Shown: in pieces, positions 1 through 64,000 of the stretch
How positions within the stretch are numbered: the first letter of the stretch is position 1
Layout of the letters: every line of letters begins with the position of its first letter
DNA from: a virus
Lineage: Duplodnaviria > Heunggongvirae > Uroviricota > Caudoviricetes
Virus record (IMG/VR): IMGVR_UViG_2571042390_000001
Reading direction: 5' to 3' (one strand)
Length of the DNA stretch: 64,000 nucleotides
The notes under the pieces: generated by a model
What the model was told of the DNA's origin: nothing
Databases searched by the model: none
Seen by the model: the letters and a program-made list of their open reading frames with translations, nothing else
Position numbers and translations under genes: made by a program

Positions 1-16
1 CGGCAACGGAAGGAGC

Positions 17-2674
17 ATGGGTATCTGGCGTGCCTATGAGCAAGGGCAGGCGGATGAATATCGCCAGTACCTGATCGATCATGCAAAAGAGTTTGGTCTG
101 AATCCTGACGACATTTCACAAATGTCTATGCCCGTATTGGTGCGAGAAAGACTCACAGATGTAGACCGCGCACAATTTGCCCGCGATTCAAACATCAGCG
201 ATCTGCAAGAGATGGCTGCAAGTGAAAAAGCGTATGCGGATGCGCAATTTCTCACTGAGAGCGTCATGGCGCTATTTAATCCTTCAGATGATGGAAATCT
301 ACTGGCGCGGTCCAATGATGCGTTTATTCGTGCGTTTTTGCGCGAAATAGGTGATACGGCGACGGCAGGTTTGCTTACTGCCGATGGGCGTCCAACGAAA
401 CAACTTATCGACCGCATCCAGAATGCAATTTTTGCCAAAGCGTACAAGGATGAAAGGCTTGTTCGGCTGGTGGCGGAAGAGCCAGATCCGGAAATGCGTA
501 ACATTCTTACCGCATTAAATACGGCAGCCAGCGATTTTGCGCAAATGCAGTCGCTTTCAGGTGATGTTCACCATGACACGGTAACCGGACTGGTAGACGG
601 TATAGAGCAATTGAATGGTCTGGATAAACAGGCTATTGCCGCGCTACAGGAAGCAATTAACCTTGTTCGTGAAGCAAAAGATAACGGTCAGGCAGTAGAA
701 GAGGTGATCGCACAGCGTGGATTGTTTGGAGATAGCACTCCGGAAGCAGAAGCGCTTGCTCTGTTTATTGTTGCCAACAACCGAAGCGCTAAGCGAATGG
801 GGGCAGCTTTCAAGAAACTGGCGCAAAAAATTAACGATGAACTTATTCACCAGCAACAAGCGTTAGGCGATATGTTCGGCGGCGGAGATGTCGATCTGCG
901 TAGCATTTTATCTGCCGTTTCTGATGAAATTGAGGCTGAGTATGGCGAAGGTAAAGGGCTTAATTTCGCCATGTTTGAATCGGTTTCAGGAGAGGTCGAA
1001 CCATACATTTCAAAGCTAATTGCTGATGCGACCAGCGTGGAGGACTTGATCCGAATCGTGAAGGTGTCAGAAAAAATTAAGGAGTCCGCAAAAAAAATAA
1101 AGCGCAATGTATTTTTGGAACTTGGTTTTTATATTCGCAATGTCACCGTTAATGAGATTAAGGAGTGGGCTAAACGTTATGGATACAGCGACGCTGTGTT
1201 AACAACGATGTTATTGTCTTATCAACGCAGCAATTTTTATGCTAACGCACTGCGTGACGCGATTGAAAAAGGAGATGAAGCTCCTTCGCTCGCAGATGAA
1301 AGAAATATTGATTGTGATATTGAAACGTTTTGCAACATATCAGAAGAAGGCGTGCCCGCTGAACAATTTATACGTGTTTTACATAATGCAGCAAAACATA
1401 TTCCTGATGACTTTAGTATTGATGAATTGCGCAATGGTTGTCTTGTTTGGTTAGGTAACTATTTAAAATCTCCAGCGTCTATTGCAGAGAAAACAGCTTT
1501 AAGATTTAGAAAGGAAATGAATAAAGCTGGAAGCGCAGAAGAGATGGTGTGCATAATCCAAAATACTTTGAAGTTATTCAAAAAGAGCTTGCATAATATC
1601 GACGATATTATGGCGGCTGGTAGGAAAATAACAGCCAGTGTCGGAGTTAGCTCTGAACTAACGGCAGAGGAGATCGCTGATGCGTATATTGAGACACTTG
1701 TCAGGCTTAAGGAGATAGTGGAATTAGCAGAGCATTCCTCATATTACGGAATCAAGGAGCGTGTTGACTTTACTATAGAACAAATCAATAAAGTTAGGTC
1801 AAATAAGGAAAAACTCACTGACTACCTTGCTGAGGTTTTGCACCAGAATGATCATGGGATTGGATATGATCTGAAAAAAATGCTTGTTTTTAATCTGGAC
1901 ATACCGGAAGACTTGCAAGCAGAACTATATGAAATAGCTTCATTAACACGTGGACAAAAAGCCTATCCTAATGCGCTTGAAAATGTAGTACATAAAAAAG
2001 TCAGAGCCGCATTTGACATGATTCTTGAATCGTCAAATGTGTCACATGACCAGTCTAAGGAATGGAGTCGTGGGATTGCTATTTCTGATGAAGCAGAGCA
2101 GTTAAGTGGTCACGATAATGAAACTTTCTCCCGTAAAGCATACAGTATTCGCGAGACGATTGAAAAAGCCTATATTATTTCAGGAGGGACTTTATCTACA
2201 TTAAAAAATATTAACCACAAGAACAATGTTCGTGCTTTTGCAAGTCGAAATGGGAATATAACAATTGATGCTAATAGTGATCACGAGCGTGTATTATGGC
2301 ATGAAATAGGTCACCATATAGAACATTCAAATCCCCATCTATTGGAGAGGGCCAAAGCCTTCATTAAATCAAAAACTAACGGTAAAGTTTCTTATCATAA
2401 TATTGGTAGCCGTGGCAGTGCTGAGTATTTGGTGCGAACCGACCTAAGTCATGGATATATGTCTAAAATTTATATGGAAAATACGGTAAGTTCTGTCAGC
2501 GGCAGATTTATATCAAAGCCACCTGCATTAAGCAATTGCAGGGCGACTGAGATTTTTTCTATGGCCTTGCAGATGTATGCCGATCCGGAGCAGGCGACTA
2601 ACTCTGTATTAAACAATGACGGCGTGCTGGAATTTTTCTTGGGATGTATGAAGGAGTTGCAAAATGAAGTATAG
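17..2674 (+). CDS. Large hypothetical protein (885 aa) with zincin-like HExxH motif (HEIGHH); possible virion-associated or anti-defense protein
   Basis: Long ORF with AGGAG RBS just upstream of ATG at 17; HEIGHH encoded at about 2300-2317; no other domain recognised. Confidence 0.55.
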   Translation: MGIWRAYEQGQADEYRQYLIDHAKEFGLNPDDISQMSMPVLVRERLTDVDRAQFARDSNISDLQEMAASEKAYADAQFLTESVMALFNPSDDGNLLARSNDAFIRAFLREIGDTATAGLLTADGRPTKQLIDRIQNAIFAKAYKDERLVRLVAEEPDPEMRNILTALNTAASDFAQMQSLSGDVHHDTVTGLVDGIEQLNGLDKQAIAALQEAINLVREAKDNGQAVEEVIAQRGLFGDSTPEAEALALFIVANNRSAKRMGAAFKKLAQKINDELIHQQQALGDMFGGGDVDLRSILSAVSDEIEAEYGEGKGLNFAMFESVSGEVEPYISKLIADATSVEDLIRIVKVSEKIKESAKKIKRNVFLELGFYIRNVTVNEIKEWAKRYGYSDAVLTTMLLSYQRSNFYANALRDAIEKGDEAPSLADERNIDCDIETFCNISEEGVPAEQFIRVLHNAAKHIPDDFSIDELRNGCLVWLGNYLKSPASIAEKTALRFRKEMNKAGSAEEMVCIIQNTLKLFKKSLHNIDDIMAAGRKITASVGVSSELTAEEIADAYIETLVRLKEIVELAEHSSYYGIKERVDFTIEQINKVRSNKEKLTDYLAEVLHQNDHGIGYDLKKMLVFNLDIPEDLQAELYEIASLTRGQKAYPNALENVVHKKVRAAFDMILESSNVSHDQSKEWSRGIAISDEAEQLSGHDNETFSRKAYSIRETIEKAYIISGGTLSTLKNINHKNNVRAFASRNGNITIDANSDHERVLWHEIGHHIEHSNPHLLERAKAFIKSKTNGKVSYHNIGSRGSAEYLVRTDLSHGYMSKIYMENTVSSVSGRFISKPPALSNCRATEIFSMALQMYADPEQATNSVLNNDGVLEFFLGCMKELQNEV

Positions 2675-2957
2675 CATTGTGAGTCCCGCTGGGATTAGAG
2701 GGATTGTTGAATGCTCTGATGACGGCACATTGCGTATATTTGAAGGCGATATTTCGGAAGAAAATATTGCGCAAGATTTACGCTTTATCAACACAAATTC
2801 CGCAATGGGGATCGTGAATACCATTCATGCCGATGGGGTGTTTGTTCTGCGGAGCCTGGAAACTGTTGGCTGGGAGGTTGAGTGGCCAGAGGTGGAAGGA
2901 GATCCTGACGACGAAGACGATACTGGCGAATCATATCAAGACATTGATGTGAATTGA
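2664..2957 (+). CDS. Hypothetical acidic protein (97 aa)
   Basis: Start overlaps end of upstream ORF; acidic C-terminus; followed by terminator. Confidence 0.4.
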   Translation: MKYSIVSPAGIRGIVECSDDGTLRIFEGDISEENIAQDLRFINTNSAMGIVNTIHADGVFVLRSLETVGWEVEWPEVEGDPDDEDDTGESYQDIDVN

Positions 2958-2970
2958 TATGATTGATAAT

Positions 2971-2993
2971 CCCGCCGTCAGGCGGGTTTTTTT
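2971..2993 (+). terminator. Rho-independent terminator
   Basis: cccgcc/ggcggg stem with 4-nt loop followed by T7 run. Confidence 0.7.
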
Positions 2994-3255
2994 AGCGTGG
3001 TGTAAGAATAAATTCAGGATGCTCTCCAGCAAGCAATAACAGGTACTCAAATTCACCAGCCATAAGGCGTCTCGGTTTATTTCTATCTTCTTTGAATTGC
3101 CAAGCCCGGAGTTGATACCCCATTTTGTGGGCTAACTCCGTTTGCGTTAGCCCCATTCGCTGGCGGATTTCAATTATAGTTTCCGGGGTGTTTGGTGGGA
3201 GTTGTTTCACAATATGCCCTTTGCCAATGCTGTGATTCGCAACGAAGTATATCAT
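2992..3255 (-). CDS. HTH (XRE-like) DNA-binding protein
   Basis: IRQRMGLTQTELAHKMG helix-turn-helix signature. Confidence 0.5.
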   Translation of the reverse strand: MIYFVANHSIGKGHIVKQLPPNTPETIIEIRQRMGLTQTELAHKMGYQLRAWQFKEDRNKPRRLMAGEFEYLLLLAGEHPEFILTPR

Positions 3256-3267
3256 CGTTGAATCGAT

Positions 3268-3570
3268 TCACAGAGCTGCGCCGAATAGACCGCAGCATGG
3301 CATCCCTTCATCACAGTACCTGGCCCATTCTTTTTGGCATTCTTCTGTTTGCGCGTATTGGCTTAACGCGTCATCCAGCATATCCCAGGCCTTATAGGAA
3401 TCCTCTGCAACGCTAAACAAAGTCCTGCCTTCCCGGCTTAGAATTTGCAGATTGTAAATGTTTTCATTGCTCAGACATGCGCGGCTGATATGCATGTAAA
3501 CCGACCATGCAGGAACTCGATTTTTGATAGCAAGTTGGTGTAATTTGGAATTAATTAAAGAGCTTTTCAT
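3268..3570 (-). CDS. Hypothetical protein (about 100 aa)
   Basis: GGAG RBS 7 nt upstream of the ATG encoding MKSSLINSK; track ORF extends further to 3621. Confidence 0.4.
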   Translation of the reverse strand: MKSSLINSKLHQLAIKNRVPAWSVYMHISRACLSNENIYNLQILSREGRTLFSVAEDSYKAWDMLDDALSQYAQTEECQKEWARYCDEGMPCCGLFGAAL

Positions 3571-3753
3571 GGGATTTCTCCGCAGCAAAGTGGTCAACTT
3601 TTTCAATCTTAATGCGCACAATGTGCATATTCAAGTTTTATTCTTCACTTTGTTACGAGAGGGGCCAGCCAATATTTCTAGTTGAAAAGATCCATCATCA
3701 AAAATCACATACTGATTATGCTGCCGCAAACTGAAAACATTTCGCGGTGACTC

Positions 3754-5436
3754 ATGGCAACGAAAGACAAAAACAAAGGCTTTCTGTCGGCATTGAAGAA
3801 AGCCTTCAACAGTGGCGATGTCACGCCTGCCGATCCGGTCGTTTTTACGAGCGGTCATAGTGTCGTTGCGCGTTCTGGTCTGTCCGCTTTACGTCCGGGG
3901 ATACTGGGTGGCAATAGCGATGGCATGACAAGCGCGGCAGATACAGTATCAATTTCGGCAGAACTGCCCGGCGACCGCCTGCAAAAGTACAACATCCTGG
4001 AAACGATGGCTAAAAGCCCGACTATCTCGACGGCTTTAAATATTCACATTGCACATGCGCTTGCGCCTTCAAAAAAAACCGGACAAGCATTCATCCTTTC
4101 GCCAAAGGATGGTTCCGATGCCGAGGCAGTAAGTAGATGTGAAGAGTTAACCGCTGATTTGGGGACGATGATTAATGACGGACTTCCTTCATGGGCCATG
4201 ATTATGGCGATCTTTGGGGTGTCTTATGTCCGACCTTATGCTGAACAGGGCAGGGGGATAACAGGCATTGAGTCCAGTTATTACACTCTGCCACACTTCG
4301 TCCAGGAGTTTTATCGTGGTAGCCAGCTGGTAGGTTTCAGTGGTGATTACATTCTGGATACGCATAGTTTGCGCAGAGTAATAACCGAACCGTGGAATCT
4401 GGTTTCCATGAAAAATCCCTATTGGACGCCACAGCATAAAGTTATTCCGGTTAGCTACGGCACAAAAGGGTACTCACTGTTAAGTGATCAGGCTGATAAG
4501 CCGTTAATGGAGACGCAGAATTACGGAACTTCATTCCTGGAATACAGCTATGAACCTTACCTTAATTTATGTGCTTCGCTCGCCGCGCTGAAATCAACGC
4601 GAAATAATGCAGCCAAAATTGACCGCCTGATTGCTCTTACGACGAACACACTGGACCCGGTTAATGCGGCGAACTATACGCGTGGCGTCAGCCAGGCATT
4701 GAAGCGTCATAGTGACCTGGTGGCGCAAAGGTCGATTAATGCCAACGCTATTCCGACTGTGCTTAACCATCTGATACCTGTTATGGGAGACGGGAAGAAC
4801 GGCATCACCATTGATACGCAATCCATACCCGCAGATATCAGTGGTATCGAAGACGTTATGTTTCACCTCCGGCAGCTTGCTGCAAGCCTCGGCATTGACG
4901 CAACAATGCTTGGCTGGGCTGATCAGATGAGCGGAGGGCTTGGAGAAGGCGGCTGGCAGCAAACTGCTATCCAGGCTGCATTGCGTGCGAACTGGATCAG
5001 ACAGGCCGCCCAGCGAACTATTTATCGGCTTCTGGACATTCACCTCGCTTATAAATACGGCAAGGTTTACACCGAAACAAACCGCCCTTATGACGTGCAA
5101 TTCAACTCAATGAACACAGCTATCCAGGAAGAGGAAAACCGAGAACTGGATGCACGCGCCAACTTTGTTGCTGTCATCTCCCAAATTATGGACCAGATCC
5201 AGAACAACCCGAAACTGGCTGGTAGCGACGCGTTTATGCGTTATCTGTTCACTGAGCAGTTGCACATCGACGATGACACTCTCAACACCATGATCAAAGA
5301 GTTTAAGGCGAATGAATCAGAGCAAAACAACGAGCATGGTATGTACGAATCCGCGCCGTTGTCGTCCGGTGACGATCCGGAAAACTGGACGCCAGAACAG
5401 TTAATAAACTTTGCAAAATTTGTGATGAGCAATTAA
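3754..5436 (+). CDS. Hypothetical protein (560 aa); possibly a virion morphogenesis protein (portal-like by size and context only)
   Basis: Long ORF followed 13 bp later by a coiled-coil ORF; no diagnostic motif seen. Confidence 0.5.
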   Translation: MATKDKNKGFLSALKKAFNSGDVTPADPVVFTSGHSVVARSGLSALRPGILGGNSDGMTSAADTVSISAELPGDRLQKYNILETMAKSPTISTALNIHIAHALAPSKKTGQAFILSPKDGSDAEAVSRCEELTADLGTMINDGLPSWAMIMAIFGVSYVRPYAEQGRGITGIESSYYTLPHFVQEFYRGSQLVGFSGDYILDTHSLRRVITEPWNLVSMKNPYWTPQHKVIPVSYGTKGYSLLSDQADKPLMETQNYGTSFLEYSYEPYLNLCASLAALKSTRNNAAKIDRLIALTTNTLDPVNAANYTRGVSQALKRHSDLVAQRSINANAIPTVLNHLIPVMGDGKNGITIDTQSIPADISGIEDVMFHLRQLAASLGIDATMLGWADQMSGGLGEGGWQQTAIQAALRANWIRQAAQRTIYRLLDIHLAYKYGKVYTETNRPYDVQFNSMNTAIQEEENRELDARANFVAVISQIMDQIQNNPKLAGSDAFMRYLFTEQLHIDDDTLNTMIKEFKANESEQNNEHGMYESAPLSSGDDPENWTPEQLINFAKFVMSN

Positions 5437-5449
5437 CCGGAGGGAAATA

Positions 5450-6448
5450 ATGCAATCACTGAATACTGTTACGGATCGCTTCTCCCTGGTAGAGAAAATC
5501 CGCAAACACACACCGCAGAACAACCGAAATTACGTCATTCAGTCGGTACGAGACACATTCAACTCGCCAGAAACAAAAGAGCGTATCGCGCTGGGTGAGA
5601 TGTATGGTTATTACGGTCATGGTCGCCGGGCGATGCACTATAACAAAACGAAAAGCCTGAACTTGCCGGAAGTCTCTGTTGTGATGGTAGATGGGAAGCC
5701 TGTTGTATTGGAGAACGTGCCGTCAAACAGGACTATCGACATTTCGATTGACGACAACGGCATTGTTACTCATACGCAGGAAATACTGGATACAGACACC
5801 GGGCGTATTGTTCAGGGCATGATTAATTCTGGTGCTGGTGGTTGGTCGTGGGCTACATCTGGTCCAGATTCATCGGTATCCCTGGTAAAGTCTTTCCACG
5901 GCTTTGATTACGTAACTGTGCCTAACTATATCAGCCTCGACAAGAAAAGCCTGATGCTTGAATCAGCAGAAGAGCGCGATGCGGCTATTCATGCAGCACT
6001 TATCGAACAAGGTTTTACCGATAACGCTGCTACGGATCTGGTTCACCACTTTTCAGCAATGAAAAATCAGCAAGCCATGCTCGAATCTGCACATCGTGAA
6101 GCCCTGGAATCAGAATTGATGCTCCTTGAAGTGGAAAACATACAGCTTCGAGATAAGCTGCGCGCTCAAACAGCGATGATGGAAAGCCAGGGGGAAAATG
6201 CAAAGCAATACCGCCGGATTTTGCGTGAAGCTATCCAGGAAATGCCTGTTTTTATCAGCGCAGAACAGCGCCGGGCGCTCTGCCGTATGCAGTCTGAAGA
6301 TGATGCCCGCATAGTGGCTGCGATGCTTGAATCTCTTGGGGCAAATGCTACTTATGGCTTACCGGTATCAGGCAAGAAAGAACCAGAGTTATCACCGAAG
6401 GAGAACAAAAACACTACCCCGTTACTCTTCGTTTCCAGAAGGGGGTAA
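5450..6448 (+). CDS. Hypothetical protein with C-terminal coiled coil (possible scaffold or head-processing role)
   Basis: Heptad-like region LMLLEVENIQLRDKLRAQTAMMESQ; tight linkage to upstream ORF. Confidence 0.45.
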   Translation: MQSLNTVTDRFSLVEKIRKHTPQNNRNYVIQSVRDTFNSPETKERIALGEMYGYYGHGRRAMHYNKTKSLNLPEVSVVMVDGKPVVLENVPSNRTIDISIDDNGIVTHTQEILDTDTGRIVQGMINSGAGGWSWATSGPDSSVSLVKSFHGFDYVTVPNYISLDKKSLMLESAEERDAAIHAALIEQGFTDNAATDLVHHFSAMKNQQAMLESAHREALESELMLLEVENIQLRDKLRAQTAMMESQGENAKQYRRILREAIQEMPVFISAEQRRALCRMQSEDDARIVAAMLESLGANATYGLPVSGKKEPELSPKENKNTTPLLFVSRRG

Positions 6449-6466
6449 TCGCCTTGTTAAGTTAAA

Positions 6467-6475
6467 TTTCTAACA
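6467..6475. promoter_or_regulatory. Operator-like motif TTTCTAACA (candidate C1-type repressor site)
   Basis: One of about 15 intergenic copies of the same core; upstream of ORF 6649. Confidence 0.45.
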
Positions 6476-6562
6476 TAGTGTATTTATATACACTGTTGAT
6501 CCTGGTGGATGGGATCGAGTAGGATCGCGGTCACTGCTCCGGTAGCGACTGCCAAAAAAGCA

Positions 6563-6590
6563 AAAGCCGCTTCTCAGCGGCTTTTTGGGT
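6563..6590 (+). terminator. Rho-independent terminator (possibly bidirectional)
   Basis: aaagccgc/gcggcttt stem flanked by an A-run and a T-run. Confidence 0.6.
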
Positions 6591-6648
6591 GTATAAATCC
6601 ACTGCCATAGATTTATACGGTAGATAGATTTTTTCACGGAACTATCTG

Positions 6649-7611
6649 GTGAGTATTTTAAATTCAGTTTCAGTAACTTTCAACACTTCTGAGTATAAAA
6701 ACAACACTGAATACCACAAAAAAATCAAAGGTCATCAGTTGAGTTTTTTTGCTCGTCATAGCGGTCTTCTTTCCCCTTCACATAGCGCCATTATTGCCGA
6801 GTTCGCCAACCTGGCAGGGTCTACCGATGAATACATGATCCGTCGCTCATATGCTGATATGTCCGAGATTACAGGACGCAGTATTTCTACTGTGCGCCGG
6901 GCATTTGCTGAAGCGACGAAGTGCGGAATGCTTGTTAAGCAACATCAGGTAGCGAATAACAATGCCCAGGTGTGTAACGTATATCGGTTTACGACACAAT
7001 TTCTCCACTTCATTCATGTAGCAATGGAGATAGGGGGTAAGCAGGGCATCAAATTTGCCAACGCCACAAAACTGGTTAAGCAGTTGATTTCAAAGGTTCG
7101 TTATTTTTTTGAAACTGGGAACCCCCTGTTCAAATTGAACAAGTCCCCCCATGTTCAAAATGAACAGCCAATAGAAAATAAGAGTCACTCTATAGCCAAA
7201 AGAAGAGAAAGATCATGCGCGGTTCAGCCAAAGGCTTCACCTGCAGATAGTTCTCAAACGGATAACGGGGTACTGGATAAAAAACCAGTAATCAGGGAAG
7301 AACATACCAACCACTGCCTGGCGGCGGCAAAAGCGAGAGCTGCAAAGCGTCGTTCAGACGAGGGGCACGCAAAACGGCAGGCTCTGTATCGTACCGCTGA
7401 AAATCTGGCAAAAAAATTTGCATGGATACGTAGTGCCGCTACCGCAGTGAATAAGCCTAAACAATCCAGTGCCCTAGATTTCTCAATGGATTATTCTGGC
7501 TCCCAGGGGTGTGCAACCATTGGTGAAGCCTTTGACCTGATGAAACAGCGTGGCTATCGGTCTGAATTTGACCGTGAGGATTGGTCAATCCCTGCGGGAT
7601 TTAGGGGATGA
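6649..7611 (+). CDS. Putative DNA-binding protein (320 aa)
   Basis: HTH-like segment RSISTVRRAFAEATKCGMLV; operator-like motif upstream. Confidence 0.45.
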   Translation: MSILNSVSVTFNTSEYKNNTEYHKKIKGHQLSFFARHSGLLSPSHSAIIAEFANLAGSTDEYMIRRSYADMSEITGRSISTVRRAFAEATKCGMLVKQHQVANNNAQVCNVYRFTTQFLHFIHVAMEIGGKQGIKFANATKLVKQLISKVRYFFETGNPLFKLNKSPHVQNEQPIENKSHSIAKRRERSCAVQPKASPADSSQTDNGVLDKKPVIREEHTNHCLAAAKARAAKRRSDEGHAKRQALYRTAENLAKKFAWIRSAATAVNKPKQSSALDFSMDYSGSQGCATIGEAFDLMKQRGYRSEFDREDWSIPAGFRG

Positions 7612-7665
7612 CCTGTGTGTCTACAAAACATCCCAATGATCGGAAAATGCTCGGCCGATTATTTA

Positions 7666-7674
7666 TGTTAGAAA
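7666..7674. promoter_or_regulatory. Operator-like motif (TGTTAGAAA, reverse orientation) upstream of immI-like module 1
   Basis: Core motif plus variant TTTCTAAAA at about 7687-7696. Confidence 0.45.
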
Positions 7675-7899
7675 ATTAATTTGCTGTTTCTAAAACGGAA
7701 TGTATGATCTGCATCATCGACTGAAGTCATCCATTGCTGAAATTTTTAGTTGATCTTCCATGTTTTCAGGCTTATATTCATGCCGTCGTAGCAAATTCTG
7801 CGACCGGGTTTGACAGCCTGAATGTTAGTGCGGACAACCGCAGATTTCCGATATTGCGGTATTTTTGTGTCCGTAAACCGCGTTACGCCCGAATTATGG

Positions 7900-8000
7900 T
7901 GGGGCGTGATGGGGAGGCTTCGGCCTGCTGGTTTCACTAACGCCAGTCTGTCAACCCTGTCACGTCCTGCCACCTGTTTGACAGCGGGTGGCAGGTTGTT
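7900..8000 (+). ncRNA. Candidate c4-like antisense regulatory RNA (immI type), copy 1
   Basis: Non-coding region before icd-like gene; hairpin about 7966-7995; segments about 7921-7926 and 7935-7941 complementary to RBS region about 8007-8019. Confidence 0.35.
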
Positions 8001-8024
8001 AAACCTGTTAGTGAGGCCGTAACT

Positions 8025-8249
8025 ATGGTTAATGCCAATCCTTGCTCACGTCCAGAATTCATCTGGCGTTTCCACTCCCTGCAAAAACGCTGCGATCACT
8101 TCGCAATTGCCGCAACCGAAAAAGAAGCCCGTTCTCTGATCCCTGATCAGCATGGTGTTCTTACTGGTCGTTTCTCTACTTCCCCACAACCAAACACTAA
8201 TCCCTGGTATCGCAATATTACCAATCCCGGCATTGCGGAGGCTCACTGA
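8025..8249 (+). CDS. Icd-like small protein (host cell-division inhibitor Icd-like family)
   Basis: EFIWRF motif; stop overlaps start of the Rha/Ant-like gene; paralog at 48299. Confidence 0.55.
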   Translation: MVNANPCSRPEFIWRFHSLQKRCDHFAIAATEKEARSLIPDQHGVLTGRFSTSPQPNTNPWYRNITNPGIAEAH

Positions 8250-8956
8250 TGGGTATCTGCATTCTCGAAAAACTATCAATGACCAGCATTGAGATTGCGG
8301 AGCTGGTGGGAAGCCAACACTCTGACGTTAAACGTAGTATTGAGCGTATGGTTGCTCGAAGCATTATCCGAAAACCGCCAATGGCTGTTTTCGAAAAAAT
8401 CAATAACTTAGGATTGCGTCGTGGCGTTGAGGCTTACGTCTTCGAAGGCGAGCAAGGCAAACGAGACAGCATCATTGTCGTCGCGCAGCTCTCTCCCGAA
8501 TTCACCGCCCGGCTGGTGGACCGCTGGCGCGAACTGGAAGAACAAGTACGCCAGCCGTTGACCGAAATAGAGATGATCGCTGCAATGGCTGCGAATGCAG
8601 TTCAGCAGCAAAAGCTGATTCATGCTGTTGAGTCAAAGGTTAGCCAGGTCGCTGAAACCGTCGAGCAAATAAAGAAAGGCAATATTCCGGAAGGCTACAT
8701 TGGCTACCGCCAGTTGGCGGCGAAATGCGGCCTGACTGAAGCCAAATGCCGAAACCTTGTCAACGCTTACCGGATTCCCACCGATACACATGAGTTTTTG
8801 ACTCCAGAGGGGGTATTGTCGCGTCGTTCCATCGTGGCCTTATCTCCCTTCATGAATGCTTTTAACCGGATGATGTCGGAGGCTGAACACCGAGGAAAAC
8901 GCTGGTATCACCCCAAAATGGGGCAATTCCAGGTGATCGGTTGGGGAGGTGAGTGA
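8249..8956 (+). CDS. Rha-family phage regulatory / antirepressor-like protein
   Basis: N-terminal TSIEIAELVGSQHSDVKRSIERMVA Rha-type signature; occupies the ant position of an immI-like module. Confidence 0.6.
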   Translation: MGICILEKLSMTSIEIAELVGSQHSDVKRSIERMVARSIIRKPPMAVFEKINNLGLRRGVEAYVFEGEQGKRDSIIVVAQLSPEFTARLVDRWRELEEQVRQPLTEIEMIAAMAANAVQQQKLIHAVESKVSQVAETVEQIKKGNIPEGYIGYRQLAAKCGLTEAKCRNLVNAYRIPTDTHEFLTPEGVLSRRSIVALSPFMNAFNRMMSEAEHRGKRWYHPKMGQFQVIGWGGE

Positions 8957-9153
8957 TGGACATCATGCAGGCGGTAAAAAAAATCAGGGAAGGACAGGCT
9001 GAAGTGTGCCGCCGTAAAGCATGGAGTGTTGGTGTATGGGCCTGGCCTGATAATTACTCTACTACCGGATGGTTTTGTATTAATGGACTCCAGATCCGGG
9101 AAGTTGATTTATCGACGGCTGATATAGTCGGTAATGATTGGATCGTGACTTGA
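8953..9153 (+). CDS. Small DUF2829 (Tad2-family)-like protein
   Basis: AVKKIREGQAEVCRRKAW and C-terminal ADIVGNDWIVT signature; 4-nt overlap with Rha gene; same domain is fused to Rha in 48514..49455. Confidence 0.5.
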   Translation: MMDIMQAVKKIREGQAEVCRRKAWSVGVWAWPDNYSTTGWFCINGLQIREVDLSTADIVGNDWIVT

Positions 9154-9162
9154 AGCGTGATG

Positions 9163-9186
9163 CCCCGGCCTGGCCGGGGCTTTTTT
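9163..9186 (+). terminator. Rho-independent terminator
   Basis: ccccggcc/ggccgggg stem followed by T6. Confidence 0.65.
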
Positions 9187-9671
9187 CATGCCTCATTAGT
9201 TGAGGTTGCTGCGTCTCCGACTGGTAACAGGGCGGTATTGCGTGGTTCGCCAGCAGGCCAGCGATAGCCAGACACTCTTGATGTTGGGAATGCGCGAATA
9301 TTAACCGCATCCCCCTGGTTCCCACCCAGGACAAGCAGATCGCCATTGGCGCGGCGTCCGACAACGAAGCCTACGTGCCCACCGCCTACGCGGGTAAATA
9401 CAACGATACATCCGTATGCCGGTGTATCTAATTTCTCGCCCCAATCCAGATAGGATTTTGCCGACTCAAATCTTGTTGAGCGAATGCCTACACGTTCCAG
9501 CATTGCACCGACAAATGCTGCGCACCACGGCGTTTCATCGTCTTTAATTCCGCCGCGCTTGATGTCGCGCCAGAACTGAACGATTTCAGGGTTGTGTTTA
9601 GCGCCTTTTATTTCAGTCAAGCCAATGTGCTTACGGGCTTCAATTAGCCAGCGAGGTTCAATGTTTGCCAT
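9186..9671 (-). CDS. NlpC/P60-like (TIGR02594-type) putative peptidoglycan hydrolase
   Basis: Candidate catalytic Cys (PWCAAFV) and His (GGHVGFVVG) motifs. Confidence 0.5.
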   Translation of the reverse strand: MANIEPRWLIEARKHIGLTEIKGAKHNPEIVQFWRDIKRGGIKDDETPWCAAFVGAMLERVGIRSTRFESAKSYLDWGEKLDTPAYGCIVVFTRVGGGHVGFVVGRRANGDLLVLGGNQGDAVNIRAFPTSRVSGYRWPAGEPRNTALLPVGDAATSTNEA

Positions 9672-9822
9672 ATTTTTCTCCCGGTCATGGGTTAATAAGT
9701 AGGCAAACTATGGGGAGTATGTGATTTTGACGGTAGTATCGTCCCCCTGAAAATAACATTCTCCATACCCTCTCAACCGTACCGCATAGCGGAATTTTTT
9801 ACGGTTTAGAGGGGGAAATCCT

Positions 9823-12800
9823 TTGGACAAACTACTTCATTCAATCAGTGAAGCCTCCAGCTTAGGCGAACTGATTGAAATTGTTAGTCGGTTGCATAAA
9901 TTACGTGCTGTTGCGACCTTTGGCGTCAGGAAAGCCGATGGCGTCAGTATTCAGAAAACACGCCGGGCAGCAAACAATGCCGCAGTAAATCTTCTTAATT
10001 CCCTTCCGCCCGGCTTCGATGGGGCGAAATTAACTGACGAACAACGTCAGATTCTTGCTGGGTATACCGGTGAAGGCGGCCTGACAGATGGTGAGGGCAG
10101 CCAATACGAATACTACACGCCACAGTTTATGGCTGAAGGTATATGGGAGCTGTTTGCTGACTACGGTATTGATGGCGGTCACGTACTGGAACCATCAGCT
10201 GGCACGGGTATTTTCCAGGAGACAAAACGGCAGGGAATGATAATGACCAGCGCCGAGCTGTCTCCGATCTCCGGTCGAATCAACCAGCTGTTGCACCCGG
10301 AAGACGATGTGAACATTGGGGCGTTTGAGGCTCTGGCGGCGAAAGACGCAATGTATGACCACGCTGTTGGTAACGTACCGTTTGGCGAAGGCCGTTCCGG
10401 CGTTGCAGGGCTTGATCCGGCATATGCAAACGAGAAGAACGTTGGCAATTACTTTGTGCTGCGCACGATCGACAAGGTTAAACCTGGTGGGCTTATCGTA
10501 TTGGTGGTGCCGAATGGCATGACTGATGGTACGAAATACAAAAAATTGCGCGATAAAGTCAGCCGTAAAGCGGAATTTTTGGGCGCGCATCGTATGCCTT
10601 CCGGTACGTTCAGTGAATCAGGTACAGATACCGTGGTGGACGTATGGGTATTGCGTAAACACCCGGAAGCCTTCCTGGAGATGATCCCCGATACGGATGA
10701 TTCGACGCTCAAATCGGCAAACGTCCTTTGGGTTACCTTCCTCAAAGGGAAATGGTTTACAACCGAAGGGAAGCGATTTGTTTACGGCGACATGGAACGT
10801 ACCAGCTTCCGCAATACCCTAGTGGTGAAAAAAGACGGTCGTGTATCCAATGAGTCGATGAAAACCGCGCTATCTCGTCGCTTTGATAGTCGCATCAATT
10901 GGGATTTGCTCGGCGTAACTACTCAGGCATGGCAGGGCGCGAAAGTGGGCGATAAACGCCTTGTAGGCGGTATCTGGCATGAGTTTGATGGTCTGAAATG
11001 GGTTCAGGACACGACAACCAAATCCTCCGCGCTTGATGTAAGTCGATATGGTGTTTCGACGTTTGGCGATCTGCAGATCGCGTTCCAGTCAACAAACGGG
11101 ATTCTGGCTTTGTCATGGGACCAGATATCGGCGATCGCGTCCGACTATCCATCGGTTGTCAGTGATGAAGTGGCAGCAATGATTCGCTTTGCTGGCAAGC
11201 AGCGAGAAAAAGACAGGGAGCGCGTTATGCGCGGTGCACTGATAGGTCAGTTGATCAACAAGGCACTTGATTTGCGTAACCTGGGGGTGAACGTTGATGA
11301 CAAACTGGCAGATGCATCCCGCTTGGCGGCAGCAGAAGTTGCGAAGTATGGACCACCGCACGCGATTAAGCTGAATGGGCTTGCTGAAGCTGGCGCTAAA
11401 AACTGGATGACGTTCACTGGCAATGTGAAACAGGATGGTTCCACTTCTGACCTTCTGGCAGGGCGACTTGATGTAACGGATGGTGCTGCCGGTATTGACT
11501 TTACGCGTCCTGAACAAGTGATAGCACATCTTTTTAGTGATGTAGCCCTTAATCCTATAACGCTGGGCGACTTTCGTGAGGCGTTTGCTGGTGAACTGCC
11601 AGAGGACGACGACGCGGTCCTTGAATACCTGGCGAAATTTGATGATATCGCTATTGATGGGTATGGCTGTCTGCTGCCGATGGACCGCGCCACCAGCGGC
11701 GATGTTGCAACCAAAACAGCACTGCTGGTGGGCTGGCGTGATGCGTCAACAGGTGAGCAGAAAGCGAACTTTGAGCGTCAGTTGGCGAAAATCGAAGAGA
11801 AACGCATTTTCACGCCACTAAATAAAGTCACCGTTAATCTGAATGCCCGCTGGCTGGATCGCCGCTTGATAAAAGAGTTCCTGGCAGAGCAGGGCTATGA
11901 CGAGTTTAAGTACACTGAACCTGATCTGAAGGTCGTCGATGGCATTCTGGTATCTCCGGACGATTACGAAGGTAAGGACGGGGTATTTACCGGCTATCAG
12001 CTACGAACCGTAAACGGCAAAAACGGGAATGAGTTCAAGAAGGCCAACAATAAAGACGGCTTCCTGAACCAGTTAGAAAACTACCTGAACGGTGTTAAAC
12101 CGCGTGGGCAGAACGCTAACGAGTACCTGGATAAAATTGCTCAACTGGAAGTTAGCTTTAACGACTGGTTACGCACCCACCCGCAGGCGGATCAGATAGC
12201 CCGTGACTATAACGACGCATTCAATGGTTTCATTCCGTTCACACATTCTGACGCACCGCTTGGCCTGGAAGGGATTAGTGGAAAGCGCATTCCTCTGACT
12301 TATCAGAATGAAGAAGTTCGGCGCTTGTCAGAAGATGGGCGTGGCATCATGGGATTTGGTACCGGGCTGGGTAAAACCACGACCGCGCTTGCGCTTGAGG
12401 CGTATAACTTCGAAACAGGTCGCACTAAACGCACGTGTATTGTTGTTCCGAAGGCGGTTTATCAGAACTGGTATCACGAGGCACAGAGTTTCTACAGTGC
12501 TGATGCCTTCGCCAATATGATGTTTATCGGTTTGGATGAAGTTCGTGATGACAGCGGAAATATTCTGACCGCGCCGGTGCTTGATGAAAATGGCGAACCA
12601 CGCCTCGACAGTAACGGGCAGCCTCTTACCAGAAATGTTGTGAAAGAGTCCTCCAGCGCCGTTATCGTTCAGCGTATGAACATGATCCCGTCGTCAAATT
12701 GGCGAACGGTCATCATGACAAAAGAACAATTCGCGTCTATCCCGCTACGAGAAAAAACCATCGAGGAGAACTCACAGCAAGCTGTCTTTAATGCTGTGGA

Positions 12801-15800
12801 AATGGGGCGTCTTGACCTGGCGTCCGGTAAACACCGTGATGCGCAGAAGAAGAACAAGATTAAGGATCAGGCCGCGAATACCGGTACAACGAAGAAGCAG
12901 AATATCCCTTACTTTGAGGATATGAACTTCGATAGCGTGATTGCCGACGAGGGGCATAACTACCGCAACTCCTTTAATGCCGGGCGTGAAGCGGGACAAC
13001 TGGCATATTTGCCTAACCCGGCAGTATCCAAGATGGCCCGCGACATGGCTGTAAAAGCTGCGTACATGATGAAACGCAACAACGGGCGTGGTGTAGTCAT
13101 GCTGACGGCAACACCGCTGGTGAACAGTCCGATTGATGCCTTCAACATGCTGTCTACTGTCATTCCGCAGGAAGAGTGGATGCGTATGGGCATCATTACG
13201 CCTGATGATTTCGTTCGTGTGTTTGGCAAAACAGCCACAGTTCAGGTCCAGAAAATTTCCGGGGAAGTGGAAGAGAAGCAGGGGCTGGTGGGCTTCCAGA
13301 ACCTTGACGGCCTGCGTGGTATTTTCCATCGTTGGACCACTCTGAAGACTGCTGCAGATGTCGGAGCGACGGTTAAAATTCCCGACATCATCGAGAACAC
13401 CTTGCAGATCCCGATGACAGGGGAGCAGGAGACTGCTTATGAAGAGCTTCGTAAGCGTGCTCAGGAGTTAAGTCGCAATGATGAGCTGACAGTCGATGAA
13501 AACGGGCATATCACTAACGACAAACCGGATGATTTCATCTTCTCCATCATCCGTGACATGGATAAGGTTGCTATAGACCCGGATCTGTATGCCAGTGCGA
13601 TTACATTCCAGTTCCCCGTTGAGCTTGCAGACCAGGTAAAAGCTATTGCTGATGCCTTGCCAAAAGTAGCTGGCGGTAAAGTGGCAGATGATGTTGATGA
13701 GGCCGAGGAAGACGGCGCTGGCGGGCTGGTCAGTACGCGTACCAGCAAGGTAGTGAAGACCGCTTTTAGTGAACATCCGACGCATGTTGAAATACGTGCC
13801 AGCATTGAACTGGAAGCTGAAATACTGAAGGCCATTGCGGCTGCCGGCATTGATATGCAGCAGGTGTCGCACCCCATCCCGCCGAAGTATGCCGCGCTGA
13901 TCGAAAATCTTCGTGAAGGTCTGAAGAACGGTAAGCAGATCGTCTTTATTGATGAAAAAGCCCAGCACCAGAAGCTGCGCCGTATTATCGCCAGTGCACT
14001 GCAAATGCCGGAGCAGGAGATTGGCATTATCAATGCGACGACAGTTAGCCAGGCTGGTGGCATCAAGCTGAAGAAGGTGAATAAGCCGACCGAACCTACT
14101 CCAAACAAAAACGGTGAATACAAAGAAGGGGCATGGGAAACCTACTACAGCAAACTTGCCCAATATGAGGATTATCTCTCCGCTAAAAATGATGCTGGCC
14201 TTGAGGGCATGGAAGGTATTGCCGCCGACTATAACGAAGGTCGCACGCGCATCATAATCTGTAACAAGAAGGCTGAAGTAGGTATTAACCTGCACATCGG
14301 GACAACCGATATCCACCACCTGACACTACCCTGGACACCAGCCAGTATCGACCAACGAAATGGGCGCGGTGCGCGCGTAGGTTCACCGCAAGAAAAGGTC
14401 AATGTTCACTACTATTGTGGCAAAGGCACATTCGACGACTTCCGTCTGGATACGCTGAAACGTAAGAAAGACTGGATCAAGATGGTGATGACATCCGACA
14501 TGTCAGAGATCGCCAATGGTGATGCGGATGATGCTGATGAACGCGCCATTATGCTGGCGGCAAACCCGGAAGAACGCCGCGCAATCATGGCTCGCCAGGC
14601 GCAAGAGCGTGAAGAACGTCTGAAACTGAAAGCACAGCGCGAGGCCAACAATGCTCTCGATATCTACCTGAAAGCGGCAAACGCCGCCGGAAAAGATATC
14701 GGCATGATGGAGACAGAACTGAAAAGCGCGATGGAACAGATAGAGTATTACCAGCGCAATCTTGACGACCTGATAAAAGCGGGTACGAACAGGAATGGGC
14801 AAAAATACGCGCTTGAGCAGTTGAGTAGCTACAGAAAACGTGCGCGGGTGCTGCGGTTTGCGATCACCAGGGCAAAAGACGCGGATACCATAATGAAACG
14901 CTCTCGTGGTGATGTGGAGCGCGCTATTAAGTCTGGTGTGCTGGATATCAGTATCGATGTTATTCAGAACCCACAGGAATATATGCGCACTGACAAGAAT
15001 ATCCTGTTGCATAAAGGTAGTTATTACCGTGCAGTCATTGATGATCGCGAAACAACAGCGATTGTCCGGGTGGAAAAAATTGACGGTGAAAAAGCACAAT
15101 ACCTCTGCCGTATCGCCTGGCTGGATAGAGCAAGTCGTTACGCTCGAGCACCGGGGTCAATCGTTACATTGCCGTTTGACTCTGTGATTGAAGCGGTAAC
15201 TTTTGAAGAGGGGGTAGCTGAATCGCGCGCAACGGCTGCGCGTGGTGTTCAGTGCCACCAGCTATCAACAATACTTACTCGCGATCAGTTCTATGATGCT
15301 ATTCGCAATGGGGTAATGAATGTTATTGCTGGTAAACCTGGTAATGCATGGGGCGGTGGGTCAGCTATTAAATACTGGGCATATCGCACAGATGATGGTC
15401 AGATCGCGCTGTCATCGGCCTATGATGGCGTGATAGGCCAAAAAATCGGGCGAGCATCGGATATAGCACCTGAGCGATGGATATATCCTGATGGCAACGA
15501 CGAGGCGCTGAAGCGTGAAGTGGCAAAAATACAAGCCAGTGATAACCCGCTGAATATCGTGGACGGCGAGGGATTCCTCCAGGCATTGTATGGGTATGAT
15601 TACACCCAGGGAATGCAGGCATGGGGCGCACAGGCAACGATGGATGATGTTGCCCATGAGTTCGAAAACTGGATGGCTGGGCGTGGTCTGTCAGGTCGTT
15701 CGCTTAATAAAGTCACTTCTGAAGATATTCTTAGCTTGTTCCGCAAACCGTCCGGAGAAGGTCTGGAATCATTCTGGAGGACCGTGCTGGCATACCGTTT

Positions 15801-16659
15801 ATTCCAGGGCAGGATGAAAGCCTTTAGCAATATCGATGATATTGAACGGATGTTTAATCAGGTCAAGATCGCGAAAATTAAGGCGAAGATCGAAAAAACA
15901 CGTTCTGCGCTGGTGGCCTGGCGCGATGCATTGTTTGAGCAATATAAATCACTCAGTGATGCAGATGGATGGGCGGCATTGGAACAGCTGGCGAATAATG
16001 GGGTAGATGGAGCGAAACTCGCCATTGTTCAGGCTGATAACCCCCTGGAATCACCGGCAGCACAGTGGATTAAGGTGGGGGCTGTCATCAATGCATTTGA
16101 TGAAAAACACATTAGTAAGGACGATTTTGCTGATGCTGTTTCTGTTAATCGCCTGGTAGAAATGGCTACCCGCCGCGCCCGTGAGTTGAAAGACGGCGAC
16201 TATGTGAATGAGTTGCCGGATACGCTCAAATCGGCAACGTGGCAGGACTATGTATCGCTGAAAAACGGCGGGGCCACTGAATCAGAGATCGCGGAAAGGC
16301 TTGAGCAGGCTGAAAGCAAAAGAGAAGAGCAGGCGGCAGTGGCTGAAGCCAGAGCTGATGAAGCGGCGAATGATGACTATATCATTGTGGTTAATGATAA
16401 GCCGATTCGCGCTAAGGCGCGTGTTCGCGGGCGCTGGTGGAGCGTCAGCGAGGACGTTGGCGCGGTTTATCTCATTGCCGACCAACCAGGTTCCTCGACA
16501 ATACGGAACGCCAAAGACGCGATTAAGAAGATTGGCGGACGTTTCTGGAATTTTGAAGCAAACCCGGTTGCTGATGTGAACTTTGACCGTCCTGCATGGA
16601 TGGTATCTACGCGTTACTCGGTAGATGAACTGCGTAAAATAATCGCCGATGCGGCCTAA
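9823..16659 (+). CDS. darB: DarB-like antirestriction protein: N6-adenine methyltransferase fused to SF2 helicase (2278 aa)
   Basis: LEPSAGTG (SAM motif I), NVPFG (motif IV), Walker A GTGLGKT, DEGH box ADEGHNYRN, motif VI QRNGRGAR; TTG start with GAGGGGG RBS. Confidence 0.8.
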   Translation: MDKLLHSISEASSLGELIEIVSRLHKLRAVATFGVRKADGVSIQKTRRAANNAAVNLLNSLPPGFDGAKLTDEQRQILAGYTGEGGLTDGEGSQYEYYTPQFMAEGIWELFADYGIDGGHVLEPSAGTGIFQETKRQGMIMTSAELSPISGRINQLLHPEDDVNIGAFEALAAKDAMYDHAVGNVPFGEGRSGVAGLDPAYANEKNVGNYFVLRTIDKVKPGGLIVLVVPNGMTDGTKYKKLRDKVSRKAEFLGAHRMPSGTFSESGTDTVVDVWVLRKHPEAFLEMIPDTDDSTLKSANVLWVTFLKGKWFTTEGKRFVYGDMERTSFRNTLVVKKDGRVSNESMKTALSRRFDSRINWDLLGVTTQAWQGAKVGDKRLVGGIWHEFDGLKWVQDTTTKSSALDVSRYGVSTFGDLQIAFQSTNGILALSWDQISAIASDYPSVVSDEVAAMIRFAGKQREKDRERVMRGALIGQLINKALDLRNLGVNVDDKLADASRLAAAEVAKYGPPHAIKLNGLAEAGAKNWMTFTGNVKQDGSTSDLLAGRLDVTDGAAGIDFTRPEQVIAHLFSDVALNPITLGDFREAFAGELPEDDDAVLEYLAKFDDIAIDGYGCLLPMDRATSGDVATKTALLVGWRDASTGEQKANFERQLAKIEEKRIFTPLNKVTVNLNARWLDRRLIKEFLAEQGYDEFKYTEPDLKVVDGILVSPDDYEGKDGVFTGYQLRTVNGKNGNEFKKANNKDGFLNQLENYLNGVKPRGQNANEYLDKIAQLEVSFNDWLRTHPQADQIARDYNDAFNGFIPFTHSDAPLGLEGISGKRIPLTYQNEEVRRLSEDGRGIMGFGTGLGKTTTALALEAYNFETGRTKRTCIVVPKAVYQNWYHEAQSFYSADAFANMMFIGLDEVRDDSGNILTAPVLDENGEPRLDSNGQPLTRNVVKESSSAVIVQRMNMIPSSNWRTVIMTKEQFASIPLREKTIEENSQQAVFNAVEMGRLDLASGKHRDAQKKNKIKDQAANTGTTKKQNIPYFEDMNFDSVIADEGHNYRNSFNAGREAGQLAYLPNPAVSKMARDMAVKAAYMMKRNNGRGVVMLTATPLVNSPIDAFNMLSTVIPQEEWMRMGIITPDDFVRVFGKTATVQVQKISGEVEEKQGLVGFQNLDGLRGIFHRWTTLKTAADVGATVKIPDIIENTLQIPMTGEQETAYEELRKRAQELSRNDELTVDENGHITNDKPDDFIFSIIRDMDKVAIDPDLYASAITFQFPVELADQVKAIADALPKVAGGKVADDVDEAEEDGAGGLVSTRTSKVVKTAFSEHPTHVEIRASIELEAEILKAIAAAGIDMQQVSHPIPPKYAALIENLREGLKNGKQIVFIDEKAQHQKLRRIIASALQMPEQEIGIINATTVSQAGGIKLKKVNKPTEPTPNKNGEYKEGAWETYYSKLAQYEDYLSAKNDAGLEGMEGIAADYNEGRTRIIICNKKAEVGINLHIGTTDIHHLTLPWTPASIDQRNGRGARVGSPQEKVNVHYYCGKGTFDDFRLDTLKRKKDWIKMVMTSDMSEIANGDADDADERAIMLAANPEERRAIMARQAQEREERLKLKAQREANNALDIYLKAANAAGKDIGMMETELKSAMEQIEYYQRNLDDLIKAGTNRNGQKYALEQLSSYRKRARVLRFAITRAKDADTIMKRSRGDVERAIKSGVLDISIDVIQNPQEYMRTDKNILLHKGSYYRAVIDDRETTAIVRVEKIDGEKAQYLCRIAWLDRASRYARAPGSIVTLPFDSVIEAVTFEEGVAESRATAARGVQCHQLSTILTRDQFYDAIRNGVMNVIAGKPGNAWGGGSAIKYWAYRTDDGQIALSSAYDGVIGQKIGRASDIAPERWIYPDGNDEALKREVAKIQASDNPLNIVDGEGFLQALYGYDYTQGMQAWGAQATMDDVAHEFENWMAGRGLSGRSLNKVTSEDILSLFRKPSGEGLESFWRTVLAYRLFQGRMKAFSNIDDIERMFNQVKIAKIKAKIEKTRSALVAWRDALFEQYKSLSDADGWAALEQLANNGVDGAKLAIVQADNPLESPAAQWIKVGAVINAFDEKHISKDDFADAVSVNRLVEMATRRARELKDGDYVNELPDTLKSATWQDYVSLKNGGATESEIAERLEQAESKREEQAAVAEARADEAANDDYIIVVNDKPIRAKARVRGRWWSVSEDVGAVYLIADQPGSSTIRNAKDAIKKIGGRFWNFEANPVADVNFDRPAWMVSTRYSVDELRKIIADAA

Positions 16660-16695
16660 CAGATAAGGAGCGGCCCCAACTGGGGCCGAATTTGA

Positions 16696-17130
16696 ATGAC
16701 GACATTAATTGACACTGTAAAACCGACGGAATCCTACCTTGAGGACATTTTGCCGCAGGCGCTCAATGGCAGGAGTGAAGAGGCGTTTCTGGATGCATAT
16801 CTGAATGGCATGGTGGAAAGGCTGAAACGAGATCCACAGCTTTATCACCTTTATGGGCCGTGGTGGCCTGCGCTTAAAACGTTATTGCTGGAGCGCGGCG
16901 ACATATCATTTGGACAAGTTGTAGATAGTGATGTGGCAGAGATCTACAAAATGAGTCGCCCGGCGCTTACGGTTTTGGCTGGGCATCTGTATTCGAGCGA
17001 TCGCCTGGAAAATGACGCGGTATACAATCCTGTTCATGCTCTGGAAGTCGCACCTTATGCCGATGATACAGAGCCATACGTGTACACAAGTTACGACGAG
17101 TCTATAGAGAAATATCGAATTATGGGGTAG
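16696..17130 (+). CDS. Hypothetical protein (144 aa)
   Basis: ORF 37 bp after darB-like stop; probably same operon. Confidence 0.45.
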   Translation: MTTLIDTVKPTESYLEDILPQALNGRSEEAFLDAYLNGMVERLKRDPQLYHLYGPWWPALKTLLLERGDISFGQVVDSDVAEIYKMSRPALTVLAGHLYSSDRLENDAVYNPVHALEVAPYADDTEPYVYTSYDESIEKYRIMG

Positions 17131-17132
17131 CC

Positions 17133-17393
17133 ATGCGAAAGAATCGTAGGTTTACGGTCGAAGACCTAAAGGAATATTCCATATCGAAGGGGTATATCCT
17201 TGAGTTCCACCGATACAAGAAGGTTTTTACGCTGCGAAAAGCAGAAAACCCTGCGAACTGGAGCTGGATATACTTTCCTCACACCGATGATAAGTTGGTA
17301 GAACTTGTTGATGATTTAACCTATGAAGGTTGGTTGATCGCAATCGACAAGACAATCAAAGAATTATCCGAACAGGATAAAATAACCCTTTAA
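17133..17393 (+). CDS. Hypothetical protein (86 aa)
   Basis: Starts 3 bp after upstream stop. Confidence 0.4.
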   Translation: MRKNRRFTVEDLKEYSISKGYILEFHRYKKVFTLRKAENPANWSWIYFPHTDDKLVELVDDLTYEGWLIAIDKTIKELSEQDKITL

Positions 17394-17529
17394 AAATAAC
17401 AGGTTGGGTAAATGCCATGCGATTTACCCTCCTTGTTGATTAAGGTCACTCTTTACTCTAAAAGCAAATCCGACCTGTTGCATATAGACCATCCTTGAGT
17501 AGTATCTCTCTTGTTTTACAAATCTAACG

Positions 17530-18024
17530 TTGTTGTTATTATTTCGCATATTTACTATCAATGGGTGTGTTAGAAAAATAGCGCGAAAGAGAAGGCGTCG
17601 CAGTGAATATTCTGAAACATCCCCACATGCCGCAGCTCTTAGAGAACTGGAGAAAAACCCAGATCTAATCAAAAGGAACCATGAGCATTACGAGCAGGTT
17701 CGCGTCCTGGACTGGATGTATCGCAATATGCGTTATGTGTATGAGCATACTCACGCCACTCCAAACGGTGGCCTGCGAGGCATAAGGACGGCAATAAAAA
17801 TGGTGGCAGAGGGCCAAAAGAAGGGATATCCCGATCTTTCTATAGACCTTGCTTGTGGGGGATACCACGGAATGCGCATTGAGATGAAACATGGGAGAAA
17901 TCGCCTGACTCCCGAACAACTCGTCTGGATGACTCGCCTCACAGAAGCCGGTTACTACTGCTTTGAGGCGCGCAGTGCCGCTGAAGCCATAAAAGCTATC
18001 ACGGAGTATGTTTGTCTTGATTAA
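17530..18024 (+). CDS. VRR-NUC domain nuclease-like protein
   Basis: KKGYPDLSIDL ... RIEMKHGRNRLTPEQ PD-(D/E)xK-type motifs; true start is probably internal to the track ORF. Confidence 0.5.
   Translation: MLLLFRIFTINGCVRKIARKRRRRSEYSETSPHAAALRELEKNPDLIKRNHEHYEQVRVLDWMYRNMRYVYEHTHATPNGGLRGIRTAIKMVAEGQKKGYPDLSIDLACGGYHGMRIEMKHGRNRLTPEQLVWMTRLTEAGYYCFEARSAAEAIKAITEYVCLD
17568..17576. promoter_or_regulatory. Operator-like motif (TGTTAGAAA)
   Basis: Core motif in 5' region of the VRR-NUC ORF. Confidence 0.4.
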
Positions 18025-18038
18025 ACGGAGAAATCGTT

Positions 18039-18239
18039 TTGCGGTTACTTAACGTGGCAGAACTTATCCCTGCAGGAACTAATGCTATCGCTCGTCGTCG
18101 CTCATGGCAGCAGGCTCTATGTATTGAGATCTCGAAACGTATCAATGGAAGTTTTGAAGCTCGCAATATTGTTACTGGCGATAAGGTTCACATAACCCCG
18201 GAAAGTGCAAGCGCTGATGATTGGGAGTTTGTACATTGA
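18039..18239 (+). CDS. Hypothetical protein (66 aa)
   Basis: Short ORF between nuclease-like gene and next ORF. Confidence 0.3.
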   Translation: MRLLNVAELIPAGTNAIARRRSWQQALCIEISKRINGSFEARNIVTGDKVHITPESASADDWEFVH

Positions 18240-18535
18240 GCAAAAAATATTATGTGAGTCTGGCGTTCGCTGACGATGCGGGGAGGACGCGGAGTATCAC
18301 GTTGAGCACACCGGTTAAGGCTGTGACAGCGCCGTTAATCCGTGAAGCTCTCAGAGAGCTGGAATTGGGGGAAAACTCGGCACTGTTGTCGGTTAGTTGG
18401 TTCGGGAAAATGTCAGAGAAACAATACGTGGATGGAGTTACCCCAATAACAGTAATGAGGCTACTTTCATTGCTGCAATGGGCCATCGTACCTGTATTTA
18501 TCGCGTATCTTATTTATCAGGCTGCAACACAGTAA
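18221..18535 (+). CDS. Hypothetical protein with C-terminal transmembrane helix
   Basis: Hydrophobic C-terminus LLQWAIVPVFIAYLIY; terminator follows. Confidence 0.4.
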   Translation: MGVCTLSKKYYVSLAFADDAGRTRSITLSTPVKAVTAPLIREALRELELGENSALLSVSWFGKMSEKQYVDGVTPITVMRLLSLLQWAIVPVFIAYLIYQAATQ

Positions 18536-18543
18536 TTGCATAA

Positions 18544-18569
18544 AAACCCGCCAATTAGCGGGTTTTTTG
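18544..18569 (+). terminator. Rho-independent terminator
   Basis: aacccgc/gcgggtt stem followed by T-run. Confidence 0.65.
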
Positions 18570-18610
18570 TTTATTGCATCTTTCGATACTGTCATCAAAC
18601 TAATAAAATA

Positions 18611-18619
18611 TGTTAGAAA
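18611..18619. promoter_or_regulatory. Operator-like motif (TGTTAGAAA)
   Basis: About 30 bp upstream of ORF 18649. Confidence 0.45.
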
Positions 18620-18648
18620 AATAATTTAACAAAGTAACGGGAATAGCA

Positions 18649-19857
18649 ATGAGTCAACACACTGATACTTCTAATCTGGAAATTATCTCGACAGCAATTG
18701 AAACGCTGCGCACACAAATCGCTCTTATACAGAAACGGAATCCGGGTGATGACCTGTCAAAGCGACTGCACGAGAGTGTCATTGCCACTACAGATAACCT
18801 GGTGGCGGAAATCAACAAGCTGCTTGATGATGGGGCAGTTGATTACAATAAGCTGGTGGATCAGTTTGAGGAATACCAACAAGCAGTTAATGATGGCTTG
18901 ATCCGTTTTTCACAAGTCACAGGCGTATCAGCGACAGTTGAAAGCCTGGGTGATGCAGTTAATCAATTTGCCGCGAATATGCGTAATGAGATCGGCAATC
19001 TGGAAGCGCGTCTTGAACAGGCAAATACACTGCGTAAATCTGCCGAAGCCGATTTGAACCGTTACAAAAAAGACTATCCGCCAAGCCTGACAAAGCGGCT
19101 GGATGTTGCGGAGAAGGATAACCGCACGCTGAAAAGAGAGCGCCGGGAACTAAAAGAGCGTTTAACCAAGCTCAATCAGCAATGCATTGATTATCAAGGC
19201 GAAGGCGTCACACTGCGTAAAAAGTTGGCTACAGCGCAGAGCATTATCGAAACATTAAAGCGAGAGTGCTCACAGCTTGGTCACGATCTGAACCGTGCTT
19301 GTGGCATGGGACAAAGACCAGAGACATTTCCACTTATGTATGATGGAAGGGATGCCATTGCCTACATCCATGAGTATCCGCACGGCCTGGTTGCGGAAAC
19401 TGGGCAGCGTGGCGAAGCACTGCTGACGGCTAATTACCATCAACAAATCAGAACCAATCGCCTGTTAACGATGGATGTGATCCCATCGGTATGGGGAACG
19501 CCGCTTTACTATCGCCTGCCGGGCTTCGAAAAGGACTGGAATACCGACATAGACGAATGTCTCGCAGATAAAATTATGGCGTATCTGGAGACGGATTTTC
19601 CGCGCTTATATCGCCGGATTATGGACTCTAAGGATGCGCCAATCGATGAATTAAAAATGCGTCCGGAGACGCTGGAGGCAATCAAGCAGACGGAGTTTGA
19701 TACTGTATTCAGTGTGGCCTGCATTCCAAGCTGTTTCCATGAAAGCATCCCGTTCATGCAAGGAGATCGTCGTCAGGAAATCATTGACGCTTGCCGGGTA
19801 TGGGCGAACGAATGGGATAAGAAGAATGGGGGTGTAGAAGATCTTTATGGGAAATAA
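18649..19857 (+). CDS. Hypothetical coiled-coil protein (402 aa)
   Basis: N-terminal heptad-rich half, globular C-terminal half; operator-like motif upstream. Confidence 0.5.
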   Translation: MSQHTDTSNLEIISTAIETLRTQIALIQKRNPGDDLSKRLHESVIATTDNLVAEINKLLDDGAVDYNKLVDQFEEYQQAVNDGLIRFSQVTGVSATVESLGDAVNQFAANMRNEIGNLEARLEQANTLRKSAEADLNRYKKDYPPSLTKRLDVAEKDNRTLKRERRELKERLTKLNQQCIDYQGEGVTLRKKLATAQSIIETLKRECSQLGHDLNRACGMGQRPETFPLMYDGRDAIAYIHEYPHGLVAETGQRGEALLTANYHQQIRTNRLLTMDVIPSVWGTPLYYRLPGFEKDWNTDIDECLADKIMAYLETDFPRLYRRIMDSKDAPIDELKMRPETLEAIKQTEFDTVFSVACIPSCFHESIPFMQGDRRQEIIDACRVWANEWDKKNGGVEDLYGK

Positions 19858-20509
19858 TGTGTTAGAAATCTAAAATCACAATTCGAATGTATTGATTGTG
19901 AAGATAACTTAACATAGAATTTTCCTTGCTGGTGGGCGGTACCCACGTTTCGCTTGCTGGGCTTGATAGTCACTTATTGGTTATTGTTCGCCCACCAGCA
20001 TTTAACAAATTAAAGTGTTAGAAATGTATAGTAATGCAAGAGCACGCTTTGGCACCGTGCAGGCCAAAGTTCAGCAGGTTTAGTGCGGAAAGTGGTTTCA
20101 GAGAGAGCACTTTGCGGAGTAAACGACAATACATGTTGAGCCACGGAAGGTCTTTTTAAGGTGTTCATTGATGATGGTCCGGCAGAGAGTAACGGTACAT
20201 GCTGCATCTAATCATCAATGCACATCTTCAACATTAAGGAGGCATAGGGATTTTTGTGGCGGTTACCTTTTGCCCTGAGTCTCCTTAATGTTGCGGTAAT
20301 GCACCTATGCGGATGTGGCCTTGCATTGTGTCTTGAAAGAATGGGGTAAGGCCGGGGATATCCCCAGGGGGAGGCACCCCCGCTGCAACGAACAGCCACA
20401 GACGGCAGTCGAGTGATGGAAACGTGTAAAGACTTTAAACCTCGTTACGGCTGGCGTGGCAAACGCGACAACCGAGACAGAGCGGTGACGGGCGGAGAGA
20501 GTGCCGCAT

Positions 20510-20631
20510 CAAGAAAGAAGCCGACTTGTGATCCCTTTCAGCGGGCATTTGAAAGTGAATCCAGCTCAGGCAGTCGGCTTCTTTCTTGTGTGAGATGTAG
20601 CGTATTTGCCCATCTTCGGGTGGGCTTTTTT
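20510..20631 (+). ncRNA. Candidate structured small RNA (long hairpin plus intrinsic terminator)
   Basis: 17-bp stem caagaaagaagccgact/agtcggcttctttcttg with nested hairpin, then gcccatc/ggtgggc stem and T6. Confidence 0.3.
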
Positions 20632-21092
20632 AGGGTTTTCGTCATGGTTAGCGACTTTGCGGCGGTTTAGAAACTGACCATTAAAGTAAATGCAAACGAT
20701 GATCTGATGATGGTAGCGGCCTAAGAAGCCAGACGCCACGGGGTATGAGTCGTCCCCCGTCAAAAAAATCGACCGCAGAGTGTCCCCGTCTGTGTATTAG
20801 GGAACGGGGAGGCATAACAGGCAAGGGCGCTGGTGTGATTAACCAGATGAATGAGAAGGGTCAGGTCTTTCTGGTCAGCGCCCTTACCTGTTGCGTCCTT
20901 CCCGCGTAACAGCCATTGCTTAATGGCATCCTGGGAGAACTTCTTGTAACGGGTATATCCCGTCATGCTGAAGGCGCTAATCACGCTGGAAGCCAGGGTT
21001 GTGCATCCCCTGTTACCGAATTGCAGCCAGGGCGCGGTGCGCCGAAAAGCATACGGAGGTGGAAGCCCTCGCCGGAGACGTACCCGGCAAGT

Positions 21093-21167
21093 GATGGTGT
21101 AGCTCAGCGGTAGAGCAGTTGGCTGTTAACCAACTGGTCGGTGGTTCGAATCCACCCACCATCGCCA
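21093..21167 (+). tRNA. tRNA-Asn (anticodon GTT)
   Basis: Cloverleaf: acceptor GATGGTG/CACCATC, T-arm GGTGG-TTCGAAT-CCACC, anticodon loop CTGTTAA, 3' CCA. Confidence 0.8.
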
Positions 21168-21172
21168 ATTTA

Positions 21173-21259
21173 GGGGAGTTAGTCCGTAGGGGTAGCGGGG
21201 TAGACTGTAAATCTACTGTCATTGCGACTCGGGTGGTTCGACTCCATCACTCCCCACCA
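21173..21259 (+). tRNA. tRNA-Tyr (anticodon GTA), long variable arm
   Basis: Acceptor GGGGAGT/ACTCCCC, anticodon loop CTGTAAA, type II variable arm, 3' CCA. Confidence 0.7.
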
Positions 21260-21263
21260 AATT

Positions 21264-21339
21264 GCCGGTTTAGCTCAGTTGGTAGAGCAGTCGCTTTGTA
21301 AGCGAATGGTCAGCGGTTCGATCCCGTTAACCGGCACCA
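21264..21339 (+). tRNA. tRNA-Thr (anticodon TGT)
   Basis: Acceptor GCCGGTT/AACCGGC, D-arm TAGCTCAGTTGGTAGAGC, anticodon loop TTTGTAA, 3' CCA. Confidence 0.8.
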
Positions 21340-21408
21340 ACACAACAGGTAAGAGCATTTGTAGAGTTCGACTCTCTACCGTGGGCTTTTTCCCGCGATG
21401 CGAGCCAT

Positions 21409-21439
21409 AAATGCTCTTACCGTTGTGATGAAGTGCAGC
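21409..21439. repeat. tRNA-array-associated repeat, copy R1
   Basis: aaatgctcttaccgttgtgatgaagtgc; 3' strand of a long hairpin that follows tRNA-Thr. Confidence 0.4.
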
Positions 21440-21650
21440 TCTTTGAAGCAACCAGAAGATAAGCATCTGGCTTCACAACATAAACCGCAGGAACGACCAA
21501 TAAACGGTAGTCCGTATGGAGAACACCCCGTTGAGGAAGAGGTCTGGCCGGAACCGTAACCGGCACTACAACGTTGAGAACACTGGCGTAACGGGGTCAT
21601 ATCCCAATCTACGAATAAATGTTGCGTTGCAGCGTGACAACCAGTGTTCT

Positions 21651-21674
21651 CAACATTGTGGTGAATGCGCAGGC
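21651..21674. repeat. tRNA-array-associated repeat, copy R2
   Basis: caacattgtggtgaatgcgcaggc; preceded by inverted repeat gttgagaacactgg/ccagtgttctcaac. Confidence 0.35.
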
Positions 21675-21793
21675 TGATGCGCGAAAGACATTGCAGCTAT
21701 TGCGGAAAAGAGCTGTTCGGCGGGGCAATTAAACGCCCGTGAGAGTCTGAAATAACCGCAAGCCGGAGATCAGCACCGGTCGCCACAATAACG

Positions 21794-21880
21794 GGAGAGT
21801 AGGGAGCATGGTGCTCAAGCGGTCTTGAAAACCGTCCCATTGCGCAAGCGATGATGGTTCGATTCCATTACTCTCCGCCA
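21794..21880 (+). tRNA. tRNA-Ser (anticodon TGA), long variable arm
   Basis: Acceptor GGAGAGT/ACTCTCC, anticodon loop CTTGAAA, type II variable arm, T-loop TTCGATT, 3' CCA; position 8 atypical. Confidence 0.6.
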
Positions 21881-21974
21881 GTGCAACATTAAGGGTATTT
21901 GGCTAATTAAGCGAATGCCGGAAGCAGAACCGGATCACCAAATGCGTACAGGCGTCATCGCCGCCCAGTCAGCC

Positions 21975-22004
21975 AAATGCTCTTACCATTGCGGTGAATG
22001 CGGC
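21975..22004. repeat. tRNA-array-associated repeat, copy R3
   Basis: aaatgctcttaccattgcggtgaatgcggc; follows tRNA-Ser. Confidence 0.4.
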
Positions 22005-22171
22005 TAAGCGCACGCGGAACAGTTAAAACAGTAAAGGTGGTCTTTTTACTGGCGTAACGAGAATCCATAAGTGATCCGGCGTTAATTGTTAACTGGTTAA
22101 CGTCACCGGGAGGCGCCCGGCACCGCAACCTAACAGCAATGGCGTTTTGTCTTAAAAGGTGGCTGCAAGTG

Positions 22172-22300
22172 ATGGATTTTTGGGCGTTTGCCGATAAAAA
22201 CCCGGAGTGGACATTATTGTTTCTGCTGGTGGTTGCATACGGGGTAGAGCAAGCGGCAAAAGCCTTACGCGGTTCTGGCAAAAAGCGTAAGCGTAATTAA
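22172..22300 (+). CDS. Small hydrophobic ORF (42 aa) inside the tRNA cluster
   Basis: AGGTGG RBS 8 nt upstream of ATG; predicted TM segment WTLLFLLVVAYGV and basic tail; below track size cutoff. Confidence 0.25.
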   Translation: MDFWAFADKNPEWTLLFLLVVAYGVEQAAKALRGSGKKRKRN

Positions 22301-22309
22301 CAGTAATCT

Positions 22310-22385
22310 GGCCCTTTAGCTCAGTGGTTAGAGCGGGCGACTCATAATCGCACGGTCACCGGTTCAAGTCCGGTAGGGGCCACCA
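22310..22385 (+). tRNA. tRNA-Ile2-like (anticodon CAT; may read AUA after lysidine modification, or be tRNA-Met)
   Basis: Near-identical in outline to E. coli ileX-type tRNA: GGCCC(T)TTAGCTCAGTGGTTAGAGC ... CTCATAA ... GGTTCAAGTCC ... CCA. Confidence 0.75.
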
Positions 22386-22607
22386 CATTTGGTTGTAACA
22401 CGGCGTATGGCACATGCGTCGTTAGCGGTCTGGTGTAGCTGTTAGGTACCTTTTACTAACACTGCATGGGCACACCAGGTAGCCGGAATGTGCAAGCCCC
22501 GTTCATAGCGTCGGACTGCGGATTCACCATCCTGGCGATTCGGTGTGACAGCCGGAAGAGCACGGCGCACAACAGGAAAAGGCGTTTAATTAGCGTGAGC
22601 GCCGTTT

Positions 22608-22633
22608 CCGTTGTGGTAATTGCGGCTATGCGC
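22608..22633. repeat. tRNA-array-associated repeat, copy R4
   Basis: ccgttgtggtaattgcggctatgcgc; downstream of tRNA-Ile2. Confidence 0.35.
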
Positions 22634-22837
22634 TCGTGACGAAGCCATTTTCATTCACTACGTTCTGATAAGTGACGTCGCCAGGAGTGGCTAACCTGGC
22701 AGGTGGAGGCACCACCGCCACAACTCCTTTCAATTCATCATATAGCCGCTCAGGCTGTACCCCTTAATTAATACGAAGTTACGACATCACTACCGGTACT
22801 TCCGGGGGATAGTCGCGCGTGTAAAAAAGGAAACGTT

Positions 22838-23413
22838 ATGTTAATGGCGAACGATAACGCATATACAGAAGAAGATCTCATTTTGAGTGACTTCATAGGG
22901 AAGCGTGAACGCTGGACCCAAAAGCGAGAGGAAATTTACGCCTCATTAGTTCGCAAAGGCGTCAATATCGAAACCGCACAGAGCGGCGATATGACAGTGG
23001 TAAGCGTTGGATTGCACGGTGTAAGCGTGTCAGCAATCAATCATGAGCCATACGTTGCGTTATCCGAGTCAATGGTAAGGTTAGTTAAGTTCCTGAAATA
23101 CACAGAAGCGAATAATGTAATCATTGGCAAAAAGAATATCCCTTTTTCCTCGGCTTTTTACTGGATGATGAAAGGGCTTGATGCCCGGCGGACATCATGG
23201 CCCAAAGGGAGCTATATATCGATGTTCCGTGGCAGTATTGGCAGCAAAGAAAAGCTCTTCGAATTCTTGCCGGAAGAGGCATTCGATATTGTGGAAGGGT
23301 GCGATGTGATGGTGATGCCTCGCCTGGTAATGATGAATGGGGATTTACAGGCGCAGACAGACTGGTTTGCAACTGGTGTGGATATTATCGCGACTGACTG
23401 GGAGGCTTTCTGA
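22838..23413 (+). CDS. Protein with C-terminal DUF2829 (Tad2-family)-like domain (191 aa)
   Basis: C-terminal AFYWMMKGLDARRTSW ... DIIATDWEAF matches the DUF2829 pattern. Confidence 0.5.
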   Translation: MLMANDNAYTEEDLILSDFIGKRERWTQKREEIYASLVRKGVNIETAQSGDMTVVSVGLHGVSVSAINHEPYVALSESMVRLVKFLKYTEANNVIIGKKNIPFSSAFYWMMKGLDARRTSWPKGSYISMFRGSIGSKEKLFEFLPEEAFDIVEGCDVMVMPRLVMMNGDLQAQTDWFATGVDIIATDWEAF

Positions 23414-23805
23414 TGTACGGGACTACCAAATTAAGCACTCAACAGGCCACCAATATGGAGTGGTCTATCGCTAACTGTAAGATCGAGTCATGCAATGCCA
23501 CGCGTACTGATGTGGGCCATAAAAGCACTATAACAGGCTATCTAGTAATGACCACCAGGGGGATAAGGGTTAGATTTCGCTGGAAAGCAGAGCAAGTAAC
23601 CCCATTCAGAGAGCCATCAATGCCGCTGCAGGTTGAGCAGGATTATCTATGTTTACCAGAAATAGATGGAGGAATGCTGGTGGAGTCTGATGGTAGTAAG
23701 GCTGATTTTGAAGCCAATTTGAAGCTGGCACAGGCCGTAATCAATAGTTATCGCGGACAGTGGATCGCAAAAGTGAAACATGTTGTTCGTTTGTCTCGCT
23801 GGTAG
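23413..23805 (+). CDS. Hypothetical protein (130 aa)
   Basis: Start overlaps upstream stop. Confidence 0.4.
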   Translation: MYGTTKLSTQQATNMEWSIANCKIESCNATRTDVGHKSTITGYLVMTTRGIRVRFRWKAEQVTPFREPSMPLQVEQDYLCLPEIDGGMLVESDGSKADFEANLKLAQAVINSYRGQWIAKVKHVVRLSRW

Positions 23806-23826
23806 CATTAGATATTTAGTATTAAT

Positions 23827-23835
23827 TTTCTAATA
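23827..23835. promoter_or_regulatory. Operator-like motif variant (TTTCTAATA) upstream of lpa-like gene
   Basis: P1 lpa is a known C1-controlled gene; same position here. Confidence 0.4.
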
Positions 23836-23913
23836 CATTCATCTTTTTACCAGTCTATACAGTTTTAACATTCTCATTATCATCCCCTCGGTCATTTCCT
23901 GCCCGGGGGATTA

Positions 23914-24306
23914 ATGGAACAAATCAGCAGCGCAGAAATTGCGGATATCATGATCAGGGCTGACTGCTATCTGACAGTCACTGAAATTACCACTCTCGCC
24001 AAAGAAAAATACCCTCATCTCCATGTTTCACGAGTAAGTGTAACTAACATCATTCGTCATTTTGTTCGTTCAAGCAGGGCAATCTGTGAGCTTGATGATC
24101 GTGTTTACCCACGAAAATACTGGTTGCATGGCCTGAACGGATATCAGTTCAAGGTGCGTGGGCGAACCCCTGAATATGGCAGTTTACTGGTTAAAAACTG
24201 TAGCAGGAAATCAGTCGAACAGGCGCGAAAAGAGCAACGAGAGCTGGTGGACATGGCGAATAAGCTGTGGAATGCCGCCGTTAAAAAGCGTGGTGTTGCT
24301 TTATGA
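23914..24306 (+). CDS. Hypothetical protein; possible late-promoter activator (Lpa-like) by synteny only
   Basis: Immediately upstream of pacA-like/pacB-like genes, as lpa is in P1; operator-like motif upstream. Confidence 0.4.
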   Translation: MEQISSAEIADIMIRADCYLTVTEITTLAKEKYPHLHVSRVSVTNIIRHFVRSSRAICELDDRVYPRKYWLHGLNGYQFKVRGRTPEYGSLLVKNCSRKSVEQARKEQRELVDMANKLWNAAVKKRGVAL

Positions 24307-25667
24307 GTCTGGTTAATTGGGAGGAGCACCGCGCCCGCTTTATAGCGTTGCGTGAAGAAAAAGGGATCACTGTAAAGGAATACTGTGAGGAGCATGGCCT
24401 TAGCTTCAATACAGCCAGAAAGCATCTCAATATGAAAAAAAATGAGGTGCGGTCGCAGGTAAAGACAACAAAAAAAAGCACCAAATCACCTGAAAAAAAA
24501 CGGGCGGGAAGAGCAACAAAAAAGCTGGAAGAGGGTGCAGAAAAAACAAAATTTACAGAAATTGACAATTCGCAGGGCGCAGGTTCTTTCCGAAGTATGC
24601 CGAGAAAGAAAACTTCGGATCATGAAAATAATTCAAATAATAACAATGAGATAAAAGAATCTGTCAGGAGATCATTGCGCGAAAAAATGGCGAAAATGAT
24701 CCCCGAAGAAGATAAAAACGCCCCAAAAATTGAGGGATCTTCTGCAATGATCCCTGACGGTGCTGTGCAGCGTGCCACATTGCCAACTACGAATGTGGCT
24801 CGCGATATGATGAAGAACGGCGCAGAAGAACACCTGCGGTTAGCAATTCAAATGGCGCAAGAGCGCGCACTTCAGTATCAAAGCATTGTTGATCAGGAGG
24901 CCGAACGTCTACAGGCGGAAATAGACGCCTTGGGCGATAAAGAGCCAGAAGGAATGCACCCTGGGCAGCGCCTTCTCGGTCTAATCAGTGACGCGGCCTA
25001 CTACATGAATGATTTTATCAGTAGGTTGGCAGCTATATATCAGTCCGAACAAAAGCTGCGACAGGGGGATGAAAAGCTTCGTCAGAGCGCTCGCCAGCAA
25101 GCATTCAAAGAGGCTGAGGCCAGAGAAAAACTCGAATTAGCACGCCTACAGGCCGAACAGCGTGGCAAAGAGATTGAATATCGCATTGGCGCTGACGCAC
25201 GCGCAGCCAGAGTTATCGCCGCCGCTATACGTATGCGTGAGCGCGAGGAACTGGATGATATCGGTGTTGCTGAATACATCGAGCGCCAGGGTGTCAGCGT
25301 CCCGGCTATCCTCGCGGCGCGCGCGGCGAAAGCTATCACTCTTCTCGAACCACCTGTTTCTGACGTCAATGATGTTGATGATGAACAGCTGGACAAAGAG
25401 GCAAGGGAGTTTGCAACGCTTCAGGCTAACCATCCGCAATGGCTGGCAGAGCGCCGGGCGGATGTGGCAACCATTGTTGAAGAATTGGGGTGCGGAGATT
25501 ACGACCGCAATGGCGAGCGTAAAGCTGGAGAATTCGAGGCCAACGACGAAGAGCTGGATATTGACCCTTCGGCAACGGCTGAAATTTACGGTGATTATGA
25601 TGCATCTGATGCAGGGTATGACGCCGGAGATGATGATATCGCGATAGAACCGCCGGAGGATGATTAA
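24303..25667 (+). CDS. pacA: Terminase small subunit, PacA-like
   Basis: N-terminal HTH-like region, charged/acidic C-terminus, stop overlaps start of the large subunit; internal GATC cluster. Confidence 0.55.
   Translation: MSLVNWEEHRARFIALREEKGITVKEYCEEHGLSFNTARKHLNMKKNEVRSQVKTTKKSTKSPEKKRAGRATKKLEEGAEKTKFTEIDNSQGAGSFRSMPRKKTSDHENNSNNNNEIKESVRRSLREKMAKMIPEEDKNAPKIEGSSAMIPDGAVQRATLPTTNVARDMMKNGAEEHLRLAIQMAQERALQYQSIVDQEAERLQAEIDALGDKEPEGMHPGQRLLGLISDAAYYMNDFISRLAAIYQSEQKLRQGDEKLRQSARQQAFKEAEAREKLELARLQAEQRGKEIEYRIGADARAARVIAAAIRMREREELDDIGVAEYIERQGVSVPAILAARAAKAITLLEPPVSDVNDVDDEQLDKEAREFATLQANHPQWLAERRADVATIVEELGCGDYDRNGERKAGEFEANDEELDIDPSATAEIYGDYDASDAGYDAGDDDIAIEPPEDD
24610..24760. other. 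Candidate pac site (cluster of GATC-containing hexamers inside pacA-like gene)
   Basis: Five GATC sites within about 135 bp, including repeated AATGATCCC. Confidence 0.3.
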
Positions 25668-27175
25668 TGGCTGGCGGGCGCAAGATTAAATGCGTCACCA
25701 GCGATCCACGCTGGCGCGATATGGTAATCAAATACCGCTACAACTTTACCCAGGCTGTAGTCGATATTTTTGGGATGTTCCCCTCCCACCAGCAGCAGCA
25801 GATCATTCAGTCAGTGCAGGAAACGGGGAGTAGGACGACCGTCACGTCCGGACACGGAACGGGGAAGTCGTCCCTTACCGCGATGTTGCTGTTGATTTTT
25901 ATGATCCTGTTCCCCGATGCCCGTGTCATCATTGTTGCTAACAAGATAGGCCAGGTAAAAACAGGCGTATTCAAATACGTTAAACAGTATTGGGCGAATG
26001 CAGTTAAGCGTCATGGGTGGTTGCAGACCTATTTTGTCCTCTCTGACACCATGTTTTATGAGCGCTCCCGTAAGGGGATTTGGGAAGTTCTCTGCAAAGG
26101 TTATCGACTCGGCAACGAAGAAGCGCTGGCGGGGGAACACGCGGCACATTTGCTTCTAATTCTGGATGAAGCATCTGGTATATCTGATAAGGCGATCGGC
26201 GTAATGACCGGTGCTCTTACTGAAGAAGATAACCGGATGTTGATGCTATCCCAGCCAACAAGGCCAAGTGGTTATTTCTACGATTCGCACCATTCTCGAG
26301 CAAAAACCCCAGACAACCCGAAAGGGATCTGGACAGCAATTGTTCTTAACTCGGAAGAATCACCGTTCGTCACACCACAATTCATCAAGGAGAAGCTTCT
26401 GGAATATGGTGGGCGCGATTCTATTGAGTACATGGTCAAGGTGCTTGGTCAGTTCCCACGAGAAATTAACGGCTATTTGCTTGGTCGTGATGAATGCGAT
26501 CGCTCTGCTCGCCGCAAGGTGTTGTTGGAGAAAAACTGGGGATGGGTGGCAACGGCTGACGTTGGTAATGGGCGAGATAAGTCGGTCCTCAACATCTGCA
26601 AGGTATCAGGTCACAGGGATAAGCGGCGCGTTGTTAACTTTAAGGTAATGGAGATGCCTGGCACTATGGACCCATTGGCCTTTGCTGACTTCATATATAA
26701 CGAATGTACGCCGGAAAAATACCCGAATATAACAATCGCGGTTGATGCTGATGGTTTTGGTTCTGATACGTGTGCGCAGTTGGTGCGTCGTGGTGCGAAC
26801 CCGGTACGTATTCGGTGGGGAAAACCCATGTTTGCGAACAAAGACAGGGAGCGATTTGTTAATCAGCGTGCCTACGCAAATATTATGGCGCGAGATGCCA
26901 TAAAGTCAGGGCGTATGCGGATAGACAGTGACCCTAAAACGGCAGAGCAAGCGTCAAAAATCCCCTTTTTACTGAATGAAGAAGGGAAAATGGCGATGAT
27001 GCGCAAAGAGCACATGCGGCAAAAGCTAAACATCAAATCGCCTGACCGATGGGATACCTACTGCTTCACTATGCTGGTGGACTATGTGCCTGCTAATGAA
27101 GATATTGGTGCCGAAATGGCAACTTTCCGAGATCAGGTTCTGGCGGATATCGAAATGCCGGATCTGGATATATAA
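25667..27175 (+). CDS. pacB: Terminase large subunit, PacB-like
   Basis: Walker A SGHGTGKS and Walker B LLILDEASGISD. Confidence 0.8.
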   Translation: MAGGRKIKCVTSDPRWRDMVIKYRYNFTQAVVDIFGMFPSHQQQQIIQSVQETGSRTTVTSGHGTGKSSLTAMLLLIFMILFPDARVIIVANKIGQVKTGVFKYVKQYWANAVKRHGWLQTYFVLSDTMFYERSRKGIWEVLCKGYRLGNEEALAGEHAAHLLLILDEASGISDKAIGVMTGALTEEDNRMLMLSQPTRPSGYFYDSHHSRAKTPDNPKGIWTAIVLNSEESPFVTPQFIKEKLLEYGGRDSIEYMVKVLGQFPREINGYLLGRDECDRSARRKVLLEKNWGWVATADVGNGRDKSVLNICKVSGHRDKRRVVNFKVMEMPGTMDPLAFADFIYNECTPEKYPNITIAVDADGFGSDTCAQLVRRGANPVRIRWGKPMFANKDRERFVNQRAYANIMARDAIKSGRMRIDSDPKTAEQASKIPFLLNEEGKMAMMRKEHMRQKLNIKSPDRWDTYCFTMLVDYVPANEDIGAEMATFRDQVLADIEMPDLDI

Positions 27176-27176
27176 A

Positions 27177-27193
27177 GCCCCGCGATGCGGGGC
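27177..27193 (-). terminator. Terminator-like hairpin between convergent pacB-like and c1-like genes
   Basis: gccccgc/gcggggc stem; A/T-rich run on the minus-strand 3' side. Confidence 0.4.
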
Positions 27194-27202
27194 CGGTTGT
27201 GA

Positions 27203-28240
27203 TTACCAGAGCTTCGCGGCGTACTGCGTTTGGGGGAATGTGTATCCGTAACGTTCTTCGATTGCTTTGCCGTATTTTTTACGAGCTTCATTCAGTTTTA
27301 TGCCGGTCAGGTCGTCTCCAGAGGCCATCATTACGTCTAACAATTCCAGATCCATTTTATCCAGCCTTGCCATTGCTTCACGTGATGTACGTATCTTACG
27401 CTCAATGATATGGCGAATAGCCGGATCGGCATCCTCCAGCATCTTAGCGGATTTCTGCTTAAGGCTTTCATTGCGAATATCGATGTTCCTTAAGATGTAC
27501 GACTTCGCAACGTAGCTTGGCTGGTGTTTTTCCAGGTCACGAACACGATATAAGTTAAAATCGCCGAGAAGGCTGCAAGGTACCGATTCGACGCCAGAAT
27601 AAATTGTAATGCTCCGGCGCTCACCAACATTATTGACAACGGGGATCGTTGTCTTCGGTAGTCTTGCGAAAACCAATGCGCCATGTGCGCCAACTCTAAA
27701 GCGAGAAAGGGCATTGCTGCCTTCGATGTTTGTTGTCAGCACAACATCTGTATATGCCTCTTTACGCGCCCGGTAGATCTCGCCTTCAGGCTCAGCTTCA
27801 AAGAAGCGCTGTTCTTCTTCAAGAGCACCTACGATTTGAGAAAAAACCCTATTTTTCAGGCTTTTCTTTATGATTTTGTCGTATTTTTTGAGCAATTGTT
27901 CACGTGTAAATGTACGTGTTGTTGTAGCGCTTTGCACAACAACATGCGTGCTTTGATTGGTGTCCTCAATGATGAATGGGATCGGAGAATATACAGACTC
28001 AACAATGTTCGACGCTTTGCCGTCGGCATCGCGGCACATGTCAACGAAGGCTTTCCATTCAGCAAGACATTTTTCAGCTTCTTCTAATATGTTTTGGTCA
28101 TGCGTTAATGCAACATGGCGGAATTCCTCGCCAGCATAACTGGTATCATGGAAAACAGAGTTTGCGACCACCAGCTCTTTCCACCGTTCAGCGGTTTGCA
28201 GGAACCGTTTGTACTCTTTCTCGATCGACTTCTTACTCAT
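27203..28240 (-). CDS. Hypothetical protein (345 aa); candidate C1-like repressor by position
   Basis: Sits between pacB-like and lox-cre as c1 does in P1; operator-like motif directly upstream; no sequence-level confirmation. Confidence 0.4.
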   Translation of the reverse strand: MSKKSIEKEYKRFLQTAERWKELVVANSVFHDTSYAGEEFRHVALTHDQNILEEAEKCLAEWKAFVDMCRDADGKASNIVESVYSPIPFIIEDTNQSTHVVVQSATTTRTFTREQLLKKYDKIIKKSLKNRVFSQIVGALEEEQRFFEAEPEGEIYRARKEAYTDVVLTTNIEGSNALSRFRVGAHGALVFARLPKTTIPVVNNVGERRSITIYSGVESVPCSLLGDFNLYRVRDLEKHQPSYVAKSYILRNIDIRNESLKQKSAKMLEDADPAIRHIIERKIRTSREAMARLDKMDLELLDVMMASGDDLTGIKLNEARKKYGKAIEERYGYTFPQTQYAAKLW

Positions 28241-28259
28241 TATTCCTACTCGATTTAGT

Positions 28260-28268
28260 TTTCTAACA
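28260..28268. promoter_or_regulatory. Operator-like motif TTTCTAACA in the c1-like / cre divergent region
   Basis: About 20 bp upstream of the c1-like start codon. Confidence 0.45.
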
Positions 28269-28449
28269 TAAAATTACTATGACAAATTTATGTCGAATAA
28301 CAGAGTGAGTAAAGGATCGAACTGTGATTTTTTGTCATCAAATTTAGAAAACCAACTGTATAAACCACGCTTCGCAAATTAAAGACCATGAAGGCAACGT
28401 GTTACTGGTCAGAATCAATCTGTGATGGATTAAAAAAAATCGCCATTTT

Positions 28450-28483
28450 ATAACTTTAAATAATTGGCATTATTTAAAGTTAG
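28450..28483. other. lox-like recombination site (13-bp inverted repeats around an 8-bp asymmetric spacer)
   Basis: ATAACTTTAAATA-ATTGGCAT-TATTTAAAGTTAG, arms 12/13 complementary; same outline as loxP (ATAACTTCGTATA-N8-TATACGAAGTTAT); about 150 bp upstream of cre homolog. Confidence 0.6.
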
Positions 28484-28634
28484 GCTATAATTATGGGTAG
28501 ATGATCAGTATTGACATCACTGAAAATACGCGCCTCGAATCAAAGGCTTGAATCTTGAAAATTAACTTATAGCTACCCTGTCATTTTTATATTTTTCGCG
28601 TAGCGTTATCTGTATATAGAGGTTAAATAGTTTC

Positions 28635-29663
28635 ATGAGTGAATTAATTATCTCTGGCAGCTCCGGTGGTTTTCTGCGCAACATTGGCAAAGAGTACCAG
28701 GAGGCCGCAGAAAACTTTATGCGGTTCATGAATGACCAGGGGGCTTATGCGCCGAATACTCTGCGCGACCTCCGGTTGGTGTTTCATTCATGGGCGCGCT
28801 GGTGTCACGCTCGCCAGCTTGCCTGGTTTCCGATCTCACCAGAAATGGCCCGCGAGTATTTTCTTCAGCTGCATGATGCCGATCTGGCTTCGACCACCAT
28901 TGATAAGCACTACGCCATGCTGAATATGCTGCTTTCGCATTGTGGCCTTCCGCCACTTTCGGATGATAAAAGTGTTTCTCTGGCTATGCGGCGCATCCGG
29001 CGCGAAGCGGCAACTGAAAAAGGCGAACGAACAGGCCAGGCTATACCGCTTCGGTGGGACGATCTGAAACTGCTCGACGTCCTGTTGTCCAGGTCAGAAC
29101 GGCTGGTGGACCTGCGCAACCGGGCTTTTCTCTTTGTTGCATACAATACGCTGATGCGTATGTCGGAAATCTCGCGTATTCGTGTAGGAGATCTGGACCA
29201 AACAGGTGACACTGTCACGCTACATATTTCACACACGAAGACAATAACGACCGCCGCCGGGCTTGATAAGGTGCTTTCCCGTCGCACTACCGCTGTGCTG
29301 AATGACTGGCTGGATGTTTCCGGGCTTCGCGAACATCCTGACGCAGTGCTGCTCCCGCCGATACACCGTAGCAATAAGGCCAGGATCACGACAACGCCCC
29401 TTACTGCACCTGCAATGGAGAAAATATTCAGCGACGCCTGGGTGTTGCTGAATAAAAGAGATGCTACGCCAAACAAAGGAAGATACCGGACGTGGACCGG
29501 GCATAGTGCACGCGTCGGGGCCGCTATTGATATGGCTGAAAAGCAGGTGTCTATGGTGGAGATCATGCAGGAAGGAACCTGGAAGAAACCGGAAACACTT
29601 ATGCGGTATCTTCGCCGTGGCGGCGTGTCTGTGGGGGCTAATAGCCGCCTGATGGATTTGTAA
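28635..29663 (+). CDS. cre: Cre-like tyrosine recombinase
   Basis: WTGHSARVGAAIDMAEKQVSMVEIMQEGTWKKPETLMRYLR parallels the Cre C-terminal catalytic region (WSGHSARVGAARDMARAGVSIPEIMQAGGWTNVNIVMNYIR). Confidence 0.85.
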   Translation: MSELIISGSSGGFLRNIGKEYQEAAENFMRFMNDQGAYAPNTLRDLRLVFHSWARWCHARQLAWFPISPEMAREYFLQLHDADLASTTIDKHYAMLNMLLSHCGLPPLSDDKSVSLAMRRIRREAATEKGERTGQAIPLRWDDLKLLDVLLSRSERLVDLRNRAFLFVAYNTLMRMSEISRIRVGDLDQTGDTVTLHISHTKTITTAAGLDKVLSRRTTAVLNDWLDVSGLREHPDAVLLPPIHRSNKARITTTPLTAPAMEKIFSDAWVLLNKRDATPNKGRYRTWTGHSARVGAAIDMAEKQVSMVEIMQEGTWKKPETLMRYLRRGGVSVGANSRLMDL

Positions 29664-29668
29664 ATTAA

Positions 29669-29677
29669 ATTTCTAAC
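29669..29677. promoter_or_regulatory. Operator-like motif TTTCTAACA downstream of cre
   Basis: Upstream of ORF 29737. Confidence 0.4.
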
Positions 29678-29736
29678 ACATCTTTTTAGATTAACGCCTT
29701 TGCTGTAAAGTACCCTCGCCTATTTAGGAGGGTGCT

Positions 29737-30081
29737 TTGCAGAGCCAAATCACGGAATCAAGACGCTTCAAGGTGGATGGTTACACCGTAACCTTCGCCG
29801 CTGGTGTTAAGAACAGTCATGCTGTTGTTGTGTTCGGCATCATGACCGGGCTTGAGGCCGTCCCTGTGTTTACCCTCGAAAAAAACTGGCGAAATCTGGA
29901 GGAAGCAGAAAGCTACGTCCGGAAAGTAACCATCATTGCCGCCGAAAAACTCCTGGCCCACTATCAGGAAAATTATCGCACTATGGTCGAGAAGATTAAT
30001 CTCGCTTTCACTCGCCCCACTACCGGCTTTATTGCACCGAATACTAATGCAGGTCGATATCCGGCAAGGGGGCGTCGGTGA
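29737..30081 (+). CDS. Hypothetical protein (114 aa)
   Basis: TTG start with AGGAGG RBS. Confidence 0.45.
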   Translation: MQSQITESRRFKVDGYTVTFAAGVKNSHAVVVFGIMTGLEAVPVFTLEKNWRNLEEAESYVRKVTIIAAEKLLAHYQENYRTMVEKINLAFTRPTTGFIAPNTNAGRYPARGRR

Positions 30082-30554
30082 AAACTTATTACCCATCTCT
30101 GAATTGTTACCCGTCTTCCTATCCAGAATTATCCGGGAAGCTGTTAGCTCTATTAGCTAAAGCACCTACGGAATGGTTTAAGCCAGTCGTTATCAATCCA
30201 CACTTCCTGGATTACGGATCTGTTCGCACTCGTAACGAACTCAAAAACCTACTGGCGCATGGATTCATTCGACACCGTTCCGGTAAAGGCTATCAGTTAG
30301 CGATTGCGCCAGAAGAGGCCGTGCGGCTATTCGCATATCGTGACAGCCAGACAAAAGCTCGGGTAATAGCTCAAATACTTCATAACGGCAGCACCTATGC
30401 CCGCCAGTTTGGCGGCGACACGTCGCAGTTCTTGCGGGCGGTGCGATCGCTGGAGGAGCAAGGAATTATTGAAAGTTCCTGTCTTCCTGTTCCTACCGTT
30501 CCACATATCAAACGTCGGGTTTACACCTTCACGCAGAGAGCTAAAAAACAATGA
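30078..30554 (+). CDS. Hypothetical protein (158 aa)
   Basis: GTG start overlapping upstream stop. Confidence 0.4.
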   Translation: MKTYYPSLNCYPSSYPELSGKLLALLAKAPTEWFKPVVINPHFLDYGSVRTRNELKNLLAHGFIRHRSGKGYQLAIAPEEAVRLFAYRDSQTKARVIAQILHNGSTYARQFGGDTSQFLRAVRSLEEQGIIESSCLPVPTVPHIKRRVYTFTQRAKKQ

Positions 30555-31045
30555 TTTACGTAAAAGTGAAACGCCTACATCCGGCAGCAAAACTTCCAGC
30601 TTATGCCACCTCCGGATCGGCGGCGATGGATTTTGAGGCTGTTGAAATAAAACCATGCGTCGATAGCAATGGTGCAATTTCCTCAAGCTGGTGGGTGTAT
30701 ACCGGACTGGCTATGGAGATCCCGCCCGGCTGGTGTCTGAAACTCTATCCGCGATCCGGATTGGGCTGCAAAAAACATACTCGCCTGGCTAACTGCGTAG
30801 GAATTATCGACTCCGATTATCGCGGCGAAATCATGGCAAAACTGATTACTGATCCCGGCGGGGAAGGCGTTTGTCTCAAGCCTGGAATGGCGGTCATGCA
30901 AGGCATTTTTGAGCGTGTTGAACCGGTATCGCTGGTAGAAGTTGATGAACTCGATGAAACAGAGCGAGGTGCTGGTGGCTTTGGTAGCACATCGGAAGAC
31001 CGCATTGAAATCAAGCGTACACCGCTTCAGTACGAAAAGTTTTAA
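30551..31045 (+). CDS. dut: dUTP diphosphatase (dUTPase)
   Basis: Conserved dUTPase motifs AYATSGSAAMD, PRSGL, GIIDSDYRGE, RGAGGFGSTS. Confidence 0.85.
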   Translation: MIYVKVKRLHPAAKLPAYATSGSAAMDFEAVEIKPCVDSNGAISSSWWVYTGLAMEIPPGWCLKLYPRSGLGCKKHTRLANCVGIIDSDYRGEIMAKLITDPGGEGVCLKPGMAVMQGIFERVEPVSLVEVDELDETERGAGGFGSTSEDRIEIKRTPLQYEKF

Positions 31046-31059
31046 GTAGAGGAAAGATT

Positions 31060-31722
31060 ATGGCCAGCACTTTTCAGGTGTTCCCCAAATACAAAAGCCA
31101 CAGCATCATTCGGGCATCGAAAATCAAAGATATTGTTATTGTCGGCGAAGCTTATGCGCCCATTTTTGGCAGTATCGAAGTCGTTGAGCCAAAAGGAATG
31201 ACGCTTCGTGTTGATGGTGTGTTCTTGGAAAAATTCCGACCGCAAATAGGAGGATATCTCGTCACTGCTGAAAATGGCTATCTGGTCTATGTGCCAGAGA
31301 AAGCATTTGAAAAATGCTATAGCCGGGTTAACGACGCCTCCGAAAATGGGGTATCGCTCAGCATTGAAGGTCACAATGGGGTGACATTCATTACAGCCAG
31401 GGACGTAACTATTTCTGCTGGCGGTATCGCTACTCTACAAGAAGAAATCGACCTTGAAGCAGCCGACTTTTCTGACGCGCTGATGTGGCTGAAGGATGGC
31501 AAGAAAGTTGCCCGACGTGGGTGGAACGGCGAAAACCAATTCTGCTGGCTGGTTCCCGAAGGACAGTACCCGGCACGAATGGAAGCCATTAAGGGATATT
31601 TCCCCGGCGATCTCGTTCCGTATGGTGCTTATTTCGCCTTAAAAAATGCACAAGGTGTAGTTGTTCCGTGGGTTCCTTCTGTAGGCGACTTACTGGCATG
31701 TGACTGGTTTGTGGTGGAGTGA
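31060..31722 (+). CDS. Protein with C-terminal DUF2829 (Tad2-family) domain (220 aa)
   Basis: ALMWLKDGKKVARRGWNGENQF ... VPWVPSVGDLLACDWFVVE, a close match to the DUF2829 signature. Confidence 0.6.
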   Translation: MASTFQVFPKYKSHSIIRASKIKDIVIVGEAYAPIFGSIEVVEPKGMTLRVDGVFLEKFRPQIGGYLVTAENGYLVYVPEKAFEKCYSRVNDASENGVSLSIEGHNGVTFITARDVTISAGGIATLQEEIDLEAADFSDALMWLKDGKKVARRGWNGENQFCWLVPEGQYPARMEAIKGYFPGDLVPYGAYFALKNAQGVVVPWVPSVGDLLACDWFVVE

Positions 31723-31728
31723 TTTAAC

Positions 31729-32496
31729 GTGGAAAATACTAAAGCAATTCAATACCGCTTGCGTAATGGCCTGCTGGTGGCTGTTAACGCCGACATGTCA
31801 CTGCCGTTTGACACGATTGAACGCACTATCATGACGTATCTCGGCTTTAATGAAGAACTGAATGAAGAGCATGGCGTAGCTATATGGAACGATGCAGATA
31901 ACGGCGCTCGTCGTCATATTACAGCCAGAGGAAAAGACTACTCTCTGGAAGAACTGTTTACCCTTGCACAGTCTTTCGAATGTGTAGCATTGGACCTGTT
32001 TAATGATCATGCTATAGCGCAACGACTTATCCGCGAGCTTGGGCTGTCCGTTACCCCAATCATCTTTAGAAATGGCAGCCTGACTGGCACATGGCGCGTA
32101 GAACGCATCTCAAACTACCTTCCATATAACCGACTGTTAAATGGAGTAATCTCCGGCGTTAATCAGCCCGTAGCGTGTGAAAATGTAAACCTGGTTGTCG
32201 CTGTTTTGGCAACCGCATGTCGTGTTATCGGTTTGGCTAAACAGGCATTTATTCATTTCCCAAATGGTGCAGAAGGTAGCGCAGAGATTATCGCGTGTGA
32301 TTTCGAATTTACCTGGATGCTACGAGAATATCTGGACCAAACAGTGTTCCGCGCCGAAGAACTGGATATGTATATCACGTCAACGATTCCTGATGATGTG
32401 CGTGCTGAAGCAATCGCTACAGCAAGGGCCAAATGCCGTGCGGCGATTGCAGAGCAGGCCAAAGAAGAAGTTAAGGAAGTGGCAGATGGCGACTAA
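31729..32496 (+). CDS. Hypothetical protein (255 aa)
   Basis: GTG start; in operon with dut and the DUF2829 gene. Confidence 0.4.
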   Translation: MENTKAIQYRLRNGLLVAVNADMSLPFDTIERTIMTYLGFNEELNEEHGVAIWNDADNGARRHITARGKDYSLEELFTLAQSFECVALDLFNDHAIAQRLIRELGLSVTPIIFRNGSLTGTWRVERISNYLPYNRLLNGVISGVNQPVACENVNLVVAVLATACRVIGLAKQAFIHFPNGAEGSAEIIACDFEFTWMLREYLDQTVFRAEELDMYITSTIPDDVRAEAIATARAKCRAAIAEQAKEEVKEVADGD

Positions 32497-33580
32497 GAGC
32501 AATATTTATAAAGATCCGCGCTGGCTGTCGCTGGTGGAGAAATATAAAGACAATTGGGTTCTGGCAGCAAAAGAATTGTTTGATATTGATTTAAGCCACC
32601 AGCAACAACAAATTGTTGAAGCTATACAGCCCAATAATGCAAAAGCTACTGTCACCACTCCGCATGGGATCGGACGACCGCAAGTGCTTGCTGTTATTAG
32701 TACCCTTTATACGATTATGTATCCTGATTCCCGGACAGTAATTGTTTATCCAAAATCAAATGCTTGCAAAAAAGGAATTGTTGCATATGTGTGGCAATGT
32801 TGGGAGGCATTACTGAAAAAACAACCTTTTATCATTGAGTATTTTAAGGTCGGTGATAGCGGTCTGATGTTCAATGAATTTTGGGGAATGTGCTTTTGTA
32901 ACTACCGCCTTAACTATGAAGATAGCATTGCAGGTCACTACGCCGACCATCTGTTATTCATTATTGTGGATTCCGCACATATCAGCGATCGGGCATACAG
33001 TATTGTGTGGGCAAGCATGACTAGTGGTGATTCACGCATATTGCTCACTTCAATTCCGTCACCAGAGGAAATAGGATTTTTTTATGATTCTCATCATGGG
33101 CGTGCTTTAGCTGAAGATAATCCGAGTGGTGCCTATAAAGCCATTAAGCTGAGTGCTGAGGATTCACCATTTATTACCCAAGAATATCTTGATCATTTTG
33201 CCGAAAGGTATGGCGGGCGAAATAGTGATGACTACCGTCGTATGATTCTTGGTGAGTTCCCTGGTATTAGGGAGGCTGTTCTTGAATCAGATATGCCGAA
33301 GACAATGCGCTTTTCGATGCCTGATGGTAGTGAATGGACAATACCATTACGAGTGATAGCCCGGCATCATGCGCAGCACCACGCCAAAAAACATGGCGTC
33401 ACGACATTAGAATGGTTGAAATCGCACACCATTCCACTCTTCACTGCAGATCACAATGCTATCGTTGAGTGGGCAAAAACAATTCCGTGGGAGAATGTCG
33501 CTGAATACGCCCACATGCTAAAACCGCCGAAAGACAGGCAAGAAATTAGCTGGCTGACAGCAGAAAAAATCATTGAGTGA
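32486..33580 (+). CDS. Terminase large-subunit ATPase-domain paralog with degenerate Walker motifs
   Basis: Homologous to PacB-like N-terminal domain (DPRW, HQQQQI, FYDSHH blocks) but P-loop is PHGIGRP and Walker B is IIVDS; no nuclease domain; ATG at about 32486. Confidence 0.55.
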   Translation: MATKSNIYKDPRWLSLVEKYKDNWVLAAKELFDIDLSHQQQQIVEAIQPNNAKATVTTPHGIGRPQVLAVISTLYTIMYPDSRTVIVYPKSNACKKGIVAYVWQCWEALLKKQPFIIEYFKVGDSGLMFNEFWGMCFCNYRLNYEDSIAGHYADHLLFIIVDSAHISDRAYSIVWASMTSGDSRILLTSIPSPEEIGFFYDSHHGRALAEDNPSGAYKAIKLSAEDSPFITQEYLDHFAERYGGRNSDDYRRMILGEFPGIREAVLESDMPKTMRFSMPDGSEWTIPLRVIARHHAQHHAKKHGVTTLEWLKSHTIPLFTADHNAIVEWAKTIPWENVAEYAHMLKPPKDRQEISWLTAEKIIE

Positions 33581-33587
33581 TAGTAAG

Positions 33588-33618
33588 AAGCCCGCCTGGT
33601 TGAGCGGGCTTCTTTTCA
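33588..33618 (+). terminator. Rho-independent terminator (between convergent genes)
   Basis: gaagcccgc/gcgggcttc stem followed by T-run. Confidence 0.55.
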
Positions 33619-33996
33619 AATATTGGAACCATATAGTTCACGTAGTTTTTTCGCTACTGAAGATACGGGGATTTCACCAGTTGCAGCCCCCACTGCAAGC
33701 TCCACCAGCACGGGATCATCATATACCTGTATACCGTTACGGCGTAGAAATAGCAGCGCACTGTTTAGCGCGGTACGCTTATTGGCATCATTGAATATAT
33801 GCCCTCTCGCCGTAGCCACCAGGTAGGTGGCGGAGACTTCGAAAAGGTCGGTGATCTCTTCGTAGGCAACTCTGGCCTGAACTCTCCCGATAATGGCCTC
33901 TGCCCTACCCGGATCTGACATTCCCGGCAGGCCGCCGTAGCGGCTTATATTCGCATCATGAAGCGCAATAAGTTCTTCCGGTGATATATGCCTCAT
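33616..33996 (-). CDS. doc: Doc toxin (Fic/Doc family, death-on-curing)
   Basis: Sequence recalled as near-identical to P1 Doc ([25 protein letters not shown] ... [19 protein letters not shown]). Confidence 0.9.
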
Positions 33997-34217
33997 TATC
34001 GGTTAACCAGTTCCTTGTTGGTGGAGTCCAGGGTGTCAAACAGGGATGCAAATTCAGCATCCAGCGCCGCCTTTTTGTAGGCTTCGAAAGTAGCCTTGCT
34101 GACAATTACTGCTGGTTCACGGCCTCTGCGGGTGATTTCAACCTCTTCCCCGGCTTCAACATTGTTGAGCAATTCAGAAAGGTTGCCGCGCGCGGTACGG
34201 AAGTTAATAGATTGCAT
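33996..34217 (-). CDS. phd: Phd antitoxin (prevent-host-death)
   Basis: [15 protein letters not shown] ... matches P1 Phd as recalled; start taken at the ATG two codons inside the track ORF. Confidence 0.9.
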
Positions 34218-34289
34218 AAACACCTCGTGTACTCGTTATGTGTACACAATCATAAACCTCACAGGCATAAAGCACCAGCACTTTGCAGC

Positions 34290-34679
34290 TTAAATAACCG
34301 GACAATCATCAAACTCCCCACTTCGGGCATCATTGATGACATGAGTGATCACACCAAAAACAGCATTACTGCCCGTGCATCCATCGTCATCTACTGGTAA
34401 CGCCTCTTTCTTCCCGGTGCTTAAATCCTCCAGGTGCTGGCGCGGATACTTTCGGTATCTCTTTATGCGATATTCTCCCTCCATAGCGCACACAAGCAGC
34501 GAACCATCAACCGGAGTAAGCGAGGAATCAACCACCAGCAAAGCACCCTGCAATATTCCCTCACGGTGATGGCTATCAGCTGCCCGCATGAAGTAGGTCG
34601 CTGAAGGATGTCTAATTATCTGCTGATCAAGAGAAATTCGGCTTTCAACATAATCCGCCGCAGGAGAAGGGAAGCCCAT
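34290..34679 (-). CDS. humD: HumD (UmuD' homolog, translesion synthesis accessory protein)
   Basis: UmuD-like LLVVDSSLTPVDGSLLVCAMEGEYRIKRY region; SOS box upstream; P1 synteny humD-phd-doc. Confidence 0.8.
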   Translation of the reverse strand: MGFPSPAADYVESRISLDQQIIRHPSATYFMRAADSHHREGILQGALLVVDSSLTPVDGSLLVCAMEGEYRIKRYRKYPRQHLEDLSTGKKEALPVDDDGCTGSNAVFGVITHVINDARSGEFDDCPVI

Positions 34680-34698
34680 AGCGTTTTACCTCAATGAT

Positions 34699-34715
34699 AC
34701 TGTTTATTCATACAG
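34699..34715 (-). promoter_or_regulatory. LexA (SOS) box upstream of humD
   Basis: taCTGTttattcatACAGta matches CTGT-N8-ACAG; about 20 bp upstream of humD start. Confidence 0.6.
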
Positions 34716-34802
34716 TATACATTGAAAAGGCATAGTTTGTGAAAGCGGGGTTTGTAGGCGCGCCACGCTGGGGGCTAATCACATTTCTCCCCCATCTTGC
34801 CG

Positions 34803-35054
34803 TTATTTTTTTGGTGCATCCTCGTTCTGATACACCGGATCGCTCCCTTTTGGCAACTGGAGGTTTAACTGCCGGTAGTGCCGTAGCCGTTCCATGAAAT
34901 AGGCGCGCAGGTTTTCCGGTTGCTCACGGGCCACCTGCTCTGCAATCACAGGTATATTCAGCCGTTCTTTGTAAGCAACGCCGCTGGCGGCAAGGTCTAC
35001 GTTCACCTTGTCTCGCTCTTCCTGGCTTTTAGCTGCTATATTTCGATCTGACAC
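34803..35054 (-). CDS. Hypothetical protein (83 aa); lxr-like position upstream of humD
   Basis: Position matches P1 lxr; no motif evidence. Confidence 0.4.
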
Positions 35055-35086
35055 AAGAAACCTCCAGGAGTTAGTGGATCAGGCAC

Positions 35087-35437
35087 ATGCACAACAACGT
35101 TCTCAATGTTAGCCGTTCAATTCAGACAATCAGAGACTGCACCAGTGTGGTGGCATCAATCCCATTGCGAAACAGCATAGACGAACTGCAAATTCGTGTA
35201 TTGAATCTGAATCAGGCTAATAAGCAATTGCGCTTTATTTTGACGCTGAAAAGTGAAACAGAGGGGATAAAGCACAGCGTAAAAGTGTTTTCTGAGGCCA
35301 TTCTGCTTCATGGGACGCTCCGGCATCTGGTAAGGCCAGAACGTCAATATCCTGACGTCCTGGCGCGTGAAAAAGACCTTCTTTCCGAAGTTCAGAATAG
35401 GGTGATCGATTTCGTTAAATGCCACCCACTACAATGA
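35087..35437 (+). CDS. Hypothetical protein (116 aa)
   Basis: Isolated plus-strand ORF between minus-strand genes. Confidence 0.3.
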   Translation: MHNNVLNVSRSIQTIRDCTSVVASIPLRNSIDELQIRVLNLNQANKQLRFILTLKSETEGIKHSVKVFSEAILLHGTLRHLVRPERQYPDVLAREKDLLSEVQNRVIDFVKCHPLQ

Positions 35438-35493
35438 TTTGTAGTAACCAGGGGTACTGCGGGTAGCCAGAACTACAAGCTCACCAGTCATCA

Positions 35494-36309
35494 TTAATAC
35501 CGGCATTCATAGCATGAGTATCTCCACTGTTCATGGTCAAAGCACCAGAATGCTTCCCTGGGCAGATTGTGTTTGTTCATTAGCGCCAGAACTTGCGTAG
35601 GCGTATTCGCGGGAATTTCTGGTAATAAAGCCTTCGCCATTTCATGAACCAACATGGCATCAATGACGCCTAGCGTATGGCCTGCCTTAATCTTTAATGC
35701 AGTTTCAAGATAGCTCCTTTCCAGAGTTGTGCTTACTCTTGGCTTCGGCACCTCTTGTGGATGAGTATCCAGACGGTTGCCAGATTCATAGGCTACCCGC
35801 AGCCAGTGCATGAATGTTTCAGTAGACACACAACCGCAGTCCAAGTCGATTTTTTCGCGTTGTTGCCCCAGCCATTGCTCAAAATTTAACTTATTGGATG
35901 CTTCAAGAGCCTCTTCGTATTGTTTGCGCGAAATTATTTCCGTGTATTCCTCGCGATCAAGGTTACTTATCGGAAGCCTGACCTCAAGGCAAAAATTGCG
36001 CCCACGCGGGCTTTTCGCTGGATCAGAGCCAAAAGCAAAGAAACCATATGATGGTTCACAGCAGTCCTCTCTAACCATGCGACAATCGAGCACATCATCA
36101 GGCCACCCTCCACGCTTTGGCAGCTCCTGCACCAACAAGTCAATCAGCTTTATACTCTCACCGTCTTTGCAGGTTGCTAACGCTATTTGGGCAAGCTCCA
36201 ATACCTCATCTGCCGTGTATCCAGCGCCGTGTCCATACATTTCGATGCGTGCAATAATCTCTGATATGCGAAATTTAGTGATTTTAGTCATAGTTTTATT
36301 TCCTTGCAT
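35494..36309 (-). CDS. Hypothetical protein (271 aa)
   Basis: First gene (3' end) of the minus-strand accessory array. Confidence 0.45.
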   Translation of the reverse strand: MQGNKTMTKITKFRISEIIARIEMYGHGAGYTADEVLELAQIALATCKDGESIKLIDLLVQELPKRGGWPDDVLDCRMVREDCCEPSYGFFAFGSDPAKSPRGRNFCLEVRLPISNLDREEYTEIISRKQYEEALEASNKLNFEQWLGQQREKIDLDCGCVSTETFMHWLRVAYESGNRLDTHPQEVPKPRVSTTLERSYLETALKIKAGHTLGVIDAMLVHEMAKALLPEIPANTPTQVLALMNKHNLPREAFWCFDHEQWRYSCYECRY

Positions 36310-36497
36310 GGTTCGCCTTTACGGCATATAGCTGCACGGTCATTTCTTACATTAACCACGGTCACCGTTCCGTCATCGCATTGAATAACGATGAAAGGGT
36401 GTTCATTCTCTTTTGTGCAATGTTGCTGTTCCCCTGCTATAACAGTGAGGGGAATTAATAAAATAATAATTACTGCGAATTTACTAAATGTTGCCAT
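36288..36497 (-). CDS. Small secreted/membrane protein (69 aa)
   Basis: N-terminal signal-like hydrophobic segment FAVIIILLIPLTVIAG. Confidence 0.3.
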   Translation of the reverse strand: MATFSKFAVIIILLIPLTVIAGEQQHCTKENEHPFIVIQCDDGTVTVVNVRNDRAAICRKGEPCKEIKL

Positions 36498-36521
36498 AGC
36501 AATCTTTCTTTCTGTTTTTCA

Positions 36522-36815
36522 TTATGGTTGAATCCAGTTATCTTCAATAGCAATGCTCAATCTTTGTAACCATTCTGCTAATTTCAGCATTGCTTCTCTT
36601 TCGCTTAAACCACGAGGAAAATCATCAAGCGATATTGTTGGCTTGAAGTTTCCCAAATTATCCATTTCAACGGTCAGATTTTGCTCCAGCACGGTATTCC
36701 TTACGCGGCTATTGTGCCGAAGCAAATATACTGAACGTGATTTATTGGTTTTGTGGTCGAGCTGATATTCGGTAAGTATCATCTGGCTTCCGCCATGATT
36801 ATTACCGCGCCACAT
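36522..36815 (-). CDS. Hypothetical protein (97 aa)
   Basis: ORF in minus-strand array. Confidence 0.35.
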   Translation of the reverse strand: MWRGNNHGGSQMILTEYQLDHKTNKSRSVYLLRHNSRVRNTVLEQNLTVEMDNLGNFKPTISLDDFPRGLSEREAMLKLAEWLQRLSIAIEDNWIQP

Positions 36816-36838
36816 AATTACTCCGTGTTAATTGAAAT

Positions 36839-37141
36839 TTAGCTATTAATCTTCACTTTTATCGCGAACACCTTTACCGGTTTATCACCGAAGTGCGGAT
36901 GTGTGATTGTCTTGATTTCATATCCACCATACGGAACATCAATTCTGCGACTGGAATCGTCGCGCTTCGGATATCCCTTTGTGATAATCAGGCGGTCATA
37001 CTTACGGTTAACGAGGCGCTTATTCCAGTAGTCATTACACAGGCGATACTCTTCCGTTTTATCTCCGCGAATCATGGCATCGAAGTATTCACCTTTGACG
37101 GCAAGTTGCAGGTTAGCCATTACCTCACCTCCAGTCTCCAT
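36839..37141 (-). CDS. ASCH/DUF3850-like protein
   Basis: LQLAVKGEYFDAMIRGDKTEEYRLCNDYW resembles ASCH-type N-terminus. Confidence 0.4.
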   Translation of the reverse strand: METGGEVMANLQLAVKGEYFDAMIRGDKTEEYRLCNDYWNKRLVNRKYDRLIITKGYPKRDDSSRRIDVPYGGYEIKTITHPHFGDKPVKVFAIKVKINS

Positions 37142-37380
37142 ACCGCCTGACCAATCCGGCTGGCATGGGTATCTTTGGATACTGTTCCGTCTTTAGCCAG
37201 CTCCATAAGAATTTTGCGCAAATCTGCCGAGCGCCATTCTTCATCAGGAAATTCCTTCTCCATTGCCAACCGCAGATTCCAGGTTGCTATCGTGAATGGA
37301 TATTCACCGCCGAGAGCTTTCTCTTGTAGGGCAGCACGGGAACGCATCACCTGCAAAACCTTCTCTTTTACATCCATCAT
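37120..37380 (-). CDS. Hypothetical protein (86 aa)
   Basis: ORF in minus-strand array. Confidence 0.35.
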   Translation of the reverse strand: MMDVKEKVLQVMRSRAALQEKALGGEYPFTIATWNLRLAMEKEFPDEEWRSADLRKILMELAKDGTVSKDTHASRIGQAVWRLEVR

Positions 37381-38066
37381 TACGCCTCCTTCGGCGGTTC
37401 TGGTAGCGGCATCCAGTGGGTTACTTCTTTGAGATGCAGGTCTTCGCCATCACCGTCATCCCAAGTGGGATTGCCATCATTAAACCAGTCGCCATATACG
37501 CCGACCTGAGTGTTGGGGATGCTTGGTGGGTAGTTGTTTTTAAAGTCAGCTGCTAACACATAGTATTGTCGCTCTCCCATTTCTGGCATTCGATCACTAC
37601 AGCTTATCCAACCATCCGGAGTTACCGGAGAGTTGGTTGACGTTTCCGCAATTTCCCGAAAATTATTGGTTGACGAATTCGCGTTTTTCCGAAAGTTTCC
37701 GGCATGAAGCATAGCCGCGCGGCAGGCATTCCACCCCTTCACATAACCGAACGCCATCAACTGATCACTCATGGCGGGCAGCATTGTGTGGGTCGTACTG
37801 ATTTCTTCCGGCACTACCGGCGCTGGCGGGGCGATGCGTCCAAGCAACTTATTTACCTCTTTCGCCATCGCGTCATATTTATCTAAATGGCGATTAGCTT
37901 CTAAGCAGACTCGGCGCATCTGATCTGAGTTAACTCGTTTAACTGGATCTGCTTCCAGCGATGCCAGCGCAATCCGTGCCAGTTCCATTTGTTCACCACG
38001 GGTAAGCCCGTTTTCAAGCGGATTTTTAATGAACAATTCAATACGTTCTTTGGTAATAGTGGTCAT
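37380..38066 (-). CDS. DUF551-like protein
   Basis: C-terminal GWISCSDRMPE ... THWMPLPEPP signature; N-terminus shared with 38836..39285. Confidence 0.5.
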   Translation of the reverse strand: MTTITKERIELFIKNPLENGLTRGEQMELARIALASLEADPVKRVNSDQMRRVCLEANRHLDKYDAMAKEVNKLLGRIAPPAPVVPEEISTTHTMLPAMSDQLMAFGYVKGWNACRAAMLHAGNFRKNANSSTNNFREIAETSTNSPVTPDGWISCSDRMPEMGERQYYVLAADFKNNYPPSIPNTQVGVYGDWFNDGNPTWDDGDGEDLHLKEVTHWMPLPEPPKEA

Positions 38067-38076
38067 GTGTTACTCC

Positions 38077-38340
38077 TTAACCCGCAGTGCTTTCAACTGA
38101 TGAGGGGAACAAAATCTTTTCATCAAACCCTGCATTCATATCATGAACAGCAACACACCAATCCATCGACGAACGATTATCAAGAGTCTCCATGATTTCA
38201 TCCATGCGGCGCAGGTCATACAGGTAAATGCTTTTATCGCCAATGGTGTAAAAACCAATTTTTTTCGGTGATGGACAGCGATCAAGAACGTCCTGTAATT
38301 CGCTCAACCATGCTTGTTCTTTTTTTGTCAAAGTTGCCAT
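38077..38340 (-). CDS. Hypothetical protein (87 aa)
   Basis: ORF in minus-strand array. Confidence 0.35.
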   Translation of the reverse strand: MATLTKKEQAWLSELQDVLDRCPSPKKIGFYTIGDKSIYLYDLRRMDEIMETLDNRSSMDWCVAVHDMNAGFDEKILFPSSVESTAG

Positions 38341-38341
38341 A

Positions 38342-38872
38342 TCACTCTCCTTTGATGCGAATGCCAGTGGTACTCATTCTCCTGATTTCCCAGAGCACAC
38401 GAGGAACACCACCGTTTCCGACCGGATCGCGTTTACTCCGCAGGGCGACGCTTGATTCCGCCCAGCTTTTTCTTGGAGGAAGCTCTTTCACACGAACAAA
38501 ACCAGCTGCGCGGAGAGATGCTCCTGATTCATCTGCCTGGGTGTACGTAATACAACGTTGATAACCCATAGCCTTTGCTGCCCGCCAGACAGCACCATAA
38601 AGCGCGCTGTTAGCGTTGCGTTCTCCTGTGGTACATGTGCGATTTACTTCAAGCGTTAATCCATCGTCCAAATGTCGTGCAACAGGTCTACCGGCTGTCG
38701 CCACACCTATCAATTCTCCGGCATCATTTCTCAGACCAATGCTGAATTTATGCCCCACTGGTGGTTTATTGTGTCGGTGATGTCTGGATATAAACGCCTT
38801 CGCAACACGAAGAGTAACCGGTGAAATTTGCATTCTCACTCTCCTTTGATGCCAATGTTTACAGACTGGCAA
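38342..38872 (-). CDS. Hypothetical protein (up to 176 aa; start uncertain)
   Basis: ORF in minus-strand array; internal Met may be true start. Confidence 0.35.
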   Translation of the reverse strand: MPVCKHWHQRRVRMQISPVTLRVAKAFISRHHRHNKPPVGHKFSIGLRNDAGELIGVATAGRPVARHLDDGLTLEVNRTCTTGERNANSALYGAVWRAAKAMGYQRCITYTQADESGASLRAAGFVRVKELPPRKSWAESSVALRSKRDPVGNGGVPRVLWEIRRMSTTGIRIKGE

Positions 38873-39285
38873 GCCTCTTTGAGCACCCAGTCAACAGCGT
38901 CTTTCCATGCTCCGGTTTCGACTGGCGGATTCTCACGCTTAACTTGTTCATAGAAACGCACGGCTTTAACCAGTCCTTCTGATGTCACCGGGACTGGCGG
39001 GGCAGTGAATAAGGCCTGAATCTCATAGCTCGGCCTGTCGTTGCAATCCTCTTTTGTCGGTACATATTTCCAGTCACCAACCCACGGCTCCCCCTGAGAG
39101 TCCGTAACGCCTTTTTTCACGTAGCGATATCGCCACGCGACTGGCTCTGCTTCCAACGATGCCAGTGCGATACGAAACACATTGGCAAGCAGACTGCTTG
39201 AAGATTGGTTATCGTGCGCCGGGTCGCTCAGGAAACCAGTGATGAATGATTTAATTTCCGCGTTTTCTCTGGTAATAGTGGTCAT
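38836..39285 (-). CDS. Hypothetical protein sharing N-terminal module with DUF551-like protein
   Basis: MTTITRENAEIKSF ... FRIALASLEAEP parallels MTTITKERIELFIK ... ARIALASLEADP. Confidence 0.4.
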   Translation of the reverse strand: MTTITRENAEIKSFITGFLSDPAHDNQSSSSLLANVFRIALASLEAEPVAWRYRYVKKGVTDSQGEPWVGDWKYVPTKEDCNDRPSYEIQALFTAPPVPVTSEGLVKAVRFYEQVKRENPPVETGAWKDAVDWVLKEACQSVNIGIKGE

Positions 39286-39542
39286 TTATTAATCCTCAAA
39301 ACTTTATGCCCGGGCGCAAAAGCACGTGTTTTGTCTTTGCTTATTCGCCAGCCATCCTTGCGCGCCTCTTTTGCACAGCCAGCCCATGACGTACCGATAT
39401 ACTCACCGAAGTCTGGCGTTTGATATTTACCATTTGTACACTGGCGACAATCACAGTAGAGATGCATGGTGTAACTTGCAGCGATAGCCACATCACTCTC
39501 CTTTAGTACGCAAGTGGTTTTTCCAGCGGTTTTGCGCCGCAC
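39282..39542 (-). CDS. Small Cys-rich hypothetical protein
   Basis: ORF in minus-strand array. Confidence 0.3.
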   Translation of the reverse strand: MRRKTAGKTTCVLKESDVAIAASYTMHLYCDCRQCTNGKYQTPDFGEYIGTSWAGCAKEARKDGWRISKDKTRAFAPGHKVLRINK

Positions 39543-39685
39543 TGGGCTTTTTGCAACAACTGTTACCCATCACCCCGCAACACCCCGCCAACCTCACTCG
39601 TCTGTTACTAATCCTCAACCAGCGCCAGATCCCAACACCGTTTCTGCGAGCTAACAGAATTTTTGCTTTACGGTTTTTCATCGCT

Positions 39686-40351
39686 TTACTCTTCTTCCTC
39701 ACGCCCAAGATATGAAAGAGATGTGACTGCTGTTGCATGGAAACCACAAACCTTGCTAAGTGCGCTTTTAAACTCTTCAAGGTCGGATTGCGATTTGATT
39801 CTGAAAGGTGACTGCGCAATCCCGGACATGGTAATGCCACTAACATTGCTCACTGCGTTGTAGTGATATACGTGCCTATTAGCTGATTGAGTCACGCGTT
39901 CCTGTTGGCTGTTTATATTGGCATCCTGCCCTGTGGTGGTCTTCTCCAACTCTTCGATACGTTCAGCCATCGCAGCACACTCTTCAAAGTTGCTTGATGC
40001 TTTTCTCTCCCATTCGGCGCATTGTTTTCCAAGCTCTGCAATCAGCTTGTCTTTGCCTTCAAGCTCAACACGCAGCTTCCCTACCGTTAGCGCAATATCC
40101 TCGTTCTCCTGGTCGCGAGATTTGATGTATTGCTGGTTTCTTTCCAGTTCATCCAGTAATGCCAAAGCAACCTTTGGATTAAAGGCAGCAATAAATTCAG
40201 CGTTGTTTTTCAGAACGTGTTGCGCAATGGCCTGACCACTTAGTCGGACCTTATAACCACGTGCGCCACGGTGTGGTTTATATGAGTCCCAGTCTCCCCA
40301 CGTTGCTTTCTCTGCCGCCTCACGCAGTGCCTGGTAATTAATTTTGCTCAC
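39686..40351 (-). CDS. Ead/Ea22-like protein
   Basis: N-terminal YQALREAAEKAT motif typical of lambdoid Ea22-like proteins; central coiled coil. Confidence 0.5.
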   Translation of the reverse strand: MSKINYQALREAAEKATWGDWDSYKPHRGARGYKVRLSGQAIAQHVLKNNAEFIAAFNPKVALALLDELERNQQYIKSRDQENEDIALTVGKLRVELEGKDKLIAELGKQCAEWERKASSNFEECAAMAERIEELEKTTTGQDANINSQQERVTQSANRHVYHYNAVSNVSGITMSGIAQSPFRIKSQSDLEEFKSALSKVCGFHATAVTSLSYLGREEEE

Positions 40352-40883
40352 TGACTGCCTCCTTCTTAATCAGTTTACACAGGTGCTCCACAGCCACAGA
40401 GAGTGCATCCACCGCTCGTTTATCCAGACGCGGGGCCAGAGCAAGCAGTTCATTTATTGCAATCTGAATACCATGCTCCGCCGCCAGCGCCGCGCGATTG
40501 CTCTCCAGCTCTGCAATGCGCTGTTTTGCGGTATCAAGTTCAATCGATAATTTTTCCAACTGCTCTTTATGCTTCTTGTATTCCTGATATGCGTGCCAGG
40601 ACTGACCTTTGCGCACACTATCAGTAATATCAGTAATCTGTTCTGGTGTTAGAGTGGTCAGTGGCTGTGCTGGGAAAATCAGCACTTTCCCGGAATCCCA
40701 ATCAAAACCAGCGTGAATTGACTGAACCTCAACTGAGGGTGTTGAACCAATGCTGCCAGGCGAATGAACAACGATCGTTACATCCATATCGCGACGATGG
40801 CTGTGGTTGTTGGACAAAATACGATTCAACAAAATACGATTCACCAACTCAGAAAATTTGGAGAATTTCATGCGGAGCCTCAA
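40338..40883 (-). CDS. Hypothetical coiled-coil protein (181 aa)
   Basis: ORF in minus-strand array. Confidence 0.35.
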   Translation of the reverse strand: MRLRMKFSKFSELVNRILLNRILSNNHSHRRDMDVTIVVHSPGSIGSTPSVEVQSIHAGFDWDSGKVLIFPAQPLTTLTPEQITDITDSVRKGQSWHAYQEYKKHKEQLEKLSIELDTAKQRIAELESNRAALAAEHGIQIAINELLALAPRLDKRAVDALSVAVEHLCKLIKKEAVSEQN

Positions 40884-41290
40884 TATGCAAAATAGACCGT
40901 TGCCACGCCGTTATAGTGATCAAACGATACGGCGTTTACTTCATAACTGGCCGGGAGCTTCGAGCCAAGAACGTATCCGGGCCACGTTTTCCATGGAATT
41001 TCTCTATTCTCACTACCCCCATATACCGTACATCCAAGTGAACCTACAGCTTCATTAGAACGCGTGCCGCACGTTATGAATCCCAGATTTTGCTTACTGC
41101 TCTTAATGGTGATTGAGTGAACGCTGGCTGATGCATTAGCAGCACGCTGTGCCTGTTGGTTTGCGATATTCGCAGAGTTCGCAGCAGCTACAGCAGCCGT
41201 AGTCGCGGCGGTAGAGGCTACAATAGCTGCTGAAGCATGCACTTGTTGGATATTCACCAACAATGCCGCGATAAAAATCATCTTCTTCAC
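40880..41290 (-). CDS. Secreted hypothetical protein with signal peptide
   Basis: MKKMIFIAALLVNIQQVHA signal-like N-terminus. Confidence 0.4.
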   Translation of the reverse strand: MKKMIFIAALLVNIQQVHASAAIVASTAATTAAVAAANSANIANQQAQRAANASASVHSITIKSSKQNLGFITCGTRSNEAVGSLGCTVYGGSENREIPWKTWPGYVLGSKLPASYEVNAVSFDHYNGVATVYFAY

Positions 41291-42009
41291 TTGTCAGCTC
41301 CTTTGCGAATCTGTTCCGCCCATTCTTCAAGGGATTTCTCCGCATATTCACCAGACAGGCCATCAATCGGATGCGCTTCATTAGCCAACTCTTCTTTCGC
41401 TGACAAAATCATGCGTGTAACGTCGAAAACTTCACGCAAAGACTTATTGATAAATCCGTGATTGAACGCAGCAGCAAGACGGCTGGCGGTATAGTTAACT
41501 CCCTCGTTGCGTGCTTCCGCACGAATTTCAGCCAGAAAAGCATCGGTGGCTGGCATATTTCCTGTTGCCTTCATGGCCTCCAAAATAACCAGAACGCCAT
41601 CTCGCCCAACCTCCTCAGCGATAACCTCGGTGTTGTCGCCAACAACATCGCAGAATGCCTGAACTGCCTTACGAGCCAGTTCATTCTCCGCCGCCAGCGC
41701 CGCGAGATTAGTCTCAAGCTCTGCAATTCGACACATAGCATCAATATTTGTGTCCTCCAGGCGCTTAATTTCACCAAGAAGCTCCAGTGCAACCTTTGGG
41801 TTGAACGCGGCAACATAACGAGCGTTGTTCTCTGCATTTTTCTGTCCATCAAAGCCGGTCCATTTGATAACGTCTTCACATCGTTCATCACCGGGCGTGT
41901 GCACCGCATAAGTACCAGTATCCGTCGAAATAAATGCGACCCATTCGTCTGGTGTTGCCTTTTCTGCCGCCTCACGCAGTACCTGATAGTCAATTGTCAT
42001 TCTCGCCAT
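41287..42009 (-). CDS. Ead/Ea22-like protein (paralog)
   Basis: YQVLREAAEKATPDEW and AAFNPKVALELL motifs shared with 39686..40351. Confidence 0.5.
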   Translation of the reverse strand: MARMTIDYQVLREAAEKATPDEWVAFISTDTGTYAVHTPGDERCEDVIKWTGFDGQKNAENNARYVAAFNPKVALELLGEIKRLEDTNIDAMCRIAELETNLAALAAENELARKAVQAFCDVVGDNTEVIAEEVGRDGVLVILEAMKATGNMPATDAFLAEIRAEARNEGVNYTASRLAAAFNHGFINKSLREVFDVTRMILSAKEELANEAHPIDGLSGEYAEKSLEEWAEQIRKGADK

Positions 42010-42641
42010 CCTTCACAGTTGTAATCACGACAGCCTTCAAAATCATATGGGCTGTACTGCCAGGTTATTTTTCCGCAATGCGGACAATTCCAACGCACCT
42101 TCCCGCTTCGCGACTTCTTTCTTCTGTTCTGCTCTTTCAACCAGTCAGGCATGACCAAACCTGCGCCCTGAACCATTGTTCTGCGGTTAAAGTTATTGAT
42201 ATTGAACGTCCGGCGCTTTGCTGCATCAGCAATGGAAAATGGCAACCAAACTATTCCTGGTTCGTTTTTGTTGGCGAAGCTAAAGATGGTCGCTTTACTG
42301 AAGTCATCTGTTGGCAATCCACCGTGTTGAAGCCAGTAAACATCGTTGCCGTTCCAGCTACCTTTTTTGTAGGCCACATACTCAGTGCAATCTGACTCAA
42401 TCAGGCTTTCTGTAGGGATGTACTGGCAATCAACGTGCCACACAGCCATTGCATCCACACTATCGGCACAAACAGGCTGATCGATATCTCGCCCACAATT
42501 CCAGGCTTTTTGGGCTTCTTCCAGCGTGTAAATATGAGCGCGATCGATATCAGAACTGTAACCATTGCCGTTATGGCAATGGAATGAGGCGTTATTACCC
42601 ACAGTTTCACGCAAGCACATCATGTAAAAGCGGTTATTCAC
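41997..42641 (-). CDS. Cys-rich hypothetical protein (214 aa)
   Basis: C-terminal CPHCG ... C ... C cluster. Confidence 0.4.
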   Translation of the reverse strand: MNNRFYMMCLRETVGNNASFHCHNGNGYSSDIDRAHIYTLEEAQKAWNCGRDIDQPVCADSVDAMAVWHVDCQYIPTESLIESDCTEYVAYKKGSWNGNDVYWLQHGGLPTDDFSKATIFSFANKNEPGIVWLPFSIADAAKRRTFNINNFNRRTMVQGAGLVMPDWLKEQNRRKKSRSGKVRWNCPHCGKITWQYSPYDFEGCRDYNCEGWRE

Positions 42642-42927
42642 TGGTTGCCTCCGCTTCCCACGTTTTCAGACTTTCACCACAGAATGGGCAAAATGAAACT
42701 CGAATAGGCGATTTAGAAAATTCACCAGACCGCAGCATGATCAGGTCTTGTGAATGAATTAATTCATGGTTATAGATTTTGTATTTCAGCAGACCTTTCC
42801 GCGTCGTGTATTCAGCATCCTGCTCCAGAGATTGTGCCAACGCCGCGCACGGTTCTATTTTTTTGTCATTAATCAAACAAGTGGAGATTCTGCACTTTGC
42901 AGCTCCGTCACCATTACCTTGACTCAT
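42634..42927 (-). CDS. Small Cys-containing hypothetical protein
   Basis: ORF in minus-strand array. Confidence 0.3.
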   Translation of the reverse strand: MSQGNGDGAAKCRISTCLINDKKIEPCAALAQSLEQDAEYTTRKGLLKYKIYNHELIHSQDLIMLRSGEFSKSPIRVSFCPFCGESLKTWEAEATSE

Positions 42928-42940
42928 TGCATTGCTCCCA

Positions 42941-43936
42941 TCAGTTATTGAACGTGATCACTCCGCGCTCAATGGCGAAGTCGAAAAGCTGGTTAGCGGC
43001 TACGTAAAGGCGTATGCCATGTGCTTTTTCCCATGCCCGGACATCGTTTTCTGCGCTTCTGGCGCAGTCATCGCAAAGAGGAACAGTCCAGCGGTCGTGT
43101 TCGTTTAACGAGCGGGCGCGGTACATGAATGGGTGATTAACCTTGCCGCCGCAGCCTACACACGGGCGAGACACCACAAACCGGAGATAAGCCGGGCTTT
43201 TTCCGAGTAAGGTTTTTGGACGGCGCATATATAGGAGGCCAGAATCTTCATCGACGGACAGATTGACGATCTGCTCTGCGGAAATATCCACCAGCTCGCG
43301 GGTACTATGCTCCCAAGTAATATCCGACTCTTTCAGAGTGCCGGTAGGGATTTCAGTTTTTGGCTGACAAAATGCAATGCGACCAGCTTCATCAGGCAGT
43401 TCGTCTTTAAGATTCCGGCGAATGGCCCAAAAGGTGAGTTCAACCATGCTCAGATCGCGATCTGGCGGAAGTTTTAACTCGCTGGCAGCCCAGTTCATAA
43501 TCCAGTTGGCGCGATTCAGTGACAGTTGGTCTTCCAGCTTGCCGTATCCCTTCATCATGTATTCCGCATCATGCTTCCAGCACAGGCGAACGGCAGAACC
43601 GTTATAGAAATGGGTGGTTAGCTGGTGGCTGCAATCGCGCTTATCATGCACCTGGCAATCGTGAATGTTGGTGCTAACCCAGTGAACGAGAGAATCCTCA
43701 CCACCTAACGCGTTAAATACGCGCTCACTTTGAAAAAAGGGTGCCAGTGACTGGTTGGCAACCAGTGAATAATTCAGGTCAACGACACCATCAGGGGTGT
43801 TTTCAGCCTGTTCACGCGGCAATGGGGATATAAGAAAACGGCGTCCTGCGCCGATGTAATTGCTGGTGGGCTTATCTACAGGAAAGACAGCCACACCAGT
43901 TTCATTTACGACATATGGGGTGATTATTGCACTCAT
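42941..43936 (-). CDS. Hypothetical protein (331 aa) with C-terminal Cys/His cluster (zinc-finger or HNH-like)
   Basis: CVGCGG ... NHPF ... VPLCDDC; paired operator-like motifs upstream. Confidence 0.45.
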   Translation of the reverse strand: MSAIITPYVVNETGVAVFPVDKPTSNYIGAGRRFLISPLPREQAENTPDGVVDLNYSLVANQSLAPFFQSERVFNALGGEDSLVHWVSTNIHDCQVHDKRDCSHQLTTHFYNGSAVRLCWKHDAEYMMKGYGKLEDQLSLNRANWIMNWAASELKLPPDRDLSMVELTFWAIRRNLKDELPDEAGRIAFCQPKTEIPTGTLKESDITWEHSTRELVDISAEQIVNLSVDEDSGLLYMRRPKTLLGKSPAYLRFVVSRPCVGCGGKVNHPFMYRARSLNEHDRWTVPLCDDCARSAENDVRAWEKAHGIRLYVAANQLFDFAIERGVITFNN

Positions 43937-43978
43937 AATGCATACCGACTCTGTTTTGTTCCGATCGGTAAAATAATA

Positions 43979-44007
43979 TGTTAGAAAACTAAAATCAATG
44001 TTCTAAC
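43979..44007. promoter_or_regulatory. Paired operator-like half-sites (TGTTAGAAA ... TTCTAAC) upstream of ORF 42941..43936
   Basis: Two inverted copies of the core spaced about 13 nt apart. Confidence 0.45.
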
Positions 44008-44164
44008 GTGATTTTGAGTGCGTAAATGATTTGATCAGACTTTAAGCTGCCCTCCCTTCACCTGCATTAGCGTCAGATTTCCGCTAAAAACCGCGCCCGT
44101 GTCTAGTTTCTATAGCCAGAACCATCAATACGGCTATATAAATTCACTTCATGCAGAGCCTGGG

Positions 44165-44476
44165 TCATGCGGCAACCTTCTCACGCAGCCAGATACAAAC
44201 CGGACCATCTTCAGTGTCATGAATAGAGCCAACAAACCAGCCTTCACCCTCTGGTCGCTCCGGTTCCCAGGCGGCAATATCGGGACCAGCTGCGTCCAGA
44301 TCAAAATCATCTTCATCCATACTGCGAATAGTCCACTGAAGATTATTTTCCTTCATCCAGGCGTCAAATTCCTCAGTGGAAATATATTCACGACCTGCGC
44401 AAAACTTCTCATACTCCGGATGTGTCCAGCAGCCATATTCATCACGTTCTACCGGCATTTCTTTAATTGTGTTCAC
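44165..44476 (-). CDS. Hypothetical protein (103 aa)
   Basis: ORF in minus-strand array. Confidence 0.35.
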   Translation of the reverse strand: MNTIKEMPVERDEYGCWTHPEYEKFCAGREYISTEEFDAWMKENNLQWTIRSMDEDDFDLDAAGPDIAAWEPERPEGEGWFVGSIHDTEDGPVCIWLREKVAA

Positions 44477-44697
44477 TCTTCATCCTCCAAATCAGCAACC
44501 GCGTCCATCACATCAGAACCGCGAATAACTTCAAAAGCGCGGCAGGCCATTTGAAATACCCGTTGCTCTTGCGGGTGCGGAGACTCCCAATATTTGAAGC
44601 CTGGGCGATGCGTGTACCCCATCATGGAATAAAAATCGCCAGCAAGTTCAATCGCGGCATCAACAAGTTCGCGATTTGTCATCGTCTGTTCTGTCAT
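44473..44697 (-). CDS. Hypothetical protein (74 aa)
   Basis: Overlapping start/stop with neighbours. Confidence 0.3.
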   Translation of the reverse strand: MTEQTMTNRELVDAAIELAGDFYSMMGYTHRPGFKYWESPHPQEQRVFQMACRAFEVIRGSDVMDAVADLEDEE

Positions 44698-44969
44698 TTG
44701 GTTTTCTCCTGTCTGAACATCACTATCATCAGGTCGCCTTTTGTCGCTATTCTGGCTGTTGTGCCTGGTTCAATGCGGCTAAGTTCAAATGCGTCATAGA
44801 ACGCTTCTAATGCCTTCTGGCGTAGTTCCTGTTTGCGCCGTTTTTTCCACTCTTTTAGGAAAATGGAACCCAGCCATCGCCAGGTACGGGACATGATGTA
44901 AAGCCAACCAAGAAGTGCCAGACCGGTATTTAGGGCCGTATCGAGCGTTATCGTGGTGTCGATATTCAC
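44694..44969 (-). CDS. Small membrane hypothetical protein
   Basis: Predicted TM segment LALLGWLYIM. Confidence 0.3.
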   Translation of the reverse strand: MNIDTTITLDTALNTGLALLGWLYIMSRTWRWLGSIFLKEWKKRRKQELRQKALEAFYDAFELSRIEPGTTARIATKGDLMIVMFRQEKTK

Positions 44970-45214
44970 TGTGGTGGTTCCTGCTTTTCTGCCTTCAATA
45001 CCATGCGAGAACCATCATCCAGCTCCCAATTAATTTCACCGCCTTCTGCCATGACCAGATGCCAGACGAGTTGAGCGGCCTCGTTGGTTACATCACGACC
45101 GCGATCATTGCCAACACGACGTTTTGTTCCATCCCCTAAGTCACGCATTTTTGCCAACACGATGGTTTTTGATAGCGGTGAAAAACCAAGCTGTAGTCGT
45201 GCGGTATTACTCAC
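44966..45214 (-). CDS. Hypothetical protein (82 aa)
   Basis: ORF in minus-strand array. Confidence 0.3.
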   Translation of the reverse strand: MSNTARLQLGFSPLSKTIVLAKMRDLGDGTKRRVGNDRGRDVTNEAAQLVWHLVMAEGGEINWELDDGSRMVLKAEKQEPPQ

Positions 45215-45217
45215 TGT

Positions 45218-45721
45218 TTACCTTCCTTTTCTAAGCTGTTCGGCGATATCTTCGAGAACGCCATCAGAGAATGAGCGGTCAAAATCGCCTTCCCGCGCAT
45301 TAGCCATAAACTCAGTAGAGGTAAGAATCATCCGGGCAATATCCGCGGCGTTCTTCGCAGTATCATCAATAAAACCAGCTTCCCAAGCAGCCAGCATCCT
45401 GTTCGCCACAAAGTAAGCGCCCTCCTTGCGTGCTTCAGTCTTCACTTCATCCAGGAAAGTGTCGGTCGCAGGAGTGGTTTTTTGTGGTGATAGGGCGAGA
45501 CGAATTGTTTCGAGAGCTGGATCTATTTCCACTGTTGGCACCTTGATAAAGCCAAGCTGCACGCCATTCATAATGAACGTGCGGCGATCCTCACATATCG
45601 CATTCAGTCTCGCATTCTCCGCCGCCAGCGCAGCACACGCTTTCTCAAGTCGGGAAATTTCCGTTACATACTCAGCGTTACGCTCTGCCAGTTGTGCTGG
45701 CGTTAAACCTTCAGACTTCAT
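45218..45721 (-). CDS. Hypothetical protein sharing C-terminal domain with Ea22-like paralog
   Basis: TDTFLDEVKTEARKEG ... ARMILTSTEF parallels the C-terminus of 41287..42009. Confidence 0.4.
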   Translation of the reverse strand: MKSEGLTPAQLAERNAEYVTEISRLEKACAALAAENARLNAICEDRRTFIMNGVQLGFIKVPTVEIDPALETIRLALSPQKTTPATDTFLDEVKTEARKEGAYFVANRMLAAWEAGFIDDTAKNAADIARMILTSTEFMANAREGDFDRSFSDGVLEDIAEQLRKGR

Positions 45722-46028
45722 GTACTCTCCTTTCGAAATAAACGTACTGATTAATCATGCCCAGGGGCATTTCGAGTTTTTCCGCGATCTCACGGCGGGG
45801 AACACCACACTGATGAAGCTGCCGCGCCAGTTCTATATCGCTCTGCCGGAATTTGGCTGACGGATGAAAGTCTCCTTTCAGAATCATGCTGATCCCCAAC
45901 TCCCGCGCTTTAGTCCTGACGGCATCACCGGTACGACCGATCAGCTTCCCAATACTCTCGACCGTCATAGTTCCGGCGCACTGGCGGAGTATCATGATTT
46001 CTGCCCTTCCCCATCCCCGCCAGCTCAC
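45711..46028 (-). CDS. Hypothetical protein, possible HTH
   Basis: ORF in minus-strand array. Confidence 0.35.
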   Translation of the reverse strand: MSWRGWGRAEIMILRQCAGTMTVESIGKLIGRTGDAVRTKARELGISMILKGDFHPSAKFRQSDIELARQLHQCGVPRREIAEKLEMPLGMINQYVYFERRVHEV

Positions 46029-46663
46029 GCAGAACTCCTTCTAACCAAAAGAACGCCATCTTCAGAAACAACGTTGCAGGACTTCAGGTAATTCATTGCC
46101 TCTTTCGGTAATGGATTCTTTGGATCGGCGTTTGCCAGGGATTTCGATAACCTCATGATAAATTTGATCATTACCTTCTGGCGGAGCTTGTGCTCATGAG
46201 ATAAAGACAGGTAATAGGAAATGGTATGGGCTAAACGCTCACGAAGCTGTTCTGTGCCGTGATATACAGCAGCGATATCACGCAGTGCATTGACCAGTTC
46301 CCGGTAAATATGCGGAGCAACCTGGCATTCAATGTTGGTTGGTGACTCATAAATTACAGTCAGCCCCAGCTTTTCAGCCAGCGCGTGCTCTGCGCGAGCA
46401 CCAACCGATTCTTCCCATCGATTGAGCAAGTAGATCGCATCAGCAGAACGCACCATTGCCAGGCAAATATCCATGTATTCACTCTGACAAAGGCCACCAG
46501 GTAACATAGCTGGATTCAGAACGATATGCCCTTCAGCCATCAACTCGCTCGCTTTCGCATTAAACGCCGCACGGTTGTAATCTGGATAACCAGTCATCGG
46601 CCCCGCGATGTAAATTTTCAAAACACGTTTCACCATCAAAATTTCCCCAGAATCGTGACGCAA
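46025..46663 (-). CDS. DUF4406-like (nucleoside 2-deoxyribosyltransferase-like fold) protein
   Basis: KIYIAGPMTGYPDYN motif near N-terminus. Confidence 0.45.
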   Translation of the reverse strand: MRHDSGEILMVKRVLKIYIAGPMTGYPDYNRAAFNAKASELMAEGHIVLNPAMLPGGLCQSEYMDICLAMVRSADAIYLLNRWEESVGARAEHALAEKLGLTVIYESPTNIECQVAPHIYRELVNALRDIAAVYHGTEQLRERLAHTISYYLSLSHEHKLRQKVMIKFIMRLSKSLANADPKNPLPKEAMNYLKSCNVVSEDGVLLVRRSSA

Positions 46664-46830
46664 AACATAAGCACTGCGAAAAGCTCAATACCAAGCTCAA
46701 GTAGCGCCAACGCCCCGAAAAACAACACATAGAACAGGCCAATCTCATTCACAGATGGCTGGTGGATCGCACTTAAAGCTATAAGCATCATGTCCTCCAA
46801 ACAGTTATCAGGAATGATATTAATGTTTTG

Positions 46831-46860
46831 TGTTAGAAAATCAATTTTGAATATCTAACC
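46831..46860. promoter_or_regulatory. Paired operator-like motifs in the divergent region upstream of ref
   Basis: TGTTAGAAA at 46831-46839 plus ATCTAACC at about 46853-46860; P1 ref is C1-controlled. Confidence 0.45.
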
Positions 46861-46908
46861 ATTTTGATCAATCATAGAAAAATCGTTGAAAAGTAAGAGA
46901 CTGCCATC

Positions 46909-47487
46909 ATGCAGAAACAGAGTTATTGGGAGAAACAGAGACAAAAAGCCATGCAAAAATTGGCTGACCCGGCCTGGCGAGAGGAACAAAGGGCAAAGCG
47001 CCTTCAACAAGCTCAACGCCAGCAGCAGCGAGCGAGAGAAAAAGCCGCATCGCCTGAATATCGGCAAAAGAAAATTGAAAAAGCAAAGCAATATGAACAG
47101 CGGAGAAAAGATAAAGCTGTATCCGCTCCGTCCAAAAAAACACGCACGTCACGCGGCCTGAAAGGCAGATCACTCACAGCCGATGAACGCCGGATACAGA
47201 CCGCTATCGGTGCTCTCCCCTGCATTGCCTGCCATATTCACGGGCAACATAGCCCAGTGGTATCCCTGCACCATATCTTCGGGAGAACGGCAGAGAACGC
47301 GCATAAATATGTCCTCCCTTTGTGTAAATGGCACCACCAGTACGCAGCGCCAGCCGAGGTCAGAGAACAATATCCCTGGCTGGTCCCTGTTCATGCTGAC
47401 GGAAAAATAGGCGGAAAAGCAGATTTCATGCGGCACAATGCCGATGAAATGACGTTGTATCAGATGGCGATTGAGTTGATAAATTAG
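46909..47487 (+). CDS. ref: Ref-like HNH endonuclease (recombination enhancement function)
   Basis: Highly charged N-terminus followed by Cys/His core ALPCIACHIHGQH ... LPLCKWHHQ; operator-like motif upstream. Confidence 0.6.
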   Translation: MQKQSYWEKQRQKAMQKLADPAWREEQRAKRLQQAQRQQQRAREKAASPEYRQKKIEKAKQYEQRRKDKAVSAPSKKTRTSRGLKGRSLTADERRIQTAIGALPCIACHIHGQHSPVVSLHHIFGRTAENAHKYVLPLCKWHHQYAAPAEVREQYPWLVPVHADGKIGGKADFMRHNADEMTLYQMAIELIN

Positions 47488-47488
47488 T

Positions 47489-47497
47489 TTTCTAACA
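47489..47497. promoter_or_regulatory. Operator-like motif TTTCTAACA
   Basis: Immediately after ref stop, upstream of immI-like module 2. Confidence 0.4.
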
Positions 47498-48091
47498 TTT
47501 TAAGTTGAATTGAAAAACTCTCCGATGTACATTCACTACCGATTGGCACACCGGTCAACTTTTTGAGACAAACTGTTTAGTTTTTCGTATTATTGCCTCC
47601 GCCATACCTATGGCGGTGCAATATAGGTGGCTGAAAAGCCCCCGTTGACTCACGGTGTTCCAGCCTTTATTGCGCCGCCACCAGACCGTGGAACAGTCGA
47701 TGGCGGCTCCGAAAGCAAGGAGTCACAACACTATGAACAACTACAGTCTTTTCCCATCACTCGTCTTCCACCACTCACGCGATAATCTGCATTCTTTGCT
47801 CGCGCCGGGGGTGTCAAAATGACTGTTCGCTACCTCAACTTTCAAATCAAGAACATTACTGGCGGTTGCTATGACTGGTTTGTCACTCTCGGAAAAGAAG
47901 TGATCACCGGGAAGCTGGATGAAGTGAAAGCTAAAGCAATGGCCTACGCCTGCAAGCAAGTCAGGAAGAAATCCGCCAAAGCATAAAATACTGACTGTTG
48001 CGCCCTGGCATTATCGTGGGGTATATTTCTACGGCACCTTAGAAAAACGGGTGCCGGGATTGGAACCCCGGATAATGTCAAAGGCGACACA

Positions 48092-48113
48092 GACGCCGAA
48101 CGCGTCTTTTTTT
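48092..48113 (+). terminator. Rho-independent terminator
   Basis: gacgc/gcgtc stem followed by T7. Confidence 0.5.
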
Positions 48114-48149
48114 GTGTCATGCCATCGCACAGCCATACTTAGCGTTTAG

Positions 48150-48260
48150 CTCAGAGATCAATGGTAGTGCTGGCTGGGCTGCCGAAAGGCAGGCCGGTTC
48201 CCTTTGACGCCGGTAGTTCCAACCCAGTCAGTGCTACCGCCATTGAGATTGGAACCTCAC
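48150..48260 (+). ncRNA. Candidate c4-like antisense regulatory RNA, copy 2
   Basis: Segments at about 48187-48191 and 48200-48206 complementary to RBS region of icd-like gene 2 (about 48280-48294). Confidence 0.35.
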
Positions 48261-48298
48261 GCGGTAGCTCCTTAACTTAGTCAAAGGAGGCTGCCAAT

Positions 48299-48514
48299 AT
48301 GGCTACTATCCCTACCCCAACTCATTCTGAATTTATCTGGCGTTTCTATTCCTGCCAAAAACACCTGTATATCTGCGTCATGGCTGCTACCGAAGCAGAG
48401 GCGCGCTCATACCTTCCCGAAGAACCCTGCATTTTTGCTGCTCGCTTCACTCTTGATGCGATGGAGATCCTCAATTACTGGAATCTGCCGATGAACTGCG
48501 TGGAGGTGCACTGA
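48299..48514 (+). CDS. Icd-like small protein (paralog of 8025..8249)
   Basis: SEFIWRFYSCQKH motif; stop overlaps start of downstream gene. Confidence 0.55.
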   Translation: MATIPTPTHSEFIWRFYSCQKHLYICVMAATEAEARSYLPEEPCIFAARFTLDAMEILNYWNLPMNCVEVH

Positions 48515-49455
48515 TGAATCTGTCCATCTCTCAAAAAGCGACAATGACCAGTATTGAGATCGCGGAACTGGTGGGAAGTCGTCACTCTGATGTTAAACGC
48601 AGCATCGAAAGACTTGTTGCTAAAGGAGTTATCCAACATACGCCATTGGCTACAGTTGAGAATAATCAATCACTTAGCCCTAATAAATACACAAAAGCCT
48701 ATTTCTTCGAAGGCGAACAAGGCAAGCGCGATAGTATTGTCGTCGTCGCGCAGCTCTCTCCCGAATTTACCGCCCGGCTGGTGGACCGCTGGCGCGAACT
48801 GGAGAATGCCCGGGTACAGTTAAAATCAAAAGCCGAAATCCTGGCTGAAATGGCGCAAATGCATCTTGAGCATGAACGCCGGATCAACGCCGTAAATGCC
48901 CAGGTAGCCGAGGTATCGGCACAAGTGTCCAGGGTCGCTGAAACCGTTGAGCAAATCAAGAAAGGCAATATGCCGGAAGGCTACATTGGCTACCGCCAGC
49001 TGGCGGCGAAATGTGGCCTGACTGAAGCCAAATGCCGTAACCTTGTCAACGCTTACCGGATTCCCACCGATACACATGAGTTTTTGACCCCCGATGGCTT
49101 GCTTGCGCGACGCTCCATTGTGGCCCTTGCCCCCTTCCGGAAAGCCTTTAAGCAGGTGATGTCGGAGGCAGAACCACGCAATAAACGCTGGTATCATCCA
49201 AAGATGGGGATGTTTCAGGCAATCCACCATCCTGTGCCTGAAAGCCCAAAGGATAATCTGTCACTACATACCGCCAGAGAGAAGATCAGGACTGGATACG
49301 CAACAGTGTGTCGTCGTTCTTCCTGGCCTGAAGGTATATGGGTGTGGCCCGAAGGTGGATCACGAAAGCACTGGCGCACCATCCGTGACGGGAAAATCCA
49401 TGCTATTGATTTAGCTCCAGAGGATGTTATTGCTATGGACTGGATTGTTAGTTAA
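48514..49455 (+). CDS. Rha/antirepressor-like protein fused to C-terminal DUF2829 (Tad2-family)-like domain
   Basis: N-terminal TSIEIAELVGSRHSDVKRSIERLVA; C-terminal VCRRSSW ... EDVIAMDWIVS aligns with separate ORF 8953..9153. Confidence 0.6.
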   Translation: MNLSISQKATMTSIEIAELVGSRHSDVKRSIERLVAKGVIQHTPLATVENNQSLSPNKYTKAYFFEGEQGKRDSIVVVAQLSPEFTARLVDRWRELENARVQLKSKAEILAEMAQMHLEHERRINAVNAQVAEVSAQVSRVAETVEQIKKGNMPEGYIGYRQLAAKCGLTEAKCRNLVNAYRIPTDTHEFLTPDGLLARRSIVALAPFRKAFKQVMSEAEPRNKRWYHPKMGMFQAIHHPVPESPKDNLSLHTAREKIRTGYATVCRRSSWPEGIWVWPEGGSRKHWRTIRDGKIHAIDLAPEDVIAMDWIVS

Positions 49456-49514
49456 ATGCTGCATCCCCGGCGACGCCGGGGATTTAACTGCCAAATAATC
49501 GGATTATCCGCACG

Positions 49515-49826
49515 ATGAAAAAAATAGATTTCACTTATTCTGCCGCCACACTTGAGCGGCGCTTCACCCTCATTAGAGAGTTGGAACTGTCAAAAGTCTG
49601 GTATCAAATCCTACTGGATGAAGAGTTTTCACTGATGGTTATAGCAGAAAAATTGGCTATGCCTAATGACCGGCACAAGGTCATAGCCAGCCTCGATCTG
49701 GTGACAAACAGATACTGGGAAACAGAGGAACTACATGAGGCGGGAGTAATTCGTGACCTGATGGAGAATTCCGTTCCCCGCCGCTATCGTGCAGGGAACG
49801 GCATCTCCGTGGTTAAAGGTGTTTAA
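49515..49826 (+). CDS. Hypothetical protein (103 aa)
   Basis: ORF after immI-like module 2. Confidence 0.35.
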   Translation: MKKIDFTYSAATLERRFTLIRELELSKVWYQILLDEEFSLMVIAEKLAMPNDRHKVIASLDLVTNRYWETEELHEAGVIRDLMENSVPRRYRAGNGISVVKGV

Positions 49827-50215
49827 AGCTCACCTGCGCGCTGTTTTTCAAGCACAGATTTAACATTTGGCGCTTTCCCTTTAAAAGAATGGAAAGTGCC
49901 ACATTTTTCTGTTTTAACCTCGCGCAGAGCTTCGCCATCGGCGTTCTGCCATTGATGGGATAATGTCATATCACCGCGAGAAGGAACATCCAGCGAGTAC
50001 AGCGTGTAAGTTCCCCCCATCTCCGCATACTCCTGGAACACATAGCTCATTACGTCAGATTCAGTTTTTCGGTGTGCGTTATCAACCTTATTCCCATTCA
50101 GAAATATGGCATCTGGATAGATTTTTATATCAAACCTACCGCACTTAACTTGTAAATTTCCGGCGCTCGCGATCAAAGGGAAAGACGCCAGTAAAGCAAT
50201 AGCCAATCTTTTCAA
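49823..50215 (-). CDS. Secreted (periplasmic) hypothetical protein
   Basis: Signal peptide MKRLAIALLASFPLIASA. Confidence 0.5.
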   Translation of the reverse strand: MKRLAIALLASFPLIASAGNLQVKCGRFDIKIYPDAIFLNGNKVDNAHRKTESDVMSYVFQEYAEMGGTYTLYSLDVPSRGDMTLSHQWQNADGEALREVKTEKCGTFHSFKGKAPNVKSVLEKQRAGEL

Positions 50216-50235
50216 TTCTGCCTCCGCTGCGTAAC

Positions 50236-50859
50236 TTATTGCCCGTATTTTTTACACCATTGCTCTGCCATTTGTTTGGCTAAAGGCCCGGCTACTGCAC
50301 TGTATTCTGCTGTTTTACTTTGCACACATGAAGCAGATGGTTTTTTATTTCGCTGCTCGGTTAGTTTGCGCTCATAAGCCATCATGCTATCGAACCCGGC
50401 AATATCACTTTGGCGAAGCATTCCCTTTTTAACCAAAAATTGCTGCCCCTCGGGCACCAGCGCAAGCATAAAAAGTGGTTGTAATAACTCACCTAATCCT
50501 TGCTGGCGATACACTTCGAATTGCTGCCATCCCTGACTTAATCTGGAAAGAGTATCTTTGGTTGAATAACCTGTTTTTGTTATAGCTTTGTCCGTCAGAT
50601 ATGCTGTATATGCAAAAACGCAAAAGTCAGTTTTACCAATAAACTGAGTTCCAACAGGCCGTAATGGAATGCCCTCTCTCTTGCAAAAGTCCATAATTGC
50701 CGCTTGTGAATGATCCCCACCAGCGTTATTCATAACCTGCTGCCCTGCCCTGAATTGTGCAGGTAACGCAGTTGCATTGGCTGTATTAACAGATACGCAT
50801 CCCAACATAGCCGCGAGCGCGGTCCCTAAAACCCTTAACTTCACTACACCGTCCTTCAT
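50236..50859 (-). CDS. Secreted protein or lipoprotein, hypothetical
   Basis: Signal peptide with possible lipobox-like LGC. Confidence 0.5.
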   Translation of the reverse strand: MKDGVVKLRVLGTALAAMLGCVSVNTANATALPAQFRAGQQVMNNAGGDHSQAAIMDFCKREGIPLRPVGTQFIGKTDFCVFAYTAYLTDKAITKTGYSTKDTLSRLSQGWQQFEVYRQQGLGELLQPLFMLALVPEGQQFLVKKGMLRQSDIAGFDSMMAYERKLTEQRNKKPSASCVQSKTAEYSAVAGPLAKQMAEQWCKKYGQ

Positions 50860-51076
50860 GTAAACAAAATGAAGTTTTATGTTACAAAAACAATCAACTA
50901 CATCAACATGATTTAGGCCAAATTTCGGTCAAAAAATAAAATCCACAAAAAGTGGTTGACACTATTTTGGAAATCACAAACTGCACATAATCCATCGCGC
51001 TAACGGCTCCCGTTGAAGGTTCTTTTGACGATTAACTTTCAGCCGAAGCGCGGTAGGGAGTCATAACGCCAAAGCA

Positions 51077-51100
51077 GGCCGCCATGTGCGGCCTTTTTTT
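51077..51100 (+). terminator. Terminator-like hairpin with T-run
   Basis: ggccgc/gcggcc stem followed by T7. Confidence 0.45.
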
Positions 51101-51127
51101 GTATCCGTCATCCGTGGAGGAAGGACA

Positions 51128-51781
51128 ATGGAGAAGATAGCAATATTCAGCCTGACCACCAGCAAACCGCAAATGCTCACTGCAATACTGAAAGACGGTG
51201 CTCTCGTGATTAACGAAGTAAAACCCCTTCCCGCGTCAGCATTGGAACAAAAGCAAAAGATTCCTCCAGCTATAGCAGCCCTGCGGAAAAGCAAATTTAA
51301 GGTGCTGGTAGACGAAATTACGCCAACGATCTCCGCTGGCACCGGAGCAAGCCAGGTAACACTCAAGACACGTCATGCCGACGGCAGAGCTGCGATCATC
51401 GTAGGGATGGAAAGATACAGAGAGCTAAAACTCCAGAAGCTATTATCCCTGCCGCAAAACAATAAAGGTGCTTTCGAAATTCCCGACTCCATCGTTGACA
51501 CCGAATACAACGGTAACGGAGAAGAAGTTTACCGGGTGAACTGGCAGGATATTAGGCCGGAACATATTTTGATGATCCTGTGTTGCTACGCGACCGTATA
51601 CCACAATGTTGCCAGTGCGGATTACGTAGAGCAGATGACCGGTACAGTCGAGAAAGAGCAAAAAACAGGCATACTCGCTTCGTTCCTGTCCATTATTGGG
51701 CATGAAAAAGTTAAAGCAGGCACCTCCCAGCCAAAGTCGCTGACTGGGAAAGAAGTTGATGAAGATACCGTGATACTTTGA
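51128..51781 (+). CDS. Hypothetical protein (217 aa)
   Basis: ATG with GGAGGAAGG RBS; track ORF starts further upstream. Confidence 0.45.
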   Translation: MEKIAIFSLTTSKPQMLTAILKDGALVINEVKPLPASALEQKQKIPPAIAALRKSKFKVLVDEITPTISAGTGASQVTLKTRHADGRAAIIVGMERYRELKLQKLLSLPQNNKGAFEIPDSIVDTEYNGNGEEVYRVNWQDIRPEHILMILCCYATVYHNVASADYVEQMTGTVEKEQKTGILASFLSIIGHEKVKAGTSQPKSLTGKEVDEDTVIL

Positions 51782-52117
51782 TCACATTAGTAGCTTTGTT
51801 AACTCCCTCAATACCAGGTAGAAGAGTAACAAAAACACTGACGTGGATACCTGCTGAGTTAAAGAAGCACTAATAAATTTATTCAATAAATCAATCAGCT
51901 TATTAAAAATATTCATCTTTTCGAATCCATTCGATCGGTAAATAACACCCAGCTCACTATCGAGCTGGTCCACGCCTTAAGATTAATGAAAGTCACTTGT
52001 TGACAGTCAATAAATTCCAGGGTGGCGAAAAAACTCTGTCTATACGGATAGTGCTTGCATTTTACTCTTTCTGTGTGTAGCGTATATACACAGGTTGCAC
52101 GCACGAATGGAATTATT

Positions 52118-52399
52118 TTGATTAAGTCATTTCGCCATAAAGGGCTTGAACGCTTTTTCAAGACAGGTTCAACCGCAGGCATTCAGGCCAAACATGCGGT
52201 TAAGCTACGCATTCAATTGACTGCGCTTAATACAGCTAAACGCCCGGACGATATGTCTGCGCCTGGATGGGAATTGCACCCTCTAAAGGGGGCGGACCTT
52301 AAAGGTCACTGGGCAATATCGGTAAACGGTAACTGGCGACTTACCTTCCGATTTGAAGGAGAAGACGCAATTCTAGTTGACTATCAGGATTATCATTGA
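52118..52399 (+). CDS. higB: HigB-type toxin (RelE/ParE superfamily)
   Basis: [14 protein letters not shown] ... [10 protein letters not shown] ... [11 protein letters not shown] ... VDYQDYH; probable TTG start. Confidence 0.75.
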
Positions 52400-52689
52400 G
52401 GAACACTATGAGTCGCATGCATAATCCCGCGCATCCAGGCGCGGTTCTTCGTGAATATTTGGGAGACATGTCAGTCACAGACGCCGCTGCGGCATTAGGC
52501 ATTACTCGCACGGCGCTTTCCCGAATTCTGAATGAAAAAGCAGGTATATCTGCTGATATGGCACTTCGTCTGGAGTCCGCTCTTGGAACCAGTGCCGAAA
52601 TGTGGACCGGTATGCAATCCCAGTATGAGCTTTGGGTTGCTTCGCAAACCACTCGCCCAAACATCCGTCCATTATTTTTCCACGCATAA
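52396..52689 (+). CDS. higA: HigA-type antitoxin (XRE-family HTH)
   Basis: [10 protein letters not shown] ... [25 protein letters not shown]; overlaps higB stop. Confidence 0.75.
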
Positions 52690-52694
52690 TTTCA

Positions 52695-52727
52695 CAGCGT
52701 CACCAGGCCTGGTGACGCTGCTTTCTC
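52695..52727 (+). terminator. Terminator-like hairpin after higA
   Basis: 10-bp stem cagcgtcacc/ggtgacgctg; weak T-run. Confidence 0.45.
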
Positions 52728-52781
52728 GCATTTCACACCCTGCATACAGTTTCCCCCAGGTTATGACTGAGGGGCTTTGTT

Positions 52782-53111
52782 ATGGGCTATAGCAGACTCG
52801 ACGATAGGTACATTGAAGACGATATTTTTCGTGCGCTGTTTCACCAGGAAATGATTAAGCGGGTATCGGAGTATCACTCTGATAATTTCCAGTACACGAT
52901 AAAGATTGATGAAGTATATCGTTCAGACCTTGCAGCCTACAGGGCGTATGGCAATGCAGATTTGCGCTGGGTATTCCGGGTGCTGGTGGGCCATGAGTCA
53001 GAAATGGAAGAAATGCCCGCAGGGACCACGTTAACTCTTCCTGATGTGGCATGGCTGAGGAACAAGATCCGTGATTACGCAAGCGCGGAACCGGAGATAG
53101 AAAATGCCTGA
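52782..53111 (+). CDS. Hypothetical protein (109 aa)
   Basis: Overlaps start of downstream SWIM-like gene (operon). Confidence 0.4.
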   Translation: MGYSRLDDRYIEDDIFRALFHQEMIKRVSEYHSDNFQYTIKIDEVYRSDLAAYRAYGNADLRWVFRVLVGHESEMEEMPAGTTLTLPDVAWLRNKIRDYASAEPEIENA

Positions 53112-54297
53112 TTTCCTGAAAAACCAGGACGGGCGCTATATCACTGACGGTCTGTCCTCTAAGGACTTCACGCGTATATTCGAGCTTATCAGGAAAGAAC
53201 AAACCCGTAAGCGCCGACAAGCTCACCGGACGCTGACGCCAGGTAGACTGAGGAACAAATCCGCCGAAGATATTCTCAAGTTAGGGAAGAAAAAAGGCGG
53301 CACGTTCTTCACGCGAGACGACCTGAAAGGTTTCGAAAAGCTACGGAGTAAAACACGCGAAAAATATGACAGCAAGACGGCTGGCATCACATACGCCCAG
53401 CTGGTGGCATCCAGCCAGGCAATCGATATTAAGCGTGCAAATAACGCCGTGGATGACGGATCTGGTATCAAAAGAGCTACCCCCGTATCTCTTCGCCACA
53501 ACGTGATTAATATCCGCGTAGAAGCATCGGATATATCCGTCCACCAGCACCATATCGTCCGGATACGCTTTGAAGAATGGGATCAGATGGTCGATGACAT
53601 CGCAGAAGACGATAAATCAGCTCTCAAAATCACTAAATCACTGTGCGCCGGGCGAGTGTCTTTCGATTGTGACTGTGGTCGTCATCAATACTGGTATCGT
53701 TACATCGCTACTGCGGGTAACTTTGCCCTGGCCCCGCCAAAAGAATACGCCTATCCAAAAGTTCGTAACCCTAAGCTACAAGGCGTCGCCTGTAAACACG
53801 TGATCCACTCAATGACGCGGTTACAGTCCGCAAGTTGGCAAATGAGTATTGCTCGTGCACTACAAAAGGCTGCAACGCAAATTGCATTTGGTGACGATCG
53901 CCGCCGTACAACCAAACACTTCTCAAAAGAAGACGAGAAGGAGTTTAATCGCAATCGTAGCAGTAAAACGAACGTTGACGCTGCCAAGCGAGAATGGAGA
54001 CTCTATCAGAAGCGCCAGGCCGCTTTAAGCACAAAACTGGCAAAGGACAACGGCAAGATTGACAAGCTACGTGACCAACTGACCAAGGCCAGAAAGTTGT
54101 CAGACGCACAGAAAAAACGGGCGGCAGCAAAAGAAGCGGCGTTGCAACGTGAGAAACAGAAAAACAAGGAGCTTCAGCAACGCCTGGCCGATCAGTTCGC
54201 ACTGAAGAAGCAGGCGTTTATTGATGCGCTTGTCATGGCAGGAACGCCACAAGAACATGCTGAAAAAATGTTTATGGCGTATGTAAAAAAAGCATAA
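53104..54297 (+). CDS. SWIM-like zinc-finger protein with basic coiled-coil tail (397 aa)
   Basis: CDCGRH ... (37 aa) ... CKHVIH CxC...CxH arrangement; Lys/Arg-rich C-terminus. Confidence 0.45.
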   Translation: MPDFLKNQDGRYITDGLSSKDFTRIFELIRKEQTRKRRQAHRTLTPGRLRNKSAEDILKLGKKKGGTFFTRDDLKGFEKLRSKTREKYDSKTAGITYAQLVASSQAIDIKRANNAVDDGSGIKRATPVSLRHNVINIRVEASDISVHQHHIVRIRFEEWDQMVDDIAEDDKSALKITKSLCAGRVSFDCDCGRHQYWYRYIATAGNFALAPPKEYAYPKVRNPKLQGVACKHVIHSMTRLQSASWQMSIARALQKAATQIAFGDDRRRTTKHFSKEDEKEFNRNRSSKTNVDAAKREWRLYQKRQAALSTKLAKDNGKIDKLRDQLTKARKLSDAQKKRAAAKEAALQREKQKNKELQQRLADQFALKKQAFIDALVMAGTPQEHAEKMFMAYVKKA

Positions 54298-54308
54298 ACC
54301 ACACATAT

Positions 54309-54340
54309 AGCCTGGTGGTCTATGCCAGGCTTTCACTTTT
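54309..54340 (+). terminator. Terminator-like hairpin between convergent genes
   Basis: agcctgg/ccaggct stem followed by T-rich run. Confidence 0.45.
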
Positions 54341-55112
54341 CTGATAAATCAGTTTGCATTTCAGAATACAATCGAGAAATATCAGAGAACAATTCATTAA
54401 AATCAGTACTATAGAATGATGTTTTCTTTATTGCTGCAATAAAATCATATAAATCCTGCGGAGTTTCAATTTTACATTTCCTATTCTCATACAGAGTAGG
54501 CAAAATGTGAATATTTTTATATGTAAGCGTTATGGCATCATCAAACCTTTCTTTCATTTTATCATATTTTTCTTTTTCATCTTCTATTTTGTTTAAAATG
54601 TCTTCCAGTTCTTTTTTTCTTTCATCCAGCTTTTGTTGGCTATAGCTAGCCTCTATTTCACGCTCAGCTCTTTTCTTGGCTCTTTTTGCTAATTTCTCTT
54701 TCTCGTTTTCGTCTGTTTTATTGTCCAAAATTTTTATTTTATAGTACACCTTAGTTGTAATGCAAGATACCGCAAGTGTAATTACTGGTGCCACAATCGA
54801 CGCAATCACACCATAGAAAAACGGCAAGAAAAAGTGGGCAAACCAAGGAGGTAAAATCTCGCCATCAAGAAATTGTATTTTTTCACCGGTAAAAACTATT
54901 GACAGAGTATATAGAACATCTTCTTTTGATTTGAACAAAATTAATATATCTCTCCAGTTAACAACCAGAAAAGATATAAAAATATATGCAAAAAGCTTAT
55001 TAAATACTTTATCTTTTATAACATATTCCATTGTATTCTTGACGGAATCAACAACGGACTCATTTTCTTTATCTGATTCAGATGTCTTCTTTACTGATGA
55101 ATCTGTACTCAT
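54333..55112 (-). CDS. AT-rich membrane protein with C-terminal charged coiled coil; candidate toxin or abortive-infection effector
   Basis: Long ORF in AT-rich DNA; predicted TM segments (FAYIFISFLVVNW; FFLPFFYGVIASIVAPVITLAV); K/E-rich heptads; directly downstream of HigA-like gene. Confidence 0.5.
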   Translation of the reverse strand: MSTDSSVKKTSESDKENESVVDSVKNTMEYVIKDKVFNKLFAYIFISFLVVNWRDILILFKSKEDVLYTLSIVFTGEKIQFLDGEILPPWFAHFFLPFFYGVIASIVAPVITLAVSCITTKVYYKIKILDNKTDENEKEKLAKRAKKRAEREIEASYSQQKLDERKKELEDILNKIEDEKEKYDKMKERFDDAITLTYKNIHILPTLYENRKCKIETPQDLYDFIAAIKKTSFYSTDFNELFSDISRLYSEMQTDLSEK

Positions 55113-55175
55113 ATATGCTACCAAATTTCTAGTATCTATTTTTTATAAAAACAGCGGTCATCCAGACCGCAAAAC

Positions 55176-55535
55176 TCAAACGCCAACCAGGCTTTCCAGT
55201 GGAATACCAAACTGGGCATGTAAACGACGAATCATAGGTAACGTCAAATTTCGTGTCCCATTAAGCACTTCGTAAACACGGTTTGACTTACCAATTGCCG
55301 GTTCCAGATCCTTCACGGTCAGTCCTTGCAGTTCCATACGGAATTTAATGGCCTCAATAGGTGATGGTGGCTCAATTGGGTAATGTTTTTTCTCGTACTC
55401 CTCAATGAGAAGACACATAACCTCAAAGAAATCACCTTCCGGAGTATTCATTTCCGGTTCGTTATCGAACATCGGTTCGACCGCACGCAGTGCGGCCTCA
55501 TAATCTTGTTCTGTACGGATAGGTTTAATGTTCAT
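55176..55535 (-). CDS. HigA (E. coli YgjM-type)-like antitoxin/HTH regulator, no cognate HigB adjacent
   Basis: C-terminal IGKSNRVYEVLNGTRNLTLPMIRRLHAQFGIPLESL parallels E. coli HigA (IGSKSMVSRVLSGKRKLTLEHAKKLATRFGISPALF) as recalled. Confidence 0.6.
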   Translation of the reverse strand: MNIKPIRTEQDYEAALRAVEPMFDNEPEMNTPEGDFFEVMCLLIEEYEKKHYPIEPPSPIEAIKFRMELQGLTVKDLEPAIGKSNRVYEVLNGTRNLTLPMIRRLHAQFGIPLESLVGV

Positions 55536-55591
55536 TAATTACAAAGGAAAGCCCACTTGCTAAGTGGGCTTTTTGTATGTGTTTTACTATA

Positions 55592-55930
55592 TCAGGCTGC
55601 TTTTTTATTCAGGTTCCGCTGAGAAATAAATTTTTCAGCAGTATTGATACGACTTAACTCTTCCTGAACGCGCATATCATTTTCGACTTCCCACAGATCT
55701 ACTGCGGTCTGAAGATTAATCCAAAAATCTACAGAAGTATCGAATGCTTTTGCCAGGCGATATGCCATATCCATCGTTAGCTTACGATTATTATTAACAA
55801 GAGCACTTACGGTGTTACGATGAACATGAAGTATTTCTGCTAACTCGTTGATCTTCAGCTCTAACGGCTCCAGGTATTCGTACAGCAGGATATCACCTAC
55901 GGTCGTCGGTTTTCTGGTTGCCTGTTTCAT
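55592..55930 (-). CDS. higA: HigA-family antitoxin (XRE HTH)
   Basis: TVGDILLYEYLEPLELKINELAEILHVHRNTVSALVNNNRKLTMDMAYRLAKAFDTSVDFWINLQ. Confidence 0.7.
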   Translation of the reverse strand: MKQATRKPTTVGDILLYEYLEPLELKINELAEILHVHRNTVSALVNNNRKLTMDMAYRLAKAFDTSVDFWINLQTAVDLWEVENDMRVQEELSRINTAEKFISQRNLNKKAA

Positions 55931-56000
55931 TTTTTGCCCTTACTAGCGTGCGTATTAAGTGGACTCTGGTCAGAACCCGGTCCGTAACCGGGTATCTGTT

Positions 56001-56303
56001 TTAGTATTTGTGAGGGTCGAGATACAAGTCCTCGGCCTTTCCGTTAACCCACTTAAAAATTAACCTATATTGCTTATTCACCCTTACTGATGAATAGCCA
56101 TTTAGCTTCCCTGACAGTTCCTCATACCGATTACCTGGTGGTGATCTTAAATCCTTACAGGTAGTTGCGGCATTGATAATGTCCAACTTCCGTGACAATG
56201 TCATATGAATATCAGGAGGTATCTTTCTATGTGGTGTTGAAAATTCAAAAAAATCATCAAGCCACGCATCCCTGAAATCCTTTATGTTAATTTTTTTGGT
56301 CAT
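56001..56303 (-). CDS. higB: HigB-like toxin (RelE/ParE superfamily)
   Basis: PPGNRYEELSGKLNGYSSVRVNKQYRLIFKW ... LYLDPHKY; upstream of its HigA. Confidence 0.7.
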   Translation of the reverse strand: MTKKINIKDFRDAWLDDFFEFSTPHRKIPPDIHMTLSRKLDIINAATTCKDLRSPPGNRYEELSGKLNGYSSVRVNKQYRLIFKWVNGKAEDLYLDPHKY

Positions 56304-56465
56304 TAGTCATTTGATCCTCCGTGATGATTACCGAATGCCATAACTATAGCGCACCGTTGCACTGTGCGCAAGTGCATTTTATGAATTCCCCCTCCTTCAT
56401 CCAAAATCACAATCTCCCGAAAATCTTCCTTTCGATACCTGACAGATCGACCTTTGAGGATGCTT

Positions 56466-57257
56466 ATGGGCCGTTTTGACGAATGGTTTGCTGACGATGC
56501 AAACCTGGCAAGTAAGGAGTCAGAACATGACAGCACGCAGAGAGAAACGCCAGCGCCGATTGAAGCGAATGCAGGAGGCGCGCCGGAACATGGCAATACC
56601 GGTTCGGATTCATTCAGCATTCTGGAAGAGCAACCCGCCGCCAAAGCTGATAGCCATGATAATTTTGCTGATAGCAACGGTGGCCTTACTCCGGATGCTG
56701 GCGAATCAGATATAGCCATACTTCCATCTTCCCTGGCTGGCAGAGAACCGACTCCACAGTTAAAAGCACGCTATAACGGGCATAAAGCCTTTAACGACCA
56801 AATCCGCGCAGACTGGATGCTGATTATTGAATCCAGCCCAGACGCGTTTCAGGCTCTCTTATATCGACCAGATGTTGGCACATATGGGGTAGTCAGCGAC
56901 GAAACAGGAGAAGAGTCATTCACTGAACTGGATAACAACCAACGCGAACTGACTTACCAGGAACCTGAAATCGTTTATGTGCTGGATAACCCTGACGGGC
57001 GTGACTCTTTCCATGCGATTGACGCAGACGGTGAGCAGGATGGCTTAACCGATGATGTTCTGATTCTGCGTATTGCAGCAAATAACGTCCCCGTCGGCTC
57101 AATTCTTGAATGGAATGAAGAGATGGTAAACGGCGTAGCGCGCCGCTGGTGGTACGTGCACCGTATTTTTAGCTACGGCACACAGCATGTTGGTTCGCTT
57201 TACTACTGCATACCTGCCAGGAATTTTGATACGACTCAAAACGGAGTGATCGAATGA
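56466..57257 (+). CDS. Hypothetical protein (acidic N-terminal half)
   Basis: ATG with GAGGA RBS; first of four tightly linked plus-strand ORFs. Confidence 0.4.
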   Translation: MGRFDEWFADDANLASKESEHDSTQRETPAPIEANAGGAPEHGNTGSDSFSILEEQPAAKADSHDNFADSNGGLTPDAGESDIAILPSSLAGREPTPQLKARYNGHKAFNDQIRADWMLIIESSPDAFQALLYRPDVGTYGVVSDETGEESFTELDNNQRELTYQEPEIVYVLDNPDGRDSFHAIDADGEQDGLTDDVLILRIAANNVPVGSILEWNEEMVNGVARRWWYVHRIFSYGTQHVGSLYYCIPARNFDTTQNGVIE

Positions 57258-58021
57258 CTTCAAATAAAACCCTCCTGGCGCGAACAGGTGAATGGCAAAC
57301 CTCACGCACAGGAAAATTCCAGACCACGGGCTTTGAAAACGTGGATAACGCGTTTGCGACGCTAATCAGCAACATTTTTTCTGATATCTTACTGGTGGCC
57401 CCCGCGCCGGAAGAAAAACGCTTTGCGTCATTCCTGAATCGTCCACCAGCAGAGCGTGTCTATGTGGCCCGTTTCGACAATGCGATCGAGTTTCTTAAAG
57501 CAGTTCGTCGCGCAAATGCCGGGCAAGGGAGAAAACCTGAAAACCAGAACATTAACCGGGATGCTCTCCCCCTGGTCAATATCTCACGCACTATGGATAT
57601 CAATTATATCAACGATGATCAGCAGATTGACCGCAAAAAAGTAGCCAGTTTTTGCGAACCGGATACCGGAATGCCTTTAGCAGAACTGGAATACACCCAG
57701 GCCATTCTGACGTATGACGTTACGTTAATGGCAACTGATAAAGCGACCATGAGTCTGATGTGTAATTCGCTGGGCGCACGGCTTCGCCTGATGACAGGTA
57801 CACAATTTGAAGCAACCACTCACCTTGTTCGTGTCCCGGTCCCGCTGATTTGCTCGATACAGGATGCCAAAGAAGTCGGCTTTACGGATGTTTCAGCACC
57901 AATTGGAGAAGAGCGTATTTATGCCACACAAGCGCCGATAAGTGTGATTGCAGACGTGATCACAGCATGGGAGTTGGACGCAAAACGTATTATTACCGAA
58001 ACCTCGATATCTATGGGGTGA
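57254..58021 (+). CDS. Hypothetical protein (255 aa)
   Basis: Start overlaps upstream stop. Confidence 0.45.
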   Translation: MTSNKTLLARTGEWQTSRTGKFQTTGFENVDNAFATLISNIFSDILLVAPAPEEKRFASFLNRPPAERVYVARFDNAIEFLKAVRRANAGQGRKPENQNINRDALPLVNISRTMDINYINDDQQIDRKKVASFCEPDTGMPLAELEYTQAILTYDVTLMATDKATMSLMCNSLGARLRLMTGTQFEATTHLVRVPVPLICSIQDAKEVGFTDVSAPIGEERIYATQAPISVIADVITAWELDAKRIITETSISMG

Positions 58022-58024
58022 TAA

Positions 58025-59005
58025 GTGGCCCAGGAGTTACAACAATATTTTCTACAGTCAGTGCTCATTAACGATAACAAAGTGCCTCGAGACTGGATTT
58101 TTACCGCAGTATATGTAGAAAAAACCAGCCTCAAAGCCCCTTTGCTAAAACTGGAAATTCATGACGCTACCGGCACCGTAATTGATGACTGGAAAGCCAA
58201 ATACGGTGCATCGCTGGTGGCTGAAATGGGCGATCCAAACGGTAATGCAGGCACTTTTAAAACAGATTTCTTTGTTACGTCTGCAATGCTGGCTGGTGAT
58301 GTTGTTACCGTTATTGCTGTCAGTGAAGACGTGCGCAGGTTTAAGATCCCCTCCCCGCGCACAAATTTACATACCAACAAAACACCAGACGCTATATTCA
58401 AGGCATATTCCGGCAAGCTTAAAATTACCAGCAGCGTGCTAAAACGCGCAGTTACATATCATCTGAATGCCGGTGACAAACCGTCAAAAATGCTTTCGGA
58501 GATAGCGCGAGACAAAGGTGCATTATGTTGGGTATGCCGGGGGGAATTTAACTTTTACACCCTGGCTGATCTGATGAAGCAAACGCCATCATTTACCTAC
58601 GAGGGGAATAACCCTAAAGCAGAATACACTTTGTCCAAAATGCGCCTACTCCAACAGGAACATGCGACAACAGCAAAGAATCAATATCGTTTTGTTGGGT
58701 ATTCCATGACCGATGGCTACGTCGAATATGGCGATAGCTCACTCCCAGTGCGTTATATATCCGACTCTGATATGGAAACTCTTCGCAATATGCAGCTGTC
58801 TCTCGTCCCCAAAATGGATATAGAAGTCGCAGGCAATCCTGATATAAAACCGGGGATGGTAATAGAGATTATCGTATACCGCTATGACCAGGAAAACCGC
58901 ATTGATGAATCAATGCCCCGTAAGCTGATAGTAAAAAATGTTGCGCACTTTGAGGACCGCGTAGGCTACACAACACGAATGATATTAGGAGTGCCGAACA
59001 AATGA
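58025..59005 (+). CDS. Hypothetical protein (326 aa), possible baseplate/tail-associated
   Basis: Context only: immediately upstream of gpV-like spike ORF. Confidence 0.45.
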   Translation: MAQELQQYFLQSVLINDNKVPRDWIFTAVYVEKTSLKAPLLKLEIHDATGTVIDDWKAKYGASLVAEMGDPNGNAGTFKTDFFVTSAMLAGDVVTVIAVSEDVRRFKIPSPRTNLHTNKTPDAIFKAYSGKLKITSSVLKRAVTYHLNAGDKPSKMLSEIARDKGALCWVCRGEFNFYTLADLMKQTPSFTYEGNNPKAEYTLSKMRLLQQEHATTAKNQYRFVGYSMTDGYVEYGDSSLPVRYISDSDMETLRNMQLSLVPKMDIEVAGNPDIKPGMVIEIIVYRYDQENRIDESMPRKLIVKNVAHFEDRVGYTTRMILGVPNK

Positions 59006-59655
59006 AGCGTAGAGCGCAAATTGTTGGAACTGTGCACCCGGCAGGGCTTATGCGTGCTCAAGTCCGTGTTTTACCTGACTGGAATGGCGTTCCTGATGAC
59101 GATCTACCCTGGGCGGAATACCTGTTACCCATCGGAAACGCTTTTGTACCCACAGTCAAAGGTGACCTGGTCTGGGTAGAGTTTCCTTATTTAGATGTTA
59201 ACGGTCGAATAGACACCAGACGCCCAATGATAGTTGGTGCCGCTCAGGATGCACCGGGAGGAATTCCAAACGTTGCACCAGAAGCATCTGGCAAAGGCAA
59301 CGGCTGGACGCCGCCGGAAGTAGATGGAGCACCTCCCCGCCCCCAAATCTCAGCAACGAAAGACTTCGTTATTCACCGCAACAATATTCTTGAAGTACGA
59401 ACTGCTGGTGGCGGCTATGAAATTGCCAATACGGCAGCAGGCTCAAGGATTGGCATGAATGAGTCCGGGCAGATATATATCATTGGTCCGGCTGATGTAA
59501 TCGTGAATGCAGGAGGGAGTGTTAACGTCAAATCAGCCAACAACATCAATGTTAATGGGGAAAATATTGCTGTCACCGCTAACGGGGACATAGCTTTCAA
59601 GGCAGGGGGAACCTTTCAGGCCACTGCTGGCAACTTCGATTTCAAGAAAGGATAG
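59002..59655 (+). CDS. gpV/gp5-like baseplate spike-type protein
   Basis: N-terminal VKGDLVWVEF ... RRPMIVGAA OB-fold-like motif and C-terminal G/N/V-rich beta-helix-like repeats. Confidence 0.5.
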   Translation: MKRRAQIVGTVHPAGLMRAQVRVLPDWNGVPDDDLPWAEYLLPIGNAFVPTVKGDLVWVEFPYLDVNGRIDTRRPMIVGAAQDAPGGIPNVAPEASGKGNGWTPPEVDGAPPRPQISATKDFVIHRNNILEVRTAGGGYEIANTAAGSRIGMNESGQIYIIGPADVIVNAGGSVNVKSANNINVNGENIAVTANGDIAFKAGGTFQATAGNFDFKKG

Positions 59656-59664
59656 AAAATGCAC

Positions 59665-59708
59665 CCATTTGTGTTAGATAATTAACGCGTATTTTCTAAC
59701 ACAAATGG
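59665..59708. promoter_or_regulatory. Palindromic operator-like site upstream of hrdC-dmt
   Basis: ccatttgtgttaga ... tctaacacaaatgg perfect inverted repeat containing the core motif twice. Confidence 0.55.
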
Positions 59709-59714
59709 TGAGAA

Positions 59715-60620
59715 ATGAGATCAGTCGCTTTCAAAAATATCTTCATCTATCGTCTTTCACGCGAAGTTAGCTGGGATACTGCAGAAGTAAATGCAGCCCT
59801 TAGCAAGTTTGTGTTTACCCCATGCGGTTCTCAGGATATGGCTAAAGCTGGTTGGACCTCCGTTCTTGGTGACAACCTCACACATGAATACCAGGGTTTT
59901 CTGCTAATACAGCATAAGCGAGAAGAAAAAATTCTCCCCTCGCAGGTGCTCAAGGAAGAGTTGCAGAAAAAAGTCCTGAAACTCGAAGAAGAGCAAGCCC
60001 GCAAGCTGAAGAAAACGGAAAGAGACAGTCTTAAAGATGAAGTCCTGCATTCACTTTTGCCTCGCGCGTTCACGAGAAAATCACTTGCCAAAATCCTGAT
60101 CGACCGCAGCAACCATCTGGTATTCGTTGAGGCAAGCAGCGCCAAAAAGGCAGAGGACCAGCTGGCTTTATTGCGAAAATCGCTCGGCAGCCTGCCTGTC
60201 ATTCCATTCACACCACGCGAACCGCTGGAAATTACAATGACCGAGTGGTTTAAAAGCGGCTTCCCTGCCGGATTTACAGCAGGTGAAGACGCCACATTAA
60301 AGGGTCTGCTCGATAATGGTGGTGCCGTTCGCTGCAACAAAGTTGATCTACAGTCCGACGAGATTATGTCTCACATTGAGGCGGGGAAAGTAGCTACGAC
60401 CGTTGCAATTAACTGGATGGAACGCGCGTCGTTCAGAGTCAACGATGATATGAGTATCAAAGCCCTGACATTCTGTGATGATCTCTATGACCAGAATGAC
60501 GATATCGACCGGGAGGATGTAGCACAACGATTTGATGCTGATTTCGTGCTCTTTACGGGCGAATTATCTGCACTGTTTAACGCGCTGGTGGAGGCCATTG
60601 GCGGTGAAGCAGAACGTTAA
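59715..60620 (+). CDS. hrdC: RdgC homolog (P1 hrdC-like recombination-associated protein)
   Basis: N-terminal [12 protein letters not shown] ... [14 protein letters not shown] matches the RdgC family; precedes dmt as in P1. Confidence 0.7.
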
Positions 60621-62760
60621 CCTTCGATATGGTTCAGTTTGCAGTGGAATTGAAGCCGCGAGCATTGCCTGGGAACCGTTGGGTATGCGTCCGGCGTGGT
60701 TTGCTGAAATTGAGCCTTTTCCATCTGCCGTTCTTGCGCACCGCTGGCCTCATATCGCCAACCTTGGCGATATGACAAAACTTGCCAAAAAAGTCCTGGC
60801 TGGGGAAATCGAATCCCCTGATGTGCTCGTCGGGGGAACACCTTGTCAGGCATTCAGTATCGCGGGATTACGTGGTGGGCTTGATGATGAGCGCGGCGCG
60901 CTAACTTTGAAGTATGTGGAGCTTGCAAATGCAATTGACGACAAACGGTCTGAGTCCTTCCTCAAACCGACAGTTATCGTCTGGGAAAATGTCCCAGGAG
61001 TCCTGTCATCGGCAGATAACGCCTTCGGATGTTTCCTTGCCGGATTGGCTGGAGAAGATGCACCATTTGAACCAGGTGATCGACCTGAATCAGGAAAAAG
61101 TAACGCGTTCTGGCGGTGGGATGGCAAAACCGGTTGCCATGCTCCAAAGTGGCCGCAGTGTGGTTGTATTTATGGACCGCAGCGAAAGGTGGCCTGGAGA
61201 ATACTTGATGCCCAATACTTCGGAGTGGCACAACGACGCCGACGCGTGTTTGTTGTCGCAAGTGCTCGAACAGACCTCGATCCCGCAACGGTACTTTTTG
61301 AGTTCGAAGGCGTGCGCCGGGATATTGCGCCGAGCAGAGGCGAGGGGAAGGAAGTTGCCGGAAATGTTGGAAATGGCATTAAAAGCGGGAGCCATTGGGA
61401 TAACCCTGTAAATCCTCACCCGACACTTGCCCGATCGCACAATACCGGCGGGACGGGTGCAAGCAACCAGGAGATTTTTTCACAGCGCGGAAGTGGGCTT
61501 GTCGGTGCTTACCGGATGGTAGCATTTGGTGAGTATGCGGATGATGAGGCGGCTTCCACGGTCAAGGCCAGAGATTTTAAGGATGCAACCGACCTGGCTG
61601 TTTTTGACAGTGCGAACGTCGGAGTGGCAGTACGTCGCTTAACGCCTGTCGAGTGCGAACGCCTGCAGGGCTTTCCTGACGGGCACACGTTGATCCCTAC
61701 GGAAAAGCGTAAAAAAGTTTCTTCAGATGAACTGGCATACCTTCGCAATCACTATCCAGATTTAAGCGAAGAAGAGGCCGCGATGCTTGCAGCTGACGGA
61801 CCGCGTTACAAAGCGATCGGCAACAGCATGGCAGTTCCTGTTATGCAATGGATAGGGTGTCGCATTCTTGCGACCGTAGCGGATAAACAGCAAAAAACAA
61901 TAAATACCATTACCTACACAAGAAAACTCCGGACTCCGGATGAATATGAACGCCCAATATTCAAATGGGTAGGCGGTAAATTCTCAGAGTTGCCTACAGT
62001 GCTTGAGCATCTACCACACGGCAAGCGGTTAATAGAACCATTCGTTGGTGGCGGTTCCGTATTTACGAATGCAGGATTTCGCCACAACCTGCTTAATGAT
62101 ATTAACGGTGACCTGATTAACTTCTATCAGACATTGCAGCGAGAGGGACATTCGCTCGTCACGCTGGCATATAGTTTTTTCAAAAATTACAACAACGCTG
62201 ACGCTTACCTCGAAGTGCGCGAGGCATTTAACAGAGGAAAGTATGACCAGCTACATCATGCTGCCGCCTTTTTGTACCTTAATCGGCACTGTTTTAATGG
62301 CGTAACGCGGTACAACCAAAATGGCGAGTTCAACGTGGGGTATGGCAAATACAAAGCGCCCTACTTCCCACATGCAGAGATGGAGGCATTTTTGGCTGAT
62401 GACGTACTCAAAAACACGTCCTTTGTATCAGGTGACTTTGCTGGCGTCATCGAGGCGGCTGGTGAAGGCGATGTGATTTTTTGCGATCCGCCGTATGAAC
62501 CGCTGCCGGATACAGAAGGGTTTACCAGTTATTCAGGAAATAGCTTCCGTTTCGACGAACAGAAACGGCTGGTATCTCTATTGGTGGAAGCCCACCAGCG
62601 CGGCGCTAAGGTAGTGATAACAAATAGTGGTGCGCCAAACATCCGTGAACTATATGAACGAAACGGGTTTAAAGTACATCATATGGCAGCCAGACGGTCG
62701 GTGTCCTGCAAGGCGTCAACACGTGTAGTTGCTAACGATATAATTGCAATAATGAAGTAA
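60604..62760 (+). CDS. dmt: Dmt-like bifunctional DNA methyltransferase (C5-cytosine domain fused to Dam-like N6-adenine domain)
   Basis: N-terminal [11 protein letters not shown] (motif IV) C5-MTase; C-terminal KWVGGK and DPPY Dam-type motifs; probable GTG start with GGAGG RBS. Confidence 0.8.
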
Positions 62761-62762
62761 AA

Positions 62763-62791
62763 AACGCCGCAGTAGCGGCGTTTACTTTTTT
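62763..62791. terminator. Bidirectional rho-independent terminator between dmt and glnS
   Basis: aacgccgc/gcggcgtt stem flanked by A-run and T-run. Confidence 0.65.
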
Positions 62792-62808
62792 ATGTGGCGA
62801 AATACCTA

Positions 62809-64000
62809 TTAACCTAACTTCGCCCAGGTATCACGCAGCCCAACGGTGCGGTTAAATACCGGTTTTTCCGCCGTAGAATGGCGGCTGTCGAGGCAGAAAT
62901 AACCTTCACGCTCAAACTGGAATGCTTTACCCGCTACCGCTTCTTTCAGCGACGGTTCAGCAAAACCCTGTTTGATCACCAGCGATTCCGGGTTAATCAC
63001 CGACAGGAAATCATCCGCAGCACCTGGGTTCGGCACGCTGAACAGACGATCGTACAGGCGGATTTCAACCGGCAGCGCATGTGCCGCGCTCACCCAGTGA
63101 ATAACGCCTTTCACTTTACGACCATCTGCCGGATCTTTGCTTAAGGTGTCGGCGTCATAAGTACAGAAGATGGTGGTGATATTGCCTTCGGCATCTTTCT
63201 CCACGCGTTCAGCCTTAATGACGTAAGCATTACGCAGACGCACTTCTTTACCCAGCACCAGACGTTTGTACTGCTTGTTAGCTTCTTCGCGGAAATCGGC
63301 GCGGTCGATCCAAATCTCACCGCTAAACGGCACCTGACGGCTACCCATTTCCGGTTTGTTTGGATGGTTCGGCATGGTGACCATTTCGCCTTCGCCCTGG
63401 TAGTTTTCGATAACCAGTTTCACCGGATCGATAACCGCCATTGCGCGCGGCGCATTTTCGTTGAGATCTTCACGGATGCAGGATTCCAGCGACGCCATCT
63501 CAATGGTGTTGTCCTGCTTGGTCACGCCGATGCGTTTGCAGAACTCACGAATAGAAGCCGCAGTGTAACCACGACGACGCAGACCGGAAATGGTCGGCAT
63601 ACGCGGGTCATCCCAGCCTTCAACGTGCTTGTCGGTCACCAGCAGGTTAAGCTTACGCTTGGACATCACAGTGTATTCCAGATTCAGGCGCGAAAATTCG
63701 TACTGGCGCGGGTGAACAGGAATGGTGATGTTGTCCAGTACCCAGTCATACAGACGACGGTTGTCCTGGAACTCAAGCGTACACAGAGAGTGCGTAATAC
63801 CTTCCAGCGCATCGCTGATGCAGTGGGTGAAGTCGTACATCGGGTAGATGCACCACTTGTTGCCAGTCTGGTGATGTTCAGCAAACTTAATGCGGTACAG
63901 CACCGGGTCGCGCATCACGATAAACGGCGAAGCCATGTCGATTTTCGCACGCAGGCAGGCTTTACCTTCTTCAAAACCACCGGCACGCATTTTTTCGAAC
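62809..64000 (-). CDS. glnS: Glutaminyl-tRNA synthetase (3' portion; gene continues beyond window end)
   Basis: Near-identical to E. coli GlnRS C-terminal region as recalled ([13 protein letters not shown]); host chromosomal gene. Confidence 0.9.

Follow-up and report, generated by a model that had tools for sequence, protein, structure and literature searches.

The 64,000-nucleotide stretch of viral DNA analysed here (IMG/VR record IMGVR_UViG_2571042390_000001; hereafter, the window) can be identified as a D6-like plasmid prophage, and its pacAB genes are 99.1% identical at the nucleotide level to those of Escherichia phage D6, as is pacA alone (99.1%). The product of pacB, which directly follows pacA, is 56% identical to P1 PacB and matches phrog_2, the terminase large subunit family (E = 8e-40). 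The gene order of the D6 type, pac-pacB-c1-rox-dre, mirrors the P1 order pac-pacB-c1-lox-cre, and the rox site of the window is 3.7 kb downstream of a cluster of GATC sites that lies within pacA and is analysed below (Table 1). The initial annotation had credited the element with its own Dam-like (dmt) activity, and we found a fitting open reading frame, with a D12-class N6-adenine methylase domain of the Dam family (Pfam MethyltransfD12, E = 1.1e-55) and a C5-cytosine methylase domain (Pfam DNA_methylase, E = 6.4e-37). The homologous region of D6 is annotated as D6_63, "site-specific DNA-adenine methylase, similar to P1 dmt," and D6_64. The GenBank records of D6 have rox and cix sites annotated and pac not annotated. 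A full-text literature search for a D6 pac site returned nothing relevant, and D6 pac may have been mapped or mentioned in the D6 genome paper (Gilcrease & Casjens 2018) or in Sauer & McDermott 2004. In PLSDB, 120 plasmids carry a D6-type pacA. D6-like plasmid prophages are numerous in E. coli, Shigella, and Salmonella.

Table 1. Coordinates of genes, GATC motifs, and candidate packaging elements, numbered from the first nucleotide of the window
Feature	Coordinates	Strand	Remarks
pacA	24303..25667	+	454 aa, 1365 nt; small-terminase-like pacase subunit; ORF enclosing the GATC cluster
pacB	25667..27175	+	Large terminase / pacase B subunit; directly after pacA
rox site	28451..28482	-	Dre recombinase target; exact 32-bp match
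dmt-like bifunctional DNA methyltransferase	60532..62760	+	C5-cytosine domain and Dam-family N6-adenine domain
Maximal proposed D6-type pac region	24553..24754	+	Union of conserved elements
Conserved island TTACAgaaatTGACAA	24553..24568	+	Upstream of GATC cluster; candidate cut or accessory-protein region
Motif 1, GGATCAT	24617..24623	+	pacA +316, codons S-D-H
IHF-like sequence TAACAATGAGATA	24641..24653	+	Between motifs 1 and 2; weak candidate bending site
TGTCAG	24662..24667	+	8 nt past IHF-like sequence; candidate cut region
Motif 2, GAGATCATT	24668..24676	+	pacA +368, codons R-S
Motif 3, AAATGATCCC	24694..24703	-	Reverse complement of GGGATCATTT; pacA +396, codons K-M-I-P
Motif 4, GGGATCTTC	24734..24742	+	Weaker match; pacA +434, codons G-S
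Motif 5, AATGATCCC	24746..24754	-	Reverse complement of GGGATCATT; pacA +447, codons A-M-I-P

The gene that encloses the cluster had been called pacA-like, a description that we confirmed: its product falls in the same family as P1 PacA (phrog_1711, "terminase"; E = 2.8e-184) and aligns collinearly with it at 21% identity. By sequence comparison, this gene is a true PacA homologue. The N-terminus of the protein gave sub-threshold matches to Pfam helix-turn-helix (HTH) domains, including HTH_23 (E = 4e-4), and an AF2 model of this part contains three helices (6-19, 24-31, and 35-42) with pLDDT values of 82 to 88. When the N-terminal model was used in a Foldseek search, all matches were to HTH-type domains and none was significant. 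We predict from these data that the PacA N-terminus is a three-helix HTH-like domain. In a scan of genome contigs, the PacA alignment retrieved nothing and the PacB alignment retrieved 17 loci.

Within pacA, we found the five GATC sites in about 135 bp that the initial annotation had reported, at positions 24618, 24670, 24698, 24736, and 24749, the last of these one nucleotide from the position given for it before (24748). They occupy +316 to +450 of the 1365-nt gene, in its 5' third. The repeated sequence noted earlier is also present, as AATGATCCC at 24695-24703 and again at 24746-24754. The comparison of these sites with P1 hexamers holds in part. All five motifs are repeats that contain GATC, the Dam site, but none of the five matches the P1 hexamer TGATCA/G, that hexamer is absent from both strands of positions 24600-24760, and a counterpart of the P1 left arm is missing. 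The sole TGATCA/G in pacA, at 24890, is not conserved in relatives. The repeat of the D6 clade is instead GGATCAT(T), which, because it is asymmetric (the P1 hexamer is palindromic), has an orientation; across the cluster, the motifs are oriented + + - + -.

The five sites correspond to about 1 GATC per 27 bp, compared to a window average of 1 per 282 bp (227 sites in 64 kb). The cluster is the tightest 4-, 5-, and 6-site GATC group in the window, where the next independent five-site span is 384 bp, and no tighter one occurs in the complete D6 genome (91,159 bp). Under a uniform-placement null, five sites in 135 bp occurred somewhere in 23% of 64-kb trials and in 31% of D6-genome-size trials. 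The total number of GATC sites in the window is not enriched either (227 observed versus 252 ± 14 expected). Cluster density by itself is not significant and is weak evidence, and with probabilities of about 0.23 to 0.31, we did not build the case for a pac site on density alone. Position and extended sequence gave lower probabilities: a cluster of this kind within the first 600 bp of pacA has a p value of 0.0026, 3 of the 10 GGATCAT sites of the window fall in the cluster (p = 0.0014), and all five sites match RGATCWT, of which there are 28 in the window and which clustered likewise in 0 of 50,000 random placements.

We compared this part of pacA among five D6-clade lineages with 67 to 100% nucleotide identity and among 28 unique D6-clade sequences. 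In the segment encoding the PacA linker, 17 of 20 GATC columns are invariant among the five lineages, versus 79 of 301 other columns (p = 2e-7). All five sites are found at identical offsets in 26 of the 28 unique sequences, and there are two natural variants, each without one site. At motif 1, GGATCA is invariant in the 28 unique sequences and is missing solely in the Enterobacter hormaechei type. Motif 2 reads GACC in one IMG/VR contig, and motif 4 reads GGGATCATT in E. marmotae and is displaced in the E. hormaechei type. Motifs 3 and 5 contain runs of 10 and 9 nt, respectively, that are invariant in the five lineages, at 67 to 100% identity for motif 3. A control GATC outside the cluster, at 24891, is lost in 75%-identity relatives. 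These patterns show that the GATC motifs have been preserved at the DNA level through an otherwise diverged linker.

P1 pac, on which P1 phagemid and PAC-vector technology is based, is the textbook example of a packaging signal controlled by methylation. It is annotated within pacA at +190 to +352, with hexamers from +195 to +351 that flank an IHF site (+256) and the cut positions (+276 to +285). The site is 161 to 162 bp long, with its two arms (4 + 3 repeats) on either side of a central region of about 90 bp. In PMC10028697, its length is given as 161 bp, the repeats as seven copies of TGATCA/G, grouped into HEX4 and HEX3, and an IHF site and regulation of cleavage by methylation are described. 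The D6-type cluster resembles it in its location, in the 5' third of a homologous pacA and upstream of pacB, c1, and lox or rox, in its short, clustered, GATC-containing repeats, and in the presence of a phage-encoded Dam-family methylase in both elements. In addition, motif 3 of D6 (AAAATGATC) is homologous to a widely shared right-arm site, AAAA(T/A)GATC, that is present in nearly all PacA lineages, and the D6 type has IHF-like and TGTCAG sequences at a P1-like spacing. In contrast, the D6 type has five sites where P1 has seven, its repeat is GGATCAT(T) rather than the palindromic TGATCA/G, its sites are 13 to 52 bp apart compared to 7 to 15 bp within the P1 arms, it has no homologue of the left arm (HEX4), and the bipartite 4+3 layout appears to be lacking. 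The five sites of D6 might be divided 1+4 by the IHF-like sequence (which has two mismatches to the consensus) or 2+3 by a dyad centred near 24685.

The corresponding part of pacA also carries clustered GATC sites in all PacA lineages that we looked at (P1, Pantoea, Serratia, Xenorhabdus, Citrobacter, Leclercia, Rosenbergiella, Vibrio, and others). In about 25 further PacA lineages or species, the clusters lie between +140 and +480, with binomial p values per lineage from 0.035 to 4e-5. The unannotated pacA arrays of Pantoea, Enterobacter BRE11, Serratia, Xenorhabdus, Rosenbergiella, Citrobacter, and Leclercia have their GATC cores at +145 to +480, as in D6, but these P1-type phage-plasmids differ from D6 in having retained TGATCA and the bipartite layout, with a left arm of three to seven sites whose period, encoded by D-H/D-Q repeats, is often exactly 12 bp, and a right arm of two or three sites. 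GATC is flanked by T/T (TGATCA) in the P1-type lineages and by G/T in the D6 clade, where G stands at position -1 in 24 of 28 cases, versus 0 of 48 in P1-type lineages. The Enterobacter hormaechei p60214CZ_1 type (L009; L044 and L050 in IMG/VR) has the D6-type motif (GGGGATCATT / AATGATCC), the D6 version of a PacA helix (NTARKHL), and right-arm sites that align with D6 motifs 2 to 5. Unlike D6, it has no motif 1 and retains left-arm sites at +157, +169, and +181, which makes it look like an intermediate between P1 and D6 in architecture. A pac site embedded in the gene of the small terminase that recognises it, as proposed here for D6, is also found in P22 (gene 3), SPP1 (pacL/pacC/pacR), and Sf6, and in SPP1 there are multiple binding sites around a cut region. 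The pac sites of P22, SPP1, and Sf6 are not GATC based and are not known to be under methylation control, and at the level of sequence comparison used here, their small terminases are not homologous to PacA.

The IHF-like sequence of the window shares 10 of 13 positions with the IHF site annotated in P1, AAACAAAGAGTTA, and in the D6 clade the pattern TAACARYRAGWTA is retained, with no variation in the core AACA. It has two mismatches to WATCAANNNNTTR and is therefore only a presumptive IHF site. In P1, the IHF site is followed after 7 nt by TGTCAG, and the annotated cuts are within and just past that hexamer. The TGTCAG of the window is not conserved in 75%-identity relatives, so its resemblance to P1 may be coincidence. 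The linker has only six invariant runs of at least 4 nt, and two of them, TTACA and TGACAA, lie in the conserved island upstream of the cluster, where Thr is always encoded by ACA and Asp always by GAC. A 16-lineage PacA alignment places the IHF site of P1 and its cut positions at 24552-24576 of the window. The cut site may lie outside 24610-24760; the candidate regions for it are 24553-24576, 24654-24670, and 24675-24697.

Other sequences were considered as parts of the site and set aside. Just one nearby sequence fits the IHF consensus exactly (24876-24888, adjoining the GATC at 24891), and it was rejected as a required part because it is not conserved in relatives at 93 to 95% or 75% identity. 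In the A-rich stretch at 24435-24546, A-tract spacings of 23 to 35 bp are out of helical phase for intrinsic bending. The P1 cut-site heptamer TTGTCAG matches the clade-conserved CTGACAA on the opposite strand; for a 7-mer, such a coincidence is at about the 1% level, and we kept the match as a lead only. One isolate assembly has a contig break at pacA +320 to +329, which could be a signature of DNA ends but was not counted as one, because it is a single case beside a polymorphic stretch.

From the conservation of the motifs, a position that matches P1 pac, and GATC clusters throughout the PacA family, all of which support the candidate pac site of the initial annotation, we propose that the GATC cluster at 24617-24754 is very probably the recognition core of a D6-type pac site at which PacA and PacB start headful packaging. 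Such a site would be a relative of P1 pac with another repeat (GGATCAT, not TGATCA) and one arm fewer. By analogy with P1, the PacA N-terminal helix-turn-helix would bind the repeated GGATCAT(T) motifs late in infection, and binding or cleavage would depend on Dam methylation of the GATC cores, supplied by host Dam and by the phage's own Dmt-like enzyme. With cutting dependent on methylation, freshly replicated, under-methylated copies would be spared. The DNA would be bent, possibly via IHF or HU, and PacB would cut nearby. Packaging would presumably proceed rightward, through pacB, c1, and rox, so that the first headful would be terminally redundant with two rox sites, both of which Dre could use to circularise the DNA. 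In the D6 clade, the ancestral left arm would have been lost, with the five sites (+ + - + -) derived from the right arm.

As an alternative, the conserved GATC motifs could be a Dam/SeqA-dependent regulatory element, acting on the timing of pacA and pacB expression or sequestering new DNA, with the true pac elsewhere. The phage-encoded Dam-family methylase and the departure of the cluster from P1 pac architecture would fit such an element, and the invariance of the GATC sites shows selection on GATC-containing DNA only, not what reads it. However, a promoter and terminator scan of 23800-25800 found no sigma-70-like promoter within or near the cluster, so a Dam-regulated promoter is unsupported, and the cluster is the densest of the whole D6 genome and sits at the P1 pac position in the homologous gene. 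Moreover, the bases flanking GATC covary across lineages with the predicted third helix of PacA, its putative recognition helix, which reads NTARKHL (K40 and H41 in D6 PacA) in all GGATCA lineages versus NTARR(Y/E)L in TGATCA lineages. This covariation suggests that PacA is the reader of the motifs, and we consider a regulatory element unlikely.

It is very unlikely, in our view, that the sites are a codon by-product of protein-level constraint on the linker peptides (S-D-H, G-S, and M-I-P twice). M132-I133-P134, M149-I150-P151, S124, and D106 are invariant in a PacA linker that is otherwise variable, and since "MIP" is also invariant in the protein, part of the conservation could reflect the peptide; in P1-type lineages, repeated D-H or D-Q codons similarly encode the left arm. 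However, the GATC sites of the cluster are spread over, and retained in, all three codon phases. GATCA of motif 2 is invariant in the five lineages although its codon switches between AGA (Arg) and GGA (Gly), and GATC of motif 4 is retained in the four D6-proper lineages while its codon shifts between GGA and AGA. Before motifs 3 and 5, the residue varies (K/E/Q/A), yet AA or A stays in the DNA, with K/E/K/Q encoded before motif 3 and AA retained there. Synonymous choices are also fixed, with the Ile codon at motifs 3 and 5 being ATC in 10 of 10 cases versus a 35% baseline and the Ser codon being TCA in 5 of 5 versus 20% expected. Recoding the P1 hexamers with synonymous codons reduces phage packaging about 9-fold, and the functional unit there is therefore the DNA rather than the peptide (PMC10028697). 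Finally, a chance aggregation of GATC sites without function, which the uniform null would allow, is hardly credible and appears effectively refuted by the comparative data, given the conservation and pacA placement probabilities, the shared extended motif, and the recurrence of clusters in every PacA lineage examined.

A more far-reaching form of the pac reading, which we put forward only tentatively, is that D6 pac is re-architected and heterospecific. TGATCA would have changed to GGATCA in co-evolution with the PacA helix (NTARR[Y/E]L to NTARKHL), and the site would be one-armed, with the cut possibly outside the array, for example, at the TTACA-N5-TGACAA island. If this is true, the D6 pac and pacase would be orthogonal to those of P1, as Dre/rox from the same phage is to Cre/lox, and the bipartite layout would be dispensable for this class of pacase. 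A second natural specificity would provide an orthogonal packaging signal for phagemid delivery, paralleling Cre/lox and Dre/rox from the same two phages. It would also offer a comparative handle on how a pacase reads methylated repeats and on how many arms it needs, and a sequence signature for annotating pac in D6-like plasmid prophages.

The pacA-pacB region of the window is 99.1% identical to that of Escherichia phage D6, a plasmid prophage related to P1, and matches many E. coli plasmids at 100% identity. The initial annotation had described a pacA-like gene, and the encoded PacA is indeed collinear with P1 PacA (21% identity, common PHROG), while PacB is 56% identical to P1 PacB. We also located the Dam-like activity that it had attributed to the element, in a Dmt-like ORF (60532-62760) with a Dam-family (D12) adenine methylase domain. 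In the window, this methylase is a single 742-aa ORF on the (+) strand that joins a C5-cytosine domain to the Dam-family domain, and the same region in the D6 record is split into two CDS (D6_63 and D6_64); gene fusion, a frameshift in one of the two or differing annotation could account for this. Elsewhere, a 191-aa ORF (22838-23413, +) has a Pfam Tad2-like (Thoeris anti-defence 2) domain (E=9.5e-10), its D6 counterpart, D6_6, being annotated only as a hypothetical protein. A glutaminyl/glutamyl-tRNA synthetase-like ORF (62809-63990, -), which probably continues past the window end, is a known D6 feature, since a GlnS-like gene (D6_62) is annotated in D6.

The annotated P1 genome confirms the earlier statement that P1 pac lies within pacA. 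Elements of this kind are known from textbooks. P1 pac is 161 bp long and comprises an IHF site and seven TGATCA/G repeats (HEX4 and HEX3), its cleavage is methylation regulated, and synonymous recoding of the hexamers reduces packaging about 9-fold (PMC10028697). The D6-type GATC cluster (+316 to +450 of pacA) occupies the same low-complexity pacA linker after the N-terminal domain.

Coordinates of genes, GATC motifs and candidate cut regions in the window and of pac features in P1
Feature	Window position	Position within pacA	Remark
lpa	23914-24306		
pacA	24303-25667		
pacB	25667-27175		
c1	27203-28240		minus strand
rox	28451-28482		
dre	28635-29663		
GATC, motif 1	24618	+316	
GATC, motif 2	24670	+368	
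GATC, motif 3	24698	+396	
GATC, motif 4	24736	+434	
GATC, motif 5	24749	+447	
Candidate cut region 1	between motifs 1 and 2		TAACAATGAGATA, 8 nt, TGTCAG in window
Candidate cut region 2	24553-24568		upstream island TTACAgaaatTGACAA; DNA-level conservation in every D6-clade lineage
Candidate cut region 3	about 24685		dyad centre between motifs 2 and 3
P1 TGATCA hexamers, first group		+195, +202, +214, +229	P1 genome annotation
P1 IHF site		+256 to +268	P1 genome annotation
P1 cut positions		+276 to +285	P1 genome annotation
P1 hexamers, second group		+325, +337, +348	P1 genome annotation

A sequence scan found the five GATCs within 135 bp, compared to a mean of one per 282 bp across the window; four of the positions proposed initially were exact and the fifth was one base off, and the repeated AATGATCCC is present as described, in two copies (24695-24703 and 24746-24754). 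This is the tightest grouping of 4, 5 and 6 GATCs in the window, and the pacA cluster is also the tightest GATC grouping in the complete D6 genome (91,159 bp). With random site placement, an equally tight cluster occurred somewhere in 23% of 64-kb trials and 31% of D6-size trials, and the whole-window count revealed no overall GATC over-representation. The initial annotation had staked its reading on a GATC density different from that of the rest of the genome, a difference that is formally present but weak. Density by itself is not compelling as evidence for pac, so the case rests on other evidence.

When each site was oriented to its best match, D6-clade sites gave the consensus (G)GGATCAT(T), with G at -1 in 24 of 28 sites, A at +4 in 27 and T at +5 in 24. 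An orientation-free flank tally agreed, with G on one side of the GATC and T on the other. In contrast, P1-type lineages have T/T flanks, with G at -1 in 0 of 48 sites, and no P1-type hexamers were found inside the cluster. Because the motif is asymmetric, D6-type sites have an orientation, which runs + + - + - in each of the four D6-proper lineages; the spacings are 52 bp from site 1 to 2, 28 bp from 2 to 3 and 51 bp from 3 to 5, with site 4 placed 13 bp ahead of site 5. The N-terminal domain of PacA, weakly assigned as an HTH, has a predicted third helix at aa 35-42 (single-sequence AF2 model, pLDDT 82-88). Its sequence is NTARKHL in every lineage with GGATCA-type sites and NTARR(Y/E)L in those with TGATCA-type sites. 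Because the repeat flank covaries with this predicted helix, PacA is suggested to be the reader of the motif. A Dam/SeqA regulatory element not tied to packaging could also be proposed, but the covariation points to PacA, and no promoter-like site is present in the cluster.

Across pacA genes from PLSDB plasmids and IMG/VR contigs (nucleotide identity 100% down to 67%), 28 unique sequences belong to the D6 clade; 26 have the five GATCs at identical offsets, and the other two have one GATC>GACC change each. These two IMG/VR sequences, with pacA otherwise intact, lose motif 2 (L031, +368) or motif 3 (L046, +396); sequencing errors, prophage decay or natural hypomorphic alleles may explain them. 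When five lineages were aligned (window, E. marmotae, S. dysenteriae, E. fergusonii and E. hormaechei), 17 of 20 GATC columns were invariant versus 79 of 301 in the other linker sequence (Fisher p=2e-7), and the linker's only invariant runs of at least 4 nt were GATCA (motif 2), AAATGATCCC (motif 3), AATGATCCC (motif 5), AACA, TTACA and TGACAA. Peptide-level constraint might explain this conservation, but the codon-phase, substitution and synonymous-site data speak against it: all three codon phases are represented among the cluster GATCs, motifs 2 and 4 retain GATC through Arg/Gly codon swaps between lineages, the residue preceding motifs 3 and 5 differs (K/E/Q/A) and the adjoining bases are constant, and the Ile codon is ATC in 10/10 cases versus a 35% baseline. 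These patterns indicate that the DNA, rather than the peptide, is under constraint at the motifs. As an internal control, GATC 24891, outside the cluster, is absent from 75%-identity relatives. Chance aggregation of GATCs is excluded by the conservation.

A further motif-like site, GGGATCAC (24363-24370, GATC 24365, codons G-I-T), in the HTH-coding part of pacA, is kept in D6-proper lineages and Serratia, and coding constraint is inseparable from a DNA role there. An A-rich coding stretch (24435-24546, 44% A) encodes the Lys-rich PacA linker and has five A6-A8 tracts 23-35 bp apart with no clean helical phase.

GATC clusters are found at about +140 to +480 of pacA in every PacA lineage retrieved (P1, Candidatus Pantoea alvi, Pantoea agglomerans, Enterobacter sp. 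BRE11, Rosenbergiella, Serratia, four Xenorhabdus species, Citrobacter, Leclercia, an Acinetobacter plasmid and Vibrio diabolicus), with significant enrichment over flanking DNA in each (binomial p 0.035 to 4e-5). Most have a left arm with 3-7 sites and a right arm with 2-3 sites, the left-arm sites often being at an exact 12-bp period and encoded by D-H/D-Q repeats. In V. diabolicus, the most distant PacA relative found, two small clusters (+341 to +536) have different flanks, TTGATC and GCGATCG, which hint at a third repeat specificity.

D6 proper is without the ancestral left arm. E. hormaechei-type relatives (L009, L044 and L050; 55-57% aa identity) retain it, with GATCs at +157, +169 and +181 and two copies of GGGGATCATT; the right-arm GATCs of L009 (plasmid p60214CZ_1, locus 781-1300) are at +380, +397, +408, +435 and +471. 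In a 16-lineage alignment, this left arm is homologous to P1 HEX4, and D6 motif 3 (AAAATGATC, codons A-K-M-I) is homologous to AAAA(T/A)GATC, a right-arm site common to nearly all lineages. Thus, D6 has an expanded right arm with the left arm gone, and the E. hormaechei-type layout seems to stand midway between the pac architecture of P1 and that of D6.

The P1 counterpart of the first candidate cut region is the IHF site AAACAAAGAGTTA, 7 nt and TGTCAG, the hexamer within which P1 cuts; among D6-clade relatives, the IHF-like core is partly conserved and TGTCAG is not. In the second, TTACAgaaatTGACAA, about 50 bp 5' of motif 1, Thr is encoded only by ACA and Asp only by GAC although adjacent residues vary, and the P1 IHF and cut positions map onto window 24552-24576 in a protein-guided alignment. 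If this candidate is correct, functional pac would reach about 65 bp left of the interval initially proposed. We rejected an exact IHF consensus, TATCAAAGCATTG (24876-24888, immediately before GATC 24891), as an essential component, since it is not conserved: relatives with 93-95% identity have TACCAA... there, and the sequence has diverged in those with 75%. Two contigs from a single isolate genome, L047 (IMGVR_UViG_2537562191_000026, at its contig end) and L055 (IMGVR_UViG_2537562191_000021, from locus position 1), break within pacA +320 to +329, just past motif 1, with the overlap ATGAAAATAA; this single case could reflect misassembly of a polymorphic stretch or be a DNA-end trace.

DNA-level GATC conservation, a position as in P1 pac and family-wide clusters support the candidate pac reading, and we consider it quite likely that the cluster is the pac site of the D6-type phage. 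In GenBank, the D6 records carry annotations for rox and cix but none for pac, and we found no description of a D6 pac site in the searchable literature; an earlier description may exist. Sequence comparison argues for something beyond a plain new member, with an altered asymmetric repeat, covariation with the PacA helix and left-arm loss with an Enterobacter intermediate. The P1/D6 phage pair is the source of Cre/lox and Dre/rox, and the D6 cluster may in practice provide a packaging signal orthogonal to P1 pac.

Follow-up and report, generated by a model that had tools for sequence, protein, structure and literature searches.

The locus raises the question of whether an inverted repeat upstream of a cre homolog in a stretch of phage DNA is a new lox-type site with its own enzyme. 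The DNA is a 64,000-nucleotide segment (the window) of a Caudoviricetes record, IMGVR_UViG_2571042390_000001. An initial reading of the letters (the sequence-only reading) described a 34-bp element at 28450-28483 with 13-bp arms and an 8-bp spacer, and proposed that it might form a naturally orthogonal Cre/lox-type pair with the recombinase encoded downstream. By sequence comparison, the palindrome is almost certainly rox, the native target of the Dre recombinase, with the dre gene downstream, in a D6-like phage-plasmid of the P1 type. No evidence contradicting this identification was found. The idea of a Cre/lox-like pair is right, yet Dre/rox is already named, characterised and widely used, and the locus does not hold a new system.

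The 34-mer ATAACTTTAAATAATTGGCATTATTTAAAGTTAG is present in the window letter for letter as quoted. Its inverted repeat is real, with a small correction to the frame originally drawn around it: the actual unit is the 32-bp segment listed in Table 1, whose arms are 100% complementary according to the repeat finder and are arranged 14-4-14 around the core TGGC. The single mismatch that gave the earlier arms a complementarity of 12/13 falls on A28450 and G28483, the outermost bases, which lie outside the repeat. The 8-bp "spacer" (ATTGGCAT) consists of the TGGC core plus two palindromic arm bases on each side. Nowhere else in the window do 14-nt arms pair perfectly across a spacer of at most 10 nt. 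The 32-mer is single-copy there with up to three mismatches allowed and has no match in 100 shuffles. Additional copies, for which the sequence-only reading had suggested a search, are absent from both the window and the whole D6 genome with up to nine substitutions allowed. A half-site search of the window returned the two rox arms only, plus a 2-mismatch match at 30465 (chance level). As no other such repeat occurs in 64 kb, no shuffle gives a match and the site is conserved in relatives (discussed below), a chance origin of the palindrome is excluded. A terminator reading of the palindrome was also rejected: the terminator scan is empty at rox, and the palindrome has a stem of A and T only, without a T-run after it.

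Table 1. Features of the pac-c1-rox-dre region of the window
Feature	Positions	Strand	Basis or remark
pacA and pacB terminase genes	24303..27175	+	Annotated in D6 records; block 97.7% identical
c1-type prophage repressor gene, divergent from dre	27203..28240	-	Annotated c1 in AY753669 and MF356679
rox, 32-bp Dre target	28451..28482	.	TAACTTTAAATAATTGGCATTATTTAAAGTTA; 32/32 versus AY753669 annotation
rox left arm, 14 nt; putative site for one Dre monomer by analogy with Cre-loxP (PMC4777119)	28451..28464	+	Perfect inverted repeat
Asymmetric core TGGC, 4 bp, sets site direction	28465..28468	+	Repeat finder
rox right arm, 14 nt	28469..28482	+	Perfect inverted repeat
Candidate sigma-70 promoter facing dre	28464..28491	+	TTGGCA, 16-nt spacer, TATAAT; 11/12 consensus
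dre, Cre-family tyrosine recombinase Dre, 342 aa, allele F240L/S342L	28635..29663	+	340/342 versus D6 Dre

The 32-bp unit corresponds to positions 4909-4940 of AY753669 (offset taken from the alignment), which are annotated as a misc_recomb feature, "region of crossover (rox) site for Dre recombinase". In MF356679, the complete D6 genome, coordinate 1 falls mid-site and the rox sequence split at the origin is also identical (32/32). The published layout of rox, TAACTTTAAATAAT-GCCA-ATTATTTAAAGTTA (14-4-14), is that of the window site. The wild-type roxP oligonucleotide TAACTTTAAATAATGCCAATTATTTAAAGTTA (Chuang et al., PMC4777119) is the exact reverse complement of the window 32-mer, and the published orientation reads on the minus strand of the window.

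Functionally, the crossover region probably takes in 1-2 bp of each arm in addition to the TGGC core. In library screens and mutants, positions 2 and 7 of an 8-bp frame strongly affect rox compatibility (PMC4777119), and these positions are the first arm base on either side of the core. The authors of that study regard the crossover region of rox as probably lox-like in length, so the 8-bp "spacer" is defensible as a functional frame. A lox-style 13-8-13 frame for rox is also used in both PMC4777119 and PMC4957104.

The distance of "about 150 bp" first given between the site and the cre homolog is 152 bp to the recombinase ATG. The encoded protein differs from D6 Dre (AAV84949, translated from AY753669; 99.4% identity) only by F240L and S342L, and the gene carries 31 nucleotide differences from that of D6, of which 28 are synonymous. 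The catalytic residues R175, K202, H290, R293, W316 and Y325 are all intact (R175, H290, R293, W316 and Y325 are those listed in PMC4777119). The specificity residues R44, P259 and K263 are also present; the counterparts of Cre K43/R259/G263 in Dre are R/P/K, and the swaps K43R, R259P and G263K shift Cre towards rox (Karimova et al., PMC4957104). The protein has the conserved domain PF00589 (60.2 bits versus a gathering cutoff of 27.1), and the N-terminal SAM-like domain falls just under its cutoff (21.6 versus 22.3). NCBIfam gives XerC/XerD matches only, far below threshold and uninformative. A sequence search of the PDB returns Cre and its variants only (E-value: about 5e-68), with no Dre structure among the matches.

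Dre is reported to act efficiently on rox with no cross-reactivity with Cre or Flp (PMC4777119), and gave almost full excision without induction in side-by-side assays (PMC4957104). According to the literature, Dre acting on a pair of rox sites can bring about excision, integration and inversion of DNA, in E. coli as well as in mammalian cells and mice; it is inactive on loxP, and Cre is inactive on rox. This activity on rox and not on loxP is that of reference Dre, while the window allele F240L/S342L is known from sequence. With a site and a protein matching those of D6 and orthogonality established in the literature (PMC4777119, PMC4957104), the proposal of a naturally orthogonal pair is supported.

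Relative to P1 Cre (NC_005856), the window Dre is 41% identical over 322 residues, which bears out the earlier statement that the recombinase is diverged from Cre; both belong to the same tyrosine recombinase family and share the same catalytic residues. The target sites are inverted repeats of similar size with the outer arm bases (T)AACTT in common. Each site occurs in a P1-type plasmid prophage, with the c1 immunity region on one side and the recombinase gene on the other, and the GenBank records of P1 and D6 both start their numbering within it (lox and rox, respectively). The loxP site (ATAACTTCGTATA-ATGTATGC-TATACGAAGTTAT), however, is arranged 13-8-13, its 8-bp spacer being asymmetric throughout, whereas rox is arranged 14-4-14 and differs in its inner arm bases and core. 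The sequence-only reading had described these inner differences correctly (overall identity is 21-22 of 34 positions). Its claim that the first 7 bp of each arm are shared with loxP holds for the left arm (7/7) but not for the right (6/7 in the frame used there). At these levels of identity in site and enzyme, the window pair is a homologue that works like Cre/lox and not a member of Cre/loxP, and no cross-recombination between Cre/loxP and Dre/rox is reported (PMC4777119).

Other Cre-like enzymes have lox-like inverted-repeat targets beside the recombinase gene in P1-like contexts: Panto/pox (Pantoea sp. aB), Vika/vox, VCre/VloxP and Nigri/nox. Of these targets, pox is one arm nucleotide off rox, and Panto recombines rox (PMC4957104). 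Panto is 52% identical to Dre, and these systems have distinct proteins and different spacers. The window pair is Dre/rox itself and not another paralogous system.

The c1-dre intergenic region was aligned among D6 and nine plasmids with nucleotide identities from 99% to 78%. D6 and five of the nine plasmids have the rox 32-mer unchanged, and two more carry a single substitution, A to G at arm position 9. In pSa1423, rox contains indels, and the record is evidently error-ridden. The remaining site, at 801-832 of the locus from a Shigella dysenteriae plasmid (L012, CP026821.1), has four substitutions (TAACTTTAGATAATTAGTATTATTTAAAGCTA, core TAGT), and the dre gene downstream is truncated to a 193-aa ORF, which fits a site and an enzyme that are decaying together. 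An intact 342-aa Dre ORF is present in 8 of the 10 aligned records, with rox exactly 152 bp upstream in all eight. Even where Dre identity falls to 88.6% (303/342), rox is invariant or one position off. That rox stays 152 bp from dre even where Dre is only about 89% identical suggests that all of these natural variants share one target. The A-to-G variant is confined to one arm, breaking its symmetry, in L005 (positions 802-833; CP057742.1) and L010 (positions 805-836; NZ_CP137859.1, E. fergusonii); the Dre encoded beside it is intact in both (340/342 and 303/342, respectively, versus the window Dre).

An exact-match scan of IMG/VR gave 21 contigs with rox. All 18 loci with enough downstream sequence have a Dre ORF that is at least 93.6% identical to that of the window and starts 152 bp away. 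The window has the pacA-pacB-c1-rox-dre context of a P1-like plasmid prophage, and rox occurs once in it, once in D6 and once in each of the 21 viral contigs. A conserved, single-copy rox at fixed spacing is the pattern expected of a functional target coupled to its enzyme.

The dre-side flank of rox is conserved, while the c1-side flank is unalignable in more distant relatives. The 210 bp between the c1 start codon and rox (28241-28450) are highly variable among relatives, which could reflect either co-variation of an immunity operator region or exchange at rox. Dre-mediated module exchange was considered as an explanation for the loss of homology left of rox in the relatives with 78-80% identity and was set aside, as the c1 immunity region would look the same after ordinary divergence. 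An imperfect 16-nt direct repeat (28313-28328, AGGATCGAACTGTGAT, and 28411-28426, AGAATCAATCTGTGAT; 81% identical) lies between c1 and rox and may be an operator-like element or a chance occurrence.

Among phage records, a megablast search with 27200-29700 matched only Escherichia phage D6, whose records annotate "c1", "dre: tyrosine recombinase" and the rox site under the match. The NCBIfam model phage_rep_C1 matches the c1 product weakly, below its cutoff. The local gene order is that of D6: lpa-pacA-pacB, c1 on the opposite strand, rox, dre, two small ORFs and dut. The 152-bp spacing is the same in both. It is the pacA/pacB context that marks the layout as the P1-like pac-c1-site-recombinase one. 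Relative to the D6 genome, the window runs in reverse orientation, is collinear and has the same backbone: alignments at 90-98% identity cover about 48.7 kb of the 64 kb, with mosaic segments between them, several of which are absent from D6. The 394-bp c1-dre intergenic regions of the two differ by 20 substitutions, all outside rox.

The dre locus has 143 matches among PLSDB plasmids, mostly non-mobilisable; those inspected are about 75-100 kb in size and come from E. coli, Salmonella and Shigella. An E. coli collection has 124 matches, in 123 of 5426 complete genomes and almost all on plasmids. Collinearity with D6 and these plasmid matches place the window in a D6-like phage-plasmid, and it belongs to the common group of such elements (~90 kb) found in E. 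coli, Salmonella and Shigella. Natural occurrences of Dre/rox in E. coli genomes have been reported (PMC4957104). An exact scan for rox in species-representative genomes gave no matches; as that collection holds one genome per species, this result says nothing about the rarity of rox. No cluster of P1-type TGATCA/G hexamers is found in pacA (24303-25667), which contains one TGATCA only, so pac sites of the D6 type must be unlike the one in P1.

In P1, site-specific recombination circularises terminally redundant DNA and resolves plasmid dimers. By analogy, Dre/rox would circularise the terminally redundant DNA of the infecting phage-plasmid. It would also resolve dimers of the plasmid prophage, leading to faithful segregation of the low-copy plasmid. 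On the model of Cre-loxP, one Dre monomer would bind each 14-bp arm and two rox sites would synapse in a Dre tetramer. Tyr325 would then cleave on either side of the TGGC core, at positions about 6 bp apart, and a Holliday junction would form and be resolved, with the asymmetric core setting the direction. This use of the Cre-loxP mechanism for Dre follows PMC4777119.

Two alternatives would deny the pair its function, either at the site or in the enzyme. The palindrome might have no function, as a decayed remnant of loxP or an AT-rich repeat that arose by chance, given that the intergenic region is AT-rich and that the site shares so few positions with loxP. This is barely conceivable for a repeat with perfect 14/14 arms that is unique in 64 kb, has no shuffle matches and is active in published recombination assays (PMC4777119, PMC4957104). 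The site is identical in D6, identical or one substitution off in seven of nine plasmids and present in 21 viral contigs, while the flanks diverge; it is thus (nearly) invariant beside an intact dre and decays only where dre is truncated, which disposes of the remnant that the sequence-only reading had named as its own alternative. The other possibility accepts a genuine rox and supposes that the allele F240L/S342L has lost or changed activity, leaving a pair that is decaying or shifting in specificity. F240 occurs in all eight intact plasmid relatives and in all 18 IMG/VR loci with enough sequence, whereas the window has leucine there and at the C-terminal residue. Dre F240 also aligns with Cre F239, which we take from Cre-loxP structures to be close to a DNA-contacting segment of Cre. 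Such a loss or change is nevertheless very unlikely, as the two changes are conservative or terminal and the dre substitutions are overwhelmingly synonymous. The allele adjoins a perfectly canonical rox, and the sole truncated dre seen has a decayed site. The exact allele also circulates on 168 public contigs of E. coli and Salmonella, including ETEC O6:H16 B2C and S. Typhi.

Rox also overlaps a promoter-like sequence (Table 1). The -35 hexamer (28464-28469) is the rox core plus one nucleotide on each side, the spacer is the rox right arm plus three further bases, and the -10 hexamer (28486-28491) is conserved, with 10 of 11 aligned sequences and 21 of 21 IMG/VR loci having it. This is the only strong promoter-like match in the 152-bp interval, which has no intervening ORF. 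If the rox core does serve as the -35 box of a dre promoter, Dre bound at rox would repress its own gene. Such autoregulation is possible but rather doubtful, and the literature searched contains nothing relevant on promoter activity of rox or Dre autoregulation in D6. With equal reserve, and as a separate matter, the circulating F240L/S342L allele could differ in activity from laboratory Dre. P1 cre/lox does not have a layout of this kind. In P1 (NC_005856), lox is centred on coordinate 1 and cre begins at 436, leaving a 418-bp interval with cra, and none of the three annotated cre promoters (104-129, 283-312 and 400-424) overlaps lox; in the window, the interval is shorter and the candidate promoter overlaps the site.

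The near-consensus promoter, which draws its -35 box from the rox core and its spacer from the right arm and has a conserved TATAAT adjoining, could also be taken to mean that the palindrome is mainly a transcriptional control element for dre or the divergent c1, with recombination secondary or absent. This is highly improbable: the same 32-mer is a sufficient and efficient Dre substrate in published assays (PMC4777119, PMC4957104), and a promoter role would add to recombination and not replace it. The region also contains no more promoters than its shuffled versions do (2 found, 2.0 expected), which limits the autoregulation reading as well.

The discovery value of the locus is small, as the pair is already known. 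Characterisation of Dre/rox dates back to 2004, and the system serves as a standard orthogonal partner of Cre/lox in mouse, zebrafish, mammalian-cell and bacterial engineering; its description in phage D6 is reportedly that of Sauer and McDermott (2004). A functional lox-type site and its recombinase were nonetheless recognisable from the raw letters. The residual value lies in the strict conservation of rox at 152 bp, the candidate promoter within rox and the common natural Dre allele F240L/S342L; the latter two may be under-described.

Further features of the window lie outside this module. A 461-aa ORF at 32195-33580 (plus strand) resembles the N-terminus of PacB in its N-terminal part, sharing the motifs DPRW...KY...HQQQQI with the ORF at 25667-27175, and may be a P1 pdcB-like paralogue. 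Most of this ORF lies in a segment that is unaligned to D6 (32470-33625), and it has no Pfam match. About 7 kb at 35438-42637 are largely absent from D6 and contain small minus-strand ORFs, among them two encoding Ead/Ea22-like proteins, one encoding a DUF551 protein and a weak, sub-threshold Mom-like match; this is a mosaic accessory region typical of phage-plasmids. Additional segments with no blastn match to D6 are found at 979-3701, 49786-50801 and 60621-61929. The first of these overlaps an 885-aa ORF (17-2674) whose N-terminus contains a ddrB-like ParB domain. A phd/doc toxin-antitoxin (addiction) module at 33616-34223 (minus strand) is about 92% identical to that of D6.

Follow-up and report, generated by a model that had tools for sequence, protein, structure and literature searches.

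The gene at 31060..31722 of the 64,000-nt window (the whole stretch of DNA analyzed here, from a D6/P1-type phage-plasmid of E. coli) encodes a protein whose C-terminal part is a Tad2-type domain and whose N-terminal part is a homolog of Dec, the decoration protein of phage L. The explanation that we favor, with a probability of about 0.65, is that this is a two-module anti-defense protein in which a Tad2 sponge is joined to a Dec-like adaptor, that the product of 22838..23413 is a second sponge candidate, and that two further copies in immI loci are degenerate. By analogy with the solved homologs, the C-terminal 90 residues would form a homotetramer and, in pockets between its subunits, bind and thereby sequester ADP-ribose-derived alarm molecules made by TIR proteins, so that the Thoeris-type effector would never be switched on; the N-terminal 130 residues, a Dec OB fold followed by a β-stalk, would form a trimer and act as an oligomerizing or anchoring adaptor for the sponge. 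Tad2 has been reported previously in D6/P1 phage-plasmids (93% of D6, 56% of P1; 10.1101/2025.09.12.675607); what is known is thus the sponge itself, and what is new is the Dec-like partner domain and the copies on antirepressor genes.

Table 1. Features of the window that bear on the Tad2-like copies (all positions refer to the window).
Feature	Coordinates	Strand	Basis or remark
Target gene, 220 aa: Dec-like OB fold, stalk, Tad2 sponge domain	31060..31722	+	ORF, Pfam, PDB and fold matches
OB-fold domain, aa 1-91, homologous to phage L decoration protein Dec	31060..31332	+	sequence and fold homology
Gly/Thr/Ser-rich β 'stalk', aa 92-130	31333..31449	+	aligned with Dec C-terminal trimer-spike region
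Tad2-like (PF11195) domain, ModTad2 type, aa 131-220	31450..31719	+	Pfam, 80.2 bits
dUTPase gene, directly 5' of target	30551..31045	+	PF00692
Sigma-70-like promoter, 5' of packed gene string	28464..28491	+	consensus match only, 11/12 positions
Terminator-like hairpin right after the last gene of the string (dre to 364-aa orf)	33594..33609	+	predicted
Second Tad2-like gene, 191 aa (D6 orf6): N-domain aa 1-98, Tad2-like domain aa 103-190	22838..23413	+	
Free-standing mini Tad2-like gene, 65 aa, last cistron of immI locus 1 (D6 orf17)	8956..9153	+	
Mini Tad2-like domain, last 65 aa of Ant (aa 249-313), immI locus 2	49258..49452	+	gene 48514..49455
C4 antisense RNA, immI locus 1, 5' of icd (8025..8249) and ant (8249..8956)	7892..7977	+	Rfam RF01695, 68.8 bits
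C4 antisense RNA, immI locus 2, 5' of icd (48299..48514) and ant (48514..49455)	48157..48244	+	Rfam RF01695, 77.1 bits

The Tad2 domain and its Dec-like partner

The C-terminal assignment is evident from both sequence and fold. The PF11195 match covers aa 136-219 and lies above the curated threshold (gathering score 25), and phmmer against the PDB returns ModTad2 (9eib and 8v3e, E about 6e-20), followed by HgmTad2/AcrIIA7, SPO1 gp34.65 and SptTad2; the Tad2 chains match the full-length protein at E values of 6e-20 to 5e-8, and with the C-terminal domain alone as query the value is about 8e-21. Residues 131-220 are 46% identical to ModTad2. A Foldseek comparison of the AF2 monomer model with the PDB gives Tad2 structures for all 24 top matches, with target-normalized TM-scores of 0.60-0.88. 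The model places helices at 137-145 and 208-212 and strands at 149-152, 161-165, 191-195, 201-203 and 216-219, i.e. in the order helix, two strands, low-confidence loop (insertion loop 173-185, pLDDT <50), two strands, helix and strand; as in the Tad2 fold, a helix comes first, an antiparallel sheet follows, and a short helix precedes the final strand.

In the alignment, W155, N156, W204, S207 and D210 correspond to W25, N26, W73, S76 and D79 of SPO1 Tad2, where W25, N26, W73 and D79 contact the ligand (10.1101/2023.05.01.538930); the same contact set is found in HgmTad2 (10.1101/2023.11.15.567273). W155, W204, S207 and D210 are invariant across 36 homologs, and N156 is replaced by K in one allele. 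The adenine-side contacts of SPO1 Tad2 (T78, H71, D67 and T65) are not kept, being G209, V202, Q198 and N196 here, so the ligand cannot be named from them; a cyclic-dinucleotide (cGG) pocket of the HgmTad2 type was rejected, since R31, K46, S47 and N85 are absent. The insertion loop, which in HgmTad2 sets cyclic-dinucleotide specificity, occurs as at least three alleles in the family, in varying combinations with those of the N-terminus.

The Tad2 family consists of tetrameric sponges for immune nucleotides (10.1101/2023.05.01.538930; 10.1101/2023.11.15.567273; 10.1101/2025.08.24.671296), which bears out the view of the sequence-only reading that the DUF2829-like domain serves to bind ligands. 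Members of the ModTad2 clade, one of them enterobacterial, inhibit type II Thoeris (10.1101/2024.01.03.573942), and the clade also binds cUMP/cCMP (10.1101/2025.08.24.671296). By analogy, the protein most likely sequesters TIR-made ADP-ribose signals and is thereby anti-Thoeris; because ModTad2 is the closest solved relative, His-ADPR, which belongs to type II Thoeris, would be the first candidate ligand, with 3'cADPR and cyclic mononucleotides as alternatives. With ModTad2, SPO1 Tad2, HgmTad2 and SptTad2 it has in common the fold, the W-N...W-x-x-S-x-x-D pocket residues, the position of the variable insertion and carriage by phages. It departs from SPO1 Tad2 and HgmTad2 in the adenine-side and cyclic-dinucleotide pocket residues, and from the characterized members in architecture: these are stand-alone proteins of about 90-105 aa, whereas here the domain sits behind the 130-aa Dec-like module.

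Sequence and fold homology to Dec extends over both the OB domain and the stalk, and the profile alignment of the N-terminus runs to Dec residue 127. The stalk, which the family has in two main alleles, has a pLDDT <50 in the monomer model; the C-terminus of Dec is likewise disordered in the monomer (PMC6449081; PMC11398494). Dec of phage L (PDB 6e3c), a structural protein of 134 aa, stands alone and has its gene among those of the virion, whereas the module here is fused to a sponge and encoded in an accessory operon. Moreover, the P22 capsid-binding residues of Dec, K30 and Y49 (PMC6449081), are V26 and R50 in the target, so that they give no indication of what its OB domain binds. The N-terminus is thus, from the alignments, a homolog of Dec and not thereby a decoration protein. 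No conserved polar, charged or aromatic pocket is evident in the OB domain, whose invariant positions are I22, F83, G64, G65 and similar, and no Pfam model matches the module. The trimeric symmetry of Dec does not match the tetrameric symmetry of Tad2, and this mismatch within one fusion counts against our preferred explanation.

Relatives and genomic context

The Dec-like module stands on either side of Tad2, is joined to Sequestin, an unrelated sponge, or makes up a protein by itself; it can be present, and can be lost, independently of Tad2. In D6 orf114 the OB core is deleted in frame and the stalk and Tad2 are kept, and in a relative at the same locus (P0091) it is Tad2 that is deleted, leaving the Dec-like module alone. 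The domain order is reversed in P0093, which is encoded among small genes of an N4-like early region and adjoins a gene of the PF13876 family. PF13876 is the Pfam family of the Acb4 sponge, and sponge-sponge fusions of the types Tad2-Acb4, Tad2-Sequestin (PF21825) and Acb4-Sequestin have been described (10.1101/2025.07.12.664507). Three relatives (P0079, P0099 and P0100) join the Dec-like OB with Tad2 and Sequestin, and gp52 of Klebsiella phage LASTA has the Dec-like module and Sequestin without Tad2. An Acb4-like assignment of the middle domain of gp52 was rejected, as it has neither a Pfam match nor BLASTP similarity to a PF13876 protein. The stand-alone homologs are small phage proteins; that of Ralstonia phage GP4 is encoded between the portal and major head genes. 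In the target's family the OB, stalk and insertion-loop alleles reassort freely, as expected of an arms-race gene.

The target thus resembles the sponge-sponge fusions in that its Tad2 domain is linked to another small phage module, with relatives that combine OB, Tad2 and Sequestin; it differs from them in that the partner is not a described sponge family. Pfam matches neither Sequestin nor Acb4 in the target itself, these families being found only in relatives and in the one neighbor gene of P0093. All matching PHROGs families are of unknown function, and no NCBIfam model matches any of the four Tad2-like proteins of the window.

A GAGGA ribosome-binding site lies 8 nt upstream of the target ORF. 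The gene is part of a string that is tightly packed, as judged from spacing and overlaps, in the order dre recombinase, orf, orf, dut, target, isaA-like and 364-aa orf; this accessory operon lies outside the morphogenesis modules and far from the head genes. Some relatives carry an in-frame dUTPase-Tad2 fusion, as in P0053. A search with the P1 C1 operator consensus ATTGCTCTAATAAATTT, allowing up to 3 mismatches, gave 0 matches, so the timing of expression cannot be inferred by that route. Of 5426 complete E. coli genomes, 212 (about 4%) have a homolog of the target, almost all on plasmids of ~90 kb, on which the gene is stably carried; a sponge expressed from such a resident plasmid could lower the Thoeris-type immunity of its host.

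Further Tad2-like copies in the window

The sequence-only reading had picked out four DUF2829-like domains from their motifs. The two strong ones, in the target and in 22838..23413, lie where it put them with the motifs that it quoted, and both score above the PF11195 threshold, the latter at 39.3 bits over aa 103-190. An hhalign comparison of 22838..23413 with the target's family gives 94% probability (E 1e-7), and its pocket retains both Trp residues and the Asp, with N changed to P and S to T. From these matches it is best classed as a second true Tad2-like protein, a divergent one, and only 10 homologs were found in 5.8 billion proteins. The proposal that each domain is fused to an unrecognized N-terminal domain holds for this protein and fails for the target: the profile searches suggested at the time match the target's N-terminus to the Dec-type OB fold and stalk, whereas the 98-aa N-domain of 22838..23413 has no match in Pfam, the PDB or NCBIfam or to Dec. 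A phmmer search with either of these copies does not find the other, and the four copies are, as judged by their sequences, too divergent for recent duplicates.

The two immI-linked copies also exist, one free and one fused to Ant. At the sequence TGATG the free ORF overlaps the stop codon of ant, and its ribosome-binding site is GGAGG; its product is 40% identical to the Ant C-terminal domain (E 3e-18), and the two Ant bodies, with 67% identity, are collinear as far as the domain junction. Both loci have the content and order of P1 immI (c4 - icd - ant), i.e. C4 RNA, icd-like gene and antirepressor, and differ from it in that Ant is Rha-type, where P1 has Ant1/2, and in that a mini Tad2-like domain closes each operon, a feature not known from P1 immI. 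Of 50,697 phage records, D6 alone contains the mini-domain, and both of its copies there adjoin Ant.

The relationship of these copies to Tad2 is remote. With PF11195 the free ORF scores 15.1 bits (E 0.034), below the curated threshold, the Ant C-terminus has no match, and a relative (P0137) reaches 23.9 bits (E 6e-5). The mini-domain profile aligns end to end with a non-redundant alignment of 30 Tad2 sequences (hhalign, 86% probability, P 5e-6), while 30 column-shuffled control templates gave at most 13%; against a single family the value is weak (7.8%), and the signal becomes clear only with this broader template. A profile search of the PDB with the mini-domain gave no Tad2 match. Together, these comparisons support a remote homology of the immI copies to Tad2. 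Of the pocket residues these copies retain the first Trp and the Asp; V or I replaces the second Trp, S or P replaces the Asn, and the shorter domain (65 vs 88 aa) lacks the whole insertion region. R19, R20, W23, D56, D61 and W62 are invariant, with R152, W155, D210, D215 and W216 as the counterparts in the target's family.

The diversification proposed from sequence alone accords with these differences at the ligand-contact positions (W/N/W/S/D in the target, two substitutions in 22838..23413, loss of the second Trp and the Asn in the immI copies), as well as with the insertion-loop alleles of the target's family. The idea that the domain is attached to different effectors has fared less well: neither the Dec-like module nor the 98-aa N-domain is a recognizable effector, and a partner of known activity is present in the Ant fusion alone, where the pocket is degenerate.

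An exhaustive search with the Ant C-terminus returned only 7 matches, 3 of which are unrelated repeat proteins that share a W-rich stretch. Local HMM scans of the six-frame translation of the window gave no further convincing Tad2-like copy; a possible fifth at 18039..18239 (RRRSW...DDWEFV) was rejected, as it has no Pfam match and its hhalign scores (14 with Tad2, 18 with the immI profile) do not stand out from those of the shuffled controls.

Alternative readings of the partner module and of the immI copies

The Dec-like OB/stalk could itself be an anti-defense module, sponging up a different signal or binding a defense protein, which would make the target a two-headed inhibitor like Tad2-Acb4 and Tad2-Sequestin; this is possible, if on the unlikely side, and would add to the main explanation without contradicting it. 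That nucleotides or oligosaccharides are common ligands of OB folds counts in favor of this reading, as do the two unrelated sponge families that the module has as partners, its occurrence in either order and alone at the same locus, its small stand-alone homologs, and the neighborhood of P0093. Sponge families fuse with each other, a rule that led to the discovery of Sequestin in a screen that queried only Pfam families (10.1101/2025.07.12.664507), and the Dec-like module has no Pfam model. Against this stand the lack of an evident charged or aromatic pocket, the D6 protein that has dispensed with the OB core and keeps only stalk and Tad2, and the structural role of Dec, the best-characterized homolog, together with the place of the GP4 homolog between portal and major head genes. 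A capsid role is what a further reading takes up, namely that the module anchors the protein on the phage head and that the sponge is carried along with the virion, extending the habit of P1 of carrying anti-restriction Dar proteins in its particle. The homology to a proven capsid binder does span the OB 'leg' and the stalk, GP4-like phages of Ralstonia encode a stand-alone homolog among their clustered head genes, and the window encodes a DarB/Ulx-type set of virion-borne anti-restriction proteins; but Dec sits on the outer capsid surface, and proteins bound there are not injected (PMC6449081), the target lacks the contacts K30 and Y49, its gene belongs to the recombinase/dUTPase operon far from the head genes, the type phage D6 lacks the OB core, and the N4-like homolog is in an early region. 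We regard a virion-borne sponge as improbable.

For the immI mini-domains, the odds seem to us about even that they are not sponges and are instead a lineage-specific C-terminal oligomerization or regulatory domain of Rha-type Ant, split off in one locus as a translationally coupled subunit. The fused and TGATG-separated arrangements beside collinear Ant bodies, the restriction to D6 next to Ant, and the missing second Trp, Asn and insertion region all argue for this, and the elements retained are the N-terminal helix and core sheet, which make the tetramer contacts in Tad2 (10.1101/2023.05.01.538930). The invariant residues would still allow a reduced pocket, and the mini-domain evolves faster than Ant (40% vs 67% identity), which would also fit an arms-race role. 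In the explanation that we prefer, the Tad2 fold of these copies is degenerate, and a role for Ant, in oligomerization or regulation, is more probable for them than one as classical sponges. It is highly improbable that the DUF2829 proteins here are anti-CRISPRs (AcrIIA7) or small toxins. HgmTad2 was first reported as AcrIIA7, a name that PDB 8kbi and 9kzr bear, and a relative (P0128) is labeled 'MW1434 family type I TA system toxin' at NCBI; yet no NCBIfam model matches, stable carriage on plasmids in E. coli speaks against a toxin or anti-CRISPR, and E. coli is not known to have type II CRISPR-Cas. Nor was the anti-Cas9 activity reproducible for HgmTad2 or its homologs (10.1101/2023.11.15.567273).

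Sponges for bacterial alarm nucleotides are central to phage counter-defense, and their fusion partners have already yielded a new family; the target points to a sponge partner, the Dec-type OB/stalk domain, for which there is no Pfam model. Having two unrelated sponge partners, in either order, and also standing alone, this module is of the kind that Sequestin-style guilt-by-fusion can find. That it represents an unrecognized counter-defense family, be it a new sponge, a binder of defense proteins or an assembler of sponges into multivalent particles, is a rather doubtful proposition; if the partner is functional, it would be an extra anti-defense module and would link a capsid-decoration fold to immune evasion. 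Less likely again, an immune nucleotide might modulate Ant through the mini-domain, which would couple alarm signaling to prophage induction. The Tad2 folds of this one element form a graded series, from an intact pocket through an altered one to a degenerate form on an antirepressor, that is useful for studying the re-use of the sponge fold.

The target protein joins a Dec-homologous module to a canonical Tad2 domain

The sequence-only reading had placed DUF2829-like domains at the C-termini of two proteins, those of 31060..31722 (the target, 220 aa) and 22838..23413 (the 22838 protein, 191 aa); both ORFs are present with the motifs it quoted, and both score above the gathering score of 25 for PF11195, currently named "Tad2-like" in Pfam (80.2 bits over aa 136-219 of the target; 39.3 bits over aa 103-190 of the 22838 protein). 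In a PDB sequence search the target matches the ModTad2 structures 9eib and 8v3e (E about 6e-20) as well as HgmTad2/AcrIIA7, SPO1 gp34.65 and SptTad2 (E 4e-10 to 5e-8). Its AF2 model, built on a 36-sequence alignment, opens the Tad2 domain with a helix and two strands and, beyond a low-confidence loop, continues with two more strands, a helix and a closing strand, and in a Foldseek search of the PDB Tad2 structures fill ranks 1-24, with target-normalised TM-scores of 0.60-0.88.

The ligand pocket can be read against two solved sponges. SPO1 Tad2 contacts its ligand through W25, N26, W73 and D79, with S76, T78, H71, D67, T65 and I63 as secondary or water-mediated residues (10.1101/2023.05.01.538930); the equivalent HgmTad2 contacts are W21, N22, G23, W87, S90, T92 and D93 (10.1101/2023.11.15.567273). 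By alignment, with a one-residue chain offset corrected, the pocket of the target comprises W155, N156, W204, S207 and D210; all but N156, which is K in one allele, are invariant across 36 homologues. The Tad2 domain of the target is canonical and its primary pocket is intact. The adenine-side residues of SPO1 Tad2 are not kept (G209, V202, Q198 and N196 stand there instead) and the HgmTad2 cyclic-dinucleotide pocket residues R31, K46, S47 and N85 are all absent. The nearest solved relative is ModTad2 (46% identity), whose second pocket binds cUMP/cCMP (10.1101/2025.08.24.671296). The beta2-beta3 segment of the target, aa 165-190, lies at the position of the HgmTad2 "insertion" that sets cyclic-dinucleotide binding, and occurs as at least three unrelated alleles in the target's family.

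The N-terminal region, previously described as unrecognised, receives no assignment from Pfam, PHROGs or NCBIfam; by profile match and predicted fold it is instead Dec-like, resembling the decoration protein of phage L. The single sequence matches Dec (6e3c) weakly (E 0.0019), and with a profile of 21 N-terminal regions Dec is the only PDB sequence matched (E 1.6e-7; profile positions 20-129 against Dec residues 22-127). For aa 1-97 AF2 yields a confident model (pLDDT 87, pTM 0.79). When the full model was searched with Foldseek, Dec ranked first after the Tad2 structures (E 8e-4), with a large gap behind it. The modelled strands 16-30, 33-41 and 48-52, helix 53-59, and strands 66-69 and 75-78 coincide with beta1 21-32, beta2 35-40, beta3 47-50, alphaOB 52-59, beta4 63-68 and beta5 73-77 of Dec (PMC6449081). 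The Dec C-terminus, disordered in the monomer, builds the three-stranded spike by which the trimer is held together (PMC6449081; PMC11398494); its counterpart by alignment, target residues 92-130, is likewise of low confidence in our monomer model. The target thus carries a Dec-homologous OB/stalk module. Dec K30 and Y49, the residues most important for binding the P22 capsid, correspond to V26 and R50, so capsid binding cannot be inferred.

Our overall picture is of a Tad2 sponge with a trimeric Dec-like adaptor or second head, to which we give a probability of roughly 65%, holding the sponge part more confidently than the adaptor part. The Tad2 domain would form a tetramer and soak up a TIR-derived ADP-ribose signal, keeping Thoeris-type effectors off; relatedness to ModTad2 makes His-ADPR the first candidate ligand. 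The Dec-like module would trimerise through its stalk and serve as an adaptor or second functional head. The core of this finding is known, since automated anti-defence typing has already recorded Tad2 in 93% of D6 and 56% of P1 phage-plasmids (10.1101/2025.09.12.675607). In the searchable literature we found no report linking the N-terminal module to Dec by homology, none of its recurrent pairing with two unrelated sponge families, and none of degenerate Tad2-like domains on immI antirepressors; the Dec-like/sponge partnership offers a concrete, testable lead.

Operon setting and distribution

The window belongs to a phage-plasmid of the P1 group and is of the D6 type. The interval 29000..34000 is 96% identical to Escherichia phage D6 across 69% of its length, and the D6 annotation taken in reverse explains the gene order of the window. 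The target is gene 5 in a tightly packed same-strand string that is an accessory region and not a morphogenesis module. The incomplete coverage is largely due to the 364-aa ORF, which has no equivalent at that place in D6, where isaA precedes pdcA and doc. This ORF has no match in Pfam, and its sole match in NCBIfam, to the PBSX terminase large subunit, is sub-threshold (E 0.038); in another P1-like element a 364-aa gene adjoins P0091, a relative of the target, in the same position.

Features of the window referred to in the text
Feature	Position	Strand	Remarks
C4 antisense RNA, immI locus 1	7892..7977	+	Rfam
c4-a1b1 match	7772..7824		c4 target model
Free 65-aa mini Tad2-like gene	8956..9153	+	ATG overlaps ant (8249..8956) stop as TGATG; preceded by GGAGG ribosome-binding site
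66-aa ORF	18039..18239	+	D6 orf11; between pmgM-like and pmgR-like genes
Four tRNA genes	21093..21336 and 22310..22382	+	between morphogenesis genes and 22838 gene
130-aa ORF	23413..23805	+	overlaps 22838 gene stop codon by one base
Sigma-70-like promoter	28464..28491	+	11/12, ahead of target's string; consensus match only
dre recombinase	28635..29663	+	first gene of target's string, then two small ORFs
dUTPase	30551..31045	+	directly 5' of target
isaA-like gene	31729..32496	+	next after target
364-aa ORF	32486..33580	+	last gene of dre-dut-Tad2 operon
Terminator-like hairpin	33594..33609	+	3' of target's string; consensus match only
isrK match	48034..48112	+	Hfq-binding sRNA; just 5' of second C4 RNA
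C4 antisense RNA, immI locus 2	48157..48244	+	Rfam
Fused mini-domain	last 65 residues of Ant 48514..49455	+	other immI locus

The plasmid NZ_AP019805.1 (93 kb) carries a gene 100% identical to the target. Of 5426 complete E. coli genomes, 212 have related alleles; 212 of their 219 places are on plasmids, and all are annotated solely as "DUF2829 domain-containing protein".

Rearrangement of modules among relatives

Local HMM scans of 120 target homologues for module architecture show independent gain and loss of the Dec-like and Tad2 modules. OB-stalk-Tad2 is the usual form in P1-like elements, next to which rearrangements of every kind are found. D6 orf114 (L002:42126-42566, -) has lost the OB core in frame, its first 20 residues being joined straight to stalk and Tad2, and as a natural deletion mutant it is useful for probing the role of the OB domain; P0091, at the same locus in a P1-like element, is a Dec-like protein of 135 aa that lacks Tad2. 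Among other relatives, P0053 is a fusion of dUTPase and Tad2, and P0093, in which Tad2 comes first and the OB domain second, is encoded in an N4-like phage, surrounded by small early genes and close to a gene of PF13876, the Pfam family to which the Acb4 sponge belongs. P0079, P0099 and P0100 combine OB and Tad2 with PF21825, the Sequestin sponge, which came to light in a screen of Pfam families only, through its fusion with Tad2 and Acb4 (10.1101/2025.07.12.664507). Klebsiella phage LASTA gp52 (L007:2486-3361, +; 291 aa) has OB at aa 3-88 and a C-terminal PF21825, without Tad2; its middle region of about 120 aa, ending CKPDIFEATYE, may be a further module of this kind.

Stand-alone OB homologues were found in several phages, in Bas106 after a Rha regulator. 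In Ralstonia phage GP4, gp05 (L008:2483-2758, +; 91 aa) lies between the portal and major head protein genes and adjoins a CsrA-like gene; a related phage labels its counterpart 'head-tail adaptor', and a structural role like that of Dec is hinted at by this locus alone. Alleles are also mosaic: across the 26 P1-like ones compared, OB, stalk and insertion loop combine freely with one another. For instance, OB types A and E each occur with stalks A and B; the loop is A or B in the case of OB type A, and A, B or C in that of OB type E.

The remaining Tad2-like copies

The count of four copies stands, two of them canonical and two degenerate, and we assign all of them to a single fold superfamily; local HMM scans of the window gave no further copy. 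The 66-aa ORF has RRRSW and DDWEFV motifs that recall the mini-domains, but as a fifth copy it was rejected, with hhalign scores within the shuffled-control range and no Pfam match, and the likeness is probably due to chance.

The 22838 protein retains W...W...D with Pro in place of Asn, belongs to a very small family (10 proteins), and is plausibly a second sponge with another specificity. The one-base overlap with the 130-aa ORF suggests translational coupling; that ORF matches PHROG 7004 (unknown function) with no Pfam match, and its product may be a functional partner of the 22838 protein. The D6 annotation has three tRNAs in the region corresponding to the four of the window.

The two immI-linked copies were located as one free gene and one fusion to Ant. 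Both loci are true immI operons, in which an icd-like gene and then a Rha-type ant gene follow the C4 RNA. The mini-domains are 40% identical to each other (E 3e-18), and since the Ant bodies (67% identical) are collinear up to the junction, the two arrangements form a pair related by gene fusion or fission. To Tad2 the mini-domains are remotely related: PF11195 gives 15 bits (E 0.034) on the free ORF and no match to Ant 48514..49455 in the Pfam scan, and the mini-domain profile recovered no Tad2 from the PDB. An exhaustive search found P0137, a 96-aa relative (E 2.8e-6 to the Ant C-terminus) that scores 23.9 bits against PF11195 (E 6e-5). Decisive was hhalign of the mini-domain profile against 30 non-redundant Tad2 sequences, including ModTad2, HgmTad2, SPO1 Tad2 and the 22838 family, which aligned end-to-end with 86% probability (P 5e-6); 30 column-shuffled templates reached at most 13% (best score 20.4, versus 32.9 for the real one), and a reversed template 0.1%.

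The mini-domains retain the R-R-x-x-W and D...D-W invariants, whereas the insertion, the Asn and the second Trp are missing. In a set of 50,697 phage records D6 alone has them, in each case at the end of immI. We consider it no less probable that they serve Ant, in oligomerisation or regulation, than that they act as sponges. The isrK match (Rfam, 61 bits versus a gathering score of 50) and the c4-a1b1 match occupy corresponding positions at the second and first immI loci, so the leaders of the two loci are differently organised.

Follow-up and report, generated by a model that had tools for sequence, protein, structure and literature searches.

Few phage enzymes are as conserved as the large terminases, which serve as single-copy hallmarks for detection, phylogeny and immune sensing. 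Packaging can also be subject to interference by proteins that bind the terminase. Ppi of the SaPIs and Rpp of the PICIs are small satellite proteins that bind the small terminase of the helper phage, resulting in interference with packaging or its redirection. In the literature that we searched we found no description of a dead paralog of PacB or TerL, of a terminase-derived pseudoenzyme or of a terminase decoy. Here we describe a gene that lies in a window of 64,000 nucleotides, this being the whole stretch of viral DNA that was analyzed. It encodes a protein in which the fold of a terminase ATPase domain is joined to a small domain of a different origin. The anatomy is clean, and it is surprising for a hallmark phage enzyme.

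Position of the gene and its distribution among phage-plasmids

The features of the locus are collected in Table 1. The open reading frame of the original prediction is confirmed in its initiation codon, termination codon and length. A ribosome binding site (AAGGAAG) is located ~9 nt upstream of the ATG, and the start of the gene overlaps the stop of the preceding isaA-like gene by 11 nt. The paralog is the last member of a tight string of co-oriented genes, in the order cre-like, orf117, orf116, dut, DUF2829, isaA-like and paralog. The promoter-like site, a strong match, precedes the cre-like gene, and is one of only two such sites in 6.2 kb. The hairpin at the other end is likely to act as a bidirectional terminator, a putative assignment made from its sequence and position.

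Table 1. Features of the locus, with positions numbered from the first nucleotide of the window
Feature	Coordinates	Strand	Remarks
pacA	24303..25667		directly before pacB
pacB, large terminase, 502 aa	25667..27175	+	SGHGTGKS, LILDEAS and nuclease half intact
Promoter-like site TTGGCA-16-TATAAT, 11/12	28464..28491	+	consensus match only
cre-like recombinase gene	28635..29663		
isaA-like gene, 255 aa	31729..32496	+	phrog_2326 (function unknown)
Pseudo-terminase gene (paralog)	32486..33580	+	364 aa; ATG at 32486, TGA at 33578-33580
N-terminal domain, aa ~7-259	32504..33262	+	predicted ATPase fold of TerL/PacB type, catalytic residues absent
C-terminal small domain, aa ~260-364	33263..33577	+	belongs to an unnamed family of early phage proteins, ~100 aa long
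GC-rich hairpin GAAGCCCGC-loop-GCGGGCTTC, T/A runs on both sides	33589..33613		between convergent paralog and doc stops
doc/phd	33616..34223	-	

The paralog and pacAB belong to separate operons, 5.3 kb apart. A search of the window for the P1 C1 operator gave no site with up to three mismatches allowed, and the single site in the window that resembles the P1 late promoter is at 51980, distant from the paralog. In the annotation of reference P1, the corresponding operon of P1-type elements begins at the C1-controlled ssb promoter. The isaA-like protein was considered as a candidate paralog of the small terminase PacA, and this was ruled out by a lack of similarity between the sequences.

Around the paralog the DNA shares 94-97% identity with Escherichia phage D6, and this region also matches ~90-kb non-mobilizable E. 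coli plasmids that fall into one replicon cluster. The genes phd, doc, humD and hot are common to the window, P1 and P7. On these grounds the window comes from a phage-plasmid of the P1 family, of D6 type. In the near-identical plasmids the same ORF is labelled 'hypothetical protein' in RefSeq.

We find that the paralog is an accessory gene of P1/D6-family phage-plasmids that have intact pacAB. Searching the public plasmid collection PLSDB by tblastn gave 752 records with a PacB-like match, and 162 of these carry a full-length paralog; conversely, all 162 records with a full-length paralog have a PacB-like match. The allele of the window type is found at full length in 35 of 5426 complete E. 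coli genomes, in each case on a plasmid of ~90 kb and never in the chromosome. The database clusters of the paralog contain 392, 122 and 100 member sequences. Some records mislabel the paralog as 'terminase large subunit'.

Across these elements the gene has at least three different locations. In the D6-type position it follows isaA (in the window after cre, dut, DUF2829 and isaA) and is convergent with doc. In the P1-type position it follows ssb and isaA and is convergent with hxr-ddrB, and in Citrobacter it is located after ref. The order isaA then paralog, with overlap, is also found in MH422554, vB_EcoM-813R1 and NZ_CP104667. Reference P1 lacks the paralog, its isaA being followed at the equivalent place by IS1 and an isaB that is unrelated; reference D6 lacks it too, with pdcA at the corresponding junction. 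A published comparison counts the isaA-IS1-isaB segment among the eight regions that are hypervariable in P1-like phage-plasmids (PMC9603915). In the settings examined neither pacA, pacB nor the portal gene ever adjoins the paralog.

The N-terminal domain and the fate of its catalytic residues

Alignment of the paralog with the PacB of the window by BLASTP extends over amino acids 7-259 of the former and 10-264 of the latter, with 98 of 258 positions identical (38%, E=3e-58). The homology to the N-terminal ATPase domain of PacB that had been proposed is thus clear, and the DPRW, HQQQQI and FYDSHH blocks on which it was based all lie within the alignment. The alignment stops exactly at the end of the ATPase half of PacB (LGQFP / LGEFP). 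Identity to the PacB proteins of P1 type is 33-35%. The residues that the paralog and PacB have in common are mostly G, P, F, Y, W and H.

The similarity to terminases is upheld by profile searches and by structure prediction. The paralog falls into phrog_5902 (unknown function; E=1e-165), which PacB matches as well, and it reaches phrog_2, 'terminase large subunit', with E=3e-9. An AlphaFold (AF2) model of the paralog has a mean pLDDT of 87 and a pTM of 0.79. When the model was compared with the PDB using Foldseek, the top matches were the ATPase domains of the large terminases of P74-26, Sf6 (gp2), T4 (gp17), D6E and HK97, with E values between 1e-7 and 2e-6 and a probability of 1.00. Scans of the paralog against Pfam, NCBIfam and PADLOC returned nothing above threshold; the weak matches were to DUF5076, below threshold at E=0.042, and to TIGR01547. 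Among the PADLOC defence models there were no families at E<=0.1 for either the paralog or the isaA-like protein.

The paralog retains the Q-motif (HQQQQ), the FYDSHH block, the G-x-G of the P-loop and the N-terminal helices that are specific to PacB. It has lost the lysine and serine of Walker A, the aspartate of Walker B and the catalytic glutamate, and the C-motif is lost or altered. In the region of Walker A the paralog reads TVTTPHGIGRPQ where PacB has TVTSGHGTGKSS, so that the remnant is TTPHGIGRPQ at amino acids ~57-66, from which the Lys-Ser pair is absent. The Walker B remnant is FIIVDS at amino acids ~157-162, in the context HLLFIIVDSA compared with HLLLILDEAS in PacB. The degenerate P-loop and Walker B had therefore been read correctly, and the loss is also found across the clade of paralogs.

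This can be seen in the relatives of the protein, which are of five kinds. They comprise copies 98-99% identical to that of the window; an allele group of 63-66% identity on other D6-type plasmids; a form of 52% identity in some Punavirus genomes and P1-type plasmids; a form of 263 amino acids with the N-terminal domain only, from a P1-like plasmid of Citrobacter freundii; and a form in which the two domains are in reversed order. We aligned the N-terminal domains with 14 PacB proteins from Enterobacterales, Vibrionaceae and Pseudoalteromonas, giving a table of motifs for seven paralogs and 14 PacBs. The sequence SGHGTGKS is invariant in all 14 PacBs, whereas the position of the Walker A lysine is R, Q, Q, H, E, C and T in the seven paralog forms. 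In the six paralogs having the region of Walker B, the position of the aspartate is V, T, A, M, I or P. The position of the catalytic glutamate is D, E, E, D, N and N in the same number of paralogs, compared with an invariant DEASG in 14 of 14 PacBs. There are 64 positions invariant among the PacBs, and 17 of them are kept in all six paralogs with a full N-terminal domain; the 47 that have changed cover the complete Walker A, Walker B and C-motif. The aligned sequences thus indicate that catalytic loss is a property of the whole clade and not of the copy in the window alone. In a distance tree the paralogs form a single clade, outside all the PacBs sampled. Either the split is old, or the paralog branch has evolved fast.

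The gene is nevertheless not a decaying pseudogene, because it is under purifying selection and its alleles are intact. All six alleles of the window type, from different plasmids, are uninterrupted, and pairwise dN/dS values (Nei-Gojobori, informative pairs) lie between 0.06 and 0.18 in both domains.

The tempo of divergence can be judged by setting the window against a D6-type plasmid whose allele is that of 65% identity. At the protein level PacB is 93% identical between the two, PacA 74% and the N-terminal domain of the paralog 53%. In the DNA of the same pair of plasmids the N-terminal domain is the most diverged segment of the operon, with 52-65% identity. Over the last ~110 codons of the paralog and through doc and phd, by comparison, identity reaches 94-100%, with third-codon positions 90-100% identical. 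The identity at third-codon positions rules out strong purifying selection as the reason why C-terminal domains are nearly the same in alleles of 65% identity. With the block running on through doc and phd, this indicates a block of recent recombination, having a breakpoint near the domain junction. The N-terminal domain therefore exists as deeply diverged alleles that are shuffled among similar backbones, with purifying selection acting within each allele.

The C-terminal small domain and its fusions

PacB continues beyond its ATPase domain into a nuclease. It had been noted that this domain is missing from the paralog, and the absence is borne out by hhalign, where comparison of the C-terminal domain with amino acids 265-502 of PacB gives a probability of 0.4%. 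The candidate that it might be a diverged piece of the nuclease was rejected on this result, and there is no structural match to a nuclease fold. What had been overlooked is that the last ~100 amino acids constitute an unrelated small domain.

A phmmer search with the segment of 105 amino acids against 1.84 billion representative proteins gave 225 matches at E<1e-3, nearly all of which are stand-alone proteins of ~100 amino acids. A profile search extends the family to at least 1586 clusters at 90% identity; among the 1586 there is no name and no Pfam domain, nor is there a match in the PDB. A hidden Markov model built from 78 members of the family matches amino acids ~262-364 of the paralog with E=6.9e-29. 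The family columns W25, P28, A33, T56, F60, W70, W76 and W97 are kept in the paralog, and the core of the domain reads MPDGSxW..P..VIA..HA....T.PLF....I.EWA...W..V. The predicted architecture is a beta-hairpin and a helical bundle, as in the rest of the family. The domain overlaps positions ~399-486 of phrog_17928.

Stand-alone members are located in arrays of small early genes. One, P0316, comes from a lambdoid prophage of Atlantibacter, and lies between the cI/cro region and int, after YfdP and DUF2303. Another is gene_35 of the P1-like Cronobacter phage JK004. The domain is also found at the C-terminus of DUF1351 coiled-coil proteins, beside DUF2303 or upstream of an ERF recombinase, and some relatives are adjacent to genes for DarA_N and LPD polyvalent proteins.

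In the reversed fusion (protein P0139) the small domain comes first, and is followed by a PacB-like domain with the P-loop GSGTGTTT. Its gene is cut by a Tn3-like transposase in its contig, and there is a gene for a Ref-family nuclease nearby. No intact copy of the reversed fusion is present in PLSDB at E<1e-30. The joining of the same two modules in both orders argues that the dead PacB-like domain and the small domain would work together, and the small domain is probably half of the function of the paralog. We describe the protein as a pseudo-enzyme derived from a terminase ATPase domain, with two modules and a non-catalytic character, as its sequence and predicted structure show.

Possible functions of the paralog and comparison with known systems

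From the residues that it lacks, we infer that the paralog would be able neither to hydrolyze ATP nor to cut DNA, and if so it must work by binding. The reading that we prefer, and hold tentatively, is that it binds its ancestral partners PacA, PacB or the portal, and thereby modulates or blocks pac cleavage and packaging. In this scheme the paralog would associate with the pacase subunits or the portal into mixed complexes that are non-productive, whereby cleavage at pac and packaging would be modulated or blocked. The paralog might act on a relative that resides in the same cell or superinfects it, or on the pacase of its own element at times other than the late phase, and the small domain would provide a second contact. 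Such a role explains both the restriction of the paralog to elements with PacAB and the persistence of the PacB-specific blocks that are not catalytic. The roles suggested earlier, as a dominant-negative inhibitor of packaging, a decoy for PacA or the portal, or a regulator, would likewise be compatible with this restriction, with the accessory status and with the fast evolution of the N-terminal domain. We consider a role in conflict or interference somewhat more likely than housekeeping, in view of its accessory status, its location in a hypervariable region and the divergence of the N-terminal domain, far faster than that of the cognate PacB, although the last of these could simply reflect relaxed constraint after catalytic loss. 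Several observations count against a role in packaging. The paralog never adjoins pacA, pacB or the portal gene; it sits in early or non-late strings of genes, which point as much to DNA metabolism as to packaging, and the residues that it has in common with PacB may have been kept for folding and not for a partner. The poisoning of PacB rings would endanger the element's own packaging. The stand-alone small domain is present in unrelated phages with quite different terminases, in settings with ERF, NinB, DUF2303 and YfdP, and its target is thus probably something other than PacA or PacB.

Those same settings suggest an alternative, which we regard as possible but rather unlikely, where the dead ATPase fold is a DNA- or protein-binding scaffold in an early module of replication or recombination and has no part in packaging. 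The small domain would dock the paralog to a component of recombination or of host DNA repair. This is consistent with the fact that every setting of the paralog adjoins genes of DNA metabolism, namely ssb-isaA, ref (a RecA-dependent nuclease) and cre-dut, and that the small domain, whether free-standing or attached to DUF1351 coiled-coil proteins, keeps company with the four families just named in lambdoid and other phages, in the interval from the immunity region to int. The early operons of temperate phages are heterogeneous, however, making neighborhood weak evidence, and no nucleic-acid-binding family or fold is detected for the small domain. Moreover a scaffold leaves unexplained why the paralog is confined to P1-family elements that carry PacAB. 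Improbable in our view is that the protein is a decoy or anti-defence factor, an early look-alike of the terminase that engages STAND NTPases of the Avs1-3 type non-productively, or masks PacB. Avs1-4 recognize the folds of the large terminase and the portal by direct binding (PMC13581612), and an Avs3-bound terminase (8dgc) is among the fold matches found by Foldseek; the paralog occurs in strings of early type and in hypervariable regions of the kind associated with conflict, and the DarA_N and LPD neighbors of the small domain would fit such a role. Yet the binding of a look-alike should trigger the sensor and not silence it, we found no precedent in the literature searched and no match to PADLOC or known anti-defence families, and the paralog is present in a minority of P1-family elements.

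The least probable account, and a very improbable one, is that the gene has no function and is the decaying product of a partial duplication of pacB that became joined by chance to a small ORF next to it. The loss of the catalytic residues and the nuclease domain would accord with it, as would the frameshift in the C-terminal domain of the vB_EcoM-813R1 copy and the copy cut by a transposon. It is contradicted by the selection data, that is by the low dN/dS of both domains and the six intact ORFs of the window type. In addition, alleles of 50-66% identity keep the full length, the start coupled to its ribosome binding site and the domain junction; the fusion also occurs in permuted order; and the structural model is confident. 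What probability remains belongs to functions outside the four readings considered.

A wider proposal, and one that we think unlikely at present, is that pseudo-terminases constitute a modular class of phage regulators that control or sabotage packaging motors, or confuse immunity that senses terminases. Their users would be phage-plasmids, and their parts a dead TerL domain and a widespread small early domain, joined in either order. Such a protein could restrain the pacase of its own element while that element exists as a plasmid, attack rival elements of the P1 family or, by its likeness to a terminase, mislead the host immunity that senses terminases. If this were true it would provide a first function for more than 1500 uncharacterized small phage proteins. 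Should the protein act on packaging as we prefer, these phage-plasmids, which spread resistance genes in E. coli, would encode an inhibitor or regulator that is itself derived from a terminase. The genetics of P1 make the function easy to probe. Whatever the partner, a dead paralog that is kept by selection implies recruitment of the terminase fold to a non-enzymatic role.

When the paralog is set beside PacB and TerL, the N-terminal domains are homologous and have the same predicted fold, with the N-terminal helices, Q-motif, G-x-G and FYDSHH in common. The paralog differs in having no Walker A Lys-Ser, Walker B aspartate, catalytic glutamate or RNase-H-like nuclease, and in its altered C-motif. 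It is accessory and not universal, it is not adjacent to pacA or the portal gene, and it belongs to a separate clade. It should not be filed as a terminase, since it fails on the Walker A lysine, on the Walker B Asp-Glu, on the nuclease and on placement in a packaging module with universality; lacking these four defining features, its annotation as a terminase is unwarranted. There is a practical consequence, in that the paralog brings mis-annotation with it, both through 'terminase large subunit' labels and because PHROGs lumps it with PacB.

The C-terminal domain has its counterpart in the unnamed family of early phage proteins of ~100 amino acids, for which there is neither a Pfam model nor a solved structure. 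The architecture is common to both, but the members of the family are mostly stand-alone whereas in the paralog the domain is joined to an ATPase domain of terminase origin that lacks the catalytic residues. Through the fusion, the function of this very large family can be approached for the first time. Ppi and Rpp are unrelated to the paralog in sequence and fold, and there is no match of the paralog to terminase-interference protein families in PHROGs or PADLOC. Ppi and Rpp are directed against the small terminase, whereas the paralog is itself derived from a large terminase and comes from a complete phage-plasmid and not from a satellite. The likeness is an analogy in the proposed logic only, where in each case a non-enzymatic protein would bind a terminase.

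Other forms of the paralog

The dead PacB paralog, a copy of the ATPase domain of the large terminase followed by a small C-terminal domain, occurs in several altered forms. The P1-type copy in Escherichia phage vB_EcoM-813R1 (L004:4995-6065) carries a frameshift inside the small C-terminal domain, with the result that the end of the protein is altered and the match is divided over two frames. At a second database locus the order of the domains is reversed, and this fusion is truncated by a gene for a Tn3-family transposase. Genes for a Ref-family RecA-dependent nuclease and AbiH lie nearby. No intact reversed-order fusion was found in PLSDB. A third form, in a Citrobacter freundii plasmid, comprises the N-terminal domain only, and its translation is coupled to that of a gene for a Ref-family nuclease. 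The small domain thus need not accompany the pseudo-ATPase module.

Coordinates of the features discussed
Feature	Location	Strand	Remarks
DUF2829 gene	window 31060..31722		product 220 aa
phd-doc toxin-antitoxin pair	window 33616..34223	minus	complete; convergent with the paralog
345-aa ORF	window 27203..28240	minus	in the position of P1 c1 after pacB
P1 late-promoter-like match	window 51980..51998	minus	pattern AAGTGACTT-N4-TAATCT
Reversed-order fusion	L017:8001-8741 and 8738-10384		small domain, then dead PacB-like domain
N-domain-only dead PacB paralog	L011:4998-5789		263 aa; C. freundii plasmid NZ_CP114569

The surroundings of the gene

Together phd-doc and the C-terminal domain of the paralog form one block that is 94-100% identical between otherwise diverged D6-type plasmids, and this is a recent recombination block. 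The last 37-43 nt of the paralog ORF are retained with 100% identity in many D6-type E. coli plasmids that lack the gene (for example NZ_CP173593, NZ_CP098907 and NZ_CP086493). The paralog may therefore have been deleted or replaced in these plasmids, with the break falling within its 3' end. The DUF2829 product is also 220 aa in many plasmids, whereas its counterpart in reference D6 is a shorter ORF of 441 nt; the D6 record says of it only that it resembles a protein of phage SJ46 over that protein's C-terminal half.

Annotation as a terminase

The dead paralog is labelled 'terminase large subunit' in phage records MH422554.1 and MH445380.1, and likewise in one nr entry (P0001), and PHROG phrog_5902 groups it together with true PacBs. 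In automated annotation this gives rise to second terminases that are not real.

Late-promoter and immunity signals compared with P1

There is a single match in the window to a late-promoter-like pattern built from the annotated P1 late promoters LPpac and LPlyz. The P1-type C1 operator ATTGCTCTAATAAATTT is absent from the entire 64 kb, allowing up to three mismatches. In P1 pacB is followed by c1, whereas here the 345-aa ORF takes that place. Taken with the lack of operators, this means that the element has an immunity system different from that of P1.
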